From contig CAZNRH010000001.1 of assembly GCA_964575755.1 (NCBI GenBank), positions 181,347 to 224,396 of the forward strand: a DNA stretch of 43,050 nucleotides, given 5' to 3'. Position numbers and translations under genes: made by a program. Positions 1 to 43,050 of the stretch are shown one piece after another (positions within the stretch are counted from its first letter, which is position 1; each line of letters starts with the position of its first letter). The notes beneath the pieces were generated by a model. The model saw only the letters and a list, made by a program, of their open reading frames with translations. It had not been told where the DNA came from and did not search any database. This stretch comes from an uncultured Candidatus Saccharibacteria bacterium. GTDB taxonomy: Bacteria; Patescibacteriota; Minisyncoccia; Phycocordibacterales; JABMNX01.

Positions 1-6809: not shown

Positions 6810-7418
6810 TTACATACGGTTTTTGAGAGCGCTTTTAATTGTTTCTGTGTCGGAGTATTCGAGTTCTGAGCCTGTTGAAAGACCTCGTCCAAGGGTTGAG
6901 ACTTTTATATCAGTTGTAAAGATTATAGGCTCAAGCACTCTTTGAATATATTGTATGGTGTTTTCTCCTTCTGGATTTATCGAGAAGGCGAGTATAATCT
7001 CTTTTAATCCTTCTTTTTGGCGTGCTGTAACCACACGCTCTAACTCTTTTGTTCGTATCGATTTGTCAGGATCTTTGTCTAGAATCGGCACCGTCCCACC
7101 AACTACAAAATAGTATCCATCATACCCCTTAGCCCTTTCTATATTATCTAAGTCCACATCTTTCTCTACAAGCATGAGAGTGGAAGACTCTCTGTTTTTA
7201 TTCGCGCATATTAAACATAGTTCTTTGTGATTAGAATGAAAACGGCTACACATTGTACATGCTTTAGTATCATCTTTAATTGAACCAATAAGTCGTATTA
7301 ATTCACTTCTATAACTATGAGATGAAGAAAGTAAAAAATACACAAAGCGACTTGCTTGGCGTGGACCAATACCAGGTAATCGTTTTAAAAGTTCTGTAAG
7401 TTTTTGAATACTATCCAT
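6810..7418 (-). CDS. recR: recombination protein RecR
   Basis: N-terminal LPGIGPRQA helix-hairpin-helix, a C4 zinc finger (C..C....C..C) and a Toprim region. Confidence 0.9.
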   Translation of the reverse strand: MDSIQKLTELLKRLPGIGPRQASRFVYFLLSSSHSYRSELIRLIGSIKDDTKACTMCSRFHSNHKELCLICANKNRESSTLMLVEKDVDLDNIERAKGYDGYYFVVGGTVPILDKDPDKSIRTKELERVVTARQKEGLKEIILAFSINPEGENTIQYIQRVLEPIIFTTDIKVSTLGRGLSTGSELEYSDTETIKSALKNRM

Positions 7419-7457
7419 TGTTTAGGAATTAAGAATAATGAATTAGGAAGTAGAGGG

Positions 7458-8831
7458 TTAGAAGTCGTCATCGTCTGAAGAACTACTGGTGTCTCCAAAG
7501 TCACTATTATCAATTGATAGGAATGTTGTTCTTTTCTCGTCGAAGTATAAGTCTATCTTACCGGTGGGACCATTTCGATGTTTTTCTACAAGAATCTCAG
7601 CTATGTTTGGTTTATCTGAGGTCTCATTCATTTTATCATCTCTGTGAATAAACATTACTACATCAGCGTCCTGCTCAATAGAACCAGAGTCACGCAAGTC
7701 TGAAAGACGAGGGCGACCCCTACGTTGCTCAACTGCACGTGATAGCTGTGAGAGTGCTATTACAGGTATGTCTAGCTCACGTGCCATACCTTTGAGTGCT
7801 CGAGAAATCTCAGTGACCTGTTGAACCATAGAGTCAGAATTTTTCCCTTGTGTTGGCATAATAAGCTGAAGATAATCGACTATGATAAGTTCAAGACCTT
7901 TCTCGTGTTTTAGGCGACGTGCTACGGAACGCATTTGAAGAACGTTACTTGAGGACTTGTCGTCAATATAAATAGGTGCTTCAGATAAGACACTTAGTGC
8001 CTCTTGAAGCTTGTCGAACTCTTCATCTGTTGAAAGGTTACCCGTACGCAGTTTCCATGCGTTCACGTTCGATTGCGCCGCAAGCATACGGTCTACGAGC
8101 TGTTGTGAGTCCATCTCAAGAGAAAATATACCAACTGGTGTCTTATGATTAACTGCGGCTTGGCGTGCTATATCGAGTGCTAGAGCGGTTTTACCCATTG
8201 ACGGTCGTGCAGCAATAATTATTAAATCTGATTTCTGGAATCCTGCGAGGAGATTATCGAGACCTTTAAAACCACTTTTTATTCCACGAATTTCATCCTT
8301 TGATTGGTGGAGAAGTTCTATTCTTTCCCAGGCTTCAGTAAGGGTTTCTTTAATGGTTATAAACTTCTGGAGGGTGGGGGAGTTGGTTACTTCAAAAATA
8401 CTTGATTGAGCTGAATCGAGAGTGTACTCGATATCATTTTCTTCATTGTAGCCGAGTTCTGAAATATGGTCAGCGGCCGAGATTAGGTTACGCATCATAA
8501 ACTTCTTTTGTACGATATCTGCGTAATGTTTGGCGTTTGCTGCAGAAGGCACAAAGTCTACGAGTTCAGATAAATATGTACCACCACCTATTTGGTCAAA
8601 TTGCTTTTTTTCTTTTAGTTTTGTTGAGAGTGAGAGTATGTCGATTGGTTCGTTTTTTTCAAAAAGTTCAAGCATTGAATTATATATAATTCGATGCTTT
8701 TCACTGTAAAAGGAGTCTGGCTTTACGGTATCTATAATGTCGTGCATTGCTTCTGGTTTAAGCATGATAGAACCCAGAAGAGCTTTTTCCGAGTCTAGAT
8801 TTTGAGGTGGGATACGTACGCCTTTTGCCAT
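7458..8831 (-). CDS. dnaB: replicative DNA helicase DnaB
   Basis: PPQNLDSEKALLGSIM N-terminal domain, Walker A ARPSMGKT, and the conserved C-terminal RecA-like region LSQLSR..E.R.....RP.LSDLR.SG.IEQDAD. Confidence 0.95.
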   Translation of the reverse strand: MAKGVRIPPQNLDSEKALLGSIMLKPEAMHDIIDTVKPDSFYSEKHRIIYNSMLELFEKNEPIDILSLSTKLKEKKQFDQIGGGTYLSELVDFVPSAANAKHYADIVQKKFMMRNLISAADHISELGYNEENDIEYTLDSAQSSIFEVTNSPTLQKFITIKETLTEAWERIELLHQSKDEIRGIKSGFKGLDNLLAGFQKSDLIIIAARPSMGKTALALDIARQAAVNHKTPVGIFSLEMDSQQLVDRMLAAQSNVNAWKLRTGNLSTDEEFDKLQEALSVLSEAPIYIDDKSSSNVLQMRSVARRLKHEKGLELIIVDYLQLIMPTQGKNSDSMVQQVTEISRALKGMARELDIPVIALSQLSRAVEQRRGRPRLSDLRDSGSIEQDADVVMFIHRDDKMNETSDKPNIAEILVEKHRNGPTGKIDLYFDEKRTTFLSIDNSDFGDTSSSSDDDDF

Positions 8832-8837
8832 GCGGGA

Positions 8838-8846
8838 ATTGTAGCA
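8838..8846 (-). promoter_or_regulatory. extended -10 box TGcTACAAT, 6 nt from the dnaB ATG (leaderless-type)
   Basis: The minus strand reads TGCTACAAT-tcccgc-ATG, and no SD is present. Confidence 0.45.
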
Positions 8847-8932
8847 TAAAGTGAAAGGCGTAGAACATCAAAATTCTATGTCTTTTGTTGGCTTCTTGTG
8901 CTTATTGTGTGGATTAATAAATATTATCTTGA

Positions 8933-10447
8933 CTACTGCTTACTCTTAACCAGCTCAGGGCCATAGTCTGTATCAGAGACATCAAAGCCTTTTTTGGCTA
9001 ATTTTTCTCGTATTGAGTCTGCGGACTTCCAATCTTTATCTTTTCTTGCTTCTTCTCGTTTCTGTACGAGCTCTTGGATATCATCAGGTACTTTTTTCAC
9101 CTCTATTTTTTTTGTCTCACCTTTAAGCATAGTATCCATTTGTTTATATGATTCTATAAATCCAATACTCAATACACGATTCATGTCTAAAATCGTGACA
9201 CGTTTATCTTTCTTGTTTACAGATTTGTCACTCATTAGCTCGTGCAGGAGGGCTATTGATTGGGCGGTATTAATATCGTCATTAATAAACTTATGAAATC
9301 GCTCTTGGTATGAAGAGTTAATAGTGCCGTTTCGTGAACCGAGATCTAGAAATTGTTTATGAAGCTTGATAAGTGCTGTGTTGGCACCCTCAAGTGCCTC
9401 CCATGTGAAATTCATAGGTGAGCGGTAATGTCCTGTTAGTAACCAATAGCGGTATGTGAAGGCGGGGAAGCCTCTGTCTGCAAGGTGACGAAGATATATA
9501 GTATTTCCTTTTGATTTGCCAATTCTTTTGTTTTCTATGGTGATAAATGCATTATGCATCCAGTAATTTACAAATTTCTTACCGGTTACTGCTTCTGTTT
9601 GAGCTATTTCATTGTTGTGATGAATTGGTTTGTGGTCTAGTCCACCTGTGTGAACATCAAACTGTTTGCCTAAGTATTGTGAAGACATAGCACTACACTC
9701 TATATGCCAACCAGGGAAACCAACTCCCCATGGTGATTTCCATCCGAGTTCTTTACCAGAGTCTGTCTTTGTTGTTGAGAACTTCCAAAGAGCAAAGTCT
9801 TGCTGTGTGTGCTTGTCTTTTCTTTTTCCTATGCGAGAAATTGTATCTTCATCTTCTTTAGAAATACCACCAAGTGCTCCATAGTTTTTAAACATTTTTG
9901 TATCAAAATATACACCATCCTTAAGTGTGTAAGTGTAGCCTTTTTCTTCTAGGGTTTTTATAAACGCAATTTGCCCATCTATATGCTCACTTGCTCGCGG
10001 GAAAGCAAATGGTGTTTTGATATTCAACTCTTTTAAATCTTCTTTAAATTCTTTTATATATTTAGTACCAATTTTCTTCATCTCTGTGAGCGTGATAGAT
10101 AGGCCCTCTTTTTTAAGCGCAGTCATCATTTTATCGTCACCACTGTCTCCGTCTGACACAAGGTGTCCTACGTCGGTGATATTAATAATATGCTTCACTT
10201 TATAACCGTTGTATTCAAACATCCGCCTTAGTATGTCAGAGAATATATAAGAACGAAGATTACCTATATGAGCAGTGCTGTAAACTGTTGGCCCACAACT
10301 GTACATACTCACACCACCTTGTCTTATAGGCTCAAACTGCTCCTTCATTTTTGAAATAGAATTAAAAAGTCGTATTGGTGTCGACTTCTTTTTTACTGCA
10401 GAGTTATTATATTTTTTCTTAAATAACAAAAATAGGTCGAAATTCAT
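8933..10447 (-). CDS. cysS: cysteinyl-tRNA synthetase
   Basis: MYSCGPTVYSTAHIGNLRSY (HIGN) and a KMSKS-like RIGKSKGN motif, with class I CysRS architecture. The start is set at MNFDLF (10447), the element's 3' ATG, not the track's 10474. Confidence 0.9.
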   Translation of the reverse strand: MNFDLFLLFKKKYNNSAVKKKSTPIRLFNSISKMKEQFEPIRQGGVSMYSCGPTVYSTAHIGNLRSYIFSDILRRMFEYNGYKVKHIINITDVGHLVSDGDSGDDKMMTALKKEGLSITLTEMKKIGTKYIKEFKEDLKELNIKTPFAFPRASEHIDGQIAFIKTLEEKGYTYTLKDGVYFDTKMFKNYGALGGISKEDEDTISRIGKRKDKHTQQDFALWKFSTTKTDSGKELGWKSPWGVGFPGWHIECSAMSSQYLGKQFDVHTGGLDHKPIHHNNEIAQTEAVTGKKFVNYWMHNAFITIENKRIGKSKGNTIYLRHLADRGFPAFTYRYWLLTGHYRSPMNFTWEALEGANTALIKLHKQFLDLGSRNGTINSSYQERFHKFINDDINTAQSIALLHELMSDKSVNKKDKRVTILDMNRVLSIGFIESYKQMDTMLKGETKKIEVKKVPDDIQELVQKREEARKDKDWKSADSIREKLAKKGFDVSDTDYGPELVKSKQ

Positions 10448-10567
10448 CCCGTTAGAAATAAGACACAGAAACATATGTAACTGAGTATCTTATTTGGTTA
10501 TAATTTATAATATCGACTTCCATGTTCTTTTTAAGGTTAAGTGTCTGTGATTTCTAACGGGATTCAT
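10445..10567 (-). repeat. start-codon-anchored helix element, copy C5 (between the corA stop and the cysS start)
   Basis: The sense 5' arm ATCCCGTTAGAAAT (10550-10563) pairs perfectly with the 3' arm ATTTCTAACGGGAT (10446-10459). The second helix is AGACAC with GTGTCT. ATGAAT flanks both sides. The 5' ATG lies 15 nt after the corA stop. Confidence 0.85.
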
Positions 10568-10582
10568 ATGATAGGTTTTATA

Positions 10583-11515
10583 TTACAGCCAATGGTTTTT
10601 CTTGAAGAAGGTGAACATAAGTATGCCTGCAAATCCCATTATGCCCATAATGATCCAAAAATCAAATGGTCCTCCAATAAAAGGCATATGTACAGCATTC
10701 ATGCCAAACACAGAAGCAATAAGAGACAGGGGGAATGTCACGAACGCCATTATGGTGAGTACTTTCATAACCTCATTTTGTTTCGTGGAAAGCAGAGAAT
10801 TATTTGTGGCTCTTAACTCATGTAGTGTGTCTGAGTGGACAGAGATACTATTTTTAATCCTAAAGTATTCTCCCATAATAGAGTTTAAATGATTTGAGAA
10901 ATCTTCACCAAAAAATATTTTCCCAGCATCGTTAAATGAAGATAATATTTCTTGGTGCGGACTGAGGGCTTGTTTCAAATTAAGTAGGTCACGACTTACG
11001 TTAGAGATAGCAACAACCATTTCTTTTTCCTTACCTTCAAAGATGTCCTCTTCGATTATTTCGAGAGAGTCATCTATAAATTCTAGTTCGTGTTCTAAAG
11101 ATTTATAAAGTTTACGAACCATGTAGAAGAAAAGATAGCCAGCATGATCTCCAATATCGCTTTTATCTAAAACAGAGTTAACCTCAAATACTTTAGAAAA
11201 CTTGTGTAAAGGATCAACACTGTCATATCGTGTGGTAATGAGGAAGTTTTTCCCAATTATAAAATCTATCTCTTGGTTAATATCTCCATTGTGAGTATGT
11301 TTAAAAGCAGGGAAGTGTAAAATAAGATATATAAAGTTGGCATACGTATCAACACGTGGTTTAAGGGTAGGGAGCAGTAGCTCATCAGCAACAAGTGGGT
11401 CGATGTCATAATCGTCCATAATACTACGAACCTCCTCTGGGGTAGGAGATTCAACGTCGACCCATGTTAGGTGTTTATGTTTATAAACTGAAATCATTTG
11501 CTTAATTGTAAACAT
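10583..11515 (-). CDS. corA: magnesium/cobalt transporter CorA
   Basis: C-terminal two TM segments with the GMN motif (VFGMNAV) and a CorA-type cytoplasmic domain. Confidence 0.9.
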   Translation of the reverse strand: MFTIKQMISVYKHKHLTWVDVESPTPEEVRSIMDDYDIDPLVADELLLPTLKPRVDTYANFIYLILHFPAFKHTHNGDINQEIDFIIGKNFLITTRYDSVDPLHKFSKVFEVNSVLDKSDIGDHAGYLFFYMVRKLYKSLEHELEFIDDSLEIIEEDIFEGKEKEMVVAISNVSRDLLNLKQALSPHQEILSSFNDAGKIFFGEDFSNHLNSIMGEYFRIKNSISVHSDTLHELRATNNSLLSTKQNEVMKVLTIMAFVTFPLSLIASVFGMNAVHMPFIGGPFDFWIIMGIMGFAGILMFTFFKKNHWL

Positions 11516-11585
11516 TCTTTTAAATGATTACAATAGAGTTAGTGGGTTATCTTTACAATAAATAATAAAGTAATGTATTTTAAAA

Positions 11586-11614
11586 TTGACCCGCTTGTAT
11601 GATTCTGAGATAAT
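11586..11614 (+). promoter_or_regulatory. candidate promoter TTGACC-17-GATAAT, 11 nt from the ATG of the S41 peptidase gene
   Basis: Hexamers at 11586-11591 and 11609-11614. No SD lies before the ATG at 11626. Confidence 0.4.
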
Positions 11615-11625
11615 TATCCAACACA

Positions 11626-12873
11626 ATGAAACAACTTGATCGACAACAAAAAATAAACATAGGCATAGGAGCTCTTGTACTAGCTACTGGTATATTTTTC
11701 TTAGGTATGTTTATTGGAGAAAATAATGTAAAGCAATCAGAAGTAAACTCTTTTTCAGAAAAAATATCTGAGAGTCCAGATGATGTAGATTTCACACCTT
11801 TGTGGACCGCGTGGAAAACCATTGATGATAAATATACTTCCTCAAAGTCAGGCGAAGTGGTAACAGACCAAGAAAAAGTGTGGGGCATGATAAAGGGGTT
11901 GGCGAGATCTTTAGACGATCCATATACAGTGTTTTTTCCACCAGCTGATGCTGAGATATTTGAAGCTGATATAAGTGGCAACTTTGAAGGTGTTGGTATG
12001 GAGATTGGTATACGAGATGGAATCCTGACAGTTGTGTCACCACTTAAAGATACTCCAGCGTATCGTGCTGGGATTTTAAGTAGAGACAAGATAACAGAGA
12101 TAGATGGAGAGAGCACGGAAGAATTTTCAGTCGACAGAGCAGTGAAGCTTATACGAGGAGAGCGAGGCACAGAAGTAGTATTTACAATCGCAAGAGAGGA
12201 CGAATCTGAACTACTAACAATATCAGTGGTACGTGACGTTATACAAATACCGACCATTAGTACTGACTCAGAAGACGGGGCTGGATTAAGAGAAGATGGA
12301 GTATACGTTATTCAACTCTATAACTTCTCAGCATTTTCTCAACATTTATTCAGGAAGGCATTGCGTGAGTTTATTTCTTCTGGGTCAAATAAATTAATTC
12401 TTGATCTGCGTGGTAACCCAGGCGGGTATCTTGAGGCATCTGTGGATATGGCAAGTTGGTTCTTGCCAGTAGGTAAAGTTGTAGTAGAGGAAAGTTTTGG
12501 TGGAGATAAAAAATCAGTAGTCTATCGTTCTCGTGGATATGATGTATTTAATGAAAACTTAAAAATGGCAATAGTTATGAATCGTGGATCTGCATCCGCT
12601 TCAGAAATATTAGCTGGAGCACTTAGAGAGCATGATATAGCCACGTTAATAGGGGAGCGTTCTTTTGGAAAAGGCTCAGTACAAGAACTTATTGATATTA
12701 CAAGCGACACCTCTTTAAAGGTCACGATAGCGAGATGGTTAACACCGCTTGGCAACTCAATTTCAGATGAGGGACTAAAGCCAGATATAGAAGTCGAGAT
12801 GACAATAGAAGACATAGAAAATGGCACAGATCCACAAATCGAGAAAGCCGCAGAATTTCTTATATCGCTCTAA
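11626..12873 (+). CDS. carboxy-terminal processing peptidase (S41 family, Ctp/Prc-like)
   Basis: N-terminal TM, a PDZ region, RGNPGGYL, SASASEILAGAL and GERSFGKGSVQ motifs. Confidence 0.9.
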   Translation: MKQLDRQQKINIGIGALVLATGIFFLGMFIGENNVKQSEVNSFSEKISESPDDVDFTPLWTAWKTIDDKYTSSKSGEVVTDQEKVWGMIKGLARSLDDPYTVFFPPADAEIFEADISGNFEGVGMEIGIRDGILTVVSPLKDTPAYRAGILSRDKITEIDGESTEEFSVDRAVKLIRGERGTEVVFTIAREDESELLTISVVRDVIQIPTISTDSEDGAGLREDGVYVIQLYNFSAFSQHLFRKALREFISSGSNKLILDLRGNPGGYLEASVDMASWFLPVGKVVVEESFGGDKKSVVYRSRGYDVFNENLKMAIVMNRGSASASEILAGALREHDIATLIGERSFGKGSVQELIDITSDTSLKVTIARWLTPLGNSISDEGLKPDIEVEMTIEDIENGTDPQIEKAAEFLISL

Positions 12874-12978
12874 AAGATATAACCTAGGCATGGTTATATG
12901 TTGACAGTGTTGTTTTGTTGCGTTGTTTTAAGTCTAAAAATAGCCTAAATGTTGTTGAGTGTGTATACTACCAAGCAT

Positions 12979-13099
12979 ATGAATCCCGTACGAAATTACG
13001 GACACAAAATCAAAACATGGAGAAAACGTCGATATTTAATAAAAAATTTAATCTAGAGACAAGGACTGTTTAAGTTCGTGTCCTATTTCGTACGGGATG
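12979..13099 (+). repeat. start-codon-anchored helix element, copy C3 (upstream of rplI); the best-preserved copy
   Basis: ATCCCGTACGAAAT (12983-12996) pairs perfectly with ATTTCGTACGGGAT (13085-13098). The second helix is GGACAC (13000-13005) with GTGTCC (13078-13083). Mini-ORF at 13017-13073. TATACT (12964-12969) lies 9 nt before the 5' ATG. Confidence 0.9.
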
Positions 13100-13540
13100 A
13101 AAGTAATATTACTCAGTGACGTGAAGGGTTCGGGGAAGAAATATGAAGTTAAGGATATTTCTGATGGATATGCTATGAACTTTTTGCTTCCCAATGGTCT
13201 TGCAGAGCGCGCTACACCTGAGCGTATAAAACGGATGGAAGAAATTAAAAAAGAACAGACACAAGAAGAACGTATTCAAGAAGATTTACTGGAAAAGACA
13301 TTAGCTTCTTTAAAAAGTGTTCACTTAGAAATAGAGGCAAAAGCAAGCGACAAAGGGGGTCTTTTCAAAGGTATTACAGTGGCTAATATAGTTGAGGAAT
13401 TAAAGAGACAGGTACGTGTTAATATTCCAGCTGAAATAATCGTATTGGAAAAACCAATTAAGGAAGTGGGAAAGTATACAATAGGAGTTTTAATGGGAGA
13501 AAATAAAGCCTCATTCAAACTAACTGTTTTGGCTAAATAA
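13097..13540 (+). CDS. rplI: 50S ribosomal protein L9
   Basis: [37 protein letters not shown] is a canonical L9 N-terminus, and the 147-aa length fits. Confidence 0.9.
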
Positions 13541-13598
13541 AGATTGAAAAATAAAAAACACTTATTATATAGTAAGTGTTTTTTATTTTTCAATCTTT
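13539..13598. terminator. 26-bp perfect inverted repeat with an 8-nt loop; bidirectional terminator between rplI and rpmA
   Basis: AAAGATTGAAAAATAAAAAACACTTA (13539-13564) pairs with TAAGTGTTTTTTATTTTTCAATCTTT (13573-13598). Verified base by base. Confidence 0.7.
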
Positions 13599-13609
13599 AT
13601 AATTATTTT

Positions 13610-13882
13610 TTATAAAACATCAACAGCTTTCTTTACAAAAGTATGTCCGTCGAACCTAGTTTTTCGTTGGTTTCGGAACTTCACAAGACCGTCTTTGAGA
13701 GCAAAGAGAGTATGATCCTTACCAAGTCCTACGTTCTTACCAGGAAGAATTTTTGTTCCACGCTGGCGTACAATAATAGACCCCACTTGAGCTTCCTGCC
13801 CGTCGTAAAGTTTAGTTCCTAAATATTGAGGATTTGAATCGCGCAGGTTTTTCGCTGTACCACCCGCTTTTCTATGTGCCAT
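13610..13882 (-). CDS. rpmA: 50S ribosomal protein L27
   Basis: [23 protein letters not shown]...GQ....[24 protein letters not shown] is canonical L27. Confidence 0.95.
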
Positions 13883-13918
13883 GAATCTTTATTGATATAC
13901 TTAAAGTTAATATTTAAT

Positions 13919-14308
13919 ATGGAGAGTATACGAGAAATAGCCCAAAAAATCAAGGTAGCCATTATATTTCCGCCGGTAGATTTACTTATTGTGCTTATTA
14001 TTATACTTGTTGGGTTTGGAGGGTTTGGATTAGGACGATTGTCAGTGCAAGGTACTAAAAAGACCCACGTTACCATTATAGAGAACTCCTCTCAGTCAGC
14101 ATCAGTAGGAAATACTCAACCCATAAACTCAAACACAGGTGATGTGTTAGGAGGGGTAGTGGCGTCTAAAAATGGCTCAAAATACCACTTTCCATGGTGT
14201 TCTGGGGCTCAGCGCATAGCAGACGAGAACCTCTTAACGTTTAACTCAATAAAGGAGGCTCAGACAGCTGGATATACTCCCGCAGCAAATTGTAAAGGGT
14301 TGAAGTAG
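13919..14308 (+). CDS. membrane-anchored protein with a C-terminal Cys-containing domain (KYHFPWC...GYTPAANC)
   Basis: One TM segment (IIFPPVDLLIVLIIILVGFGGFGL). The C-terminal motif is of a type seen at the ends of small secreted bacterial proteins; no family name is asserted. The start is set at MESIREI (13919) to avoid overlapping the rpmA start. Confidence 0.55.
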   Translation: MESIREIAQKIKVAIIFPPVDLLIVLIIILVGFGGFGLGRLSVQGTKKTHVTIIENSSQSASVGNTQPINSNTGDVLGGVVASKNGSKYHFPWCSGAQRIADENLLTFNSIKEAQTAGYTPAANCKGLK

Positions 14309-14341
14309 TTTTTAGTGTGAAAATAGGGCAAGTATTTTTTG

Positions 14342-14350
14342 TGTTACAAT
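14342..14350 (+). promoter_or_regulatory. extended -10 box TGtTACAAT, 6 nt from the ATG at 14357 (leaderless-type)
   Basis: Same geometry as the dnaB -10 box, with no SD. Confidence 0.4.
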
Positions 14351-14356
14351 TGCAGA

Positions 14357-14635
14357 ATGATTTAGCAGGATATTGTATTTACAGTAGGTGGATGGGTTTT
14401 TATTATTGCTCTAATACCGTCTCTTATGGGTAAAGATAAGCCCGCGTTCTCAACAAGTCTTATGGCTGGAACGATCGTGTTAATTTACGCATATACTTAC
14501 TTAACTCTTGGACTTTTTATTTCAGGTATAGTTGTTGGAATAAATGGACTTGTGTGGAGTGCTCTCGCTTTTCAAAAATATACATTAAACAAAAAACAAC
14601 AAGGATTAGTTAATCAAGAAGAAGTTAATAATTAA
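14357..14635 (+). pseudogene. small integral membrane protein gene with an in-frame TAG at codon 3 (14363-14365); the ATG-initiated remainder is 14426..14635
   Basis: The frame reads M-I-TAG-QDIVFTVGGWVFIIALIPSL-M-GKDKP... A hydrophobic helix is encoded upstream of the track's ATG, in the same frame as the promoter-proximal ATG. Confidence 0.4.
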
Positions 14636-14646
14636 TAATCAATACA

Positions 14647-15240
14647 ATGATAGTACTAGACATAGAAGCCTCGGGGACGGAGTATCACAAACACTCAATA
14701 GTGAGTATAGGAGCTTTTGATTTTGATGAACCGACGAATCGTTTTTATGAAGAGTGTCGTATTTGGGACGGTGCACATATTATGGAAGAGGCGCTTGAAG
14801 TGAATGGATTTACTGAAGCTGAAATTACTGACCCAAGCAAAAAAACGGAAGGAGAGGTAATTACTCTTTTTCTTGAGTGGGCAGAGAAAATAAATGACAG
14901 AACACTTGTAGGCCAAAATGTGTCATTTGATAGAGATTATACTAAAGCTGCTGCAGAGAGAGCTGGAATAAATTGGATTTTTGCATACCGAACGGTGGAT
15001 ACGCATACGCTTGCTTACATGCATCATATAAAAGCTGGTAAGGATATTCCTTTTGCAAAGAATCATTCAGCACTTAATCTGGACGCAATTCTTAACTACA
15101 CAGGAATTCCAAATGAACCAGAGCCACACAATGCACTCACAGGAGCTCTTTCTCATGGTGAGGTTGCATCTCGGCTACTATACGATAAAAAATTACTACC
15201 AGAGTTCGAACAGTTTGATATTCCATGGGTTAAAAATTAA
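14647..15240 (+). CDS. DEDD-family 3'-5' exonuclease (DnaQ/RNase T-like)
   Basis: Exo motifs VLDIEASG, GQNVSFDRDY and HNALTGAL. Confidence 0.75.
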   Translation: MIVLDIEASGTEYHKHSIVSIGAFDFDEPTNRFYEECRIWDGAHIMEEALEVNGFTEAEITDPSKKTEGEVITLFLEWAEKINDRTLVGQNVSFDRDYTKAAAERAGINWIFAYRTVDTHTLAYMHHIKAGKDIPFAKNHSALNLDAILNYTGIPNEPEPHNALTGALSHGEVASRLLYDKKLLPEFEQFDIPWVKN

Positions 15241-15261
15241 AGTGCTATACTATCAAACAAT

Positions 15262-15966
15262 ATGAAATCAGACGAAAAGACAAAACATAAAATGGTGGCG
15301 AAGAAGACATGTCTTGTTAAGAGGGAACTGCGATATATAGACGATGAGAGTATCGCTGAGAGGGTAGGGGGAATTACATCAGAGTTTATTAAAGGCTTTG
15401 AGCTACTTCGCAAGTACGACCTCGCTGCTACTTTCTTTGGTTCTGCTAGATGTAAGCTGAATAGTAAGTCTTACCAATTTGCTGTTGACTTGGCACACAG
15501 GCTTTCAGATTCAGGATTTACTATTATTACAGGAGGTGCAGCAGGAGTCATGGAAGCTGCAAATAAAGGGGCTTGTGAAGCAGGAGGTAACTCAGTTGGT
15601 GTTAATATAGAACTACCTAAAAAACAATCTGGAAACAATTACACAACAGACTCGGAAGATTTTGACCACTTCTTTACGCGTAAAGTAATGCTTACATATG
15701 CTTCCGAGGTTTACGTATATTTTCCAGGTGGGTTTGGTACACTCGATGAATTTTTTGAAATTGCTACACTTATCCAAACAAAAAAGATTGAGTCAATTCC
15801 TATTATATTAGTAGGAAAAGAGTTTTGGACACCACTACTTGAGTGGATCAAAAAAGACCTTATAAACAAACACCATACAGTGTCTGATGGAGATGTTAAC
15901 ATCTACACACTGGTAGATTCTGTTGATGAGGCTTATGATGTAATTATAAATAAGGTTTGTGAGTAG
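15262..15966 (+). CDS. LOG-family / TIGR00730 Rossmann-fold nucleotide-binding protein
   Basis: TGGAAGVMEAANKGA and PGGFGTLDEFFE motifs. TGcTATACT (15243-15251) lies 10 nt before the ATG. Confidence 0.85.
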   Translation: MKSDEKTKHKMVAKKTCLVKRELRYIDDESIAERVGGITSEFIKGFELLRKYDLAATFFGSARCKLNSKSYQFAVDLAHRLSDSGFTIITGGAAGVMEAANKGACEAGGNSVGVNIELPKKQSGNNYTTDSEDFDHFFTRKVMLTYASEVYVYFPGGFGTLDEFFEIATLIQTKKIESIPIILVGKEFWTPLLEWIKKDLINKHHTVSDGDVNIYTLVDSVDEAYDVIINKVCE

Positions 15967-16129
15967 ATTATAAAAACTATTAATTTGAAATAATTATGAC
16001 ACATGTAAAAAAGTGGTATCACAATAAGCAAAATCTAGCCTTAGTAGCCGGCTTTCTTAGTACTGCTCTTACTTCTATTAACATAATAATGGGTGTTATT
16101 TAGACCTTAACATAGCCGTTGTATAGCTA

Positions 16130-16157
16130 TTGACAAGATTAATATAAATGCTATAAT
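16130..16157 (+). promoter_or_regulatory. near-consensus promoter TTGACA-16-TATAAT
   Basis: Hexamers at 16130-16135 and 16152-16157, about 80 nt upstream of the transglycosylase ATG. Confidence 0.55.
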
Positions 16158-16237
16158 ATATGCATATTCGGCTACGTGTCGGTTTTTTGTTTGAAAGCCT
16201 AATTACTTAACAGGTTTTATAAATTAAATTTTAAAAC

Positions 16238-16648
16238 ATGATATTTACAATATTAACATTAGCACTTACAGCTTTTGCTAACCCAGCTCAAATGGAGATA
16301 GAGGTGATAGGGGACATAACCCAATCATCTGCATATGTTGAACAATATACAAGGGTATATTTTTCTGACATACCTATTATGACAGAGATTGCAGAGTGTG
16401 AGTCTAAATTTAGACAATTTGATACCAAAGGTAATGTCCTTAGAGGAGAACGGAACCGTCGAGATGTTGGAGTTATGCAGATCAATGAAGACTTTCATTT
16501 AGATAGTGCTTTAGAGAATGACGTAGATTTATATACACTCAATGGTAATATTGAGTATGCTAGGGGACTGTATGAAAAATACGGAACCAAACCTTGGAAA
16601 TATTCCAAGAAATGTTGGGGAGGTATGGTACTAGCTCTAGCTAAGTAA
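16238..16648 (+). CDS. secreted lytic transglycosylase-like (lysozyme-fold) protein
   Basis: Signal-like N-terminus, with IAECES...GVMQIN matching the catalytic Glu context of transglycosylase-like domains. Confidence 0.7.
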   Translation: MIFTILTLALTAFANPAQMEIEVIGDITQSSAYVEQYTRVYFSDIPIMTEIAECESKFRQFDTKGNVLRGERNRRDVGVMQINEDFHLDSALENDVDLYTLNGNIEYARGLYEKYGTKPWKYSKKCWGGMVLALAK

Positions 16649-16694
16649 TCAAACCAAATCGTAGACATCAGATGTTGGCAAATCAATTAAATAC

Positions 16695-16737
16695 AATAAA
16701 ATAAACGGCTGGAGTTACTCCAGCCGTTTATTTTATT
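16695..16737. terminator. 20-bp perfect stem with a 3-nt loop (AATAAAATAAACGGCTGGAG-TTA-CTCCAGCCGTTTATTTTATT)
   Basis: Verified base by base. Lies downstream of the transglycosylase gene. Confidence 0.75.
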
Positions 16738-16782
16738 ATTAGAAGGCTTGAGAACATAGGTAGTTTTCGTAACATTTCTAAT

Positions 16783-16992
16783 ATGTGCGAAATAGATAAT
16801 ATGTGGGTTGATGAAGAGTATCGAAGCCGTGGGATTGGTAAGGAACTAATGAGTGATGTTGAAATATGGGCTAAAGAGAAGGGGACAAGGAAAATGAGGG
16901 TGATTACTTCATGTAAAAATGAAAAAAGGATCAAGTTTTATAAAAGAGAAGGATTTAGTGAGTACGATTTAATCCTAGAGAAAGATATATAA
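16783..16992 (+). pseudogene. GNAT acetyltransferase remnant (C-terminal half only)
   Basis: Contains the acetyl-CoA motif A (VDEEYRSRGIGKELM) and the C-terminal FYKREGF. The N-terminal ~80 aa of a normal GNAT are absent, and the sequence immediately upstream is a terminator. Confidence 0.6.
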
Positions 16993-17326
16993 ATTAATAT
17001 ATAGCACAAGCACTTTATATGGTTTAATTGTTTGGTTTGAGGGTAGAGGACTAGCAATCTTTCATGCTATTTATTGAATTGTTATAACGATAGGAAAGAG
17101 GTACTTTAATGAGTAAAGAGTGTCGCACAATATATCTTTTGCGTCCTAATACTCTATTAAAATAACCATCTAATACAACACAGTCTGATACTGTTCTTCT
17201 GCATGTCTTTATTGGCTTGTTGTAGTACTTTTACGTAATCTTTTGTATATAAAGACTCTGACTTGCAATTTTATTGATATTAAAGTAAAAATAGGATTAG
17301 AAATAATCAAATACATGGAGGAAAAC

Positions 17327-17614
17327 ATGGCAGAAAAAATCGTGCCCACAGACGAAAATACCATACTAATCCATCCACAATGTAGACTCGTAACAATGTC
17401 TATCATCTATGGTTTACCAGATCACAAAAGCATCATTAATGAGTTTGTCTGGCAACTACACGATTTGGTTCCAGAATTGGAACGAGTTCGTAGATTTCTT
17501 AAGTTCTGGGATAACAATATTGATGGACCTATTAAGTTGGTTCAAATAACATATCCTGGAATTAAGATTCCACGCTCTGTTAGGTGTGTGGATTCGTTAC
17601 TTGTGATTAATTAA
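17327..17614 (+). CDS. Usg-like family protein
   Basis: L.TMSIIYGLPDHKSIINEFVWQLHDLVPELERVRRFLKFWDNNIDGPI matches the Usg family signature (PDH...WQ..DL.P.....FL.FW...L.GPL). GGAGG lies 5 nt before the ATG at 17327. Confidence 0.65.
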   Translation: MAEKIVPTDENTILIHPQCRLVTMSIIYGLPDHKSIINEFVWQLHDLVPELERVRRFLKFWDNNIDGPIKLVQITYPGIKIPRSVRCVDSLLVIN

Positions 17615-17619
17615 ATGAA

Positions 17620-17658
17620 AAAAGATCATGCTACGAACTTGTGGCATGATCTTTTATT
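17620..17658 (+). terminator. intrinsic terminator AAAAGATCATGC-(12 nt)-GCATGATCTTTT
   Basis: 12-bp stem followed by a T-run, directly after the Usg-like gene. Confidence 0.75.
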
Positions 17659-17775
17659 GCTTATTTTTGGTTTACCCCCCTGCCCTAATTGTACTGGTTA
17701 ATATCTCGGTTGACCGAGAAGTATTTATATGGTATTGTTTTTATAGGTTCAATTTTAGTTTAGTGGTTTAAGTCG

Positions 17776-18018
17776 ATGTTTAAATTTTTTATAGAATTTA
17801 ATGACGAAAAAAAGTTTTGTTGCGCAAGCTATAAATTTGAGGGTGACGAAATCACCCTCTTAGGACTTCAAGAAGTAACATATACCAGAGGTGGTGCTTT
17901 AAAGACCGTTTTTAAAAAAGACACTGAAACTATTATAGCGATTATTCCTGGAAATTATACCGCTAAATCAGTCGCCCAAGACTTCTTCTTGCCAGTAGTT
18001 GGAGGTTATAAAAAATAA
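17776..18018 (+). CDS. hypothetical 80-aa protein
   Basis: ORF only, with a candidate TTGACC-17-TATTGT promoter upstream. No family recognised. Confidence 0.35.
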   Translation: MFKFFIEFNDEKKFCCASYKFEGDEITLLGLQEVTYTRGGALKTVFKKDTETIIAIIPGNYTAKSVAQDFFLPVVGGYKK

Positions 18019-18070
18019 AAGCCCTGCGATATAAATATCAATGGGTTTTTCTTTTTCTTAATTTTCCACA

Positions 18071-18101
18071 AAAAACAACCCATGTCACCTGGGTTGTTTT
18101 T
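18071..18101. terminator. bidirectional terminator AAAAACAACCCA-(7 nt)-TGGGTTGTTTTT
   Basis: 12-bp stem between convergent genes. Confidence 0.8.
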
Positions 18102-18114
18102 AGATATAAAAGAA

Positions 18115-18351
18115 TTACATATTTCCTTCTCTGTGACCTTCCCCACCTACTGAACATGTTTTGCAACATGATTTGTGAGTAAAGATTTCATATACTGCAG
18201 CGAGACCTATTAGGATATAAAGTACACGAGAAGCGGTTGCTTCTTGTCCTCCTAATAGACTTCCAAGATCCCATCCAAATGCTCCAACAGCAAGCCAGTT
18301 AAGACCCCCTACTGCAAGCAATAGAAATGCAACTATGTGAACTGATTTCAT
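18115..18351 (-). CDS. DUF378 family membrane protein with a Cys/His-rich C-terminal tail
   Basis: The LLAVGGLNWLAVGAFGWDL...RVLYILIGLAAVY pattern is typical of DUF378. Confidence 0.8.
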   Translation of the reverse strand: MKSVHIVAFLLLAVGGLNWLAVGAFGWDLGSLLGGQEATASRVLYILIGLAAVYEIFTHKSCCKTCSVGGEGHREGNM

Positions 18352-18418
18352 AAAAAGTTATTGATTTATTATATTTATAATATCGACCACATTGGTTAGC
18401 TTTCTGTTATACATTCAT
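18349..18418 (-). repeat. truncated or degenerate copy (C6) of the start-codon-anchored element, upstream of the DUF378 gene
   Basis: The sense strand reads ATGAAT...CTAACC..ATGTGGTCGATATTATAAAT...ATGAAA. It shares ATGAAT, CTAACC and the GTCGATATTATAAAT core with copy C5. It lacks the terminal helix, and the two ATGs are 67 nt apart instead of ~118. Confidence 0.45.
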
Positions 18419-18484
18419 CCTATCTTTTTTACAATAATACTTCAGCAAAGTTATACACAAAGGAAAAGACGGCTGCGTGAGTCG

Positions 18485-18607
18485 TCATCCCGGTTCTTTA
18501 TGACGAGCAGATAACTTCTGAAAAAACCTATCGATCACATCTAGTGCTTTAAAGAAGAGGAGATCAAAAGCACCTAGCTCTTCTGCATGAAAGATTTTCC
18601 GTGCCAT
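18485..18607 (-). CDS. candidate 40-aa small protein (MARKIFHAEELGAFDLLFFKALDVIDRFFQKLSARHKEPG)
   Basis: GGAGG lies 5 nt upstream of the ATG. The ORF falls below the track's length cutoff and ends in TGA. No family recognised. Confidence 0.35.
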   Translation of the reverse strand: MARKIFHAEELGAFDLLFFKALDVIDRFFQKLSARHKEPG

Positions 18608-18699
18608 TATAGCCTCCTATAAAATAACTTTCCTAATATTATATTACCTAAACTAACATTAAATTTATTTAAAATAAAGATTAAATAAGTATTTTGTTT

Positions 18700-20076
18700 T
18701 TATAAGTAAGAGAGAGGATTCAAATAAGCATCGAGTGGAGCTATTGGTATGCGTACATCTCCACAATTGGTTATTTTCTTAACATCCCCAAGACGAACTA
18801 CCTTGACTCCTTGTGATGCATACACAGTGAAGTGTAGATGTGGCCCTGTTGAATATCCTGTATTACCACTAAATCCGATAACATCCCCAGTAGAGACTTC
18901 TTGGCCTGCTTTAACGGATATATAAGAAAGGTGTGCGTAAAGTGTCGAAAGTCCATTTTTATGTTTTACGAGTATCCATTTGCCATAAGAGTAGCAACCT
19001 TTTTGTAGATCTGTGTTCCCCGTCTCTACTATTGTTCCAGAAAGGGCCGATTGTACTTTAGTGCCAATTGAAGAACGAAAGTCTGTTCCGTTATGTCCCC
19101 CACCGTTGTAAACTTGTGGGTTTTGTGTAGCAAATGGAGTATTTCCGAAATATTGTGTGATGCAGTTTATATTACCTAGGTACTTTTTATACGCAGTACA
19201 TCCTTGCATTTGAGTGTTAGTAAAAGGCCATCGCAAAATTCCTGATCCAAATGGAGGAATACTTCCTGGGTCAACTGCAATACGAAGTTGAGATTCCAAC
19301 TCAAGCATTTCATTTTCAAACTGTTCACGAGCCACTACACGTTCACTAAGGAGGTCTTGGTATTCTGATTCTTTTTCAACGGTTTGGTTTAAAAGCACGT
19401 TTTTCTTAGATAGATTTCCTTCAAGTACATTCTTTTGCCCAGAAAGTTGCACATTATAATTTGTTAACTGCCCTTTTTTCTTTTCAGAAGTCTTTTTTGT
19501 ATCTTCTAGGTCGCTTTTAAGTTGCTTAAGTACTTTAAGTTCATCACGTACCACTACCTGGAACTTTTGTAGTGTTTCAAGTTTATTCCAAAACTCATCT
19601 AGATTGTCGTAACCAAGCATTATCTCGATCATAGATTGAGACTCTATTTCATTAATTCTACGTATAGCTAAAGCAACCGCTTGAGTGTCGTTATATATAC
19701 GGTCTCCTTTTGTTACAATCTCTTCACCGAGTTCCTGAATCTGTAATGTTGTTGAGTAGATTTGGTTCTGTGTAATTTTTATATTAGTGAGTAACTTTCT
19801 TTTAGATACAGCAAGTTCGTTAATGGCATTTTCCAACGTCTTTTTGTTACTACCAATAACATTTAATTCTGATTCGTACTGAGCTATTTCTACTTCAAGT
19901 GCCGCTATTTTAGCATTAAAGTCAGAGATTTCTTTTTTAAGTTCATCTACACTAGCAGCTTCAACTTGAGATATAGTAAATACAAAAAATAATGATGTAA
20001 GTAACACTAAACAGCTTACTATTCCTGCGATAGAATATATGAGTGTTTTTGTTTGACTAGAGTTGTTCTTGTGCAT
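18700..20076 (-). CDS. M23 family metallopeptidase with an N-terminal TM segment and long coiled coil (EnvC-like)
   Basis: HNGTDF, YGKWILVKHKNGLSTLYAHL and GNTGYSTGPHLHF are LytM-domain motifs. The start is set at MHKNNSS (20076), 20 nt inside the gltX 3' end. Confidence 0.85.
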   Translation of the reverse strand: MHKNNSSQTKTLIYSIAGIVSCLVLLTSLFFVFTISQVEAASVDELKKEISDFNAKIAALEVEIAQYESELNVIGSNKKTLENAINELAVSKRKLLTNIKITQNQIYSTTLQIQELGEEIVTKGDRIYNDTQAVALAIRRINEIESQSMIEIMLGYDNLDEFWNKLETLQKFQVVVRDELKVLKQLKSDLEDTKKTSEKKKGQLTNYNVQLSGQKNVLEGNLSKKNVLLNQTVEKESEYQDLLSERVVAREQFENEMLELESQLRIAVDPGSIPPFGSGILRWPFTNTQMQGCTAYKKYLGNINCITQYFGNTPFATQNPQVYNGGGHNGTDFRSSIGTKVQSALSGTIVETGNTDLQKGCYSYGKWILVKHKNGLSTLYAHLSYISVKAGQEVSTGDVIGFSGNTGYSTGPHLHFTVYASQGVKVVRLGDVKKITNCGDVRIPIAPLDAYLNPLSYL

Positions 20077-21424
20077 CTTGGAGTCGTTTAATTGTTTCTT
20101 CTTTTCCAAAAATAGAAGAAAGTACAAATGGGTTTGGGGAGTTATCTTTACCTGATAGTGCCACTCGCATAGGCCACAACACAGACCCCCTACCGACTTC
20201 ACTTGAATAATCCCAGATAGAGTTTTTTACCGACTCTTCTGTAAATTCGTGCTGAGATAAAATGTCTAATTTCTCTATAATAACACCTAGATGTTTTTTG
20301 GTTGTTTCTGTGCTATCTTCTTTCCAAGAAAGTTTTGTTGTTATCTTTGGTGTAGAGAAAAAATAATCAAACTCCCCTACTGTAGATAAATCCGTTAATT
20401 CTTTAAAGGTATGTATGCGTTCTAGTATTTCTCCGGTTACTTTTTGTAGTCTGTCACGAGAGTATTGTGGAAGTTTTTTGATTCTTTCTGGTAACACTGT
20501 TTCAAATAAATCCAGAACATCTTCTTCTGGTAGAGTTTTTATGTGCTCACGATTAAACCAATTTAGTTTATTTATATCAAACACTGCCCCACCCTTCTGG
20601 ACTTGTTCCATCGAGAAATCCTTTATGAGTTCTGGTAGCGTATAAACCTCTTTTTCAGTACCTGGATTCCACCCTAAAAATGCTAAGTAGTTAATCAAAG
20701 CTTCTTTAATATAGCCATTTTTTCGATATTCAATAATTGAGGTGCTTCCCTTTCGTTTTGACATTTTAGAGCGATCTGAGGCTAAAATAAGCGGAATATG
20801 GGCATATATTGGCTCTTTTATGTCCAAAGCTCGCTGTATAAGTATCTGTCGAGGGGTGTTTGATATATGGTCCTCTCCACGTATCACGTGCGTAACCCCC
20901 ATCTCATAGTCATCTACTACTACCGCTAGATGATACAAAGGCTCTGTCATAGAGCGTGCTATAACAAAGTCTCCAAGATCGGTTGTATCGAAAGTTATTT
21001 CGTCTCGTATTTTATCTTTAAAAGTTATGGTCTCGCCACTATTTCTTAAACGGACAACTTCCACTTGAATGTTCGGATCTTTCTTACTTGCTTCTTTTGA
21101 TATGAATGCCTTTCCAGAATCTACTAACTGTTTTAGATATTTTGTATATACCTCTTCCCTCTCTGACTGTCTGTACAATTCGTCGTGAGTTATTCCTAAC
21201 CAAGAAAGTCCTTCGAGGATATCTTTCTCGAATTTTAATTCACTGCGTTCTTTATCTGTATCTTCAATACGTATTATAAACTTACCGCCATGCGCCTTAG
21301 CATAAAGATAGTTATATAAAGCTGTTCGTGCTGTTCCTAAATGAAGAGGCCCTGTTGGGCTCGGTGCAATTCGAGTAACGACTTTTTTAGACGAAAATAT
21401 ATTTTTAAAAAAATTAAGATTCAT
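20057..21424 (-). CDS. gltX: glutamyl-tRNA synthetase
   Basis: RIAPSPTGPLHLGTAR (HIGH-type) and KMSKRKG (KMSKS). The first ATG is at 21424; the track's 21430 is a TTG. It overlaps the murG stop. Confidence 0.9.
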   Translation of the reverse strand: MNLNFFKNIFSSKKVVTRIAPSPTGPLHLGTARTALYNYLYAKAHGGKFIIRIEDTDKERSELKFEKDILEGLSWLGITHDELYRQSEREEVYTKYLKQLVDSGKAFISKEASKKDPNIQVEVVRLRNSGETITFKDKIRDEITFDTTDLGDFVIARSMTEPLYHLAVVVDDYEMGVTHVIRGEDHISNTPRQILIQRALDIKEPIYAHIPLILASDRSKMSKRKGSTSIIEYRKNGYIKEALINYLAFLGWNPGTEKEVYTLPELIKDFSMEQVQKGGAVFDINKLNWFNREHIKTLPEEDVLDLFETVLPERIKKLPQYSRDRLQKVTGEILERIHTFKELTDLSTVGEFDYFFSTPKITTKLSWKEDSTETTKKHLGVIIEKLDILSQHEFTEESVKNSIWDYSSEVGRGSVLWPMRVALSGKDNSPNPFVLSSIFGKEETIKRLQDAQEQL

Positions 21425-22544
21425 GTTCAATGCCTATATTAATTAATTCTTCTGCTATGGTGCGTGCAGCGTCTGGACGAGAAAAGGTTTTTGCACTCTC
21501 TGACATACGTTTCATTTCCTCTGGGTTATTAAACAGACGGCTTATTTCTGTATTGAGTAAGTGAGGCGTTAAATTGTTTTGTTCAATCACAATAGCTGCT
21601 CCTGATCGTGCGTAGGTAAATGCATTAGTGCTCTGGTCTCTGGAAATATTTCTTGGAATTGGAATTATAATACTTGGTATTCCAGCCGCAGCTGTCTCGA
21701 AGATTCCACCAGAACCAGCTCTCGTAACTACTAAGTCAGCTGCCCCATATGTCATACGAAGAGCAAGTACGTTTAAAAGTCCAAACGCGTGATACCTAGA
21801 TTTGTTTGGATGGTCTGCGATTATTACATCAACTCTGCTTTTAAGCTCTTCTATATTTTTACTCCCTACTTGATGTATTACCTGAAACTTTGGGAGTAAT
21901 TCAGCTAAAGCATCAACGACTGCGTTGTTGATTGCTTGAGCGCCTTGGGACCCTCCGAGTATAAGAATTACGGGTACATTTGGCTCCAAGTTTAAGTATT
22001 CAAAAGCCCCTTCTTTTTCCGGTTTAAATAATTCTTTTCTAATTGGATTGCCTGTATGTGCAACTCTGTTGTGTGGTAATTTCTCTGCGAGCTCTGGGTA
22101 CGAGATAGCAACACTTTTTGCAAACTTAGCGGTCCAAGCATTTGTTCGTCCCATGATTGAATCTGACTCATGCACAACAACCGGTATATTCAATATCCGC
22201 GCAGCTAAAACAGTTGGAAAGCTTGCATACCCACCCTTACTAAATACTACATCAGGATAGATGAAATAAAGTTTAATCAAAGCAAGGAATGCCCCAAACA
22301 GAGTCTTAACCATATCTATGTAATTCCAAATAGATGCATAGTTTCGTAATTTCCCAGCGCTACTATAATAATGCTCTATATTAAGCTCAAACAGAGCTCG
22401 TTCTTCAAACGGCTTTGGTCCAAAGTAATAAAGTGTGGGTTGAAGTAGTTTCTTTTCAGCGACTATTGCTTTAATTTCTTGTGCTACTGCAATAAGAGGG
22501 TAAAAATGCCCACCACTTCCTGATCCTGTTAAGACTATTCTCAT
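21414..22544 (-). CDS. murG: UDP-N-acetylglucosamine--N-acetylmuramyl-(pentapeptide) pyrophosphoryl-undecaprenol GlcNAc transferase MurG
   Basis: The GSGGHFYPLIAV N-terminal motif, GGSQGA and TRAGSGGIFE are typical of MurG. Confidence 0.9.
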   Translation of the reverse strand: MRIVLTGSGSGGHFYPLIAVAQEIKAIVAEKKLLQPTLYYFGPKPFEERALFELNIEHYYSSAGKLRNYASIWNYIDMVKTLFGAFLALIKLYFIYPDVVFSKGGYASFPTVLAARILNIPVVVHESDSIMGRTNAWTAKFAKSVAISYPELAEKLPHNRVAHTGNPIRKELFKPEKEGAFEYLNLEPNVPVILILGGSQGAQAINNAVVDALAELLPKFQVIHQVGSKNIEELKSRVDVIIADHPNKSRYHAFGLLNVLALRMTYGAADLVVTRAGSGGIFETAAAGIPSIIIPIPRNISRDQSTNAFTYARSGAAIVIEQNNLTPHLLNTEISRLFNNPEEMKRMSESAKTFSRPDAARTIAEELINIGIEHES

Positions 22545-23632
22545 GTTTTTATATATTTAGAGATATTTAAGATAATACCTACACTACCTAGTGCAAAAAG
22601 CATTGCTGTACCACCATGACTAATAAAAAGTAATGGCAAACCAGTAAGCGGGAAAACGCCAAGCATCGAGCCGATGTTAATAAACGACTGGGATATAATA
22701 AGTATAACAATTCCAACGATAAGCAGTCCACCAAAATAGTCTGGTGCTTTGGCAGCAATCTTGAGTCCCCTGAAAGAGAAAGAGAGAAATAAAAGTATAA
22801 GAACAAATGCGCCAGCAAAACCAAACTCCTCTGCTGCCACTGCAAATATTGAATCCCCTATTGGCTCTGGTAGATAGTTAAATTTTTGTACACTTTGTCC
22901 AAATCCTCTACCCAACGCTCCACCAGAACCAATTGCAATAAGTGATTGGTTTAACTGGTAGCCTGATTCTTGTAAGTTTGCACTTGGTTGTATAAATGTC
23001 TCAAGTCGTTCTTTAAGATACGGTCGTTGGTATACAAGAACCGAGAATGCCAATACCGCCACCAAAAGTAGAATAAATAAATCACGAGCCTTTCCTCCTG
23101 CAGTTATGTACATAGATATTCCAGCGGAAGCCAGTACAAGCACCGTGCCTGTGTCTGGTTGAAGAAGTAGGAGTGCACTCGGTATACCCATGATGATCGT
23201 AAATGGGATTAGTCCATGTCTAAACTCAGCAATTTTAAATCGTACTGAAGAAAGGTATGTTGCCAGGTATAGTACAAAGCCAAGTTTTAGGAACTCTGCT
23301 GGTTGAAACGAGAAACCAAATAAATATATCCACCTACGAGCTCCGTTTATTTCAAAACCAAGGTCAGGCACAAACACAAGCAGTACTCCTATTATAGAAA
23401 GAATAAAAATATAGAGTGATAGAGGCTTCCATAGCCGATATCTAATCTTTGACATAATAAAGAGAGATATAGTACCCAAAAACATACCAAAGAAAATCTG
23501 ACTAAATGCCACTGAGGAGAACTTTGCACCCTCCCGAGCCAGCAACCCAAGTGACGCAGAGGTAAAAATAAAAAAACCGAATACAACAAGTACTCCGGTT
23601 ATCAGAAGAAGTGAACGGTCAATTGATTTCAT
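22541..23632 (-). CDS. ftsW: SEDS-family peptidoglycan polymerase FtsW/RodA
   Basis: About 10 TM segments with the conserved QPAEFLK, LQPDTGT and LPEPIGDSIFA motifs. The TGA stop overlaps the murG ATG (ATGA). TATACT (23641-23646) lies 8 nt before the ATG. Confidence 0.9.
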   Translation of the reverse strand: MKSIDRSLLLITGVLVVFGFFIFTSASLGLLAREGAKFSSVAFSQIFFGMFLGTISLFIMSKIRYRLWKPLSLYIFILSIIGVLLVFVPDLGFEINGARRWIYLFGFSFQPAEFLKLGFVLYLATYLSSVRFKIAEFRHGLIPFTIIMGIPSALLLLQPDTGTVLVLASAGISMYITAGGKARDLFILLLVAVLAFSVLVYQRPYLKERLETFIQPSANLQESGYQLNQSLIAIGSGGALGRGFGQSVQKFNYLPEPIGDSIFAVAAEEFGFAGAFVLILLFLSFSFRGLKIAAKAPDYFGGLLIVGIVILIISQSFINIGSMLGVFPLTGLPLLFISHGGTAMLFALGSVGIILNISKYIKT

Positions 23633-23653
23633 ATTGAATTAGTATATCAAATT

Positions 23654-23679
23654 AAATGCCACATGTGCCTGTGGCATTT
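23654..23679 (-). terminator. hairpin AAATGCCACA-(6 nt)-TGTGGCATTT
   Basis: 10-bp perfect stem downstream of the hydrolase pseudogene. It belongs to a family of related terminator hairpins in this window. Confidence 0.6.
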
Positions 23680-23779
23680 GTGTAAATAACCCTTATTCCT
23701 ATTGATAATAAATAGTCAGAGTATTCTGGCCATTTATAGCTGGCTGTCTGGGACGATGTTAGAACTTTTTTAAGGAAAG

Positions 23780-24533
23780 TTAATACTTCTTAATCCAAGA
23801 AAGTGTCTCTTTTAGCAGTTTTTCTTCAACTCCTTCCTCATCAAAGGTATGTCCAGCTCCTTTAATTTTTATAAAATCTTTTGGTCCATTTGTGTGTTTA
23901 TAATACTCCTTACTTCCTTTACTTAAAATTCCTTTACCTGCGATAATAATCTTTAAAGGTACTTCAATCTTAGATATCAATTTTAATTCATTTTCTCCAT
24001 TAAACCACTTCCATTCTTCATACATTTTTGGATTCATTAAATATTCTGTTCCCCCACTCTTCGATAAATACTTCTCTGCCATTAACTTTTGCTTTTTTAG
24101 GAGTATCCTCACTTCCTGACTCTAAATAAGAAGGGTCCCATAAAATAATATTATCTACTTTAGAAAAATCTGATTTTAATATTGTAGGGCTTCCTAAACT
24201 ATGTCCGATTACTATTATTTTTTTATATTTCTTTCTAAAATGAGAAACTATTGTATCTAAGTCTTTCCCGTGAGTAGTAATAGTACTTTTACTCAATGAC
24301 CTCCCTCCTTTTTCTCCTGTATATAAACTAAAACGAAATACGTCTACTCATTTTTTAGGGAATTGATTGGCAGCATTATAAAAAGTGTGTTCGTTTGGAT
24401 GTCCTGTTAATCCGTGTATAAAAATTGCGAGTTTGTCGCACTTCTTACTTGAAGTGTTTAGTACCCCATAAATAATATGTTTGTCTTTTGTTTTAAGTTT
24501 TACTTGTTTTTCCATAAGGAAATTATACCCCAA
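23780..24533 (-). pseudogene. alpha/beta-hydrolase gene disrupted by an in-frame TGA (24345-24347) and a 1-nt frameshift near the C-run at 24051-24055
   Basis: Three track ORFs (24348..24533, 24018..24296, 23780..24112) together read as one hydrolase, with HGLTGH, the GHSLG nucleophile elbow and a C-terminal GAGHTF. The first two are in the same frame and separated by TGA. The third is shifted by one base. Confidence 0.7.
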
Positions 24534-24713
24534 AATTCATTAGCTGACTGGCTCGGTCTAGAACCTAGTGACATGAGACACAGCAAGGGTCTTTGAAGTT
24601 CTTTTAGTGTATCAGAAATAAGTGTCTCGGTCTCGGATAACTCTCCACCAAGCCCTGCAAGAAATTCCATCTTTTTTACTAATTTATTAGATTTATTTGG
24701 GAAATTACTAACT

Positions 24714-25703
24714 TTAGTAAACCTTTCTTTTTTTGCGTATATTAGATACAAAATAAATAACAATCAAAGTCGGGAAAAACGCCCAAAATTTCCAAGAAAG
24801 AGACTGTTCCTCTTCTTTGGTATTAACAGCTTGTGCGTCATCAACATCAGAGCTAGTATCAAATAATCGTTCAATTCTTTTGGGCCCTTCAGGCTCAATA
24901 CTATCAATCCTTCTAACTTCAACTTTTTTAGCAAGAAATGGTATCTCCAAAATATTAGGTATCTCTTGTGACGTACTTTGAGAGAAAAGAGCAAATTTTG
25001 TCAAGTGATTAACGTTGAATGTAATTATTGTTTCATTAAATACAACGTCTGGAATGAGTACCCATCTACTTATGTTCTCATCAAGAAAATAGACTCCCGT
25101 TTTTTTTGCACCAATAAGCAAACTGGGAATTTTGAATGTAATGGTTATATATTCATCAAGCTGATGAATAAAACCTCCATTAGAGTCAAAAGCTATTATG
25201 TTGTAAAAGATATTGTCGGTCAAACCAAACTCTTGTGGAATCAGATATTTGTTTGCCGTTGACTCTATTTCAGTACTTACAATAATAGTAACTCCGTTTG
25301 AGGTAATTCCTTTCGGCACATTCACCACAACTAATATGTCATCATAGAAATTACATGTCAAAGTTCCAGATTGTTCTTCAGTAAGAACAAGTGGAATATT
25401 AAAAGCGTTGATATGTGACGGTATCCTACCGGCACCAATACTTCCCAAAATACCACCCCCTTCGGTTGTAGCAGTTTCTGTAGTGACTGTTCCCGATACT
25501 GTTGTGTCTTGCCAAGGGTATTCAATAATATAACTTGCTGAGCTCTGAGTCTCAAAAACGCCCGAACCTATAGAGTTAGTACCCATCTGATAATTATCAC
25601 TGGACATAACAGCGGCAGAAACAAGGGTCGGCATAAATACAATCACAGCAAGGAAAACGTAAATCAAGTTTTTGCAAAACATCCTGTTTTTAATCTTGAT
25701 CAT
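24714..25703 (-). CDS. secreted or surface protein with an N-terminal signal peptide and a C-terminal TM anchor
   Basis: The signal is VFLAVIVFMPTLVSAAV, and the C-terminus WKFWAFFPTLIVIYFVSNIRKKRK is hydrophobic followed by basic residues. No family recognised. Confidence 0.6.
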   Translation of the reverse strand: MIKIKNRMFCKNLIYVFLAVIVFMPTLVSAAVMSSDNYQMGTNSIGSGVFETQSSASYIIEYPWQDTTVSGTVTTETATTEGGGILGSIGAGRIPSHINAFNIPLVLTEEQSGTLTCNFYDDILVVVNVPKGITSNGVTIIVSTEIESTANKYLIPQEFGLTDNIFYNIIAFDSNGGFIHQLDEYITITFKIPSLLIGAKKTGVYFLDENISRWVLIPDVVFNETIITFNVNHLTKFALFSQSTSQEIPNILEIPFLAKKVEVRRIDSIEPEGPKRIERLFDTSSDVDDAQAVNTKEEEQSLSWKFWAFFPTLIVIYFVSNIRKKRKVY

Positions 25704-25720
25704 CTGTCTTTTATTCTTCT

Positions 25721-26212
25721 TTACTTTTCTTGAGTTGGAATTGAAGTTTGCTCAGAAACAGGAGTAGTCTGACTATCTTGCATATAAACTGGTCCAACAT
25801 TGATCAGAATGTTTTTTGTCGGACTGAATATGATTGCTTTGTCTTTGTAAATCAATAATTTATCGCCATCCTCCGCATCTTTAAAAAACGGTCTCTCTAT
25901 AGCAAGTGCCTTTGCGTCTTGAATAGTCGCTAAATTCGGTTCTCCTTCAGGGAGAATAATAAATTTTGAAACCTGCTTAACCACCTCGTCAACCTCTTTC
26001 TGATATGCTTCTTGTTGCGCTTGCTGTTGTACATCTGGATTAGACAAAAGAGCTACTTGTTTTTTTGCTTTTATATAATCAAATGCAAACCACACAAGAG
26101 CACCTATAAAAATGAGTAATAAAATGATTTTTATCTTGCCTACTATTAGGCGTGTTATTCCAATAAAAACATTTTTTAGAGTAAGAATTTTTTTCATATT
26201 ATTAATTGTCAT
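25721..26212 (-). CDS. single-pass membrane protein, hypothetical
   Basis: N-terminal TM (IILLLIFIGALVWFAF). It lies directly downstream of the giant surface protein gene. Confidence 0.55.
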   Translation of the reverse strand: MTINNMKKILTLKNVFIGITRLIVGKIKIILLLIFIGALVWFAFDYIKAKKQVALLSNPDVQQQAQQEAYQKEVDEVVKQVSKFIILPEGEPNLATIQDAKALAIERPFFKDAEDGDKLLIYKDKAIIFSPTKNILINVGPVYMQDSQTTPVSEQTSIPTQEK

Positions 26213-26229
26213 TATATTTTTAATTACCT

Positions 26230-29200
26230 TTACTCTGTCGATGTTTCCGCTGATGCCTCAACTGTCACGGTACGAGTTACCTTATTGGCAATATTACCGG
26301 CAATGTCTGACACATTATAGATTACAGTGTACACCCCTGCAGTGGCAGTATCTACTGTGTTCTCCACCGTAACAGATGATGTGACATCACCATCAGTGTC
26401 ATCAAGAGCTGTCGCACCTTCATCAAAGTAGGTTTCATCTACAACAAGGATTATCTCTTCTTTACCAATAAGTGTGATGATGGGTGATGTGGTGTCTTTC
26501 ATAGTGAGTACAGTAACCGCCCTCGTAACCTCTGTTGCTTGATTGCCTGCAGCATCGGATACGTTGTAAGTGATAGTGTACACTCCTTCTGTATCAGTAA
26601 GTACACTGTCGCCCCCTATAATAATATTTGTAGTAATGTCACCATCTACATCATCTGTTGCCACAACACCTTCCTCTGTGTAACTATCTCCAACGTTAAG
26701 CTCAAAAGCATTTTCCGCATTGAGTGTAATTACAGGTGAAGTGATATCGACTGGAATATTATTTGATGAAGTACTAGAGGCAACACCTCCACCATTCTCA
26801 CTTGAATCATCTGCTTCTGTGTACGGATCATAGACAACCACTTGTCGCTCTGCTGTTGTTGTGTTTCCATCGTTATCAGTTGTGCGATAAATAATCGTAT
26901 ACGTGCCAACTTCTGATGTATCAATTTGAATATTGCTGAAATCGCCCACATCCACATCATCCACACTCGCATAAAGTCCAAGATTATTGCCCTTATCATC
27001 AGTAATGACAGCGCCGAGGTCAGAATATATAAATCCGACTTCAATTTCTGCTGGATTGTTGCCTAATATTGTTATTGTTGGAGAGATCAAAGAGGTATTA
27101 TTTGCGTCACTGGAATCTGTTCCGCCAGGAGTTGTTCCAGACAAAAGTGTTTTCAATTCTGTTAATTCTTTTTTGTTCAAGCATACTTCACCACCAGTAT
27201 CTCCTATACACAATTCCTCTTTTGCAATAATTCTACCAACCACTAATGTTCCGTCACTTTCTTGATCTGTTACGAATTCCTCTACTGTCCCAACAAGAGT
27301 AAGTGAATTCACTTGACCCTGCAGGACTTCAATCTGTTCCTGCTGATCTTGAATAGATTTTACCAAAAGTGGTGTAATCCTACCGTAATCAACACCCCAC
27401 AATTCATCACTTTCAAGTTTAGCAGATACAGCTTCTGGATATATTTCATAAAGTTCTTGAGCAATAAAACCTATTGTATCAATATCACTGGTCTTCATAT
27501 TGAAATCCCTAACCTTAATTTTAAGCAAATCTTCAAGCGTATAATGAGTATCGCGAATATTTTCTTTAGCTCGTCTATCAGAAGTTGTATTATAAACGAC
27601 TCCTCCTGCACCATCACCACTAATTGTCGCTATCATTGTATTATCACCATCAACAAACCCTACAAATTTAGTATTACTACCTGGATTGATGTTTGGACCT
27701 GTTCTAATATATATACCTGAAGCATAATCGTTCGTGCTGTCATTACGAAATACTGTCTGGAAACCAGCTGATTCGGTCCCAATAGAATTAAAATGCCCTA
27801 CAGAATCAATATCCACTTTCTTGACATTATTTGTCAAAAATTCAAGAATACCATCACCAGTACTGAACATCCCGCTATCCGTATCACCTGCAGAATCAAA
27901 AGTATATCCATTATTATTTACACCTCCCGCACCAGGGGTTCCTCCTCTTGCTCTTATTCCTCCCGTAACATCTAAGCTAACAGCTGGACTAACATTACTT
28001 ATTCCAACCTTTCCAGAACCAGCTCCTAGAATCAAATCACCCCACCCAAATCCTGGATTCAAAACATTAATATAACCTTTCATCGTTGATCCGTTAAATC
28101 CAAATCGTAAACCACTGTTGGTATCGGTATTATTTGAAATGATTACTTGTTGGTTGTCTGTGTCATTGCTAATATACTCTGGCACTTCTATCAATAAATT
28201 AGAAATAGAAGTTGTTGTGCCAATACTGACATATCCACTACTGTTTATCCTCATTCTTTCATTATTATTGGTATAAAATTGCAAAAGACCGTCCGAGGTG
28301 CTGAACATTCCACTATCCGTATCACCTGAAGAATCAAAAGCATATCCATTATTATTTACACCTCCCGCACCAGGAATTCCTCCTCTTGCTCTTATTCCTC
28401 CAGTAACATCTAAACTAACAGCTGGACTTATTGTCCCAATGCCTATTTTTCCGTCTTGTTGAAGAGTCAACACAGTTCCGCTTCCTGGATCATCAAATGT
28501 TGTGCTAATTTTTAATTTATGAGAATCGCTTGCGTCTGTTCCAAAACTCCAATCTGTGCTAATCAAGCCAGAATAAAAAGTTATATACTCGTCGCTAGTA
28601 GAATTATCTGGAGCATAAAATCTAAGCGATGCTTCACCACTTCCTATTTGTTCAATCTTTGAAATAAGATAATTATCGTCACCATAGATATGTAATTTTT
28701 CGTTAGGTGAATCCGTCCCAATTCCTACTTGTCCCTGCGTTGCATCCACAAACAATGCGTTGTAATTTATTCCTTCTGCCACTCTAAAATCACCCATTAT
28801 TTCCAATGGTGTGGCAGGGCTTGTTGTGCCAATTCCGACACGATTATTAAATGAATCAACAACCAATGTATTTGTATCGAATCGCGCGTCAGTGGCAAAG
28901 GTAGAAGTTGAGTTAAACCACGATTGTCCTGTGTTTGTAAGAAGTGTTGACGATGCATTACCTAATGTAGAAAGTCCTGTAAACCATGATGTCCCAGATA
29001 CTGAAAATTGTGTTGTGCTAGCATTACCAAAAGTAGCAAGGTTTGTGAACCATGATTTATCTGATACTGAAAGCCGAGTTGAAGATGCGTTACCCAAGGT
29101 TGTCAATCCAGTAAACCAAGAAAGTCCGCTGTTAGTTAATTGTGTTGTTGACGCATTGCCGAGAGTTGTTTGTCCGGATACCACTAAATATCCTGAAAGT

Positions 29201-30195
29201 GATTGATCGGTTGATGAGGCGGTAGTGAAAGCTGAATGACCTGCTATTTGCACAGTTGATGACGCATAAAATGCACCCTGAGACCACCACGGCATTGTAG
29301 AGCTTGCTGTTAAATTTGTTACTCCGTAGTTTGTCGCAAATGTCCAGTTTTCCTCAGCTGTTTTAACTATGTTGCCACTCCAATAAAGAACGCCCGCATT
29401 GTTGTAAAGAGCGTTAGATGTAACATCAGGTGTAGAACTTGAAATCAAAATACCTTCTGAAAAAGTGCTAGTGGCGGTAAAATAGGAATCACCAGAAACT
29501 GAGAATGTCGCAGACGGTGTTGTTGTGCCAATACCCAATCGCCCCCCCGAAGTAAATGTCAAAAGTTGTGTTCCTGTATCAGTAATAATACGAAATAAAT
29601 CAGCAACTTGACTGGCAAAGCCACGAATTACGAGGGGAGTCGCCGAAGTGGTTGTTGCTTCAACAGTTAGTTCGGCTGTCGAGAAAGGGGTTGTTGTTCC
29701 AACTACCGACTGACCTGTGCCAAAAACGTGATCAGAGGTAAATGCTTGCGCAGTAGCACCAATCCTTTGTCGCGGAGTCATCTCCGAATCAGACCCGACT
29801 GTTACACCCAGCCAATACGTGTCACCGGTAAAATCAAGAGTCATAGTATTACCCGTGCCCGAACCAAGAAGAACCCTAAAAAGCCCACTTGATAAAGAAA
29901 CAGCGTTACCGTTTGCTGTTGTATGAGTGCCTGTCCAGAGAGTAGTTCCACTTGTTGAGGCATCGTAAATACGAAATATTATATTGTAGTTGCCATCGGA
30001 AACATTTGCGCCTGTTGAGTCTTGTAGCACCCCCTGATATGGAATCTGTTTGTTAATGCCAGGAGCAGCCAAAGCAAATCCAGCAGGCATTATTGTTAAT
30101 ATTGTAAAAATAATTAAAACAAAACCAATTAAGAGTTTTTTACCCTTACTCTTGTAAGTTCTGATGTTTTTTAATCTTATGCTTTTGAGTTTCAA
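26230..30195 (-). CDS. 1321-aa tail-fibre-like surface protein: signal/TM, fibre-type repeats, an internal Peptidase S74 (intramolecular chaperone) domain, a coiled coil, and three C-terminal Ig-like (DUF5011-type) domains
   Basis: The S74 signature TSDRRAKENI...GFIAQELYEIYPEAV...GVDYGRITPLLVKSIQDQQEQIE spans aa ~872-965. There are three repeats of P.ITL.G...........Y.D.GA.A.DD.DG..T.........T...G.YT..Y.V.D..GN.A....R.V.V. The only in-frame start upstream of the signal peptide is a TTG (30195). Confidence 0.85.
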   Translation of the reverse strand: MKLKSIRLKNIRTYKSKGKKLLIGFVLIIFTILTIMPAGFALAAPGINKQIPYQGVLQDSTGANVSDGNYNIIFRIYDASTSGTTLWTGTHTTANGNAVSLSSGLFRVLLGSGTGNTMTLDFTGDTYWLGVTVGSDSEMTPRQRIGATAQAFTSDHVFGTGQSVVGTTTPFSTAELTVEATTTSATPLVIRGFASQVADLFRIITDTGTQLLTFTSGGRLGIGTTTPSATFSVSGDSYFTATSTFSEGILISSSTPDVTSNALYNNAGVLYWSGNIVKTAEENWTFATNYGVTNLTASSTMPWWSQGAFYASSTVQIAGHSAFTTASSTDQSLSGYLVVSGQTTLGNASTTQLTNSGLSWFTGLTTLGNASSTRLSVSDKSWFTNLATFGNASTTQFSVSGTSWFTGLSTLGNASSTLLTNTGQSWFNSTSTFATDARFDTNTLVVDSFNNRVGIGTTSPATPLEIMGDFRVAEGINYNALFVDATQGQVGIGTDSPNEKLHIYGDDNYLISKIEQIGSGEASLRFYAPDNSTSDEYITFYSGLISTDWSFGTDASDSHKLKISTTFDDPGSGTVLTLQQDGKIGIGTISPAVSLDVTGGIRARGGIPGAGGVNNNGYAFDSSGDTDSGMFSTSDGLLQFYTNNNERMRINSSGYVSIGTTTSISNLLIEVPEYISNDTDNQQVIISNNTDTNSGLRFGFNGSTMKGYINVLNPGFGWGDLILGAGSGKVGISNVSPAVSLDVTGGIRARGGTPGAGGVNNNGYTFDSAGDTDSGMFSTGDGILEFLTNNVKKVDIDSVGHFNSIGTESAGFQTVFRNDSTNDYASGIYIRTGPNINPGSNTKFVGFVDGDNTMIATISGDGAGGVVYNTTSDRRAKENIRDTHYTLEDLLKIKVRDFNMKTSDIDTIGFIAQELYEIYPEAVSAKLESDELWGVDYGRITPLLVKSIQDQQEQIEVLQGQVNSLTLVGTVEEFVTDQESDGTLVVGRIIAKEELCIGDTGGEVCLNKKELTELKTLLSGTTPGGTDSSDANNTSLISPTITILGNNPAEIEVGFIYSDLGAVITDDKGNNLGLYASVDDVDVGDFSNIQIDTSEVGTYTIIYRTTDNDGNTTTAERQVVVYDPYTEADDSSENGGGVASSTSSNNIPVDITSPVITLNAENAFELNVGDSYTEEGVVATDDVDGDITTNIIIGGDSVLTDTEGVYTITYNVSDAAGNQATEVTRAVTVLTMKDTTSPIITLIGKEEIILVVDETYFDEGATALDDTDGDVTSSVTVENTVDTATAGVYTVIYNVSDIAGNIANKVTRTVTVEASAETSTE

Positions 30196-30565
30196 GGATT
30201 TTACATAAATTAATTAGCTTATTTATATTATACAGCCTATACAACAATAAAATATGCTTTGTAAAGAATAATTGGAGATAACTTTTCCCTATTACAAGCA
30301 AATCACACAAGACAAATTCTTAATTATTTTAAGGATCAGTTTTCATCACTTGGATTATGAATGAAAACAACCTTTGCAACCAACACATCATTCAAGTGTA
30401 AATCTTTACTGTTCTCAGTAAGTATGCGATTTTTTAGTATAAAACTATTGAACCCAGAACATTCCATTTAGATACCCATTTCCAATAAACCTTGGGAATT
30501 AGGCGTTCCGGTCTATCTAACATGACCGTTTACTGTCTGAGACAATTTGGAGCTTTTTTAGTACA

Positions 30566-31633
30566 CTACCCTACTAATGCAATAATGATCCCTATAAAGG
30601 CGAATATTATGCTTACTACCCAGTATCGCATGGTTACCTTATAACTTGGCCAACCTATTGCTTCAAAGTGGTGGTGAAGTGGTGCAACTTTGAATACTTT
30701 CTTACCTCGATATTTTTTAGATAGAACTTGAATAATATTTGAAAGTACTGTCACCACAAGAAGAATCGCAATGATAGGGAGTACCGCTATACCTTCACCA
30801 CCACCAAGTGTATCAGTCATAAAAGCCAGAACCGCAATAGTCATTGTCAGCCCCATGGTTCCTGTTTCGGTCATATAGAACCGTGCAGGAGGAATGTTAA
30901 ACCATAAGAACGCAAGAATACCCCCAACGATAGTTGCCGAGAATGCAGCAAGGTCAATTTGTTGTTGATAAAAAGCGATTCCTGCATATGCTGCAAAAAT
31001 GGATGCGAACACTCCTCCAGATAATCCGTCTATTCCATCGATAACTCCACTGGCATAGATTGCTAAAGAAATTAACATAAAGAGCGGAATGATAAGCCAG
31101 CCAATAAACATGTCTCCATTAAACGGAATAGCAATACTTACGATATCTAGCTTTTCATAAAACCACCACCCAATAAATAAAGAAACCCCACCAACGATTG
31201 CTAAACGTATTTTTAATGAAATTCCACGTGGTCCTGAAACCGACGTTACGTCTAGTACATCATTTATAAATCCAACGAAGGCACCTACAAGAAGTGTGAA
31301 AAGTGGAATCCATGTTTGGTTACGGCTTAAAAAATCTAGTTTAGTGAAAGTTTCATTATCTGACATAATACTCAATACCCATATAAGAAGTGTTGTAATG
31401 AGAACACTCCCCCATATTACAATACCGCCCATACGAGGGGTCTTTAAGTCAGCCTCTCCGTGGAGTTTAGTAAATTCTACTGCTTTTGTGCCATCTAAAG
31501 CCATCTTCCCTCCCACCTTTTGCCACACTTTATATTTATAAAGATAATGAGTAACTATTGGAGTGATAGCTATGCCAATAAAAAAAGCCAGCGCCGCTGG
31601 AACCATTACTTTAACTATATCTAAGACTATCAT
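30566..31633 (-). CDS. mraY: phospho-N-acetylmuramoyl-pentapeptide transferase MraY
   Basis: Multi-TM protein with the motifs K..TP.MGG, NDVLDV-like, DGIDGL and APLHHHFE. The start is set at MIVLDIV (31633), 8 nt after TACAAT (31642-31647). Confidence 0.9.
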   Translation of the reverse strand: MIVLDIVKVMVPAALAFFIGIAITPIVTHYLYKYKVWQKVGGKMALDGTKAVEFTKLHGEADLKTPRMGGIVIWGSVLITTLLIWVLSIMSDNETFTKLDFLSRNQTWIPLFTLLVGAFVGFINDVLDVTSVSGPRGISLKIRLAIVGGVSLFIGWWFYEKLDIVSIAIPFNGDMFIGWLIIPLFMLISLAIYASGVIDGIDGLSGGVFASIFAAYAGIAFYQQQIDLAAFSATIVGGILAFLWFNIPPARFYMTETGTMGLTMTIAVLAFMTDTLGGGEGIAVLPIIAILLVVTVLSNIIQVLSKKYRGKKVFKVAPLHHHFEAIGWPSYKVTMRYWVVSIIFAFIGIIIALVG

Positions 31634-31759
31634 GTAGTCATATTGTACATCGGTTATAAAGCTAAGCAAGTTCGAAACTTATTTTTTGTAGATGGACAGA
31701 TGTCTTTTTATGTTGTAAATTATGTGTATCCAAAGAGATTAGAAAAAGGAGATATTTCA

Positions 31760-32335
31760 ATGGGTACTGTACATCTAACTAATGGTCACCATGGTTTGAT
31801 TTGTAGGAATAAGGATTGTCATCTTGATCGAAGGCATGTGCTCACCGAGCAAATGTTGGATTTACAAATCATGTTGTCTCGCGACAATATACTTCGAAGT
31901 GAGAGAGGGTCTATTGTGCGAGCGGCGTTACACGCTTTGCTTAACCTTAAAGGTTTTGATTCAGCTATCTCACTTGGTTATAGTGACTCACCAAAACCGT
32001 CTCTAATCATACCTAAGCGTGTGTGGGGTGAGATAACTCACATCGGTAAACCAAGGAAATTGGTTGTAATATTTTCACACGACTCGCGTAAAGGTAACGC
32101 ACCTTTTTACTCTCTTGAGCAGTGGTTAGAGGACAATCAGCCAAAAGATTCCACTGACACAGAATACAGTAAGTTTGAAAAATTGTGGTCTGATGCATCG
32201 ATGTGGGACATGTTCTTTAAAAGTCGGATTACTCTTGAAGTTGAGAAATTACGTTCTAATGCCGAAGAGCTTCACGAGAAAGCAATGCGACTTGCCGATG
32301 AAGCATCTGTTGTTGAAACACAAATGTTTAAGTAG
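31760..32335 (+). CDS. hypothetical 191-aa protein
   Basis: AAGGAG lies 8 nt before the ATG at 31760, and a strong GC-rich terminator follows. The gene looks more GC-rich than its neighbours by eye. No family recognised. Confidence 0.55.
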   Translation: MGTVHLTNGHHGLICRNKDCHLDRRHVLTEQMLDLQIMLSRDNILRSERGSIVRAALHALLNLKGFDSAISLGYSDSPKPSLIIPKRVWGEITHIGKPRKLVVIFSHDSRKGNAPFYSLEQWLEDNQPKDSTDTEYSKFEKLWSDASMWDMFFKSRITLEVEKLRSNAEELHEKAMRLADEASVVETQMFK

Positions 32336-32340
32336 ATGAG

Positions 32341-32377
32341 CACCCCTGACAGCGCAAGCTGTCAGGGGTGTTTTTTA
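32341..32377. terminator. 13-bp GC-rich stem CACCCCTGACAGC-GCAA-GCTGTCAGGGGTG followed by TTTTTT
   Basis: Perfect stem with a GNRA loop, between convergent genes. Confidence 0.9.
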
Positions 32378-32396
32378 TATTATTTTAAAATGGTTT

Positions 32397-33485
32397 TTAG
32401 AGGGCTATATATTTTAAGCTAGCTTTGACAAGCTTTTTCATGTCATTGAATCGACCCTCAAATGAAGACCCGAGTACCACGGCGATAATAGGATGATTAA
32501 TTCCCGCATCAAATGCAATAGCTAGATTTCCTCCTGCTAAGTCAGTAAACCCTGTTTTTGAAGCTATTAGTCCTGGGATGTTACCGATACCTGAGTTGGT
32601 GTTGGTTGCGTTATATATAAATTGGTCTTCTGAAACAAAACTAAGATTTTTATACGCGGTCGCCTCTAGTAATTGTGGACGGTCTGAAATTATATAAGCT
32701 AAAAGTGATGCTATGTCTCTGGCAGAGCCATATCCTCCCCCAATATATGCATTTGCATCAAGTCCACTTTCGTTAATAAAATACGATTGCATTAACCCTA
32801 AAGACTGCGCCGTCTGATTCATTTTATTTACAAAGTTAACGTGATTATCAGTATCCTCTGTCTGCGTGTCGTTTATAAATGCTCCAGCAACTCCAGCAAT
32901 CGCATGCGCTCCGTCATTTGATGAAACAAGTAGCGTGTAGTCTAGTAAGTCTTTAAATTTCCATCGTTCGTTAGTATGAAAACCATTATCCCCATCTATT
33001 GCGATTGATGACTCATCTATTGTGATAATAGTCTCGTCTGAAATAAGAGTAGATGCCACTAAAGCCGTCATAAGTTTTGTAATTGATGCTAGGGGTAGCT
33101 GAGAGTGTTCGTTCTTTGAAAAAAGAATTTCTTTTGTATCTAAATCATATACATAAGCTGCTTTAGCTTCTATTGATATATGCTCAAATGGATTAATTGT
33201 AGTAGTAATAGTCTGCGGTGGGGTCGCCACTATTTTTTCTTTTTGAATATCAAAAATATTTTCATCAAACACAAACAGGCTTAAGATTAGAAGTCCACCT
33301 AATACCCCCATGCGAAGCAGTACAGAATCGTTCTTTGTTGATTCCGCAACTTTTGTGGTTTCTTGCTTAACGTCCTGGTCTTGGTCTCCGGACATGATTC
33401 CTTGCGAGGAATCAGACGTGATATTTTGCGAAATATCAGAATTGTCTGTTGGTTGTGTTATGTTTTTTTGTTTGTAGTTGTCCAT
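32397..33485 (-). CDS. D-alanyl-D-alanine carboxypeptidase (S11, PBP5/6-like)
   Basis: SITK (SxxK), SSND (SxN) and KTGFT (KTG) motifs. The N-terminal TM is preceded by a disordered segment that carries two hairpin modules. Confidence 0.85.
   Translation of the reverse strand: MDNYKQKNITQPTDNSDISQNITSDSSQGIMSGDQDQDVKQETTKVAESTKNDSVLLRMGVLGGLLILSLFVFDENIFDIQKEKIVATPPQTITTTINPFEHISIEAKAAYVYDLDTKEILFSKNEHSQLPLASITKLMTALVASTLISDETIITIDESSIAIDGDNGFHTNERWKFKDLLDYTLLVSSNDGAHAIAGVAGAFINDTQTEDTDNHVNFVNKMNQTAQSLGLMQSYFINESGLDANAYIGGGYGSARDIASLLAYIISDRPQLLEATAYKNLSFVSEDQFIYNATNTNSGIGNIPGLIASKTGFTDLAGGNLAIAFDAGINHPIIAVVLGSSFEGRFNDMKKLVKASLKYIAL
33396..33437 (-). repeat. two in-frame 18-nt hairpin modules in the N-terminal segment of the DD-carboxypeptidase gene
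   Basis: Sense GATATTT-CGCA-AAATATC (33420-33437) and GATTCCT-CGCA-AGGAATC (33396-33413), both perfect 7-bp stems. They encode DISQNI and DSSQGI and are followed by ATGTCCGGAGACCAA. Confidence 0.85.
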
Positions 33486-33494
33486 TTTTACTAT

Positions 33495-34148
33495 TTAAGC
33501 TTCTGAGTCTGCGGTTTCTTGGGTAGCGCTTTGGTCTCCGGACATGATGTCTTGCGAAGATGATCCGTCTTTGGACGTGATATTTTGCGAAATATCAAAA
33601 GCCCTTATCTCTTTTTGTACATCATCATATTCTGGAAGTTCATTAATGTTGGATATTCCAAGAAGTGATAGAAGTGAAAATGTTGGGCGATATAGAAAAC
33701 TACGTGCGTCTTCAGGGTTTGGCATTTTTTCGATTAGTCCACGTACCATTAGATTTCTAATAATAAACGTTGAGTTTACTCCGCGTATATAATCTATACC
33801 CGCTCTAGTTATGGGTGATTGGTATGCAATAATAGAAAGTGTTTCTAGCCCAGCCTTTCCGATATCTTTTGAAAGCTCCTCCTTTCGTAATTCAAGAAGG
33901 ATATCAGAATATTTAAGTGCTGTGCGTAGTGCTACACTGTCGTTTAATTCCACCAGAATGATTCCACGACCAGAGAGGGCTACTTTAAGTTCAGAAATAC
34001 CTGTATCTATTTCATCAGCATTCTTTTTAAGTGTTTTTTCGAGCCACGTTTTCTTTACGGGTTCATTTTTAAAGAACAAAACAGCCTCTATTTTTCTACT
34101 GAGGTCATCTTTTGCGTTAATTTCTGGGCTGTTTGTTAATTCATCCAT
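33495..34148 (-). CDS. scpB: segregation and condensation protein B
   Basis: IEAVLF....P........L and ETLSIIAYQSPITRAGIDYIRGV are winged-helix motifs typical of ScpB. Confidence 0.85.
   Translation of the reverse strand: MDELTNSPEINAKDDLSRKIEAVLFFKNEPVKKTWLEKTLKKNADEIDTGISELKVALSGRGIILVELNDSVALRTALKYSDILLELRKEELSKDIGKAGLETLSIIAYQSPITRAGIDYIRGVNSTFIIRNLMVRGLIEKMPNPEDARSFLYRPTFSLLSLLGISNINELPEYDDVQKEIRAFDISQNITSKDGSSSQDIMSGDQSATQETADSEA
33546..33596 (-). repeat. hairpin modules in the C-terminal tail of scpB (one perfect, one degenerate)
   Basis: Sense GATATTT-CGCA-AAATATC (33579-33596) is perfect. The second module (33546-33565) keeps CGCA-AGACATC, but its 5' arm has mutated. A 23-nt stretch, GATATTTCGCAAAATATCACGTC, is identical to the copy 159 nt downstream in the next gene. 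Confidence 0.8.
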
Positions 34149-34160
34149 TTTAGATATTTT

Positions 34161-34934
34161 TTATTCGTATTTTGGGGTTTCGACCGAGTCAGACTCCATT
34201 GTAATATCCGAGAAAGTTTTTTCTTGAGTTAGGCTGATGATGCCCTGTTTTGCAAGTTCAAGCATTGCAAGAAAACCAACTATTATTTCAACCTTCTCAC
34301 CTTTACCTATATTTGAAAACTCGGAAAAACTAACTTGAAGATTCTTTGTTATGCGGTCCGTAAGATTATCTATCATTTCTTCGATACTTACAACTTTTTT
34401 GACAACAGCTTCAGGAATGAAGTTTACCTTAGGGAGTTTTTTAAGAACCTGCATTATGTTATCTCGTAAAGAATCTTTAGAAAAATTATTTGGTGGAGAA
34501 AATATTGGTTCAGAATTTATACCAAAAGATTTAGCTTCTTCTGCTTCAAGTAACACGTTTTTTCCAAACTTTTCTTGAACATGTTGAGAGAGTTCTTTAT
34601 TTCGTTTAAATAACCTGAGTCTCTTTTCAAGACTCTCAATCCCCTCTTCCTCTTCTTCTGTAAGCTCAAGTGTGGGGAGTAAAGATTTTGATTTAACAAG
34701 AAGTAGTGTAGAGGCAACGAGAATAAAGGTAGATGTTCTAGAAATTGGGAATTCTTTTTGATCCTCTATATGTTTTATATAGTCATCAGTGACTGTTGCT
34801 AGAGATACGTCATTGATTGGTAATTTCCTTTTTTCTATTAAAGAAAGTAATAATTCTAATGGACCCTCAAAACCATCCATCTTAATACTAAAATCTTTAG
34901 TATTTGTTGTTGTATTTTCTTCTATATTTTCCAT
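34161..34934 (-). CDS. scpA: segregation and condensation protein A
   Basis: The FEGPLELLLSLIEKRKL.INDVSLA.VTDDY motif is typical of ScpA. Confidence 0.85.
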   Translation of the reverse strand: MENIEENTTTNTKDFSIKMDGFEGPLELLLSLIEKRKLPINDVSLATVTDDYIKHIEDQKEFPISRTSTFILVASTLLLVKSKSLLPTLELTEEEEEGIESLEKRLRLFKRNKELSQHVQEKFGKNVLLEAEEAKSFGINSEPIFSPPNNFSKDSLRDNIMQVLKKLPKVNFIPEAVVKKVVSIEEMIDNLTDRITKNLQVSFSEFSNIGKGEKVEIIVGFLAMLELAKQGIISLTQEKTFSDITMESDSVETPKYE

Positions 34935-34978
34935 TTTTAAATTTCCTAAAACCTGAAAGCTAACACCTATAACCTAAT

Positions 34979-36382
34979 TTAATATTCTTCAATGAATCTA
35001 GTAAGTAGTCTCACTGGTTCTCCAGCGGCTCCATTAGAGAGATTATCACTAGGTACTGTTGTCATGCGCGGTGCTATATCTATATGTGCCCATACACACC
35101 CCCTGGGATAGTTTTTTGTGAATTGGTATAGAAACATTCCTCCGTTAATAGCTCCTCCATATCTTGGGTTCTTTGTAGCGAGGTTAGCTACATCAGCTAT
35201 TCTTCCTTGTACACCTTCGTTATATTCCTCCCATAGAGGTAGTGGCCAAACATAGTCCCCTGTTTCCTCTCCAAATTGAGTAAGTTTTGCCACTAAATTA
35301 CTGTCTTGAGACATTACAACAGATGCTTGTTGACCTAATGCCACAAGAGATGCTCCTGTAAGTGTTGCTACATCTATAACTGCTTTTGGATTGTATTTCT
35401 TTGCGTATGTTAGTGCATCAGCTAATACAAGCCTCCCCTCCGCATCAGTATCTACTACTTCAATAGTTTTCCCTGACATAGATTTAAGTACGTCTCCTGG
35501 ACGAAATGAGCTTCCTGACACCATGTTTTCAACTGAAGGAATTAAAGCGATCACATTTTTCTTTAATTTAAGGCGCGCCACGAGTGCGATTGTCGCCATA
35601 ACTGCGGCACCGCCAGACATATCCATATGCATTCCGGATAACCCACCGCCTATTTTTAAATTAAGTCCACCGCTGTCAAAAGTAACTCCTTTACCTACAA
35701 GCACAATTGGTTTTTCGCTTTTCTTTCCACCTTTATATTCCATAACAATAAACTTCGGTTCTTCTGGTGAACCTTTTGCAACTCCAAGAATTGCACCCAT
35801 TTTTAATTTTTCTAGTTCTTTTTTACCAAGAGATGAAGTCTGTATTTTTGTATTTCTAGAAAGTCTTTTAGCGTGAGCTGTTAATATTCTAGGTGTCATA
35901 TCGCCACCCGGAGTGTTCGACATAAGTCTGCACTCGTTAACCATTTCTCCAATTACCCTACCTTTAGCTATACCTTTTTTAATTTCAGAACTTTTTACGT
36001 TTGTAATAGATATTTCCTCTATATCTCCCCAGCCTGCTTTTGGTTTAGTTTTAAAATCATGGAACTCGTAACCAGCCATCAGTAAATTTTGTGCAACAAT
36101 AGACCCGAGCTCTTTTGGAGCCAAGTTTGATATGTTTTTAAACTCATTAATATCTATAGATATCTTATTTACTTTATATAACTTGGCTGTTCGAACAACT
36201 CTCCTAATGACTTTTATAAATTTCCGGAAGTTATCTTTCTCTGCTTTTACTATCTTTATTTCAATTCTAGTTAGTTTTTTTGCATCCTCAATAAATCTAG
36301 TTTGCCCTTTTTCAGTGAAAGTTATTTGAGTTATTTTACTAGGTTGTTTTACAGTTTTTTTTTCTTGCGTAGTTATTTTCAT
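34979..36382 (-). CDS. pepA: leucyl aminopeptidase (M17)
   Basis: VGKGVTFDSGGLNLK and VDTDAEGRLVLADAL are M17 active-site motifs. The start is the 3' ATG of element C4. Confidence 0.9.
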   Translation of the reverse strand: MKITTQEKKTVKQPSKITQITFTEKGQTRFIEDAKKLTRIEIKIVKAEKDNFRKFIKVIRRVVRTAKLYKVNKISIDINEFKNISNLAPKELGSIVAQNLLMAGYEFHDFKTKPKAGWGDIEEISITNVKSSEIKKGIAKGRVIGEMVNECRLMSNTPGGDMTPRILTAHAKRLSRNTKIQTSSLGKKELEKLKMGAILGVAKGSPEEPKFIVMEYKGGKKSEKPIVLVGKGVTFDSGGLNLKIGGGLSGMHMDMSGGAAVMATIALVARLKLKKNVIALIPSVENMVSGSSFRPGDVLKSMSGKTIEVVDTDAEGRLVLADALTYAKKYNPKAVIDVATLTGASLVALGQQASVVMSQDSNLVAKLTQFGEETGDYVWPLPLWEEYNEGVQGRIADVANLATKNPRYGGAINGGMFLYQFTKNYPRGCVWAHIDIAPRMTTVPSDNLSNGAAGEPVRLLTRFIEEY

Positions 36383-36500
36383 CCCGATAGTAATAGGACA
36401 CCGACTTAAACAGTCTTTGTACTAAAATTAAACTTTTTGTTAATAATTAATTTTGTTTTCATATATTATGTTTATGTCCGTGATTTCGTACGGTATTCAT
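36380..36500 (-). repeat. start-codon-anchored helix element, copy C4 (between the aspS stop and the pepA start)
   Basis: The sense 5' arm ATACCGTACGAAAT (36483-36496) faces a partly decayed 3' arm ATTACTATCGGGAT (36381-36394). The second helix is GGACAT with GTGTCC. Mini-ORF at 36406-36462. The 5' ATG lies 10 nt after the aspS stop. Confidence 0.8.
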
Positions 36501-36510
36501 TCTTTATAGG

Positions 36511-37809
36511 TTATTCGGATAACAGAGTATCTATTCGATTCATTTCTCGCGGAAAGAGCGTAGCCTCTTTAACATTATCTAAGTTAAGAATCTTTTGAGT
36601 AAGACGCTCAAGACCCATTCCCCATCCTCCATGAGGTGGCATGCCGTATTTAAATGCTTGTAGATAAAATGAGAAATCTTCAGGGTTCATACCTTTTTCT
36701 TTTATTTTCCCTACGAGACTCTCGTAGTCATGAACTCGTTGACCACCTGTTGTGATTTCAACTCCACGGAATAACAAGTCAAAGCTTTTTGTGTACCCTT
36801 TGTCATCTTCATCCTCAAATGTATAAAACGGTCGCTTAGAAACTGGATAATGCGTGATGAAAATAAAATCTGAATCAAATTCTTTAAGTACATACTCAGA
36901 CAACCATCTTTCATGTGCTGGTTCAAGGTCTGGCTCGTTAGCGCAATCTTTTCCTGTATCTTTTGAAATTAGCTCGAGTGCTTCCCTTAGTTTCATTGTC
37001 GGAATCTTTTTTGGTATTTTAAGCTCACTCGCTTCTTTCACAGCTTCCCCTATATGCCTCATTACATCTGTTAGTACGTCCATTATGTCTGTGTGGTCTT
37101 TAATAAACCCAAACTCAGCATCAATACTCGTGTATTCGTTAAGGTGTCTCGTGGTGCTGTGTTTCTCTGCTCTAAAAACGGTACCTGTGGAGAACACTTT
37201 CTCAAATGCACCAACCATTATTTGTTTGTACAACTGAGGGCTTGTAGCCAGATACGCGGTGTTGTCTTTAAAATATTCAACCTTAAAGACATTAGCACCT
37301 CCTTCCGCATCTCCACCAACTAATTTAGGGGTTTGAAATTCTGTAAAACCTTTTTTAGTCAAGGCTTCTCTATAAGCTTTAATTATTATTGCTTGAGTTT
37401 TAAATATTTTCCGAGATTTTTCTGACCGCAATGTTAGTGGCATGTAGTCAAGATACGTATCAAGATTGAGTTCTGTGTCTTTTTCAAATGGAAGCTCAGA
37501 AGCCTTTGAAAGTACTTGTATTTCTGTAATTTCAAGTTCAATATATCCATTATCTACATCTTTGTTCACCATTTTTTCTGGACGTTTATTTACTTTACCT
37601 GTAACGGAAACAACCCACTCTGGACGTAGTATTTTTGCTATTTCAAGAACCTCTGGCTTACCAAAAACGACACCTTGTATAAAACCAGTTCCATCACGAA
37701 AGTCGAAAAAAGCCATTTTGCCTTGATTTCGTGCAACATCCACCCACACAGATATGGTTACTTCTTTGTCTATATTATCTTTAAGATTTTTTATTTCAGT
37801 TCTTTCCAT
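36511..37809 (-). CDS. aspS: class IIb aminoacyl-tRNA synthetase, archaeal-type AspRS (AsnRS not excluded)
   Basis: OB-fold N-terminus, the motif-2 region FRAEKHSTTRHLNEYTSIDAEFGF and motif-3 PPHGGWGMGLERL. At 432 aa the length fits type-2 AspRS. Confidence 0.8.
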   Translation of the reverse strand: MERTEIKNLKDNIDKEVTISVWVDVARNQGKMAFFDFRDGTGFIQGVVFGKPEVLEIAKILRPEWVVSVTGKVNKRPEKMVNKDVDNGYIELEITEIQVLSKASELPFEKDTELNLDTYLDYMPLTLRSEKSRKIFKTQAIIIKAYREALTKKGFTEFQTPKLVGGDAEGGANVFKVEYFKDNTAYLATSPQLYKQIMVGAFEKVFSTGTVFRAEKHSTTRHLNEYTSIDAEFGFIKDHTDIMDVLTDVMRHIGEAVKEASELKIPKKIPTMKLREALELISKDTGKDCANEPDLEPAHERWLSEYVLKEFDSDFIFITHYPVSKRPFYTFEDEDDKGYTKSFDLLFRGVEITTGGQRVHDYESLVGKIKEKGMNPEDFSFYLQAFKYGMPPHGGWGMGLERLTQKILNLDNVKEATLFPREMNRIDTLLSE

Positions 37810-37827
37810 ACTAAATTATTTACTTGA

Positions 37828-38781
37828 TTAGCTTGTTATTATTCCAATTTTTTCTCGTACTTCTTTCATTTTGTTTTCAGCTTGAGCTCGTGCTTTTTCT
37901 CCTCCCTTCTTTAAAATATCCAGAACATACTCTTGATTTTTCTCAAAGTCAGCTCGTTTTTCTCGTAAAGGTGCGATGAATGCGTCGATATCTTCGATTA
38001 AAGATTCTTTAAGAACTTTATAACTTCCCTCATTTTCCTTATAAAGAGATTCTAGCTCAGCTTCAGATTTAAATAGAGTATGGATAGCGTAGACGTGTTC
38101 TGGACGTCCGCCAGATGAGTCGGTCACGACACTCATAACTTGTTTTATTATTTCATCCCGTGAAGCAAAAAGTGGAATAGTGTTTTCATAACTTTTACTC
38201 ATCTTTCGTCCATCGATTCCAGGAGTAGTTGCAACACCTTCTTTAATAAGGGCTTCTGGGAGTACAAAAGTTTCACCATATTTGTTATTAAATTTTTGTG
38301 CTATGTCACGAGCAATTTCAACATGTTGTTTTTGATCCTTACCTACTGGAACTACTTGTGCACCAAACATAAGGATGTCTGCCGCCATAAGCACAGGATA
38401 ATCAAATAGGCCAACCGAGGCTTCAATACCTTGTTCTACTTTATCTTTGTATGCAACAGCCCGTGATAGATATGGAACTGTTATAAGAGTATTGAAAATC
38501 CATGTAAGTTCAGTGACTTGCGGAACATCTGACTGCATGAAGAGCGTCACCCTGTCTGGATCAAGTCCTATTGCAAAGTGGTCGATAACTGAGTCCAAGG
38601 TGTCTTCTTTAAGCTTCTGTGGGTCACTTGCTGTTGTTAGCGCGTGGTAGTTAACTATTGAGATTGTTGCATCGTGAGAGCCTTGAAGGTCAACAAATTG
38701 CTTCATTGCCCCAAAATAATTACCGATGTGTAATCGGCCTGATGGCTGTATGCCTGAGAATAAGACTTTTTTGTCGCTCAT
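37828..38781 (-). CDS. trpS: tryptophanyl-tRNA synthetase
   Basis: FSGIQPSGRLHIGNYFGA (HIGH-type) and KMSKS (GRKMSKSYEN). Confidence 0.9.
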   Translation of the reverse strand: MSDKKVLFSGIQPSGRLHIGNYFGAMKQFVDLQGSHDATISIVNYHALTTASDPQKLKEDTLDSVIDHFAIGLDPDRVTLFMQSDVPQVTELTWIFNTLITVPYLSRAVAYKDKVEQGIEASVGLFDYPVLMAADILMFGAQVVPVGKDQKQHVEIARDIAQKFNNKYGETFVLPEALIKEGVATTPGIDGRKMSKSYENTIPLFASRDEIIKQVMSVVTDSSGGRPEHVYAIHTLFKSEAELESLYKENEGSYKVLKESLIEDIDAFIAPLREKRADFEKNQEYVLDILKKGGEKARAQAENKMKEVREKIGIITS

Positions 38782-38864
38782 ATCTCAAAATACTACCAGA
38801 AAATGGCGATTTTGAAAGCTTTTTACTCTAATATCATGCTTTGGCGATATCTACCTCATTAATT

Positions 38865-38894
38865 TTAAATGCCCCAAGTACCTGGGGCATTTAA
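38865..38894 (-). terminator. hairpin TTAAATGCCCCA-(6 nt)-TGGGGCATTTAA
   Basis: Perfect stem downstream of tyrS. It is related to the hairpins at 23654-23679 and 42915-42947. Confidence 0.65.
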
Positions 38895-38920
38895 ATATTG
38901 ATACATTATGATGATGTATT

Positions 38921-40195
38921 CTAACTTTCGAACGTTATAACTATTTTCTTTTTTTTACCTACACAAATCATTGCAATTGGTGACGAGAAATCAGATGCTT
39001 GTATGACTTGCTCTTGATTATCTACAACAACACCATCTACTCGTATAGCTTTGTTTTGAATAAGTTCCCTAGCCTCTCGCTTACTGGAAGAAAGTTTATT
39101 ATCGACAAGCAAGTCTACTATATTGGAACTGCTTGATATTTTTACCAAGGTGGCATATTTTTTTACGAGGGCTTTGTCTGTATCGCTTAATTCATCCAGC
39201 GATGTGTTTGAGAATATTAACTCTGAAACTTTTTCTACATCAGAAGCAATCTCCTCTCCGTACACAAACTTAATTACTTCGTAAGAAAGCTTTCTTTGTG
39301 CCGAGCGTGAACTCGCGTCTTCTTTAAAGGTTTTCTCAATGTCAGATATTTCTAATAAAGGAAGGAATGTAAAAATTTTAAGGTAATCTATCACTGCACT
39401 GTCATCAGTGTGTATCCAAAATTGATAGAAATCATAGTGGCTCGTTTTCTCTGGGTTAAGCCACACAGCATTTCCTTCACTCTTGCCAAATTTTTTTCCA
39501 GTGAGCTTATCTACAATAAGTGGAACAGTAAAACCATACACTGTTTTTCCAGTCTTTTTTCTAATTAAATCTATTCCTGAAACTATATTACCCCACTGGT
39601 CAGAGCCACCAATTTGAAGATCACAACCTTTCTCTTTGTTTAAGTGGTAATAGTCATAACCTTGGATCAAGGCGTATGAAAACTCAGTGAATGAAATACC
39701 AGACTCGCTCTGCAGTCGTCTGGATACAGATTCCTTTTTTATAAGTGAATTTACTGTGTAGTGTTTCCCAACGTCTCTTAGAAACTCAAGTACTGGCATG
39801 TCTTTAAACCAGTCGTAGTTGTTGACCATTTCCATTTTAGATAAACCTTTTATAGTGCTCAACTGCTCGTGTAGTTTGTCTGCCATCATCTTCACGTCAT
39901 TGACGTCAGAAAACTCTCTTTCGGTATCTTTACCAGATGGGTCGCCTATAAGCCCGGTGGCACCGCCAACAAGGAGTATTACTTTATGTCCAGCCTGCGT
40001 AAGATGTTCCGCGACTATATAGGTTACTAAATTACCAACATGTATAGAGTCTGCTGTGGGGTCAACTCCTAAGTAAGCCACTCTTGTTTCTGAATCGTTA
40101 AAAATCTCAGAAGTATCTTCTGGAGAACTTTGATATAAGAGACCTCTTTCACGTAGTTCCTCCCCCAGGTTATTTTTTTTATTTCCCGTATTCAT
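38921..40195 (-). CDS. tyrS: tyrosyl-tRNA synthetase
   Basis: YLGVDPTADSIHVGNL (HIGH-type), KFGKSEGN (KMSKS-type) and a C-terminal S4 domain. Confidence 0.9.
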   Translation of the reverse strand: MNTGNKKNNLGEELRERGLLYQSSPEDTSEIFNDSETRVAYLGVDPTADSIHVGNLVTYIVAEHLTQAGHKVILLVGGATGLIGDPSGKDTEREFSDVNDVKMMADKLHEQLSTIKGLSKMEMVNNYDWFKDMPVLEFLRDVGKHYTVNSLIKKESVSRRLQSESGISFTEFSYALIQGYDYYHLNKEKGCDLQIGGSDQWGNIVSGIDLIRKKTGKTVYGFTVPLIVDKLTGKKFGKSEGNAVWLNPEKTSHYDFYQFWIHTDDSAVIDYLKIFTFLPLLEISDIEKTFKEDASSRSAQRKLSYEVIKFVYGEEIASDVEKVSELIFSNTSLDELSDTDKALVKKYATLVKISSSSNIVDLLVDNKLSSSKREARELIQNKAIRVDGVVVDNQEQVIQASDFSSPIAMICVGKKKKIVITFES

Positions 40196-40262
40196 AATGG
40201 TTAAGTATCTATGATAATATACTTGTTTTTATATTTTTCCAACAAGTCTATATTATAAAATG

Positions 40263-41849
40263 CTATACAGCTTTTAATTCAACAAAGAAAGATGAGCCCT
40301 TACCTTCCCCGTCTGACTCTGCCCATATTTTACCGCCGTGAGCCTCTATCATTTGTTTAGCTACATATAGCCCTAAACCTGTTCCATATACGTTTACTTT
40401 ATGAGCGTTATCTGCACGGACAAATTTATCAAATAGTACACTTTGTGTTTCTTTTGAAATACCTACTCCAGTATCCTTTACCATTAAAAGTATGTGACCA
40501 TTATTTTCTGATACAGAGACCAAAATACTTCCTTTTGGAGTATATTTTATAGAGTTATCTATAAGGTTACTAAACACCTGTTTGATTTTCCCTAGGTCGG
40601 CATTAACCATGAGTAGGTTGGTACTAATTGTCTTTAAAGATAATGTGAGGTTTTTCTTTTCTGCTGTTGGGGTAAGTTCATCTACAACAGTCTTCGCAAG
40701 ATCAGCTATATTAAAATCTGTTTTGTTATATTTCATTCTTCCTTGTTCAATACGAGAAACGTCAAGAAAATCTTCAACAGAATCAGTCATTAGATTAGTT
40801 GATTCAAATATGCGAGATACTATGTCTTTTGCTTTTTCTGGGAACTTTCCATACGAGCCTTCAAGCAACATAGAGGCATAACCCTTCATTGCTGTAAGAG
40901 GGCTTCTGAGTTGGTGTGATGCAATAGATACAAACTCTGACTTGCGCTCATCAAGCTCTTTCAGTCGCACATTAGCCTTCTCTAAATCTTCTGCAAGAAC
41001 TTCAATTTTTTCACGTTGTTCCACCTCTTTACGTACGCTCTGTATAAGAAAGTACCCTATAAATATAATTCCTACCAGAAATATAATATTCAATAGCTGC
41101 TCTTCTTGATTTGCAGATAACAATACTCTTGCGAACATAAAGATCCATAAACTGAAAATAAGAAGTTCCGTAGCAATTACTTTAATGTTGAATAGACGGT
41201 GTTTAAGTACAGCGTAAGCAACCATTACAACATAAAAAGAAACTAGTATATTTCCATAAGGAGGAATTGGAATATCAAACCATAAAAAATAATTTGTACT
41301 CCCACCGATATATCCAATCATAGTTCCTATAAGTATAAATAGTATCTGAGAACGTTTATCTCCAGTTGAATTAATAAATTTTTTGAATAACAAATAGAGT
41401 CCATAGATAACATAAAAGAACCATATAATTAAGAAAGGTAAGTAGTACGGTCCAGCATCAGGCCAAAACAAGAAAGATAATTTGGAAGAAACTCCGCTAA
41501 TAAAAAATGGGGTAAAGTTTATAAATACAAACACGAAAGCAAAAAAATATCCTGTTCTTACGAGAAGTTTTTTATTTTTATTTTCTCCTAAAAACGAAAC
41601 AACAAAATGAAAATAAAAAAATGGTATAAATATCGCAATAGCCATAAAAACCCTTGACCACATAAGAGCCTCAGTAGGGGTAGTAGAAATCATCCAAAAG
41701 AAATATCCTACACTCCACGCCCCAACTGCAAGGGCAAACAAGGAAAAAGTTATGTTCTTTTTTTCTTTATAGCCACGTGCGAATATCAAGAAGCTAATGA
41801 TAATACTCGTAACGGCATTTATAATTGCGGCTGCTGTGAAAAAATTCAT
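40263..41849 (-). CDS. sensor histidine kinase with a multi-TM (7TM-type) N-terminal domain
   Basis: HisKA H-box SHQLRSPLT plus HATPase_c N, G1 and G2 boxes (NLIDNSIKYT, DTGVGI, GTGLGL). No response regulator gene is adjacent. Confidence 0.85.
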   Translation of the reverse strand: MNFFTAAAIINAVTSIIISFLIFARGYKEKKNITFSLFALAVGAWSVGYFFWMISTTPTEALMWSRVFMAIAIFIPFFYFHFVVSFLGENKNKKLLVRTGYFFAFVFVFINFTPFFISGVSSKLSFLFWPDAGPYYLPFLIIWFFYVIYGLYLLFKKFINSTGDKRSQILFILIGTMIGYIGGSTNYFLWFDIPIPPYGNILVSFYVVMVAYAVLKHRLFNIKVIATELLIFSLWIFMFARVLLSANQEEQLLNIIFLVGIIFIGYFLIQSVRKEVEQREKIEVLAEDLEKANVRLKELDERKSEFVSIASHQLRSPLTAMKGYASMLLEGSYGKFPEKAKDIVSRIFESTNLMTDSVEDFLDVSRIEQGRMKYNKTDFNIADLAKTVVDELTPTAEKKNLTLSLKTISTNLLMVNADLGKIKQVFSNLIDNSIKYTPKGSILVSVSENNGHILLMVKDTGVGISKETQSVLFDKFVRADNAHKVNVYGTGLGLYVAKQMIEAHGGKIWAESDGEGKGSSFFVELKAV

Positions 41850-41866
41850 AATCTATAATAAAAAAC

Positions 41867-41907
41867 GACGACAGATATTGTTACTAAATCGTAACATATC
41901 TGTCGTC
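41867..41907 (-). terminator. 18-bp perfect stem GACGACAGATATTGTTAC-(6 nt)-GTAACATATCTGTCGTC followed by a T-run on the minus strand
   Basis: Verified base by base. One arm touches the stop codon of the methyltransferase gene. Confidence 0.8.
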
Positions 41908-42821
41908 TAAGTCTTTTGTGCCCGAACTACACTGTGGATACCGTGCGGTTCGGTTTCTATTGAGATCGAACTGAAATTTCCGCTTAGAACAACTTTTTCC
42001 AATTCACGTGGAGACCTGTAAAGCATTACAGGATCATTACCCCAATCGATAATTTCTTTTAGAAATCCCATTTCAGGATTATGATGAATGTGGCAAGTCA
42101 AGAAATATCCACCTAAAGAAAGAAGTTTTTCAATCTTCTTAAGAAGTAACGCTGCGATACCATCATTAAGATAGTCAAGTAAACCTGCCATCTCAATAAT
42201 ATTAGGACGAAAATCTCCGATGTGTCTACTGAAAAAAAGAACATCTCCAATTTCAGCACGCACGTTCTTGGAAAGCCCTAATTTTGACGCCTTCTCCGAT
42301 GTAAATTTTACAGCACTCTCATCTGCGTCGAGTAAAACTACGGAAAATGGGTATCCTAATTGCTTTAACTTCAAAGCAATCTGAAGTACTCCCTCAGCAG
42401 ACCCTGAAGCAAGAGATAAAATACGAATTTCTTCGCCACTCTTTGCAATCTCAGTCACAACCTTCCATAATTCAGACTTCAAGATCTTCAAGCGGTTTCT
42501 AACCGCTTGAGCATTTCTCATGCCAATCCAAAAGTCATCAATAAAAGTGCTGGGTTTATTACCGTTCTTGTAATTGTAGATAATCTCAAGAGCTTTCCAC
42601 GACGCTGCACCTTTTTTAATAGCCTTGCATGATTTACCAAGACCGTCATATAAAAAAGCGTTTACATCATTAGCGAGTCCGAGTCGCTGTTTGAATTTAA
42701 GCCATAAAACAAGAAACCACATTAGTGGCAGTGCAAGAATGTACAACCATTTTTTTTCTTCATGTAACGGTTCCTCTTCATGCCAATCAGACAGAAGAGA
42801 AGTTTTAGGTAATAAGTCCAC
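41907..42821 (-). CDS. class I SAM-dependent methyltransferase-like protein with an N-terminal TM segment
   Basis: RILSLASGSAEG resembles SAM-binding motif I, and the acidic LLDADES resembles motif II. The start is GTG, 6 nt after AAAGGGG. Confidence 0.55.
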   Translation of the reverse strand: MDLLPKTSLLSDWHEEEPLHEEKKWLYILALPLMWFLVLWLKFKQRLGLANDVNAFLYDGLGKSCKAIKKGAASWKALEIIYNYKNGNKPSTFIDDFWIGMRNAQAVRNRLKILKSELWKVVTEIAKSGEEIRILSLASGSAEGVLQIALKLKQLGYPFSVVLLDADESAVKFTSEKASKLGLSKNVRAEIGDVLFFSRHIGDFRPNIIEMAGLLDYLNDGIAALLLKKIEKLLSLGGYFLTCHIHHNPEMGFLKEIIDWGNDPVMLYRSPRELEKVVLSGNFSSISIETEPHGIHSVVRAQKT

Positions 42822-42914
42822 AATGAACCCCTTTCCATCCAGATGTTAATGTACTATTTGAACAAAATGATATCATTAAAAATGGAATAAGTCAATTTTA
42901 CATATAAAACAAAA

Positions 42915-42947
42915 CAAAAAATACCCCAAGTACCTGTGGCATTTTTT
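42915..42947. terminator. imperfect hairpin ATACCCCA-(6 nt)-TGTGGCAT flanked by A- and T-runs
   Basis: Differs at two positions from the hairpin at 38865-38894 and has the same AGTACC loop. Confidence 0.45.
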
Positions 42948-42968
42948 GTTTCCCTTAAAAGCTGTCTT

Positions 42969-43050
42969 TTACGCCCTACTTTCAACCCTCCAACCTAAAA
43001 CTCCTGAAACACAGGAACAAGTCTCACCTTCACACTGTCTGAGATAGGTC
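42969..43050 (-). CDS. 3' end of an unidentified gene entering from the window edge (...TYLRQCEGETCSCVSGVLGWRVESRA*)
   Basis: The minus-strand frame is open from the window edge to TAA at 42969-42971 and is followed by a terminator hairpin. Confidence 0.3.
   Translation of the reverse strand, partial: TYLRQCEGETCSCVSGVLGWRVESRA

Follow-up and report, generated by a model that had tools for sequence, protein, structure and literature searches.

Free-standing GIY-YIG homing endonuclease genes, such as the seg genes of T-even phages, are small ORFs that sit between host genes in multiple copies and with a patchy distribution. Within operons, termination-reinitiation coupling links genes whose stop and start codons overlap as ATGA or are closely spaced. 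MITEs such as Correia/NEMIS, ERIC, and RUP measure ~100–150 nt, end in inverted repeats flanked by a short duplication, occur in many copies without an enzyme of their own, are co-transcribed with neighbouring genes, and show presence/absence polymorphism, all of which they share with the family described here. In a 2024 review of prokaryotic MITEs the phrase "start codon" does not occur, nor are CPR bacteria mentioned (PMC10969869). Rickettsia palindromic elements (RPEs) are palindromic repeats of ~100–150 nt that persist in reduced genomes through compatibility with host-gene translation (PMC10969869), and the rRNA genes of CPR bacteria carry GIY-YIG ORFs in non-intron insertions as well as many short (<200 bp) uncharacterised insertions (PMC11270868).

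Here we describe C5, an element located between corA and cysS in a 43-kb stretch of DNA (hereafter the window), and compare it with these systems. C5 is short and lacks an enzyme gene of its own, bears terminal inverted repeats, is flanked by a duplication for which empty sites exist, and has many dispersed relatives, as MITEs do. The family to which it probably belongs differs from MITEs as follows: the insertion point is exactly the start codon, with the element always oriented like the gene; the duplicated ATG opens a reading frame that closes at a stop within the 3' repeat; and a GIY-YIG nuclease gene, not a DDE transposase, is the apparent partner. RPEs are in-frame peptide insertions inside ORFs, for which neither a nuclease partner nor an ATG duplication has been described, whereas the CPR family forms a separate upstream mini-cistron with its own stop, placed on the start codon. 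The CPR nuclease genes resemble seg-like genes in being small inserted nuclease ORFs, multi-copy and patchily distributed, but they are bounded by 14-bp inverted repeats that encode their own termini, start at a duplicated host ATG, and end in a TGA overlapping the host ATG; the CPR family also has non-coding miniature derivatives, and its targets share only ATG, with no long homing site. As in termination-reinitiation coupling, the stop lies 4 nt before, or overlaps, the next ATG, and this downstream ATG has no Shine-Dalgarno sequence; however, the upstream cistron comes from a mobile element and its product has no evident function. The rRNA-gene insertions share the host group, the GIY-YIG ORFs, and the short length, but they lie inside rRNA genes, and the paper mentions neither inverted repeats nor ATG duplication nor a start-codon context for them (PMC11270868). 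Literature searches by sequence, by CPR combined with repeats, MITE, or start codon, and by GIY-YIG combined with CPR returned no published description of the family.

Table 1. Coordinates of C5, its parts, its neighbouring genes, and the sister copies in the window.
Feature	Position	Strand	Remarks
C5, whole element	10443..10567	-	ATGAA at both ends
cysS	8933..10447	-	Host gene, start codon targeted by C5
corA	10583..11515	-	Gene upstream of C5
5' copy of duplicated ATGAA	10563..10567	-	Original cysS start-codon position, 15 nt after corA stop; relatives L105-L108 have one ATG, element absent
Inserted C5 core	10448..10562	-	115 nt, TCCCG...CGGG; TTAG-type miniature element with frameshift; missing from syntenic relatives
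3' ATGAA copy	10443..10447	-	ATG 10447-10445 is the working cysS start codon; CysS homologues span 99-100% of the ORF
5' terminal inverted repeat (outer helix arm)	10550..10563	-	ATCCCGTTAGAAAT
3' terminal inverted repeat (outer helix arm)	10446..10459	-	ATTTCTAACGGGAT; includes TAA (10454-10452) and A and T of the cysS ATG
Inner arm AGACAC	10541..10546	-	Partner GTGTCT; alternative register CACAGA with TCTGTG
Inner arm GTGTCT	10461..10466	-	
Short ORF 1	10505..10567	-	From 5' ATG, MNPVRNHRHLTLKRTWKSIL*; family ORF truncated by frameshift
Short ORF 2	10452..10523	-	Internal ATG, family's conserved frame, MEVDIINYNQIRYSVTYVSVSYF*; TAA 4 nt before cysS ATG
Sister copy, GTACG type	1802..1923	+	On start codon (1919) of P-type cation ATPase gene
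Sister copy, GTACG type	4616..4739	+	ATGGA at both ends; on rmuC start codon (4735)
Sister copy, comparison copy C3 of the first-pass annotation	12979..13101	+	On rplI start codon (13097); Pfam L9 N-terminal domain from residue 1
Sister copy, chimeric arms	36378..36500	-	5' GTACGAA, 3' TACTATC, 5 mismatches; on start codon (36382) of M17 aminopeptidase gene

On the minus strand, C5 reads ATGAA-TCCCGTTAGAAAT-CAC-AGACAC ... GTGTCT-T-ATTTCTAACGGG-ATGAA, and its arms (Table 1) form the perfect terminal helix of 14 + 6 bp that the first-pass annotation had recognised, with 14/14 outer and 6/6 inner positions complementary. That annotation had also claimed three compensatory double changes relative to C3, whose arms are ATCCCGTACGAAAT and ATTTCGTACGGGAT with the inner pair GGACAC/GTGTCC, and a strong divergence of the core. 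Both claims were borne out: an A-T pair becomes T-A, a C-G pair A-T, and a G-C pair A-T, both strands being altered each time, and C5 aligns with the remaining window copies chiefly through the arms.

C5 is an insertion, as shown by empty sites in syntenic relatives and by the duplicated ATGAA. At the DNA level only the elements aligned between the window and the fetched loci, and synteny was then located via CysS homologues. In four syntenic relatives (gene order rplI-S41 peptidase-corA-cysS-dnaB-recR; CysS 70–89% identical), corA and cysS are separated by 5–37 nt with one ATG, where the window has ATGAA[115 nt]ATGAA, and the rplI site shows the same pattern, again empty in four syntenic relatives. 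The 5' ATG of C5 (10567-10565) does lie 15 nt past the end of corA (10583), where the first-pass annotation would have expected a tightly packed downstream cistron to begin, and it is the duplicated cysS start codon. C5 lies between two copies of a start codon and contains stops, and is not an in-frame insertion within a gene.

The element family is specific for start codons. When flanks were left free in the search, the 3' junction was ATG in 53/54 metagenome elements, and 39/54 had identical 5-nt flanks, including rare ones (ATGCG, ATGTA, ATGAT) as well as ATGAG, ATGGG, and an 8-nt ATGGCCGA. In an HMM census of 83 distinct copies from CPR genomes and metagenomes, most of the data being metagenome-assembled sequences, the 3' junction was ATG in all but one (82/83), and this ATG opened an ORF of at least 100 codons in 65 of the 76 evaluable copies, compared to 16% for random ATGs. 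An HMM search of the 43-kb window yielded exactly five copies, and in 5/5 the 3' ATG is the in-frame start of a real gene. A supposed degenerate sixth copy at 14613-14637 was not recovered by this search and is not an element. The window copies, C5 included, are 115–125 nt long and hold only short ORFs with no GIY-YIG catalytic domain, and no GIY-YIG nuclease gene was found across the window. We consider it probable that C5, now decayed, is a non-autonomous copy from a mobile-element family that occurs across CPR (Patescibacteria) bacteria and whose insertions fall exactly on start codons, oriented like the gene.

The arms of this family fall into several matched types. Among 75 elements retrieved with the central arm bases left free, 39 had perfect TTAG/CTAA arms and 16 perfect GTACG/CGTAC arms. 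Arms were perfect in 60/75 elements, which come from hosts of 37–55% GC and have almost unalignable interiors; the search patterns fixed parts of the arms, which biases the arm-mismatch statistics. The 120-nt family contains at least five compensated arm types (GTTAGAA/TTCTAAC, GTACGAA/TTCGTAC, GATAGTA/TACTATC, GTTCAAA/TTTGAAC, and GTTAGTA/TACTAAC), and nuclease-encoding relatives add three further variants (ATACCG/CGGTAT, ATCCCG/CGGGAT, and ACCCCG/CGGGGT), which contradicts a single recent duplication as the source of the matched arms. GTACG arms are present on many unrelated interiors. In blastn searches, the nearest matches of C5 were TTAG-type elements from other CPR genomes; its four sister copies in the window grouped with a different family. 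The three apparent compensations of C5 are likely to reflect its membership in the majority TTAG subfamily, its neighbours belonging to the GTACG subfamily. The direction of change that had been proposed, from C3 to C5, is wrong: arms with CGTTAG/CTAACG are the majority type in CPR bacteria, and C5 is of a separate subfamily. What was described as a terminal helix consists of the two terminal inverted repeats of the element, which match each other in all subfamilies, that of the 95-aa GIY-YIG genes among them.

A selected RNA structure, whose compensations would reflect RNA function, seems an unlikely main reason for the terminal helix and may coexist with mobility. Such a helix could mask the host start codon until opened by translation upstream, place the 3' AUG beside the upstream initiation region, or be a site of RNase III processing. 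It is both the minimum-energy and the centroid structure of C5 as predicted by RNA folding (z-score -3.45; 1/200 shuffles equally stable), RNAalifold detected six pairs changed on both sides, the orientation of the element is always that of the gene, and all three arm mismatches of copy 1802-1923 are G:U. Sense-strand G:U was favoured over A:C mismatches at the unconstrained positions in the centre of the outer helix (8 vs 2) and in the inner helix (17 vs 10), but this excess is small, gives a weak strand-specific signal, and does not take C-to-T bias of the coding strand into account. Conservation peaks in the arms and is low between them, as expected of a mobile element and not of a riboswitch. 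RNAalifold predicted the terminal helix alone, in one or the other of two registers, and no conserved interior helices; in Rfam 15 the element had no match, whether at the gathering threshold or at permissive ones. The host genes are functionally unrelated (ATPase, RmuC, L9, CysS, and M17 peptidase in the window; PheT and glycosyltransferases elsewhere) and do not form the single functional class expected for a cis-regulatory RNA. The gene behind copy 36378-36500 is still intact in spite of five arm mismatches. In 5/5 distinct nuclease cassettes, moreover, the arms are matched 14/14 although they stand ~260 nt apart across a translated ORF. Given that the ends of mobile elements covary too, covariation alone is no proof of a functional RNA helix; what is supported is that the arms are kept complementary. 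A similar caution applies to genome scans in general, in which compensated inverted repeats at the ends of repeat families are no evidence of RNA structure.

The mobile-element reading raises the question of the partner enzyme. Genes for 95-aa GIY-YIG nucleases have the same ends and the same start-codon junctions as the miniatures, with the domain found in relatives L034, L109, L117, and L118 (L034:3349-3636 matches Pfam GIY-YIG with E = 6.7e-14). The arms encode the N-terminus MNPVRD and the C-terminus RFLSLTG* of this family, which has at least 3000 members. Sequence common to miniature and nuclease elements amounts to only about 16–20 nt per end. We infer that these putative nuclease genes could be the autonomous partners that mobilise the miniatures. 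A conventional (DDE-type) transposase that our searches did not find could instead move C5 as an ordinary miniature inverted-repeat element, with the GIY-YIG genes as cargo or as a separate lineage sharing the ends. Such a transposase would suit the terminal inverted repeats, short flanking duplications, many copies, and presence/absence polymorphism, and CTAG, a target classically associated with transposases, flanks a related family (L070:3870-3967); GIY-YIG nucleases are not known to create target duplications. Even so, we regard this explanation as improbable: in about 0.8 Mb of CPR loci no transposase gene was bounded by these ends, the only coding elements with these ends encode solely the 95-aa GIY-YIG protein, with the repeats encoding its first and last residues, and the duplication varies from copy to copy (4, 5, or 8 nt), which is unusual for a single transposase. 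The varying duplication, the shortness of the shared ends, and the absence of a nuclease gene from the window also weigh against the explanation preferred here.

Insertion duplicates the start codon and about 2 nt (ATGNN); the duplication can be read equally well as TGNN, with the A or G of the start codon restored by the last base of the element. The original initiation context of the gene is retained at the 5' copy; it often consists of a -10 box 6–8 nt upstream, implying a leaderless transcript, or of the stop codon belonging to the upstream cistron. A TAnnnT box was present 5–9 nt before the 5' ATG at 33/54 sites (15% in shuffles), and a Shine-Dalgarno-like motif at only 3/54. In the main class, an ORF of 37–39 codons begins at the 5' ATG; its TAA lies within the 3' arm, and 4 nt separate it from the ATG of the gene. 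Stops fall at -7 or +1 relative to that ATG, and the lengths of TTAG-type elements cluster at 118/121/124 nt. The frame of the 5' ATG was open in 28/31 copies, as opposed to 1/31 and 0/31 for the other sense frames, and openness persisted even with interiors of 23–30% GC. In intact elements the ORF from the 5' copy spans the whole element and ends at the TAA before the 3' ATG or at an overlapping TGA, where ribosomes may terminate and restart on the host gene, so that the insertion would be nearly harmless. This putative translational relay through the element to the host gene is less clean in the present genome. C5 is down one base net, with 120 instead of 121 nt from ATG to ATG, which breaks its ORF into two short ones, the second still terminating 4 nt ahead of the cysS ATG. 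In the other four window copies an internal ATG is used, and the stop lies 26 nt upstream of the ATG of the gene or overlaps it.

The open frame could alternatively belong to a conserved small-protein gene (MNPVRNHGH...SVSYF, 38 aa) with a functional product and an incidental inverted repeat. This is very unlikely. Length changes do occur in 3-nt steps, a motif xVxFIxxNxIG is partly conserved, and the arm change from TTAG to TACG leaves Val-Arg unaltered (GTT AGA and GTA CGA). However, pN/pS in frame (0.77) was about the same as out of frame (0.81 and 0.85), the ORF is broken in about 60% of copies, including 5/5 in the window, it is the repeats that encode the conserved residues, and the profile matched only two database proteins. 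The openness of the frame is conserved, but not the peptide. Least credible is a mere founder effect, in which arms would match through recent copying without constraint: subfamily copies inside one genome do share arms by descent, but perfect arms on almost unalignable interiors, in at least eight distinct compensated variants, contradict it.

With slightly more doubt than confidence, we propose a broader reading, in which GIY-YIG genes and their 120-nt miniatures would make up an undescribed class of selfish elements in CPR bacteria, transposing onto start codons, often leaderless 5'-terminal AUGs, and relaying ribosomes to the host gene via a repeat-borne stop. If true, this would represent a third "stealth" strategy beside introns and inteins, one in which the target is a functional landmark, the start codon, and not a sequence motif, and in which the architecture spares the gene that is hit. 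It would suggest a role for the thousands of 86–95-aa "GIY-YIG nuclease family" proteins in CPR genomes, and would point to widespread leaderless, Shine-Dalgarno-free initiation and efficient reinitiation in CPR translation. For CPR annotation, start sites in the hundreds are affected by a 40-codon decoy ORF, an N-terminal extension, or a change from ATG to GTG.

Several known identities were rejected for C5 and its relatives. An integron attC site requires the inverse core RYYYAAC on the 5' side and the core GTTRRRY on the 3' side, which are reversed here (GTTAGA 5', TCTAAC 3'), and the motif is absent from GTACG-type arms. IS200/IS605-type palindrome-associated or REP elements would have subterminal hairpins at each end, with neither terminal inverted repeats nor target duplication, whereas the repeats here are terminal and mutually paired, and a host pentamer is duplicated. 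The architecture of a Xer/dif-like site does not match, and site-specific recombination with a fixed core was ruled out by rare flanking dinucleotides that are identical on both sides. Consensus scans for internal outward promoters or terminators gave hits at chance level.

GIY-YIG is not a known transposase. In-frame fusion of an element to its host gene was rare, being seen once (L054:2690). Flanked by pheS and pheT, one nuclease gene overlaps each of the two through an ATGA.

C5, the element copy between corA and cysS, is an insertion on the cysS start codon. Four relatives keep the gene order rplI-S41 peptidase-corA-cysS-dnaB-recR (CysS identity 70-89%), with a corA-cysS gap of only 5-37 nt. 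At the cysS site, the closest relative (comparison locus L105) reads ...aaaaccattt ATGAG TTTCAAC and the window reads ...aaaacctatcat ATGAA[TCCCG...115 nt...CGGG]ATGAA TTTCGAC; at rplI, the corresponding sequences are ...gactacat ATGAAAGTAATAC and ...ccaagcat ATGAA[...]ATGAAAGTAATAT. Repeat finding, alignment and HMM search agree on exactly five copies in the window, all oriented like their downstream gene, and an Rfam search of the element matched no family. The in-frame start of the downstream gene is the ATG in the 3' end of the element (...CGGGATGRA) in 5/5 copies, and ATGRA also opens the 5' end of every copy (5/5). In rplI, residue 1 is the first residue of the Pfam L9 N-terminal domain.

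Element copies and other repeats and motifs in the window
Feature	Position	Strand	Remarks
Element copy	1802-1923	+	upstream of P-type ATPase gene
Element copy	4616-4739	+	upstream of rmuC; ATGGA at both ends
Element copy C5	10443-10567	-	upstream of cysS
Element copy	12979-13101	+	upstream of rplI
Element copy	36378-36500	-	upstream of M17 aminopeptidase gene
TATACT/TATAAT-like box	1785-1801; 12950-12978		no Shine-Dalgarno
AT-rich palindromes	6763-6804; 13537-13600; 16695-16737		perfect or near-perfect, arms 21-32 nt, at gene ends
PyrG-leader match (Rfam)	6763-6832		sub-threshold (E = 0.012)
26-nt palindrome	23654-23679; 38867-38892; 42919-42944		intergenic; AAATGCCCCAAGTACCTGGGGCATTT
189-nt direct repeat	27826-28014; 28264-28452		83% identical; within 1321-aa ORF 26230-30195

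Start codons are the usual residence of this element. Scanning metagenomes without constraint on either flank yielded 66 loci, with 54 distinct elements. The 3' junction is ATG in 53 of the 54, the 5' flank has ATG at -5 to -3 in 41, and the two flanking pentamers are identical in 39, including the rare ATGCG, ATGTA (twice), ATGAT, ATGAG and ATGGG; one has an 8-nt flanking repeat (ATGGCCGA), and a few have just 4 nt common to both flanks. An HMM census over all collected loci found 83 distinct full-length copies, with the junction ATG in 82. Downstream of it, 65 of the 76 evaluable copies have an ORF of 100 codons or more, versus 16% of random ATGs. The duplication has two parses, either ATGNN or TGNN, in which case the start codon begins with the last base of the element. 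The latter is favoured by a nuclease-bearing family with C...G termini (ACCCCG/CGGGGT; L118:729-1015), given that its host glycosyltransferase starts with GTG, not ATG (junction ..CTAACGGGG/TGAAAATC, encoding MKIGIV). Insertion sites vary among related genomes: the close relative L107, without elements at its cysS and rplI sites, carries a partial element with a TACTATC-type 3' arm at another gene start near rplU (7104-7217, minus strand). Similar ends do not always go with a start-codon target: a related ~100-nt element (L070:3870-3967; ends TACCGTTACAAGT) has CTAG flanks instead of ATG.

On the minus strand, from 10567 to 10443, C5 reads ATGAA-TCCCGTTAGAAAT-CAC-AGACAC ... GTGTCT-T-ATTTCTAACGGG-ATGAA. 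Its outer arms (ATCCCGTTAGAAAT and ATTTCTAACGGGAT) are complementary at 14/14 positions and its inner arms (AGACAC and GTGTCT) at 6/6, and RNA folding gave this terminal helix as both the minimum-energy and the centroid structure (z = -3.45). Compared with copy 12979-13101 (outer arms ATCCCGTACGAAAT/ATTTCGTACGGGAT, inner arms GGACAC/GTGTCC), C5 has three arm differences, every one matched on the opposite arm. This agrees with the first-pass annotation, which had described a perfect 14 + 6 bp helix with three compensated differences and placed the 5' ATG of C5 15 nt past the corA stop. The direction of change that it gave, from copy 12979-13101 to C5, did not hold because, by blastn, the nearest relatives of C5 are elements of other genomes with TTAG-type arms. 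The four remaining window copies group with a different family, and the window genome houses two coexisting element subfamilies. Copy 36378-36500, with a GTACGAA-type 5' arm, a TACTATC-type 3' arm and five mismatches, looks like a recombinant of the GTACG and GATAGTA/TACTATC subfamilies; the downstream gene is intact.

A genome scan (one genome per species; 3' motif with central bases free) gave 35 loci. The full element was present in ~22, all of them from the candidate phyla radiation (CPR; Saccharibacteria, Paceibacterota/Parcubacteria, Kaiserbacteria and Lloydbacteria), and the non-CPR matches had no 5' arm. CysS homologues group the window organism with Paceibacteria-type CPR bacteria. 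CGTTAG/CTAACG arms, as in C5, are the majority type, with 39/75 elements of perfect TTAG type and 16/75 of perfect GTACG type. GTACG arms occur on numerous unrelated interiors, and the window family clusters together with the GATAGTA/TACTATC family.

One recent duplication, the origin that would make the covariation uninformative, does not explain the matched arms, which are maintained across many lineages in at least eight compensated variants, counting nuclease cassettes; this part of the earlier interpretation stands. Such matching would, however, be expected if recognition of both ends falls to one protein or one DNA hairpin form. Strand-specific support for an RNA helix is confined to the arm mismatches, among which G:U modestly outnumbers A:C (8 vs 2 and 17 vs 10, uncorrected for coding-strand mutation bias). 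The TTAG to TACG arm change is synonymous in the 5' ORF (GTT AGA to GTA CGA). Covariation is also seen in an alternative register (CACGGAC[R]C paired with G[Y]GTCCGTG around a 4-nt bulge), which can be read as an RNA switch or as an inverted repeat that is longer and in two parts.

In TTAG-type elements, the ATG-to-ATG distance is mainly 121 nt, with smaller groups at 118 and 124 nt. Of these 31 copies, 28 have an open frame from the 5' ATG, compared with 1/31 and 0/31 for the other sense frames, and likewise in interiors of just 23-30% GC. At these three distances the frame reads MNPVRNHGH-x-EVDFIxxNxIG-x-SVSYF-stop, the stop being a TAA within the 3' arm (ATTTC-TAA-CGGG-ATG), 4 nt ahead of the gene ATG. 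At 119 or 122 nt the reading ends ...LFLTG-stop, its TGA sharing bases with the gene's ATG, and in the single 126-nt case (L054:2690-3547) in-frame read-through produces a 42-aa N-terminal extension (..CPISNGM-KNLL). In the same glycosyltransferase operon, L054:2109-2693 encodes a 194-aa protein whose N-terminus (MNPVRKNW...) comes from a solo 5' arm. The mini-ORF keeps openness and phase, not the peptide: interior pN/pS was 0.77 in frame and 0.81 and 0.85 out of frame, and its profile matched only 2 proteins in a large protein database.

A TAnnnT box lies 5-9 nt (mostly 6-7) before the 5' ATG at 33/54 sites versus 15% in shuffles, and a Shine-Dalgarno-like motif at only 3/54. This box fits leaderless mRNAs, whose 5'-terminal AUG the duplication would preserve, and suggests that such mRNAs are common in these CPR bacteria. 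TATACT/TATAAT-like boxes without Shine-Dalgarno, 6-9 nt ahead of the ATG, also lie upstream of elements in L010-L102, and precede rplI and cysS of relatives. The remaining insertion sites, C5 among them, lie downstream of an upstream cistron. A translational relay is plausible, in which ribosomes would start at the 5' ATG copy, translate the mini-ORF, stop beside the 3' ATG copy and restart on the host gene. This putative relay is degraded in the AT-rich window genome. Each of the five window copies has a 17-28-codon ORF starting from an internal ATG at 38-44 nt; relative to the gene ATG, the end of this ORF lies 26 nt or (in C5) 4 nt upstream, or 8 nt downstream. C5 has lost one base, net.

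Families of other lengths have the same outermost TCCCGTTAG and ATGAA flank. One of these, L034:3349-3636, is an ORF of 95 aa in which Pfam recognises a GIY-YIG catalytic domain (E = 6.7e-14). This protein family has at least 3000 members, in Kaiserbacteria, Paceibacterota and Minisyncoccia, annotated as "GIY-YIG nuclease family protein" and nothing further, and the repeats encode their N-terminus (MN[PTA]VRD) and C-terminus (RFLSLTG-stop). One such gene sits between pheS and pheT with an ATGA overlap at each junction, and others are flanked by methyltransferase and glycosyltransferase genes. Arms were complementary at 14/14 positions in 5/5 distinct cassettes, with three compensated variants. 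We infer that these genes are candidate autonomous partners of the miniatures; no GIY-YIG gene of this kind was found in the 43-kb window. At L074:861-1242 and L097:46-418, a degenerate GIY-YIG gene is directly followed by a miniature element (tandem or nested), and in protein P0224 a fragment of another protein is followed, in one fusion, by a short element and a GIY-YIG domain.

Structurally, the element is a MITE, but it differs from described MITEs in its start-codon target, fixed orientation and built-in putative relay ORF; in a 2024 review of prokaryotic MITEs, the phrase "start codon" is absent and CPR are unmentioned (PMC10969869). Like Rickettsia palindromic elements it is compatible with translation, but it is not inserted in frame. 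The nuclease relatives are similar to free-standing GIY-YIG homing endonuclease genes, from which their inverted repeats, duplicated ATGs and miniatures set them apart. Our literature search did not find a description of this CPR start-codon element family. It is a CPR-wide mobile element family resident on start codons, apparently undescribed, for which a translational relay and a nuclease partner are plausible. Insertions other than introns in CPR rRNA genes include ones that encode GIY-YIG proteins, and many further insertions there are short (<200 bp) and uncharacterised (PMC11270868); these might belong to the same superfamily, with a terminal helix allowing excision from rRNA.

Among the other repeats in the window, the 26-nt palindrome forms another small repeat family that resembles terminators or REP sequences, and the AT-rich gene-end palindromes are probably bidirectional terminators. 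The 189-nt direct repeat points to an internal protein repeat.

What the first reader, a model, noticed from the sequence alone, without database searches (positions are those of the whole stretch)
12979..13099. Family of ~120-nt helix-closed elements whose 3' end is exactly the start codon of the downstream gene (six copies in 43 kb)
**Copies and host genes**
- C1, 1802-1921 (+), P-type ATPase.
- C2, 4616-4737 (+), rmuC.
- C3, 12979-13099 (+), rplI.
- C4, 36380-36500 (-), pepA.
- C5, 10445-10567 (-), cysS.
- C6, 18349-18418 (-), DUF378; truncated.

**Shared layout**
- Consensus: ATGRAT-CCCGTACGAAAT-nnn-GGACAC, then an AT-rich core containing GTCGATAWTTAAT, then GACTGTTTAAGTC, then GTGTCC-T-ATTTCGTACGGG-ATG.
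- The two ends form a helix of 14 plus 6 bp. The A and U of the gene's AUG are its last two pairs.
- All copies have the same orientation as the gene they precede.
- No SD lies before the 3' ATG.

**Interpretation**
- The downstream genes are functionally unrelated, which argues against a metabolite riboswitch.
- I do not recognise this as any described RNA family or MITE.
- Working hypotheses: (a) a mobile palindromic element that targets or survives only at start codons; (b) a processing or translation-control leader.
Basis: seen in the sequence. Interest (0 to 1): 0.92.

Follow-up and report, generated by a model that had tools for sequence, protein, structure and literature searches.

The report
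Mobile elements that parasitise start codons
The five ~115-nt hairpin-closed repeats are small mobile DNA insertions, apparently stripped-down relatives of a tiny nuclease gene, that land exactly on gene start codons in ultra-small Patescibacteria and rebuild the start codon, a way of spreading I could not find described.

Summary
Five full copies (C1-C5) lie in the window, each ending at the ATG of a real gene and in the gene's orientation. C6 is at most a remnant without arms.

They are inserted DNA rather than a regulatory leader. Each unit is [T]CCCG...CGGG[A], with 13-bp terminal inverted repeats, flanked by a 4-bp direct repeat (TGAA or TGGA). The terminal A plus the repeat's TG rebuilds the ATG. 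Syntenic relatives have clean empty sites at cysS, rplI, rmuC and the ATPase gene.

The family is spread across Patescibacteria. In a set chosen without reference to the ATG, 55 of 59 copies abut ATG or GTG.

Longer elements with the same ends, the same repeat and the same start-codon position encode one 86-95-aa GIY-YIG nuclease. It is read from the host's original ATG, and its stop (TGA) overlaps the rebuilt ATG. One such element (L218) has the window's exact arm subtype. The 115-nt copies are therefore non-autonomous derivatives.

In the main subtype a stop-free mini-ORF runs to a TAA 4 nt before the gene's ATG (29 of 33 open), implying termination-reinitiation. The window's copies have lost this.

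How start codons are found, and whether the nuclease moves the element, are unknown. No Rfam match or paper was found.

The parts
1807..1919 (+). C1: inserted element (T-CCTG...CGGG-A) at the start codon of a P-type ATPase gene (1919-4594).
   Evidence: Left repeat TGAA at 1803-1806, right repeat TGAA at 1920-1923. Host-derived upstream ATG at 1802-1804, rebuilt start ATG at 1919-1921. CM 83 bits; sequence. Empty orthologous sites in L191 and L193. The upstream ATG opens only MNPVRSHEH*, with the stop 87 nt before the gene's ATG.
4621..4735 (+). C2: inserted element at the start codon of rmuC (4735-5817).
   Evidence: Repeats TGGA at 4617-4620 and 4736-4739. Upstream ATG at 4616-4618, rebuilt ATG at 4735-4737. 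CM 95 bits. Empty site in L191...gattaacgcATGGATTTAACC. The mini-ORF is 31 codons, with the stop 23 nt before the ATG.
12984..13097 (+). C3 (the reported copy): inserted element at the start codon of rplI (13097-13540).
   Evidence: Repeats TGAA at 12980-12983 and 13098-13101. Upstream ATG at 12979-12981, rebuilt ATG at 13097-13099. CM 97 bits. Fold -38.3 kcal/mol, z = -5.6. Empty sites in L190 and L193. In L191 the same site is filled by another subtype. The mini-ORF is 25 codons, with the stop 40 nt before the ATG.
12964..12969 (+). -10-like hexamer TATACT, 9 nt upstream of the original rplI ATG (inferred promoter; the gene looks leaderless or nearly so).
   Evidence: Seen in the sequence. 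The same motif stands before the empty rplI sites of L190 (TATAAT) and L193 (TATACT). Across the family, TAnnnT hexamers peak 6-9 nt upstream of the 5' ATG. No -35/-10 pair was found by the consensus scan.
10447..10562 (-). C5: inserted element (TTAG arm subtype) at the start codon of cysS (8933-10447).
   Evidence: Repeats TGAA at 10563-10566 and 10443-10446. Upstream ATG at 10565-10567, rebuilt ATG at 10445-10447. CM 93 bits. Empty sites in L190, L191 and L193, where cysS follows corA by 5-18 nt. The mini-ORF is 20 codons, with the stop 57 nt before the ATG.
36382..36495 (-). C4: decayed copy at the start codon of pepA (34979-36382).
   Evidence: Repeats TGAA at 36496-36499 and 36378-36381. 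Upstream ATG at 36498-36500, rebuilt ATG at 36380-36382. CM 72 bits. Only 8 of 13 terminal pairs are kept. Host is Peptidase_M17.
18349..18418 (-). C6: possible old remnant before the DUF378 gene; not a confirmed member.
   Evidence: It has no terminal repeats and shares only ATGAAT and GTCGATATTATAAAT with C5. The CM did not detect it. The same arm-less sequence is present in relative L190.

Best explanation
**What it is**
- The ~115-nt units are non-autonomous, MITE-like derivatives of a very small mobile element of Patescibacteria.
- The full-length form (~280 bp) consists of one 86-95-aa GIY-YIG nuclease gene. The first and last codons of that gene are themselves the terminal inverted repeats.

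**How it sits in the genome (shown)**
- The element inserts into the first bases of a gene and duplicates about 4 bp, usually TGAA.
- Its last base is A (or G in one variant). That base plus the duplicated TG rebuilds an ATG (or GTG) for the host gene.
- The host's original ATG, with whatever promoter or initiation signals precede it, now heads the element's own reading frame.

**How the host gene stays expressed (inferred)**
- Ribosomes start at the original ATG and translate through the element: the nuclease in full-length copies, a meaningless stop-free mini-ORF in most short copies.
- They terminate at a TGA overlapping the rebuilt ATG (ATGA), or at a TAA 4 nt upstream of it, and reinitiate on the host gene.
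- These lineages rarely use Shine-Dalgarno sequences and often start transcription at or near the ATG, so no ribosome-binding site is displaced.

**The window's copies**
- They belong to the GTACG arm subtype (C5 to the GTTAG subtype).
- They are post-insertion relics in which the mini-ORF has acquired early stops.
- There the short upstream ORF probably just melts the terminal helix that otherwise buries the host AUG. This step is inferred.

**Mobility (inferred)**
- The GIY-YIG nuclease is the only candidate mobility enzyme. Whether it cuts and joins DNA itself or relies on host repair is not shown.
For: **Insertion**
- Orthologous empty sites differ from the window by exactly the element plus one copy of TGNN, at four loci.
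- The flanking repeat covaries with the host's second codon across loci, for example ATGCG/ATGCG, ATGGGT/ATGGGT and ATGAG/ATGAG. It is an exact 4-of-4 match in 63 of 94 copies.
- The outer pair covaries, T..A or C..G. C..G copies give GTG starts.
- A few non-start insertions still show repeats (TTCA, CGGA, TAAA), and there is a nested copy with CGCG.

**Start-codon association**
- In the set picked by the 5' arm or by the CM only, 52 of 59 copies are followed by ATG and 3 by GTG. At least 48 head an ORF of 60 aa or more.
- All copies are in the gene's orientation.

**Nuclease partner**
- L026, L105 (two copies), L210, L194 and L218 carry a PF01541 GIY-YIG ORF between the same ends, at a start codon, with the same repeat.
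- Of the 120 best homologues listed, 58 begin MxPVR(D/N), which is the 5' arm read from the host ATG, and about 115 end RFLSLT(G/A/V)-stop, which is the 3' arm.
- In the GTACG subtype, 54 of 120 end FLFRTG-stop. This corresponds to TTC CTA TTT CGT ACG GGA TGA, the window's 3' arm. MNPVRN corresponds to CCC GTA CGA AAT, the window's 5' arm.
- The arm subtype of the short copies matches that of the nuclease element in the same contig (L105 GTAC, L026 GTTAG).

**Coupling**
- In GTTAG-type copies whose length is 1 mod 3, 29 of 33 are stop-free in the frame set by the upstream ATG, against 1 of 33 and 0 of 33 in the other frames. They end at a TAA 4 nt before the ATG.
- Copies whose length is 2 mod 3 end at an overlapping ATGA. 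Indels come in threes (112, 115, 118 nt).
- The interior shows no codon periodicity, so the constraint is 'no stop' rather than a particular peptide.

**Host context**
- An SD-like motif precedes 3 of 73 element-bearing starts and 10 of 80 background genes.
- A TAnnnT hexamer lies 6-9 nt upstream in 39 of 73 element-bearing starts, against 25 of 80 background genes.
Against: - No activity of the nuclease on these ends or targets has been shown. GIY-YIG enzymes are not known, to my knowledge, to act alone as transposases.
- The short copies' interiors show no detectable homology to the nuclease gene. Only the termini are shared (5' 12-13 nt, 3' about 17 nt).
- The window itself holds no nuclease gene.
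- All five window copies, and most GTACG-type copies (5 of 28 open), lack the full mini-ORF. The coupling mechanism therefore cannot be what expresses these particular genes in its simple form.
- Sequence preference for ATGRR plus purging of intragenic insertions predicts only about 29% of copies at starts in this window, against 5 of 5 observed. The targeting step is unexplained.
- The leaderless inference rests on -10-like hexamers only. cysS and rmuC sit directly behind the preceding gene in relatives.
Confidence: 0.75

Rival explanations
1. The element is a conventional MITE moved in trans by an unidentified standard (for example DDE) transposase. The GIY-YIG ORF found between the same ends is a passenger, or a host of the ends, and not the mobility enzyme.
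For: - Terminal inverted repeats plus a short target duplication are the classic signature of DDE transposition.
- Head-to-tail tandem copies separated by 3-5 nt resemble IS circle or dimer junctions.
- A sister family with the same 12-nt ends but other cores and a TTTA/TAAA duplication exists in other contigs.
- No biochemical precedent is known to me for a lone GIY-YIG transposase.
Against: - No longer element with these ends and another ORF was found in about 190 loci.
- The nuclease ORF fills the full-length element completely, and its N- and C-termini are encoded by the repeats themselves.
- This arrangement is kept in most of the 240 listed proteins, out of more than 4,600 hits in the two searches.
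- Arm subtype and nuclease termini covary.
Confidence: 0.15
2. The start-codon position is produced by selection alone. Insertion is only weakly sequence-specific (TGRR), and copies survive only where they do no harm, which in gene-dense, SD-poor genomes means exactly at start codons in the sense orientation.
For: - Rare copies at non-start sites with other duplications exist.
- TGAA makes up 55 of 94 duplications, which suggests sequence preference.
- The design (rebuilt ATG, stop-free ORF, ATGA overlap) makes start-codon insertions uniquely harmless.
- A full-length copy can express its nuclease only when placed behind a host ATG.
Against: - In the window there are about 46 intergenic non-start ATGRR sites against 19 at starts. 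Neutral intergenic copies should then be common, yet the window has 5 of 5 at starts and the unbiased set 55 of 59 followed by ATG or GTG.
- The ends are symmetric, so an antisense insertion would also rebuild the ATG. No antisense copy was seen.
Confidence: 0.3
3. Host-gene expression is rescued by RNA processing and not by translational coupling. The long helix formed by the two ends in the mRNA is cut (for example by RNase III, as reported for Neisseria Correia elements, from memory), giving a short-leader or leaderless mRNA for the host gene.
For: - The transcript would fold into a 13 + 6 bp helix with the AUG at its base.
- CPR genomes retain RNase III (PMC12641178).
- The window's copies lack a complete mini-ORF and need some other route to expression.
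Against: - There is no excess of G-U over A-C mismatches in the helix (16 against 17), so nothing indicates selection on the RNA strand.
- The stop-free frame ending at TAA-N4-ATG or at ATGA is strongly maintained in the main subtype, which processing would not require.
- C4 has lost much of the helix, yet it still heads pepA.
Confidence: 0.15
4. The element is a cis-regulatory RNA leader (riboswitch-like or protein-binding) recruited by many genes.
For: - Sense orientation, a fixed position at the AUG and a stable fold.
- Some loosely conserved interior motifs (GTCGA..TTTAT..TAATC..ATAGG).
Against: - No Rfam match at gathering score, and nothing better than E = 2.4 below it.
- Host genes are unrelated.
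- Close relatives have empty sites, so the genes work without it.
- Interior entropy is about 1.5 bits per position, and only the terminal repeats covary.
- Target duplications and tandem or nested copies are features of mobile DNA.
Confidence: 0.04

Closest known systems
Bacterial MITEs co-transcribed with neighbouring genes, e.g. Neisseria Correia elements (from memory)
   Same: - Short (about 100-160 bp), non-coding, multi-copy.
- Terminal inverted repeats that form a long hairpin in transcripts.
- Short target duplication.
- Presence/absence polymorphism between relatives.
   Different: - Correia elements duplicate TA, lie in intergenic regions in either orientation, and relate to no nuclease gene.
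- Here about 93% of copies sit exactly on a start codon in the sense orientation, rebuild the ATG with their terminal base, and in the main subtype keep a stop-free frame that ends next to the host ATG.
Rickettsia palindromic elements (RPE; from memory)
   Same: Palindromic selfish DNA that persists inside expressed genes because it is arranged so that translation is not ruined.
   Different: RPEs are read in frame as part of the host protein. These elements sit at the first codon and are separated from the host protein by a stop, followed by restart (TAA-N4-ATG or ATGA). Only one in-frame fusion was seen (L045).
Free-standing GIY-YIG homing endonuclease genes (phage T4 seg/mob genes, I-TevI family; from memory)
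   Same: - A small selfish gene that encodes only a GIY-YIG nuclease (PF01541).
- It is wedged between host genes, often with overlapping stop and start codons.
   Different: - Homing endonucleases copy themselves into the one cognate empty allele by homologous repair, and they have no inverted repeats or target duplications.
- This family has 13-bp inverted ends, duplicates about 4 bp, and occupies dozens of unrelated genes.
- The protein (86-95 aa) lacks the long DNA-binding extension of I-TevI.
UPF0213 / YhbQ / COG2827 small GIY-YIG proteins (solved: BH0048 1ZG2, EF2693 1YWL)
   Same: Closest sequence relatives with a solved structure (E = 4e-8 and 7e-4). Same size and single-domain architecture.
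   Different: - I know of no report that these are mobile or bounded by repeats.
- The Patescibacteria proteins carry repeat-encoded termini (MNPVR..., ...RFLSLTG or ...FLFRTG) that the alignment to BH0048 does not cover (query residues 12-71 only).
Non-intron insertions encoding GIY-YIG proteins in CPR rRNA genes (PMC11270868)
   Same: Same phylum, and GIY-YIG ORFs in insertions that are not group I or II introns and do not look like homing. They may be the same element family.
   Different: Those lie in rRNA genes. The passages read do not mention inverted repeats, target duplication or a start-codon association. Identity with this family was not tested.
Translational-bypass 'byp' inserts of Magnusiomyces mitochondria (from memory)
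   Same: Mobile inserts in expressed genes that are neutralised at the level of translation and not by splicing.
   Different: Byps are hopped over by the ribosome within a coding sequence. Here the insert is translated and followed by termination-reinitiation at the gene's first codon.

Membership tests
MITE (non-autonomous inverted-repeat transposon) | Terminal inverted repeats | tested here: met
   The 13-bp ends are perfect in 69 of 94 copies. The helix and its covarying subtypes are shown.
MITE (non-autonomous inverted-repeat transposon) | Target-site duplication flanking each copy | tested here: met
   A 4-bp repeat (range 3-5), exact in 63 of 94 copies, that varies with the host gene.
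MITE (non-autonomous inverted-repeat transposon) | Empty orthologous sites that differ by the element plus one repeat copy | tested here: met
   cysS, rplI, rmuC and the ATPase gene in L190, L191 and L193.
MITE (non-autonomous inverted-repeat transposon) | Small, multi-copy, with no gene for a mobility enzyme | tested here: met
   96-201 nt in length. Five copies in 43 kb and up to about six in the 12.6 kb of L105. There are only short or meaningless ORFs.
MITE (non-autonomous inverted-repeat transposon) | An autonomous partner with the same ends that encodes the transposase | tested here: inconclusive
   Partners with the same ends and the same insertion behaviour exist and encode a GIY-YIG nuclease. 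That this protein is the transposase is not shown.
Known IS families (DDE, serine or tyrosine, HUH transposases) | Element-encoded transposase of a recognised catalytic class | tested here: not met
   The only ORF in full-length elements matches PF01541 GIY-YIG. No other ORF lies between paired ends in the loci.
GIY-YIG homing endonuclease gene | GIY-YIG catalytic domain | tested here: met
   PF01541 at E = 7e-14 and 1e-15 for full-length relatives. There is none in the window itself.
GIY-YIG homing endonuclease gene | Spread into one cognate site by homology-directed repair, with no inverted repeats and no target duplication | tested here: not met
   Many unrelated host genes, inverted repeats and 4-bp duplications.
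Cis-regulatory RNA (riboswitch or leader) | Conserved structured core with covariation beyond a terminal stem, and functionally related downstream genes | tested here: not met
   Only the terminal helix is predicted or covaries. The interior is variable, host genes are unrelated, and Rfam gives nothing.
Translationally coupled upstream ORF (termination-reinitiation) | An upstream ORF whose stop overlaps or lies within a few nt of the downstream start, maintained by selection | tested here: met
   For the GTTAG subtype, 29 of 33 copies are open with TAA-N4-ATG, and others end at ATGA. This is not met in the window's five copies, where stops lie 23-87 nt upstream. Actual reinitiation cannot be tested with these tools.

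The most novel reading that the evidence does not exclude
The 86-95-aa GIY-YIG nuclease would be the sole mobility enzyme of a previously unrecognised class of bacterial DNA transposon. Its inverted ends are inside its own coding sequence. It actively finds the first codon of genes, possibly by way of transcription or translation start regions. It borrows the host's start codon for its own expression, and it pays the host back by rebuilding the ATG and coupling translation. The window's 115-nt copies would be its non-autonomous offspring.
Probability: 0.45. Interest if true: 0.92.

Novelty: new variant of a known kind. Interest (0 to 1): 0.85.

Why it matters
- **A new lifestyle for selfish DNA.** Instead of avoiding genes, or splicing itself out, the element sits on the start codon, uses the host's initiation signals for itself, and hands the ribosome on.
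- **A possible new transposon class.** If the GIY-YIG protein proves to be the mobility enzyme, this would add a class to bacterial transposons. It would also provide a very small (under 300 bp) element that inserts at start codons, which could be used as a tool.
- **Insight into Patescibacteria gene expression.** The element is an independent read-out of how these organisms, most of them uncultured, start translation. They are SD-poor, often leaderless, and appear to reinitiate efficiently.
- **Annotation errors.** Gene callers extend host genes into the element (cysS is called as 513 aa instead of 504 aa). They also call the mini-ORFs or nuclease N-termini inconsistently. Recognising the family would correct many start-site annotations in CPR genomes.
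- **A strain-level marker.** Presence/absence polymorphism between close relatives makes the element usable for distinguishing strains.

Tried and rejected
- **Rfam.** Searched at gathering score and at permissive E-values. No hit at gathering score and nothing better than E = 2.4 below it.
- **Viral contigs.** The 5'-arm pattern gave 39 hits, but none was confirmed by the covariance model. They are chance matches.
- **A functional conserved peptide.** Rejected. The interior shows no third-position excess (entropy 1.48, 1.62, 1.62), and the peptides are unrelated between the arm-encoded ends.
- **RNA-level selection on the helix.** Not supported. G-U 16 against A-C 17.
- **A promoter inside the element driving the host gene.**
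  - There is no conserved TAnnnT position in GTTAG-type copies, and only 9 of 26 GTACG-type copies share one.
  - The hexamer TATTTC, 7 nt before the ATG, lacks the conserved final T.
- **A longer element with these ends and a classical transposase.** Only pairs of separate short copies were found.
- **Short copies as simple internal deletions of the nuclease gene.** No interior homology above shuffles; 78 of 300 shuffles score as well.
- **Other readings considered from the anatomy and dropped.** These were a group I intron or reverse splicing, integron attC, a Xer/dif-like site, and ribosome hopping.
  - The element is too small for an intron core.
  - The core-site order is opposite to that of attC.
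  - Empty targets have no recombinase arms.
- **A strict 'transcription start site' target.** Weakened, because cysS, rmuC and pheT sites lie directly behind the preceding gene.
- **Literature.** Nine searches found no description of the element.
Full report
**1. The observation**

GTGTCC-T-ATTTCxxxCGGG-ATG.
- The copies are C1 1802-1921 (+), C2 4616-4737 (+), C3 12979-13099 (+), C4 36380-36500 (-) and C5 10445-10567 (-).
- The 3' arm with up to 3 mismatches occurs 9 times in the window, counting both arms. Shuffles give 0.79, and none of 100 reaches 9.
- C3 folds as a helix-closed unit (-38.3 kcal/mol, z = -5.6).
- The genes behind the copies are a P-type ATPase, RmuC, L9, Peptidase_M17 and CysS.
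- The 3' ATG is the native start. L9 begins MKVILL both here and in relatives without the insert.
- C6 has no arms and was not found by the covariance model. It shares two short motifs with C5, and the same arm-less sequence is present in relative L190, so it is at most an old remnant.

**2. It is a widespread family, always at a start codon**

A scan of one genome per species with the 3' arm found 29 loci. Nearly all are in Patescibacteria (Saccharibacteria, Paceibacterota, Doudna-, Kaiser- and Lloydbacteria), and the elements stand in front of unrelated genes such as murG, rpmJ, rplB, proS, ychF and prfB.

That pattern contained the ATG, so I made an unbiased set in three steps.
- I built a covariance model from 25 copies with the flanks removed.
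- I scanned metagenome contigs with the 5' arm alone.
- I kept only the hits the model confirmed.

In that set 52 of 59 copies are followed by ATG and 3 by GTG. At least 48 head an ORF of 60 aa or more. Every copy is in the gene's orientation, with sense-strand scores roughly double the antisense ones. The 39 pattern hits in viral contigs were chance matches. The window itself is patescibacterial: its CysS is closest to proteins named Ca. Pacebacteria or Kaiserbacteria, at about 70% identity.

**3. It is inserted DNA with a target duplication**

The 5' 'ATGRA' is not part of the element. It repeats the first bases of the gene and changes with the gene: ATGCG/ATGCG, ATGGGT/ATGGGT, ATGAG/ATGAG, and ATGGA/ATGGA in C2.

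The base next to CCCG and the base after CGGG covary. They are T..A in 84 copies and C..G in 6. In the C..G copies the base before the left repeat usually does not match the G that follows CGGG. The best description is therefore a unit [T/C]CCCG...CGGG[A/G] flanked by a 4-bp duplication (range 3-5).
- The duplication is exact in 63 of 94 copies.
- It is TGAA in 55, TGGA in 14 and TGAG in 8.
- The terminal A plus the duplicated TG rebuilds the ATG. C..G elements give GTG starts.

Syntenic contigs from relatives give the proof (CysS 89%, 78% and 70% identical).

| Site | Relative without the insert | Window |
|---|---|---|
| cysS | L190: ...aaaaccatttATGAGTTTCAAC | ...cctatcatATGAA[T...A]TGAATTTCGAC |
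| rplI | L190 and L193: ATGAAAGTA directly after a TATAAT or TATACT box | element between ATGAA and TGAAAGTA |
| rmuC | empty in L191 and L193 | element present |
| ATPase | empty in L191 and L193 | element present |

The rplI site of L191 is filled by a different arm subtype. This points to repeated use of the same site.

Other features of mobile DNA are also present.
- A few copies lie at non-start sites with other duplications (TTCA, CGGA, TAAA).
- One copy is nested inside another, with duplication CGCG.
- There are head-to-tail tandems.

**4. The helix is a pair of transposon ends**

The arms occur as covarying subtypes: GTTAG/CTAAC, GTACG/CGTAC, GATAG/CTATC and GTTCA/TGAAC. That would fit either an RNA helix or co-evolving ends. 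Among imperfect pairs, G-U (16) and A-C (17) are equally common, so nothing indicates selection on the sense RNA. The interior is very variable, at about 1.5 bits per position. Rfam has no match.

**5. A reading frame is conserved, not a peptide**

From the upstream, host-derived ATG the main (GTTAG) subtype reads MNPVRN(H/R)G(H/R)...(S/A)SYF-stop. The stop is a TAA inside the 3' arm, 4 nt before the gene's ATG.
- Among GTTAG copies whose length is 1 mod 3 (112, 115 or 118 nt), 29 of 33 are stop-free in that frame. The other two frames give 1 of 33 and 0 of 33.
- Copies whose length is 2 mod 3 (110, 113 or 119 nt) instead end at a TGA overlapping the ATG (ATGA).
- Copies whose length is 0 mod 3, which would fuse to the host protein, nearly all have early stops.
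- Interior entropy is the same at the three codon positions (1.48, 1.62, 1.62). What is kept is the absence of stops, meaning passage of a ribosome, and not a particular peptide.

This is the signature of termination-reinitiation coupling. It is inferred and not measured.

**6. The full-length partner**

While inspecting a tandem in L105 I found longer units (about 280 bp) between the same ends, at the same position. They encode an 86-95-aa protein with a GIY-YIG catalytic domain (PF01541, E = 1e-14 to 1e-15). Its closest solved relatives are the UPF0213 proteins 1ZG2 and 1YWL.

Four loci show the same arrangement at the DNA level.
- **L026.** The ORF runs in frame from the host-derived ATG through the 5' arm (ATG AAT ACC GTT AGA GAT = MNTVRD). 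It ends ...TTC CTA TCT CTA ACG GTA TGA, with the TGA overlapping the host ATG.
- **L210.** The element sits exactly between pheS and pheT, with ATGA overlaps on both sides and an ATGAA repeat.
- **L194.** This is a C..G element that leaves a GTG start.
- **L218.** This is a full-length element with the window's exact subtype: aaacatATGAC-T-CCCGTACGAAAT...CTATTTCGTACGGG-ATGACagaaa.

The two protein searches returned 3000 and 1667 homologues, named where a name is given as 'GIY-YIG nuclease family protein' from Kaiser-, Pace-, Nomurabacteria, Minisyncoccia and similar groups. The 120 best of each search were listed and examined.
- Of the 120 best for one query, 58 begin MxPVR(D/N) and about 115 end RFLSLT(G/A/V).
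- Of the 120 best for the GTACG-type query, 54 end FLFRTG. This is the translation of the window's 3' arm.
- Within a contig, the arm subtype of the short copies matches that of the nuclease element (L105, L026).
- The short copies' interiors are not detectably derived from the nuclease gene, which is usual for MITEs.
- The window holds no nuclease gene.

**7. Host context**

Only 3 of 73 element-bearing starts, and 10 of 80 ordinary genes of the window's lineage, have an SD-like motif. TAnnnT hexamers peak 6-9 nt before the upstream ATG in 39 of 73 element-bearing starts, against 25 of 80 background genes. Many hosts therefore look leaderless or nearly so, and an insertion at the ATG does not separate a ribosome-binding site from its start codon. 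Not all targets are transcription starts, however. cysS, rmuC and pheT follow the preceding gene directly.

**8. What remains open**

- **Targeting.** The window has 371 ATGRR sites: 19 at starts, about 46 intergenic and not at a start, and 296 inside genes. Sequence preference plus loss of intragenic insertions predicts about 29% of copies at starts. The observed figures are 5 of 5 in the window, and 55 of 59 followed by ATG or GTG in the unbiased set.
- **Orientation.** The ends are symmetric, so an antisense insertion would also rebuild the ATG. None was seen.
- **Enzymology.** No GIY-YIG protein is known to me to transpose DNA by itself. One untested possibility is staggered cutting at both flanking repeats and at the target, followed by joining of matching 4-nt ends. 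That would also explain the dominance of TGAA.
- **The window's own copies.** All five have early stops, 23-87 nt before the gene's ATG, and C4's helix is decayed. They are older relics. I infer that the short upstream ORF still opens the helix for initiation at the host AUG.

**9. Comparison and verdict**

The short elements meet every structural criterion of a MITE. The partner is not a recognised transposase class, and it fails the definition of a homing endonuclease gene because it occupies many unrelated sites and has inverted repeats and duplications. The nearest concepts are listed below.
- Correia-type MITEs.
- Rickettsia palindromic elements.
- Free-standing GIY-YIG endonuclease genes.
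- The non-intron GIY-YIG insertions reported in CPR rRNA genes (PMC11270868).

Nine literature searches found no description of a start-codon-specific, repeat-bounded GIY-YIG element.

I rate the short elements as a new variant of a known kind (MITE). I put the chance that the whole system is a new transposon class at about 0.45.

Noticed in passing
L047 1555-1599, L061 103-140, L145 1691-1728, L133 2102-2136, L031 1753-1811, L124 3256-3321, L040 33-98, L049 5021-5114, L065 1280-1366, L026 724-750: A sister family has the same 12-nt ends (C..G outer pair) but only a 3-70-nt core, and mostly duplicates TTTA or TAAA. In the orientation with 3' flank GTAAA, most copies lie 15-30 nt before an ATG, just upstream of a Shine-Dalgarno motif (for example GTAAAGGAGGagcgccaATG). 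The wider superfamily may therefore sit at translation-initiation regions in SD-using bacteria too.
   Followed up: partly
window, all gene starts (e.g. 7458-8831, 15262-15966, 22541-23632): This lineage is SD-poor: an SD-like motif precedes 10 of 80 genes. About a third of genes have a -10-like TAnnnT hexamer 6-9 nt before the start codon, which suggests many leaderless or very short-leader mRNAs.
   Followed up: partly
L191 ~7291-7500 (upstream of rplI, minus strand): The rplI start codon that carries C3 in the window carries, in a 78%-identity relative, a different arm subtype (CCCGATAGTAAT) with an extra GC-rich insert. The closer relative L190 is empty. This suggests independent hits on the same site, or loss.
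   Followed up: partly
L057 6132-6366; L105 ~4620-5022 and ~12245-12650; L130 ~5192-5254: Head-to-tail tandem copies are separated by ATGAT (112 of 115 nt identical in L057). There are tandems of a nuclease element and a short copy, and a 63-nt element nested inside another with duplication CGCG.
   Followed up: partly
window 8933-10474 (-): Gene callers extend cysS into the element (513 aa called, against 504 aa from the native ATG). Nuclease ORFs are likewise called with spurious N-terminal extensions (for example P0184, P0222). This looks like systematic start-site mis-annotation caused by the element.
   Followed up: no
window 23654-23679, 38867-38892, 42919-42944: There are three copies of a 26-nt palindromic hairpin, AAATGCCCCAAGTACCTGGGGCATTT, at gene ends. 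They are probably a shared terminator-like repeat (D9).
   Followed up: no
window 13537-13600, 16695-16737, 6763-6804: Near-perfect AT-rich palindromes of 21-32 nt per arm lie between convergent genes. They are likely bidirectional terminators (I4, I23, I24).
   Followed up: no
window 27826-28014 and 28264-28452: A 189-nt direct repeat (83% identical) lies inside the 1321-aa ORF at 26230-30195. It is an internal protein repeat (D1).
   Followed up: no
L045 872-985: This is the one copy in which the frame from the upstream ATG stays open through the whole element and into the host gene. It would give an N-terminal extension of about 40 aa instead of a stop and restart.
   Followed up: no
L119 5607-5843: A more distant GIY-YIG homologue (43% identity) has no recognisable terminal repeats and is followed by a tRNA-like sequence. 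It may be a non-mobile or differently bounded relative.
   Followed up: no

Follow-up and report, generated by a model that had tools for sequence, protein, structure and literature searches.

Short ORFs in a mobile hairpin at start codons of a Patescibacteria genome and their possible role in relaying translation to the host gene

The stretch of DNA that we analysed (the window; 43,050 nucleotides in all) comes from a 645-kb Patescibacteria genome whose genes look mostly leaderless and which is poor in SD sites. Its rplI gene encodes a ribosomal protein bL9 that is 44-46% identical to proteins of the Patescibacteria group and of Candidatus Nomurabacteria. Just upstream of rplI is a short open reading frame (a mini-ORF), and the original prediction, which was made from the letters alone, listed four similar frames elsewhere in the window. 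We found all five where they had been placed, including the one that has lost its stop codon. All five lie within copies of a single repeat of ~118 nt with terminal inverted arms of 14+6 bp. These copies (C1 to C5) sit upstream of genes for a P-type ATPase, RmuC, bL9, an M17 aminopeptidase, and cysteinyl-tRNA synthetase, whose functions are unrelated.

Features of the rplI locus and the five copies of the repeat in the window
Feature	Coordinates	Strand	Remarks
C1, 5' of P-type ATPase gene (ATG 1919)	1802..1923	+	mini-ORF 1843-1929; TAA lost, ends 11 nt beyond the A of the gene's ATG
C2, 5' of rmuC (ATG 4735)	4616..4739	+	ATGGA duplicated; mini-ORF 4658-4711 fused with left-ATG ORF in a single frame (4616-4711)
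C5, 5' of cysS (ATG 10447-10445)	10443..10567	-	arm type TTAGAA/TTCTAA; mini-ORF 10523-10452, whose stop is the right-arm TAA, 4 nt 5' of the cysS ATG
Host -10-like box TATACT	12964..12969	+	9 nt 5' of left ATG; apparent promoter of the originally leaderless rplI
C3 left copy of duplicated target ATGAA	12979..12983	+	
C3 left-ATG ORF, 25 codons	12979-13056	+	
C3 left inverted arm TCCCGTACGAAAT-TAC-GGACAC	12984..13005	+	14+6 bp stem with right arm
C3 mini-ORF, 18 codons + TAA	13017..13073	+	proposed relay ORF; includes conserved GTCGA island
C3 small hairpin GACTG-TTTAA-GTT(C)	13064..13076	+	mini-ORF stop in loop
C3 right inverted arm GTGTCC-T-ATTTCGTACGGG	13078..13096	+	
rplI (ribosomal protein bL9)	13097..13540	+	ATGAA at 13097-13101 is the right copy of the duplication
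C4, 5' of M17 aminopeptidase gene (ATG 36382-36380)	36378..36500	-	mini-ORF 36462-36406; its start overlaps the left-ORF stop (ATGA)

The element is a MITE-like hairpin of about 118-140 nt. In C3, the arms enclose an A/T-rich interior of ~70 nt that contains the mini-ORF. The arms differ between subfamilies, with compensatory changes in 6 of 25 consensus pairs among 19 genomic copies. The small hairpin near the right end has the form GACTGTTTAAGT(C/T), and the TAA of the mini-ORF does lie in its loop, as had been proposed; the distance from this stop to the gene's ATG is 23 nt (the earlier estimate was ~25). That no SD precedes the mini-ORF also holds, in each of C1 to C5. Two features are new relative to the original prediction: the placement of the element exactly at start codons, with duplication of ATGRA, and a second ORF that begins at the left ATG.

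In the five window copies, the repeat always ends in ...CGGG-ATG. The Pfam domains of the five downstream genes begin at or near residue 1 (for bL9, residues 1-46 of the protein match positions 1-46 of the L9 N-terminal domain profile), which places the true start of each gene at this right ATG. The same arrangement is found across the genome (7 contigs), where 19 of 20 matches to the right-end motif end in ATG. A covariance model that we built from 19 copies from the host genome identified 26 places in that genome, and every arm motif that we found there belongs to an element of ~120-140 nt or to the tandem at C6. For comparisons among copies, we assembled a main set of 103 non-redundant copies from six genomes, of which 88 have an ATG at both ends. 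In 87 of the 103 copies, the right ATG opens a frame of at least 60 codons. The covariance model also favors the orientation of the gene for every copy, with scores far above those for the other strand. Because the genes next to the window copies have unrelated functions, and because one of them (cysS) is essential, the repeat is not a shared regulatory leader and cannot abolish expression. As for how the element came to sit where it does, ATGAA is over-represented at occupied starts (59/88, versus 159/649 genome-wide), which points to some sequence preference. The placement at start codons only, and in one orientation, could be due to true targeting, or it could be that harmless insertions alone survived.

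Insertion of the element duplicates the ATG and the next 1-4 bases of the gene at the left end. The bases that follow the left and right ATGs agree (ATGAA, ATGGA, ATGTAT, ATGAG, or ATGATA), and in some subfamilies the agreement extends only to ATGA, ATGG, or ATGT. Among the 88 copies, the identical run that begins with ATG is 3 nt long in 4 copies, 4 nt in 10, 5 nt in 50, 6 nt in 23, and 7 nt in 1, so that it is at least 5 nt in 74 of them. If one transposase made all of these duplications, such variation in their length (4 to 7 nt) is unusual.

Relatives retain empty sites. All five same-genus genomes in this comparison have rplI without the element: they contain TATACT (once TATATC), 7-10 nt, and then ATGAAA, with the sequence after the 7-10 nt continuing as ATGAAAGT or ATGAAAAT. 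At the window's rplI, we instead see TATACT, 9 nt, ATGAA, the element, and then ATGAAAGT. Contigs of public metagenomes also include relatives with empty sites for C1 and C5: one contig links position 1793 to 1919 through 8 other letters, and another links 10447 to 10578 through 13. The DNA contigs of four runs gave no presence/absence polymorphism within the same strain; they contained just the empty sites of diverged relatives, together with junctions that the assembler had made from one copy to another (for example, from 4641 to 13071).

The family is patchily distributed. With the covariance model (E <= 1e-5), we found it in 17 of the 61 sampled genomes of the order, with 0-24 matches in each. 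Within the genus, 2 of 6 relatives had a match, and 1 of 150 other genomes of the phylum did. (A blastn search of the same relatives gave matches in 8/61 genomes and missed most of the copies.) A blastn search of the element against plasmids and phages found no match. In one genome, units are arranged head to tail, with an ATGAA common to neighbors. Overall, the element has the features of a MITE: terminal inverted repeats, a flanking duplication, empty sites, many copies, small size with no transposase inside, and a patchy distribution. Scanning the whole window against Rfam 15 gave no matches at the gathering score, and with an E-value threshold instead, the only match was a chance one to mir-989 (18.9 bits, versus a gathering score of 59). 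In the literature that we searched, neither this element nor start-codon-targeting repeats in Patescibacteria were described.

Two families of bacterial repeats resemble the element in part. Correia elements of Neisseria are about 100-150 nt, have terminal inverted repeats and a short flanking duplication, are found in many gene-adjacent copies with a patchy distribution, and form a stable hairpin that is co-transcribed. They duplicate TA, insert either way round at many intergenic positions, and act on genes via promoters and RNase III cleavage. In contrast, the duplication that we describe is the start codon itself, and the copies are in the gene's orientation. REP/REPIN sequences, which are mobilized by RAYT (Y1/HUH) transposases, are hairpin-forming inverted doublets of about 100 nt with many copies, and the host genome does contain four Y1_Tnp genes. 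REPINs are not known to be tied to start codons or to give a target duplication. We considered Y1/RAYT transposases as the mobilizers, but the link is not convincing: perfect palindromes of another, unrelated kind flank the Y1 genes, and there is no clear association between Y1 genes and the element (Y1 is present in 14/17 genomes with the element and in 25/44 without). One genome has four matches to the element and no match to Y1. Genes of the Phage_integrase family are present in all five genomes that we tested.

To place these insertions in the context of how the host starts translation, we surveyed the first ATG of 649 long ORFs across the genome. Hexamers that resemble a -10 box peak 6-9 nt 5' of these ATGs (61, 55, 40, and 30 occurrences, versus a background of about 17), and SD-like tetramers at a suitable distance precede just 37 of the 649 starts. 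Thus, many genes look leaderless, and the use of SD sites is rare. At the occupied genes, a -10-like box lies 5-11 nt 5' of the left ATG in 39/87 copies. At the gene's own ATG, a -10-like box is at the leaderless distance in 10/88 copies, which we take to be about the background. SD-like motifs precede the left ATG in 4 copies and the gene ATG in none of 88. Because the ATG and 1-4 more bases are duplicated, the native initiation site (the promoter, the 5' end, and the first 4-7 nt) survives as the left ATG.

The element folds stably. For the region of C3 (12970-13110), the predicted folding energy is -38.3 kcal/mol (z = -4.9, with 200 shuffles). We also computed minimum-energy folds for the 88 copies, with the RNA beginning at the left ATG, and the mean energy was -37.6 kcal/mol. 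In these folds, the left AUG is unpaired in 74/88 copies, and the gene's AUG has at least two bases paired in 84/88 copies. In C3, for instance, the A and U of the rplI AUG are paired into the base of the stem. With the left AUG free and the gene AUG paired, the insertion preserves the old initiation site, as the left ATG, and buries the real start.

The reading frames within the element connect these two sites. There are two layouts: either the ORF that begins at the left ATG (MNPVR...) spans the element, or it stops early and a second ORF, which begins at an internal ATG, reaches the gene. The second ORF of the two-ORF copies is the mini-ORF. In 66 of 88 copies, the distance between the left ATG and that of the gene is bridged by one or two ORFs, as compared to an average of 17.6 in dinucleotide-preserving shuffles of the interior that kept the arms. 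Both layouts are in excess, with a single bridging ORF in 24/88 copies (5.8 in shuffles) and a two-step bridge in 42/88 (11.8 in shuffles). Conversely, copies with the final ORF only (6/88, versus 18.1 in shuffles) or with no bridging ORF (16/88, versus 52.2) are depleted. The last stop codon is usually at one of a few positions: it is the TAA of the right arm (CTCTAACGGGATG), 4 nt 5' of the gene ATG, in 34 copies; a TGA that overlaps the gene start (ATGA; +4) in 13 copies; and a TAA 23 nt 5' of the gene ATG in 11 copies, which is the arrangement in the window's subfamily. A terminal ORF of at least 17 codons is present in 66/88 copies on the sense strand and in 5/88 on the antisense strand. 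The bridging excess spans subfamilies with very different interiors.

As the copies are related to each other, p-values depend on the clustering threshold; with one median p per cluster, clustering at 75% interior identity (39 clusters) gave a Fisher p-value of 2.7e-8, and clustering at 70% (11 clusters) gave 0.004. We report these two thresholds; a threshold of 60% put 87 of the 88 scored copies in one cluster because random AT-rich interiors align at ~61% identity. Also, we set the window for the position of the last stop (-25 to +4) after seeing the data, which two checks answer in part. First, independently of any such window, the longest closed ATG-started ORF in the element averages 25.8 codons, versus 17.2 in shuffles and 5.0 on the antisense strand (Fisher p = 9e-6 with 39 clusters and 0.024 with 11 clusters). 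Second, we froze the definitions and applied them to an independent set of 34 copies from 13 further genomes. Of the 30 copies that could be scored, 23 had a complete relay (8.8 expected), 3 had the final ORF only, and 4 had no bridging ORF. The length of the element shows a mild bias modulo 3, with 41/88 copies in class 1.

On balance, we lean towards the view that the mini-ORF is one link in a translational relay, carried by a non-autonomous mobile element, through which expression of the host gene is maintained despite the insertion. As read from the sequences, the insertion would have moved the real start ~120 nt downstream, to the base of a hairpin of about -38 kcal/mol that has no SD. 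Transcripts would still be made from the old promoter and would begin at or near the left ATG, where ribosomes would load just as they did prior to the insertion. They would then read one ORF, or two successive ORFs of which the second is the mini-ORF, and in doing so would melt the hairpin. Termination would occur at -4, on the gene's own ATG (ATGA), or, in the window's subfamily, at -23, and the ribosomes would reinitiate on the gene. Termination-reinitiation and the unfolding of RNA are both treated as accepted models for translational coupling in a review (PMC12548453).

The relay reading has several weak points. About a quarter of the copies have no complete relay (22/88, and 7/30 in the independent set), and these include copies before intact genes, such as C1, whose frame overshoots the gene's start by 11 nt. 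The gap of 23 nt from the stop to the ATG in the window's subfamily is long for reinitiation. In the two-ORF copies, the second start is only loosely spaced relative to the first stop (the second ATG is -41 to +50 nt from the first stop, and within -4 to +20 nt in 24 of 48 copies), and the internal AUG of the relay is mostly paired (46/57 in the minimum-energy folds). Finally, the recognizable -10 box at the leaderless distance from the left ATG is present in fewer than half of the copies, as given above.

If the open frame had no role of its own, then it might be a by-product of constraints on the nucleotides, such as transposition signals (GTCGA) or RNA or DNA structure, and the gene would be expressed in some other way. 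We think that this is unlikely, and two routes for expression come to mind. In the first, a promoter inside the element would use GTCGATAWT as its -10 box, and GATAAT within GTCGATAAT does match TATAAT at 5/6 positions. A consensus scan of 12850-13200 found no promoter-like pair of hexamers, however, and across copies the -10-like hexamers of the interior are scattered, with no sharp position; a box at the leaderless distance from the gene ATG is no commoner than the ten copies mentioned earlier. In the second route, an RNase III-type enzyme would cleave the hairpin and leave the transcript with a fresh 5' end close to the start of the gene. RNase III could plausibly act on the long perfect stem, and a review notes that rnc is retained in Patescibacteria (PMC12641178), which we count in favor of this route. 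The by-product explanation also accounts for the GTCGA-like motif, which is kept in 50/88 copies regardless of frame, and it is consistent with the copies that do not have a complete relay, most of which are still before intact genes. But it gives no reason to expect an excess of frames that begin with an ATG, contain no stop, and extend as far as the gene start, and we see that excess in subfamilies with unrelated interiors and again in the independent set.

Another idea is that the element is removed before translation, either by an intron-like excision of the RNA hairpin, with the ends rejoined within the duplicated AUGRA, or by a ribosome shunt (a bypass like that of T4 gene 60), in which the ribosome would leave the left AUG, cross the stem base, and land on the right AUG, which has the same sequence. 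The geometry fits: ATGRA is present on both sides of the stem base, the original mRNA would be recovered exactly wherever in the repeat the removal took place, the take-off and landing sequences would be identical, and the stem places the two AUGs side by side. Nevertheless, removal has no need for internal ORFs, which are in excess, and the element matches no ribozyme or intron family in Rfam. Bacteria are not known to splice such hairpins. We therefore consider removal to be quite improbable.

A relay would depend on the frame being translated and not on the peptide that it encodes. The original prediction read several differences between copies as synonymous or conservative and counted this in favor of coding. 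We compared the 14 copies of the window's subfamily codon by codon. The frame of the mini-ORF has no internal stops in any of the 14 copies, whereas each copy contains 1-6 stops in one of the alternative frames and 2-4 in the other, and the ATG is kept in 13/14 copies. In two copies of this subfamily, the ATG of the mini-ORF is shifted downstream by exactly 3 nt. Two copies carry one extra base; in these, the mini-ORF continues the frame of the left ORF, so that the two are fused and not disrupted. However, letters that differ from the consensus are distributed as 18/44/34 across codon positions 1/2/3, and pN/pS is 0.72 in the frame, versus 1.00 and 0.51 in the other two frames. Neither the codon positions nor pN/pS carries a signature, and these values lend no support to reading the changes as synonymous or conservative. 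Across subfamilies, the peptides are unrelated, except for stretches that are encoded by the inverted arms. The only conserved motif of the interior is the GTCGA-like one, and relative to the nearest upstream ATG, it is found in the three frames 15, 15, and 17 times. Since it is read in all three frames, it is a signal at the level of the nucleotides.

These results also bear on whether the product of the mini-ORF is a functional micropeptide, with selection acting on its sequence for the benefit of the element or the host. Most copies of the window's subfamily do retain an intact ORF, and some related subfamilies share a loose pattern of the type K-[SV]-x-I-I-N. Against this, we have the absence of any signature in codon positions or pN/pS, the unrelated peptides of the different subfamilies, the reading of GTCGA in every frame, and the copies in which the left ORF replaces the mini-ORF or fuses with it. 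We find a selected micropeptide very hard to credit. In short, of the earlier coding proposal, the part about a translated frame is favored by the bridging excess and by the independent set, and the part about a conserved peptide is not. Judging from the pattern of open frames, the frame of the mini-ORF is probably translated.

The closest analogue that we know of is the mycobacterial interspersed repetitive unit (MIRU). MIRUs measure about 46-101 bp, are direct repeats that often stand in tandem, are not known to have long inverted arms, and lie between the genes of operons in Actinobacteria that use SD sites. In contrast, the present element is a hairpin with inverted arms of 14+6 bp, it duplicates the ATG and 1-4 bases, it lies mostly between a promoter and a leaderless start, it often contains two ORFs, and its host belongs to the Patescibacteria. 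The likeness is in the strategy: a review (PMC12548453) describes how MIRUs (Supply et al. 1997), which are small and seem to be mobile, "insert themselves at start codons" and contain an internal ORF whose stop is coupled to the gene start at -4 (ATGA), an arrangement that is interpreted as keeping the cost of insertion to expression low. Our element has the same seat on the start codon in the gene's orientation, and its last stop is at -4 in 34/88 copies and at +4 in 13/88, with the -23 stop of the window's subfamily (11 copies) fitting this pattern less well. Given the difference in architecture (the inverted arms), the MIRU is an analogue and the element is not a member of that family. The mini-ORF is perhaps best described as a relay uORF of a mobile hairpin that resides on start codons, in a variation on the MIRU-type strategy. 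The putative relay also resembles the termination-reinitiation uORFs discussed in the same review (PMC12548453), in which the only role of a short ORF is to deliver a ribosome to the next start or to unfold that start, with a spacing of -4 or a few nt. The usual uORF belongs to a fixed, gene-specific leader, and the relay proposed here is instead carried by a mobile element and begins at a duplicated initiation site.

A bolder possibility, which we raise only tentatively and regard as doubtful, is that these mobile hairpins find the first bases of leaderless genes by something beyond simple sequence recognition, and that they pay for their place with a built-in relay. The cue might be the open promoter complex or the mRNA 5' end; such a mechanism would be in keeping with a duplication that varies from 4 to 7 nt. 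The relay would then lead, in one or two steps, from the duplicated 5'-terminal AUG to the real AUG.

These repeats matter for annotation in any case, because gene callers extend or misplace starts at these loci. In a plain list of ORFs for the window, the frame of the ATPase begins with a TTG at 1877 and the frame of cysS with an ATG at 10474, both of which are inside elements. Conversely, the repeat marks true start codons and leaderless promoters in the poorly known genomes of Patescibacteria, and it provides about a hundred natural variants for studying the effects of reinitiation distance, frame, and hairpin unfolding. If the relay is real, then a selfish element on the starts of essential genes (cysS and rplI) would be tolerated because it brings its own translational bypass, and this would be a second, independent case of the trick that has been proposed for MIRUs, in a leaderless setting. 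If targeting beyond sequence is also real, then the element would have a new kind of integration specificity. Together, these would make it a natural system in which 70S ribosomes are passed from a leaderless AUG via uORFs to a structured start that has no SD.

Elements, the ~118-nt mobile hairpin repeats that end on gene start codons, also occur in head-to-tail arrays of 2 or 3 units, in which adjoining units have the junction ATGAA in common. We found such arrays both in the window's own genome (G000) and in another genome that carries the element (G054), and their units sometimes belong to different subfamilies. In the triple array, the bridging ORF (the frame that links the left ATG of an element to the ATG of the gene) is retained in units 1 and 3, which were the units scored; in the subfamily of the middle unit, it is retained in 3 other copies. 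Across otherwise unrelated subfamilies, the interior of the element keeps an island, AAGTCGA(N)ATTAT (window 13027-13040, for example), irrespective of the reading frame. This island is a candidate transposition signal or RNA motif.

The 645-kb genome encodes four Y1/HUH (IS200/RAYT-like) transposases of 221-241 amino acids, all on one contig and outside the window. Three of the four genes have their own perfect palindrome of ~25 nt on both flanks, and for the fourth, the upstream palindrome was seen. The arms of the element are unrelated to these palindromes.

Locations of Y1/HUH genes, element arrays and palindromes
Feature	Sequence	Positions
Y1/HUH transposase gene	G000 contig C1	16750-17475
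Y1/HUH transposase gene	G000 contig C1	50738-51403
Y1/HUH transposase gene	G000 contig C1	64457-65128
Y1/HUH transposase gene	G000 contig C1	162523-163194
Element array	G054 C6	5893-6284
Element array	G054 C8	4501-4754
Element array	G054 C3	2820-3084
Element array	G054 C12	11828-12081
Element array	G000 C6	3118-3326
Long palindrome I4	window	13537-13600
Long palindrome I24	window	6763-6804
Long palindrome I23	window	16695-16737
D9 palindrome	window	23654-23679
D9 palindrome	window	38867-38892
D9 palindrome	window	42919-42944

The window contains other repeats as well. A 26-nt palindrome, AAATGCC.C..GT.CCTG.GGCATTT (family D9), is present in 3 copies, which may be REP-like or terminator hairpins and are possibly of the same kind as the palindromes that flank the Y1 genes. 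Near-perfect long palindromes with arms of 21-32 nt lie at or right past the ends of listed ORFs at 3 sites (I4, I24 and I23) and may be bidirectional terminators. At 1184-1307, a unit of ~52 nt is repeated two to three times, with CTGTTT/AAACAG inverted motifs (D15, D17); the summed contig depth of the bin that holds it was ~4-5x that of neighbouring bins in 3 metagenome runs. A tRNA search of the whole window found none. Finally, a 189-nt direct repeat (27826-28014 and 28264-28452; 83% identical, 438 nt apart) falls within a minus-strand ORF of 1321 codons (26230-30195); it appears to be a repeated segment within a large protein.

Mechanical ORF calling stretched the frames of two genes preceded by element copies: that of the ATPase to a TTG at window 1877 and that of cysS to an ATG at window 10474. 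Because both called starts fall within elements, automatic annotations of element-bearing genomes probably contain false N-terminal extensions.

Follow-up and report, generated by a model that had tools for sequence, protein, structure and literature searches.

The 43,050-nt stretch of DNA analyzed here (the window) carries, side by side on its minus strand, scpB and the DD-carboxypeptidase gene dac (Table 1). ScpB ends in ...FDISQNITSKDGSSSQDIMSGDQSATQETADSEA followed by the stop codon and Dac starts with MDNYKQKNITQPTDNSDISQNITSDSSQGIMSGDQDQDVKQ..., and the initial annotation had proposed that both stretches come from a common DNA module built of hairpins. This is borne out by two exact repeats: the 23-mer GATATTTCGCAAAATATCACGTC, with exactly two copies on the minus strand (33415-33437 and 33574-33596; 0 of 100 shuffles, 0 expected by chance), and the 15-mer ATGTCCGGAGACCAA, also with exactly two copies (33381-33395 and 33531-33545; shuffle mean 0.02). 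The hairpins GATATTT-CGCA-AAATATC (present twice) and GATTCCT-CGCA-AGGAATC are perfect, the latter being hairpin 2 of dac, which had been correctly described as such. The proposed spacing of 159 nt between the copies holds for hairpin 1 but not for the part beginning ATGTCC, which recurs after 150 nt, and the layout given for both copies, hairpin 1 followed by 6 nt and hairpin 2, fits dac with its 24-nt period but not scpB, where the period is 33 nt; the two periods differ by a 9-nt 'KDG' indel.

Table 1. Genes, modules and hairpin units of the window, with the empty site in the M17 aminopeptidase gene.
Feature	Position	Strand	Details
rplU (ribosomal protein L21) gene	6240..6743	plus	167 aa; PF00829
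L21 N-terminal-extension module (third module)	6317..6371	plus	two perfect 8-bp hairpins, then GTC-CACA-GAC
L21 hairpin 1, CGATTCTT-CGCA-AAGAATCG	6317-6336	plus	perfect, 8 bp
L21 hairpin 2, TGATGTCT-CGCA-AGACATCA	6341-6360	plus	perfect, 8 bp
dac, DD-carboxypeptidase gene	32397..33485	minus	362 aa; Peptidase_S11
dac N-terminal module	33339..33437	minus	~99 nt, D17-S49; missing from the related MAG's dac orthologue
dac unit 2 3' part, TGTCCGGAGACCAA	33381..33394	minus	with GTC-CGGA-GAC mini-stem
dac unit 2 hairpin, TGATTCCT-CGCA-AGGAATCA	33395..33414	minus	covariance model 51.2 bits
dac unit 1 hairpin, TGATATTT-CGCA-AAATATCA	33419..33438	minus	24-nt period; covariance model 27.3 bits
scpB gene	33495..34148	minus	217 aa; PF04079
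scpB C-terminal module	33495..33597	minus	unit 1 and unit 2 (33-nt period) and 3' tail up to the TAA stop
scpB unit 2, degenerate internal-type, GATCATCT-TCGCAA-GACATC then ATGTCCGGAGACCAA	33531..33565	minus	
scpB mini-hairpin, CGTC-CAAA-GACG	33566..33577	minus	3' of unit 1
scpB unit 1 hairpin, TGATATTT-CGCA-AAATATCA	33578..33597	minus	8 bp, perfect
Empty site, M17 aminopeptidase gene (34979..36382)	36350..36355	minus	between codons 10 and 11, after ...KKT and before VKQ...

The scpB module encodes DISQNITSKDG-SSSQDIMSGDQ-SATQETADSEA up to the stop, and the covariance model matches it at 33567-33597 (45.8 bits) and 33534-33563 (18 bits). The mini-hairpin of its first unit has a counterpart in the M17 unit of a related MAG that reads CGCC-CAAA-GGCG, a compensatory change. 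The second unit (TCATCT-TCGCAA-GACATC) forms an imperfect hairpin that had been called decayed; it does contain extra mismatches, but this is the usual form of internal units in 33-nt arrays (GAT-CA-TCN...). The dac module encodes DISQNITS-DSSQGIMSGDQ-DQDVKQETTKVAES and adds a net 29 codons relative to the related MAG's orthologue (the insert spans ~29-33 codons, its exact boundaries being fuzzy); its unit 2 is the most frequent ('master') unit of the hairpin-repeat family described below.

The scpB module lies beyond the end of the ScpB Pfam domain (residues 19-173 of 217), and the dac module is N-terminal of the S11 domain, which begins at residue 104. The modules had been placed only in the presumably disordered protein ends at this boundary, and the two are indeed outside the ScpB and S11 domains, but a third module, 27 kb away, lies in the N-terminal extension of L21, where it encodes DSSQRIAP-DVSQDIMSTD. 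The three modules of the window comprise six units, all within ORFs; the covariance model found no further units in the 43-kb window, and no promoter-like sites were found in the scpB-dac region. Among the predicted tail peptides of the modules are DGSSSQDIMSGDQSATQETADSEA and TVDSSQR.

Unit structure and stem covariation

Each repeat unit is 33 nt (11 codons) long or, in a variant form, 24 nt (8 codons), and can be described by the pattern YGATNNNTCNCAANNNATCR or the covariance model R1. Its stem, (C/T)GAT-NNN-T ... A-N'N'N'-ATC-(G/A), encloses a CNCA loop, and a second mini-hairpin, GTC-NNNA-GAC, accompanies it. The outer (C/T)GAT...ATC(G/A) and the closing T-A pair are conserved in sequence, and the three inner pairs need only pair. 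Units stand singly or in head-to-tail arrays, and a 3' piece of looser conservation (GACCAAGAC...GTTAAGCA...) follows. The palindrome measures 20 nt (8 bp and a 4-nt loop), with a 13-bp stem at one locus (L035) and a perfect 22-nt palindrome at another (L039); folding yields one local 8-bp hairpin per unit, and module ends do not pair. The consensus unit, free of stop codons in all six frames, encodes the hydrophilic peptide DSSQGIVSGDR.

The hairpin has been kept by double (compensatory) changes. Four of the eight stem pairs are changed on both sides, 98.4% of cells are paired (32-50% in slid controls), and none of 500 shuffles reached the observed covariation score. The stems had been taken to be 7 bp long; they are 8 bp, with the flanking C/T and G/A covarying in 16/16, and this outermost pair is C-G in eight sequences and U-A in eight. 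The five inner stems, ATT/AAT, TCC/GGA, TCT/AGA, GTC/GAC and TTC/GAA, encode I/N, S/G, S/R, V/D and F/E, respectively. The covarying stem thus joins codons for unrelated amino acids, which places the constraint on the nucleic acid and not on the protein. CcrM-type (GANTC) methylation sites were also considered: GATTC/GAATC units have them in their arms, but the ATT, GTC and TTC variants do not, so they are not a feature of the family.

Copies at other loci and in related genomes

A related MAG (GCA_964625905.1), syntenic with the window at 75-81% nucleotide identity, has the same units at the prfA (RF1) tail, in the prfA-rpsB spacer, in the C-terminal tail of S2, at the scpB tail and at the M17 N-terminus; its prfA-rpsB array (~400 nt) starts inside the prfA ORF and continues through the spacer. 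Units on VAPL/VAPM metagenome contigs occupy two intergenic sites, one internal linker and one N-terminus, and beyond the window ~8 other loci are known from the related MAG and the metagenome contigs. Members of the family lie scattered over loci that are not orthologous, both intergenic and within ORFs, in modules of 33-105 nt and arrays of up to ~400 nt. Every copy has the same orientation as its flanking genes, with the CNCA loop on their sense strand, and copies are found at the cistron boundaries scpB/dac, prfA/rpsB and typA/DUF4389 and upstream of a dksA-like gene. Of the three sense frames that are free of stops, the nine coding copies all use the same one, and intergenic units have in-frame stops (TGA in the 'coding' frame).

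Copies have been gained or lost between related genomes. The dac and L21 sites are filled in the window only and empty in the related MAG, the M17 site is filled in the related MAG only, by a clean 11-codon difference (a single 33-nt unit), and both genomes have a filled scpB site, all four of its variable stem pairs being exchanged. The ScpB tail has no counterpart in all but one of the closest homologues, the others ending ...QFEKEQKEYVE, and none of the 27 nearest homologues of L21 that were examined, among them that of the related MAG, has the L21 module. Orthologue comparison therefore agrees with the earlier suggestion that the tails are lineage-specific insertions, the closest other ScpBs and the related MAG's dac being without the module. 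The dac, L21 and M17 sites show no clear target-site duplication, and among the copies neither consistent target-site duplications nor terminal inverted repeats were found beyond single cases: one copy (L034) is the only one with a flanking direct repeat, of 15 nt, and another (L031) is the only one placed inside an inverted repeat, of 16 nt.

When 185,579 species genomes were searched with a two-unit DNA pattern, 26 of the 27 matches were non-palindromic chance matches in unrelated phyla and one, L012, was real. No description of such a repeat was found in the full-text literature on palindromic or other repeats of Saccharibacteria/Patescibacteria. The family is previously undescribed and confined to a narrow group of ultra-small CPR/Patescibacteria.

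Comparison with known repeat classes

Several known identities were considered and rejected. The units abut at the 24/33-nt period with no spacers between them, which excludes a CRISPR array, and a DGR template/variable repeat is excluded by the lack of an RT among the window proteins scanned and by copies that differ by an indel and by mixed, non-adenine-specific substitutions. There was no match to a phage, plasmid or virus, and none to a known RNA family at the Rfam gathering score except a tRNA in L012/L033. In the intergenic arrays TGA stands at the GGA position of other units, so that code 25 (UGA = Gly) would make these arrays translatable; this was rejected, as the 29 long window ORFs are intact under code 11, with TAA as the stop in 21, TAG in seven and TGA in one, where it lies in an ATGA overlap.

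REP/REPIN/BIME and SMAG-type elements are imperfect palindromes of 20-40 nt that occur as monomers, pairs and clusters; in REPs the sequence of the stem base is conserved and pairing alone elsewhere, and they are likely recognised as single-strand hairpins. The present family resembles REPs in palindrome type and size (20 nt), in its conserved stem base and in ranging from monomers to clusters. REPs, however, are extragenic by definition, have a 5' GT(A/G)G, usually form inverted pairs and are linked to RAYTs, whereas here most copies lie in ORFs and all are in direct orientation; the GTAG tetranucleotide is in none of the aligned units, whose 5' end is (C/T)GAT. No RAYT (Y1 HUH transposase) is among the scanned window ORFs or the genes called in L001, L039 and L040.

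MIRU-VNTRs are tandem minisatellites of variable copy number that lie at operon gene boundaries in the orientation of transcription and whose frames run into flanking gene ends. The hairpin repeats are likewise head-to-tail and transcription-oriented, with frames that overlap the ends of flanking genes (the prfA-rpsB array, the scpB tail and the dac N-terminus). MIRUs, however, are non-hairpin units of 46-101 bp that are not known to show stem covariation and are known from mycobacteria only, whereas the units here are palindromic, 24/33 nt long, also found singly well inside ORFs, and belong to a CPR host.

The in-frame fusion of small palindromic repeats (RPE, ERIC, YPAL, NEMIS) into conserved genes is an established phenomenon (PMC2229807). 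As with RPEs and such MITEs as ERIC, YPAL and the 107-bp NEMIS, small palindromes are here dispersed between genes and in frame within essential genes, the extra peptide segments are tolerated, and sites are filled or empty between related genomes (PMC2229807). The known elements are nevertheless single units of 100-200 bp whose ends (terminal inverted repeats) pair to form a single long stem-loop, frequently with target-site duplications or TA, and not head-to-tail 24/33-nt units each with a local 8-bp hairpin; there is no sequence similarity between them and the present family, whose host is a CPR/Patescibacteria lineage rather than Rickettsia or enterobacteria.

Origin and meaning of the repeat

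Could the hairpins be functional RNA elements that act in the mRNA, by exonuclease protection, as cistron processing sites or as the site of a co-regulating RNA-binding protein, with translation incidental? Every copy presents the CNCA loop on the sense strand, many copies are at cistron boundaries, and a sequence-conserved loop and outer stem with an inner stem that only covaries are typical of protein-recognised RNA hairpins; REP, ERIC and NEMIS hairpins, moreover, affect mRNA stability (PMC2229807). We nevertheless consider this unlikely: Rfam families gave no match, the same essential genes are filled or empty between close relatives, which would be odd for a needed regulator, and with copies at 30-80 nt into ORFs, 8-bp stems would be unwound by ribosomes. 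Folding as RNA gives modest z-scores (-1.6 to -2.8), those obtained with DNA parameters being, if anything, stronger, and the stem alignment contains just one G·U pair for telling RNA from DNA pairing.

The single frame of the nine coding copies, out of three free of stops, and the invariant D, S, Q, I, S and D of their peptide alignment would suit a functional peptide repeat, that is, an 8/11-residue short linear motif (D-x-S-Q-x-I-(V/M/T)-S-x-D-x) used in many proteins, with DNA similarity secondary. Yet the invariant residues are exactly the ones specified by conserved bases of stem and loop, the variable ones change non-conservatively, as reverse-complement codon pairs, and the eighth base pair ties a synonymous third position to the first position of V/M in 16/16. 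The nucleotide pattern is also kept in intergenic copies despite the in-frame TGA, and orthologues work without the motif. A profile search of 1.84 billion proteins matched three unrelated repetitive proteins and no true relatives, and a word-based search had no matches beyond the proteins of the window and of the relative themselves. These observations make the peptide reading very improbable.

The initial annotation had envisaged a purely local event, a single hairpin module duplicated once over the scpB/dac boundary with no wider family. The dac module has a mosaic make-up: unit 1 is the same as in the adjacent scpB copy (identical over 23 nt), with an ATT/AAT stem variant that was seen nowhere else, which makes local copying or gene conversion likely for this part. 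The dac unit 2 and 3' part, however, are 51/53 identical to a copy in the relative's prfA-rpsB spacer, a non-orthologous site, so that the rest of the module is closer to a distant copy than to that in scpB. Furthermore, scpB-dac similarity covers ~90 nt only and not the whole 159-nt period, and therefore is not a simple tandem duplication. With the L21 module and the ~8 loci in relatives, a local event is refuted as a complete explanation, and we give it hardly any credence. Mis-assembly is practically inconceivable as the source of the repeat: assemblies do break at tandem arrays of this family (that of L012 contains an N-run, and that of L033 is shorter), but unique sequence lies between the window's two copies, both of which are matched to the base in a second assembly (L037, VAPM010775201.1), the scpB copy is identical in a third (L038, Logan SRR14803398) up to the end of that contig, and the L21 module recurs in L001.

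The scpB and dac copies are, in our judgement, probably local members of a lineage-restricted family of dispersed short hairpin repeats, REP/RPE-like, that spreads as DNA and is tolerated in disordered termini. Spread at the DNA level would proceed via a putative enzyme that recognises the hairpin in ssDNA, with a logic like that of REP/RAYT or IS200/IS605, or alternatively through template switching or recombination among copies; neither the 43-kb window nor ~40 kb of annotated related loci yielded a transposase or HUH/RAYT-like gene. Arrays may lengthen and shorten by slippage, and copies may be homogenised by gene conversion, which would account for a dac module whose unit 1 is that of scpB and whose remainder matches a distant copy. 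Because a unit is free of stops in six frames and a multiple of three in length, insertions would survive where a hydrophilic peptide joins disordered termini or linkers of essential proteins. If the element spreads and is tolerated at the level of nucleic acid, the tails would be by-products and not functional protein motifs. Against random insertion, the strict single frame and strict co-orientation could mean selection at the RNA or protein level, and perfect palindromes could persist without function through templated (quasi-palindrome) repair.

More tentatively, the family may represent an active, codon-phased (33 nt = 11 codons) class of CPR/Patescibacteria hairpin repeats, served by a putative hairpin-recognising enzyme, that builds lineage-specific tails on L21, S2, RF1, ScpB, a PBP-type carboxypeptidase and an M17 peptidase. 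A concrete question follows, namely which enzyme recognises the (C/T)GAT-NNN-T-CNCA-A-NNN-ATC(G/A) hairpin. The units offer a clean textbook case of stem covariation across codons, explain odd lineage-specific tails otherwise taken for new domains or annotation errors, and mark loci that are potential VNTR-like strain markers. The tiny genomes of CPR bacteria are considered poor in repetitive or mobile DNA; a hairpin repeat at the ends of ribosomal, RF1 and cell-division/cell-wall proteins suggests that selfish or structured DNA shapes even their proteomes. Should the tentative proposal of an active, enzyme-mobilised class prove true, this would be the first RPE-like 'protein-coding palindrome' system outside Proteobacteria, in genomes held to be streamlined.

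Two module copies at the scpB-dac boundary

The scpB and DD-carboxypeptidase (dac) genes lie head to tail with a gap of 9 nt; ScpB ends in ...AFDISQNITSKDGSSSQDIMSGDQSATQETADSEA* and Dac begins with MDNYKQKNITQPTDNSDISQNITSDSSQGIMSGDQDQDVKQETT.... The initial annotation had placed one hairpin module in both tails, and indeed the 23-mer GATATTTCGCAAAATATCACGTC and the element ATGTCCGGAGACCAA each occur exactly twice in the 43-kb window, with no match to the 23-mer in 100 shuffles even at 3 mismatches. The 159-nt spacing given in that annotation holds for the first element, but the second recurs at 150 nt, the scpB copy having 9 additional bases ('KDG') relative to the dac copy. An assembly artefact is ruled out here, because L037 (VAPM010775201.1, a contig from an independent metagenome assembly) is identical and spans both copies, and L038 (Logan assembly of another run, SRR14803398) is identical over the scpB copy as far as the contig end.

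The dac module has a mosaic composition: unit 1 is the same as in the adjoining scpB copy, and the stretch from ATCACGTCT on matches the end of the prfA-rpsB array of a related MAG, GCA_964625905.1 ('the relative'), at 51/53 positions, far above the 75-81% nucleotide identity of orthologous genes in the two genomes, though the loci are non-orthologous.

Features of the window and of related loci, with positions in each sequence
Sequence	Feature	Position	Strand	Remark
Window	L21 N-terminal region	6240-6425		
Window	Two GATNNNTCGCAANNNATC matches in L21 gene	6318-6359		27 kb from the scpB-dac boundary
Window	M23 peptidase ORF	18700..20202		146-nt overlap with gltX (20057-20202); GTG start at 20202 probably called too far upstream
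Window	GltX ORF	20057..21430		
Window	ATGA overlap of ftsW and murG	22541-22544		Sole TGA stop among 29 genes
Window	Surface protein gene, 1321 aa	26230..30195	minus	Bact_surface_Ig-like and Peptidase_S74 domains
Window	Tandem repeat in surface protein gene	28944-29094		Period 66 nt, 2.3 copies, 72% match
Window	230-aa ORF between mraY and dac	31643-32335	plus	No Pfam match; opposite to minus-strand gene run
Window	dac (Peptidase_S11)	32397..33485	minus	
Window	23-mer copies	33415-33437, 33574-33596		
Window	scpB	33495..34148	minus	
L012 (relative)	prfA-rpsB array region with an N-run	5750-5846		
L033 (metagenome contig)	Array compared with L012	3000-3200		
L039 (relative)	M17 peptidase unit	7158-7179		
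L034 (metagenome contig)	Intergenic unit	7399-7449		Within 7383-7478
L031 (metagenome contig)	Two-unit intergenic module	1211-1325		

At the position of the 230-aa ORF the relative has other genes (DUF2268, YcaO and a hypothetical protein), which makes the segment a variable islet.

The hairpin unit and its covariation

A search of the window with the pattern GATNNNTCGCAANNNATC gave 5 matches against 0.1 expected. All units share the register GAT-NNN-TCG-CAA-N'N'N'-ATC-(A/G)(T/C)G-TC(N), which translates as D-x-S-Q-x'-I-(M/V/T)-S, codon 5 being the reverse complement of codon 2. When pairs were counted on an alignment of 'first-type' units, 16 distinct ones drawn from the window as well as from related loci, the stem comprised 8 bp, four invariant and four with changes on both sides, and 98.4% of its cells were paired; sliding the partner along gave 32-50% pairing, and none of 500 shuffles reached the observed covariation score. 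The outermost pair (C-G in eight sequences, U-A in eight) couples a synonymous third codon position with position 1 of a Val/Met/Thr codon, and the inner stems ATT/AAT, TCC/GGA, TCT/AGA, GTC/GAC and TTC/GAA encode I/N, S/G, S/R, V/D and F/E. Given such covariation and the unrelated residues that the inner stems encode, what is conserved is a nucleic-acid hairpin and not a peptide.

Loops read CGCA or CTCA, with CGCG in one case; in the relative's M17 peptidase unit, mutation of CGCA to CGCG leaves an NruI-like TCGCGA centre in a perfect 22-nt palindrome, GCGATTCCTCG/CGAGGAATCGC. On the 3' side of the hairpin is a mini-stem, GTC-NNNA-GAC, which reads CGTC-CAAA-GACG in the window's scpB copy versus CGCC-CAAA-GGCG in a relative's copy, a further compensatory change. 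Internal units of 33-nt arrays have the form GAT-CA-TCC-T...A-GGA-ATC with a 2-nt bulge; hairpin 2 of scpB, previously described as decayed, does contain mismatches but has this usual internal form. Because the stem reaches 13 bp in some copies (for example GGACACGATTCCT-CGCA-AGGAATCGTGTCC in metagenome contig L035), 'ATGTCC' is part of a longer palindrome, as its outer arm on the 3' side.

The number of units per module appears to vary (1, 2, 3, 8 or more). The array in L012 exceeds that in L033, a contig otherwise nearly identical to it, by at least two 33-nt units, reflecting either true copy-number variation or an array collapsed or broken by short-read assembly; since the N-run lies within the L012 array, part of the difference may be an assembly effect.

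A dispersed family with filled and empty sites

Scanning 185,579 species genomes with a two-unit pattern returned 27 matches, 26 of them non-palindromic chance and one real, L012 of the relative. Although this MAG carries the label 'Candidatus Saccharibacteria', the closest named homologues of proteins in the window are from Kaiserbacteria/Paceibacterota; we refer to the host as CPR/Patescibacteria. In the relative, the repeat begins within the prfA C-terminus (…GETEKD-DSSQGIVSTDRSSSQ*) and fills the spacer up to rpsB with an array of ~400 nt and 33-nt period; its S2 protein ends in two units followed by DVKQRTIKSNKSD. When metagenome contigs were scanned with the commonest unit, eight loci emerged, every one of them in VAPL/VAPM assemblies. 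Their contexts include one scpB tail, one N-terminus, an internal linker in an open frame of 267 codons (252 aa if counted from the first ATG; no Pfam match) and two intergenic sites (one between typA and DUF4389, the other upstream of a dksA-like gene). The module is thus present in both tails at the scpB-dac boundary as a member of a dispersed repeat family, not through a single local duplication. The intergenic copies contain TGA within the 'coding' frame; the window's stops (TAA 21, TAG 7, TGA 1) and intact ORFs establish code 11, under which these copies are untranslated in that frame. Within the window, R1, a covariance model of the unit, detected the six known units and no others; elsewhere it placed every copy on the sense strand of flanking genes. 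Comparison of the repeat with Rfam and with phage, plasmid and viral contigs gave no match.

We also note a 15-nt direct repeat on either side of the L034 unit, its two copies (TATATAAAGAATATG / TAAATAAAGAATATG) being 81 nt apart. The ATG of the dksA/traR-like gene downstream falls within the second copy, and the arrangement looks as if the gene's start region had been duplicated around the insert, in the manner of a target-site duplication. The L031 module, between typA/bipA and the DUF4389 gene, lies inside a 16-nt inverted repeat (TATAAATACGGATATT / AATGTCCGTATTTATA, 94% complementary), perhaps a hairpin or terminator into whose loop the element was inserted.

Synteny with the relative extends over ~30 kb (its loci L039 and L040), and the ScpB proteins are 71% identical. 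The scpB tail is filled in both genomes (DSSQGIVSGDR-SSSQGIVSEDKDQDIKH... in the relative), and in unit 1 each of the four variable stem pairs has been exchanged (TGATATTT.. versus CGATTCCT..). The dac N-terminus is filled in the window and empty in the relative (33 codons inserted by manual alignment, for a net difference of 29), as is that of L21 (167 versus 140 aa). Conversely, the M17 aminopeptidase N-terminus is empty in the window and carries exactly one 33-nt unit (GDSSRGIAPKG) in the relative, a clean difference of 11 codons. The next-closest ScpBs (181-204 aa) end in ...ELPEYEEVRKEIDQFEKEQKEYVE without the module, and 27 close L21 homologues have a Lys-rich N-terminal extension and no module. 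The L21 proteins of the clade (the window's and the homologues P0123-P0148) often have such an extension of 30-45 residues, MADTKV...KK...E-FAVIETGGKQY, and it was into this already existing extension that the hairpin module was inserted. These comparisons bear out the earlier suggestion of lineage-specific insertions, made into already existing, presumably disordered termini.

Possible routes of spread and known systems

The data show a hairpin-defined dispersed repeat with turnover between related genomes. The repeat would spread as DNA, its hairpin, with base and loop conserved and the middle freely covarying, serving as the target of a mobilising or recombining activity; slippage would change the arrays and gene conversion would homogenise adjacent copies. 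In-frame copies may owe their survival to three properties of the consensus unit: its length is a multiple of three, its peptide is hydrophilic, and it has no stop in any of the six frames, as is the case for 0.5% of random 33-mers with the genome's composition. The window and ~40 kb of annotated related loci showed no transposase or HUH/RAYT-like gene, and terminal repeats or target duplications are inconsistent, amounting to the direct repeat of L034 and the inverted repeat of L031.

The stems could also stay perfect with no selection acting on them, through templated quasi-palindrome repair. Copies are strictly co-oriented with transcription and strictly use one frame, which would be compatible with an RNA-level role for the hairpins, in our view unlikely, or with some selection on the encoded peptide, in our view very improbable.

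Rickettsia palindromic elements and other ORF-fused MITEs likewise fuse in frame into conserved genes and have filled and empty sites (PMC2229807), although their unit size differs and the present family lacks terminal inverted repeats or an end-to-end stem. REP/REPIN elements are similar in size and hairpin logic, but their extragenic location and GTAG are not matched here. With MIRU minisatellites the family shares tandem arrays, operon junctions and orientation with transcription, whereas its units are palindromic and shorter. In full-text searches, the literature on Saccharibacteria or Patescibacteria yielded no description of such a repeat. The family offers clean, testable 'protein-coding palindromes' in streamlined CPR genomes, in which stem covariation across codons is unusually clear.
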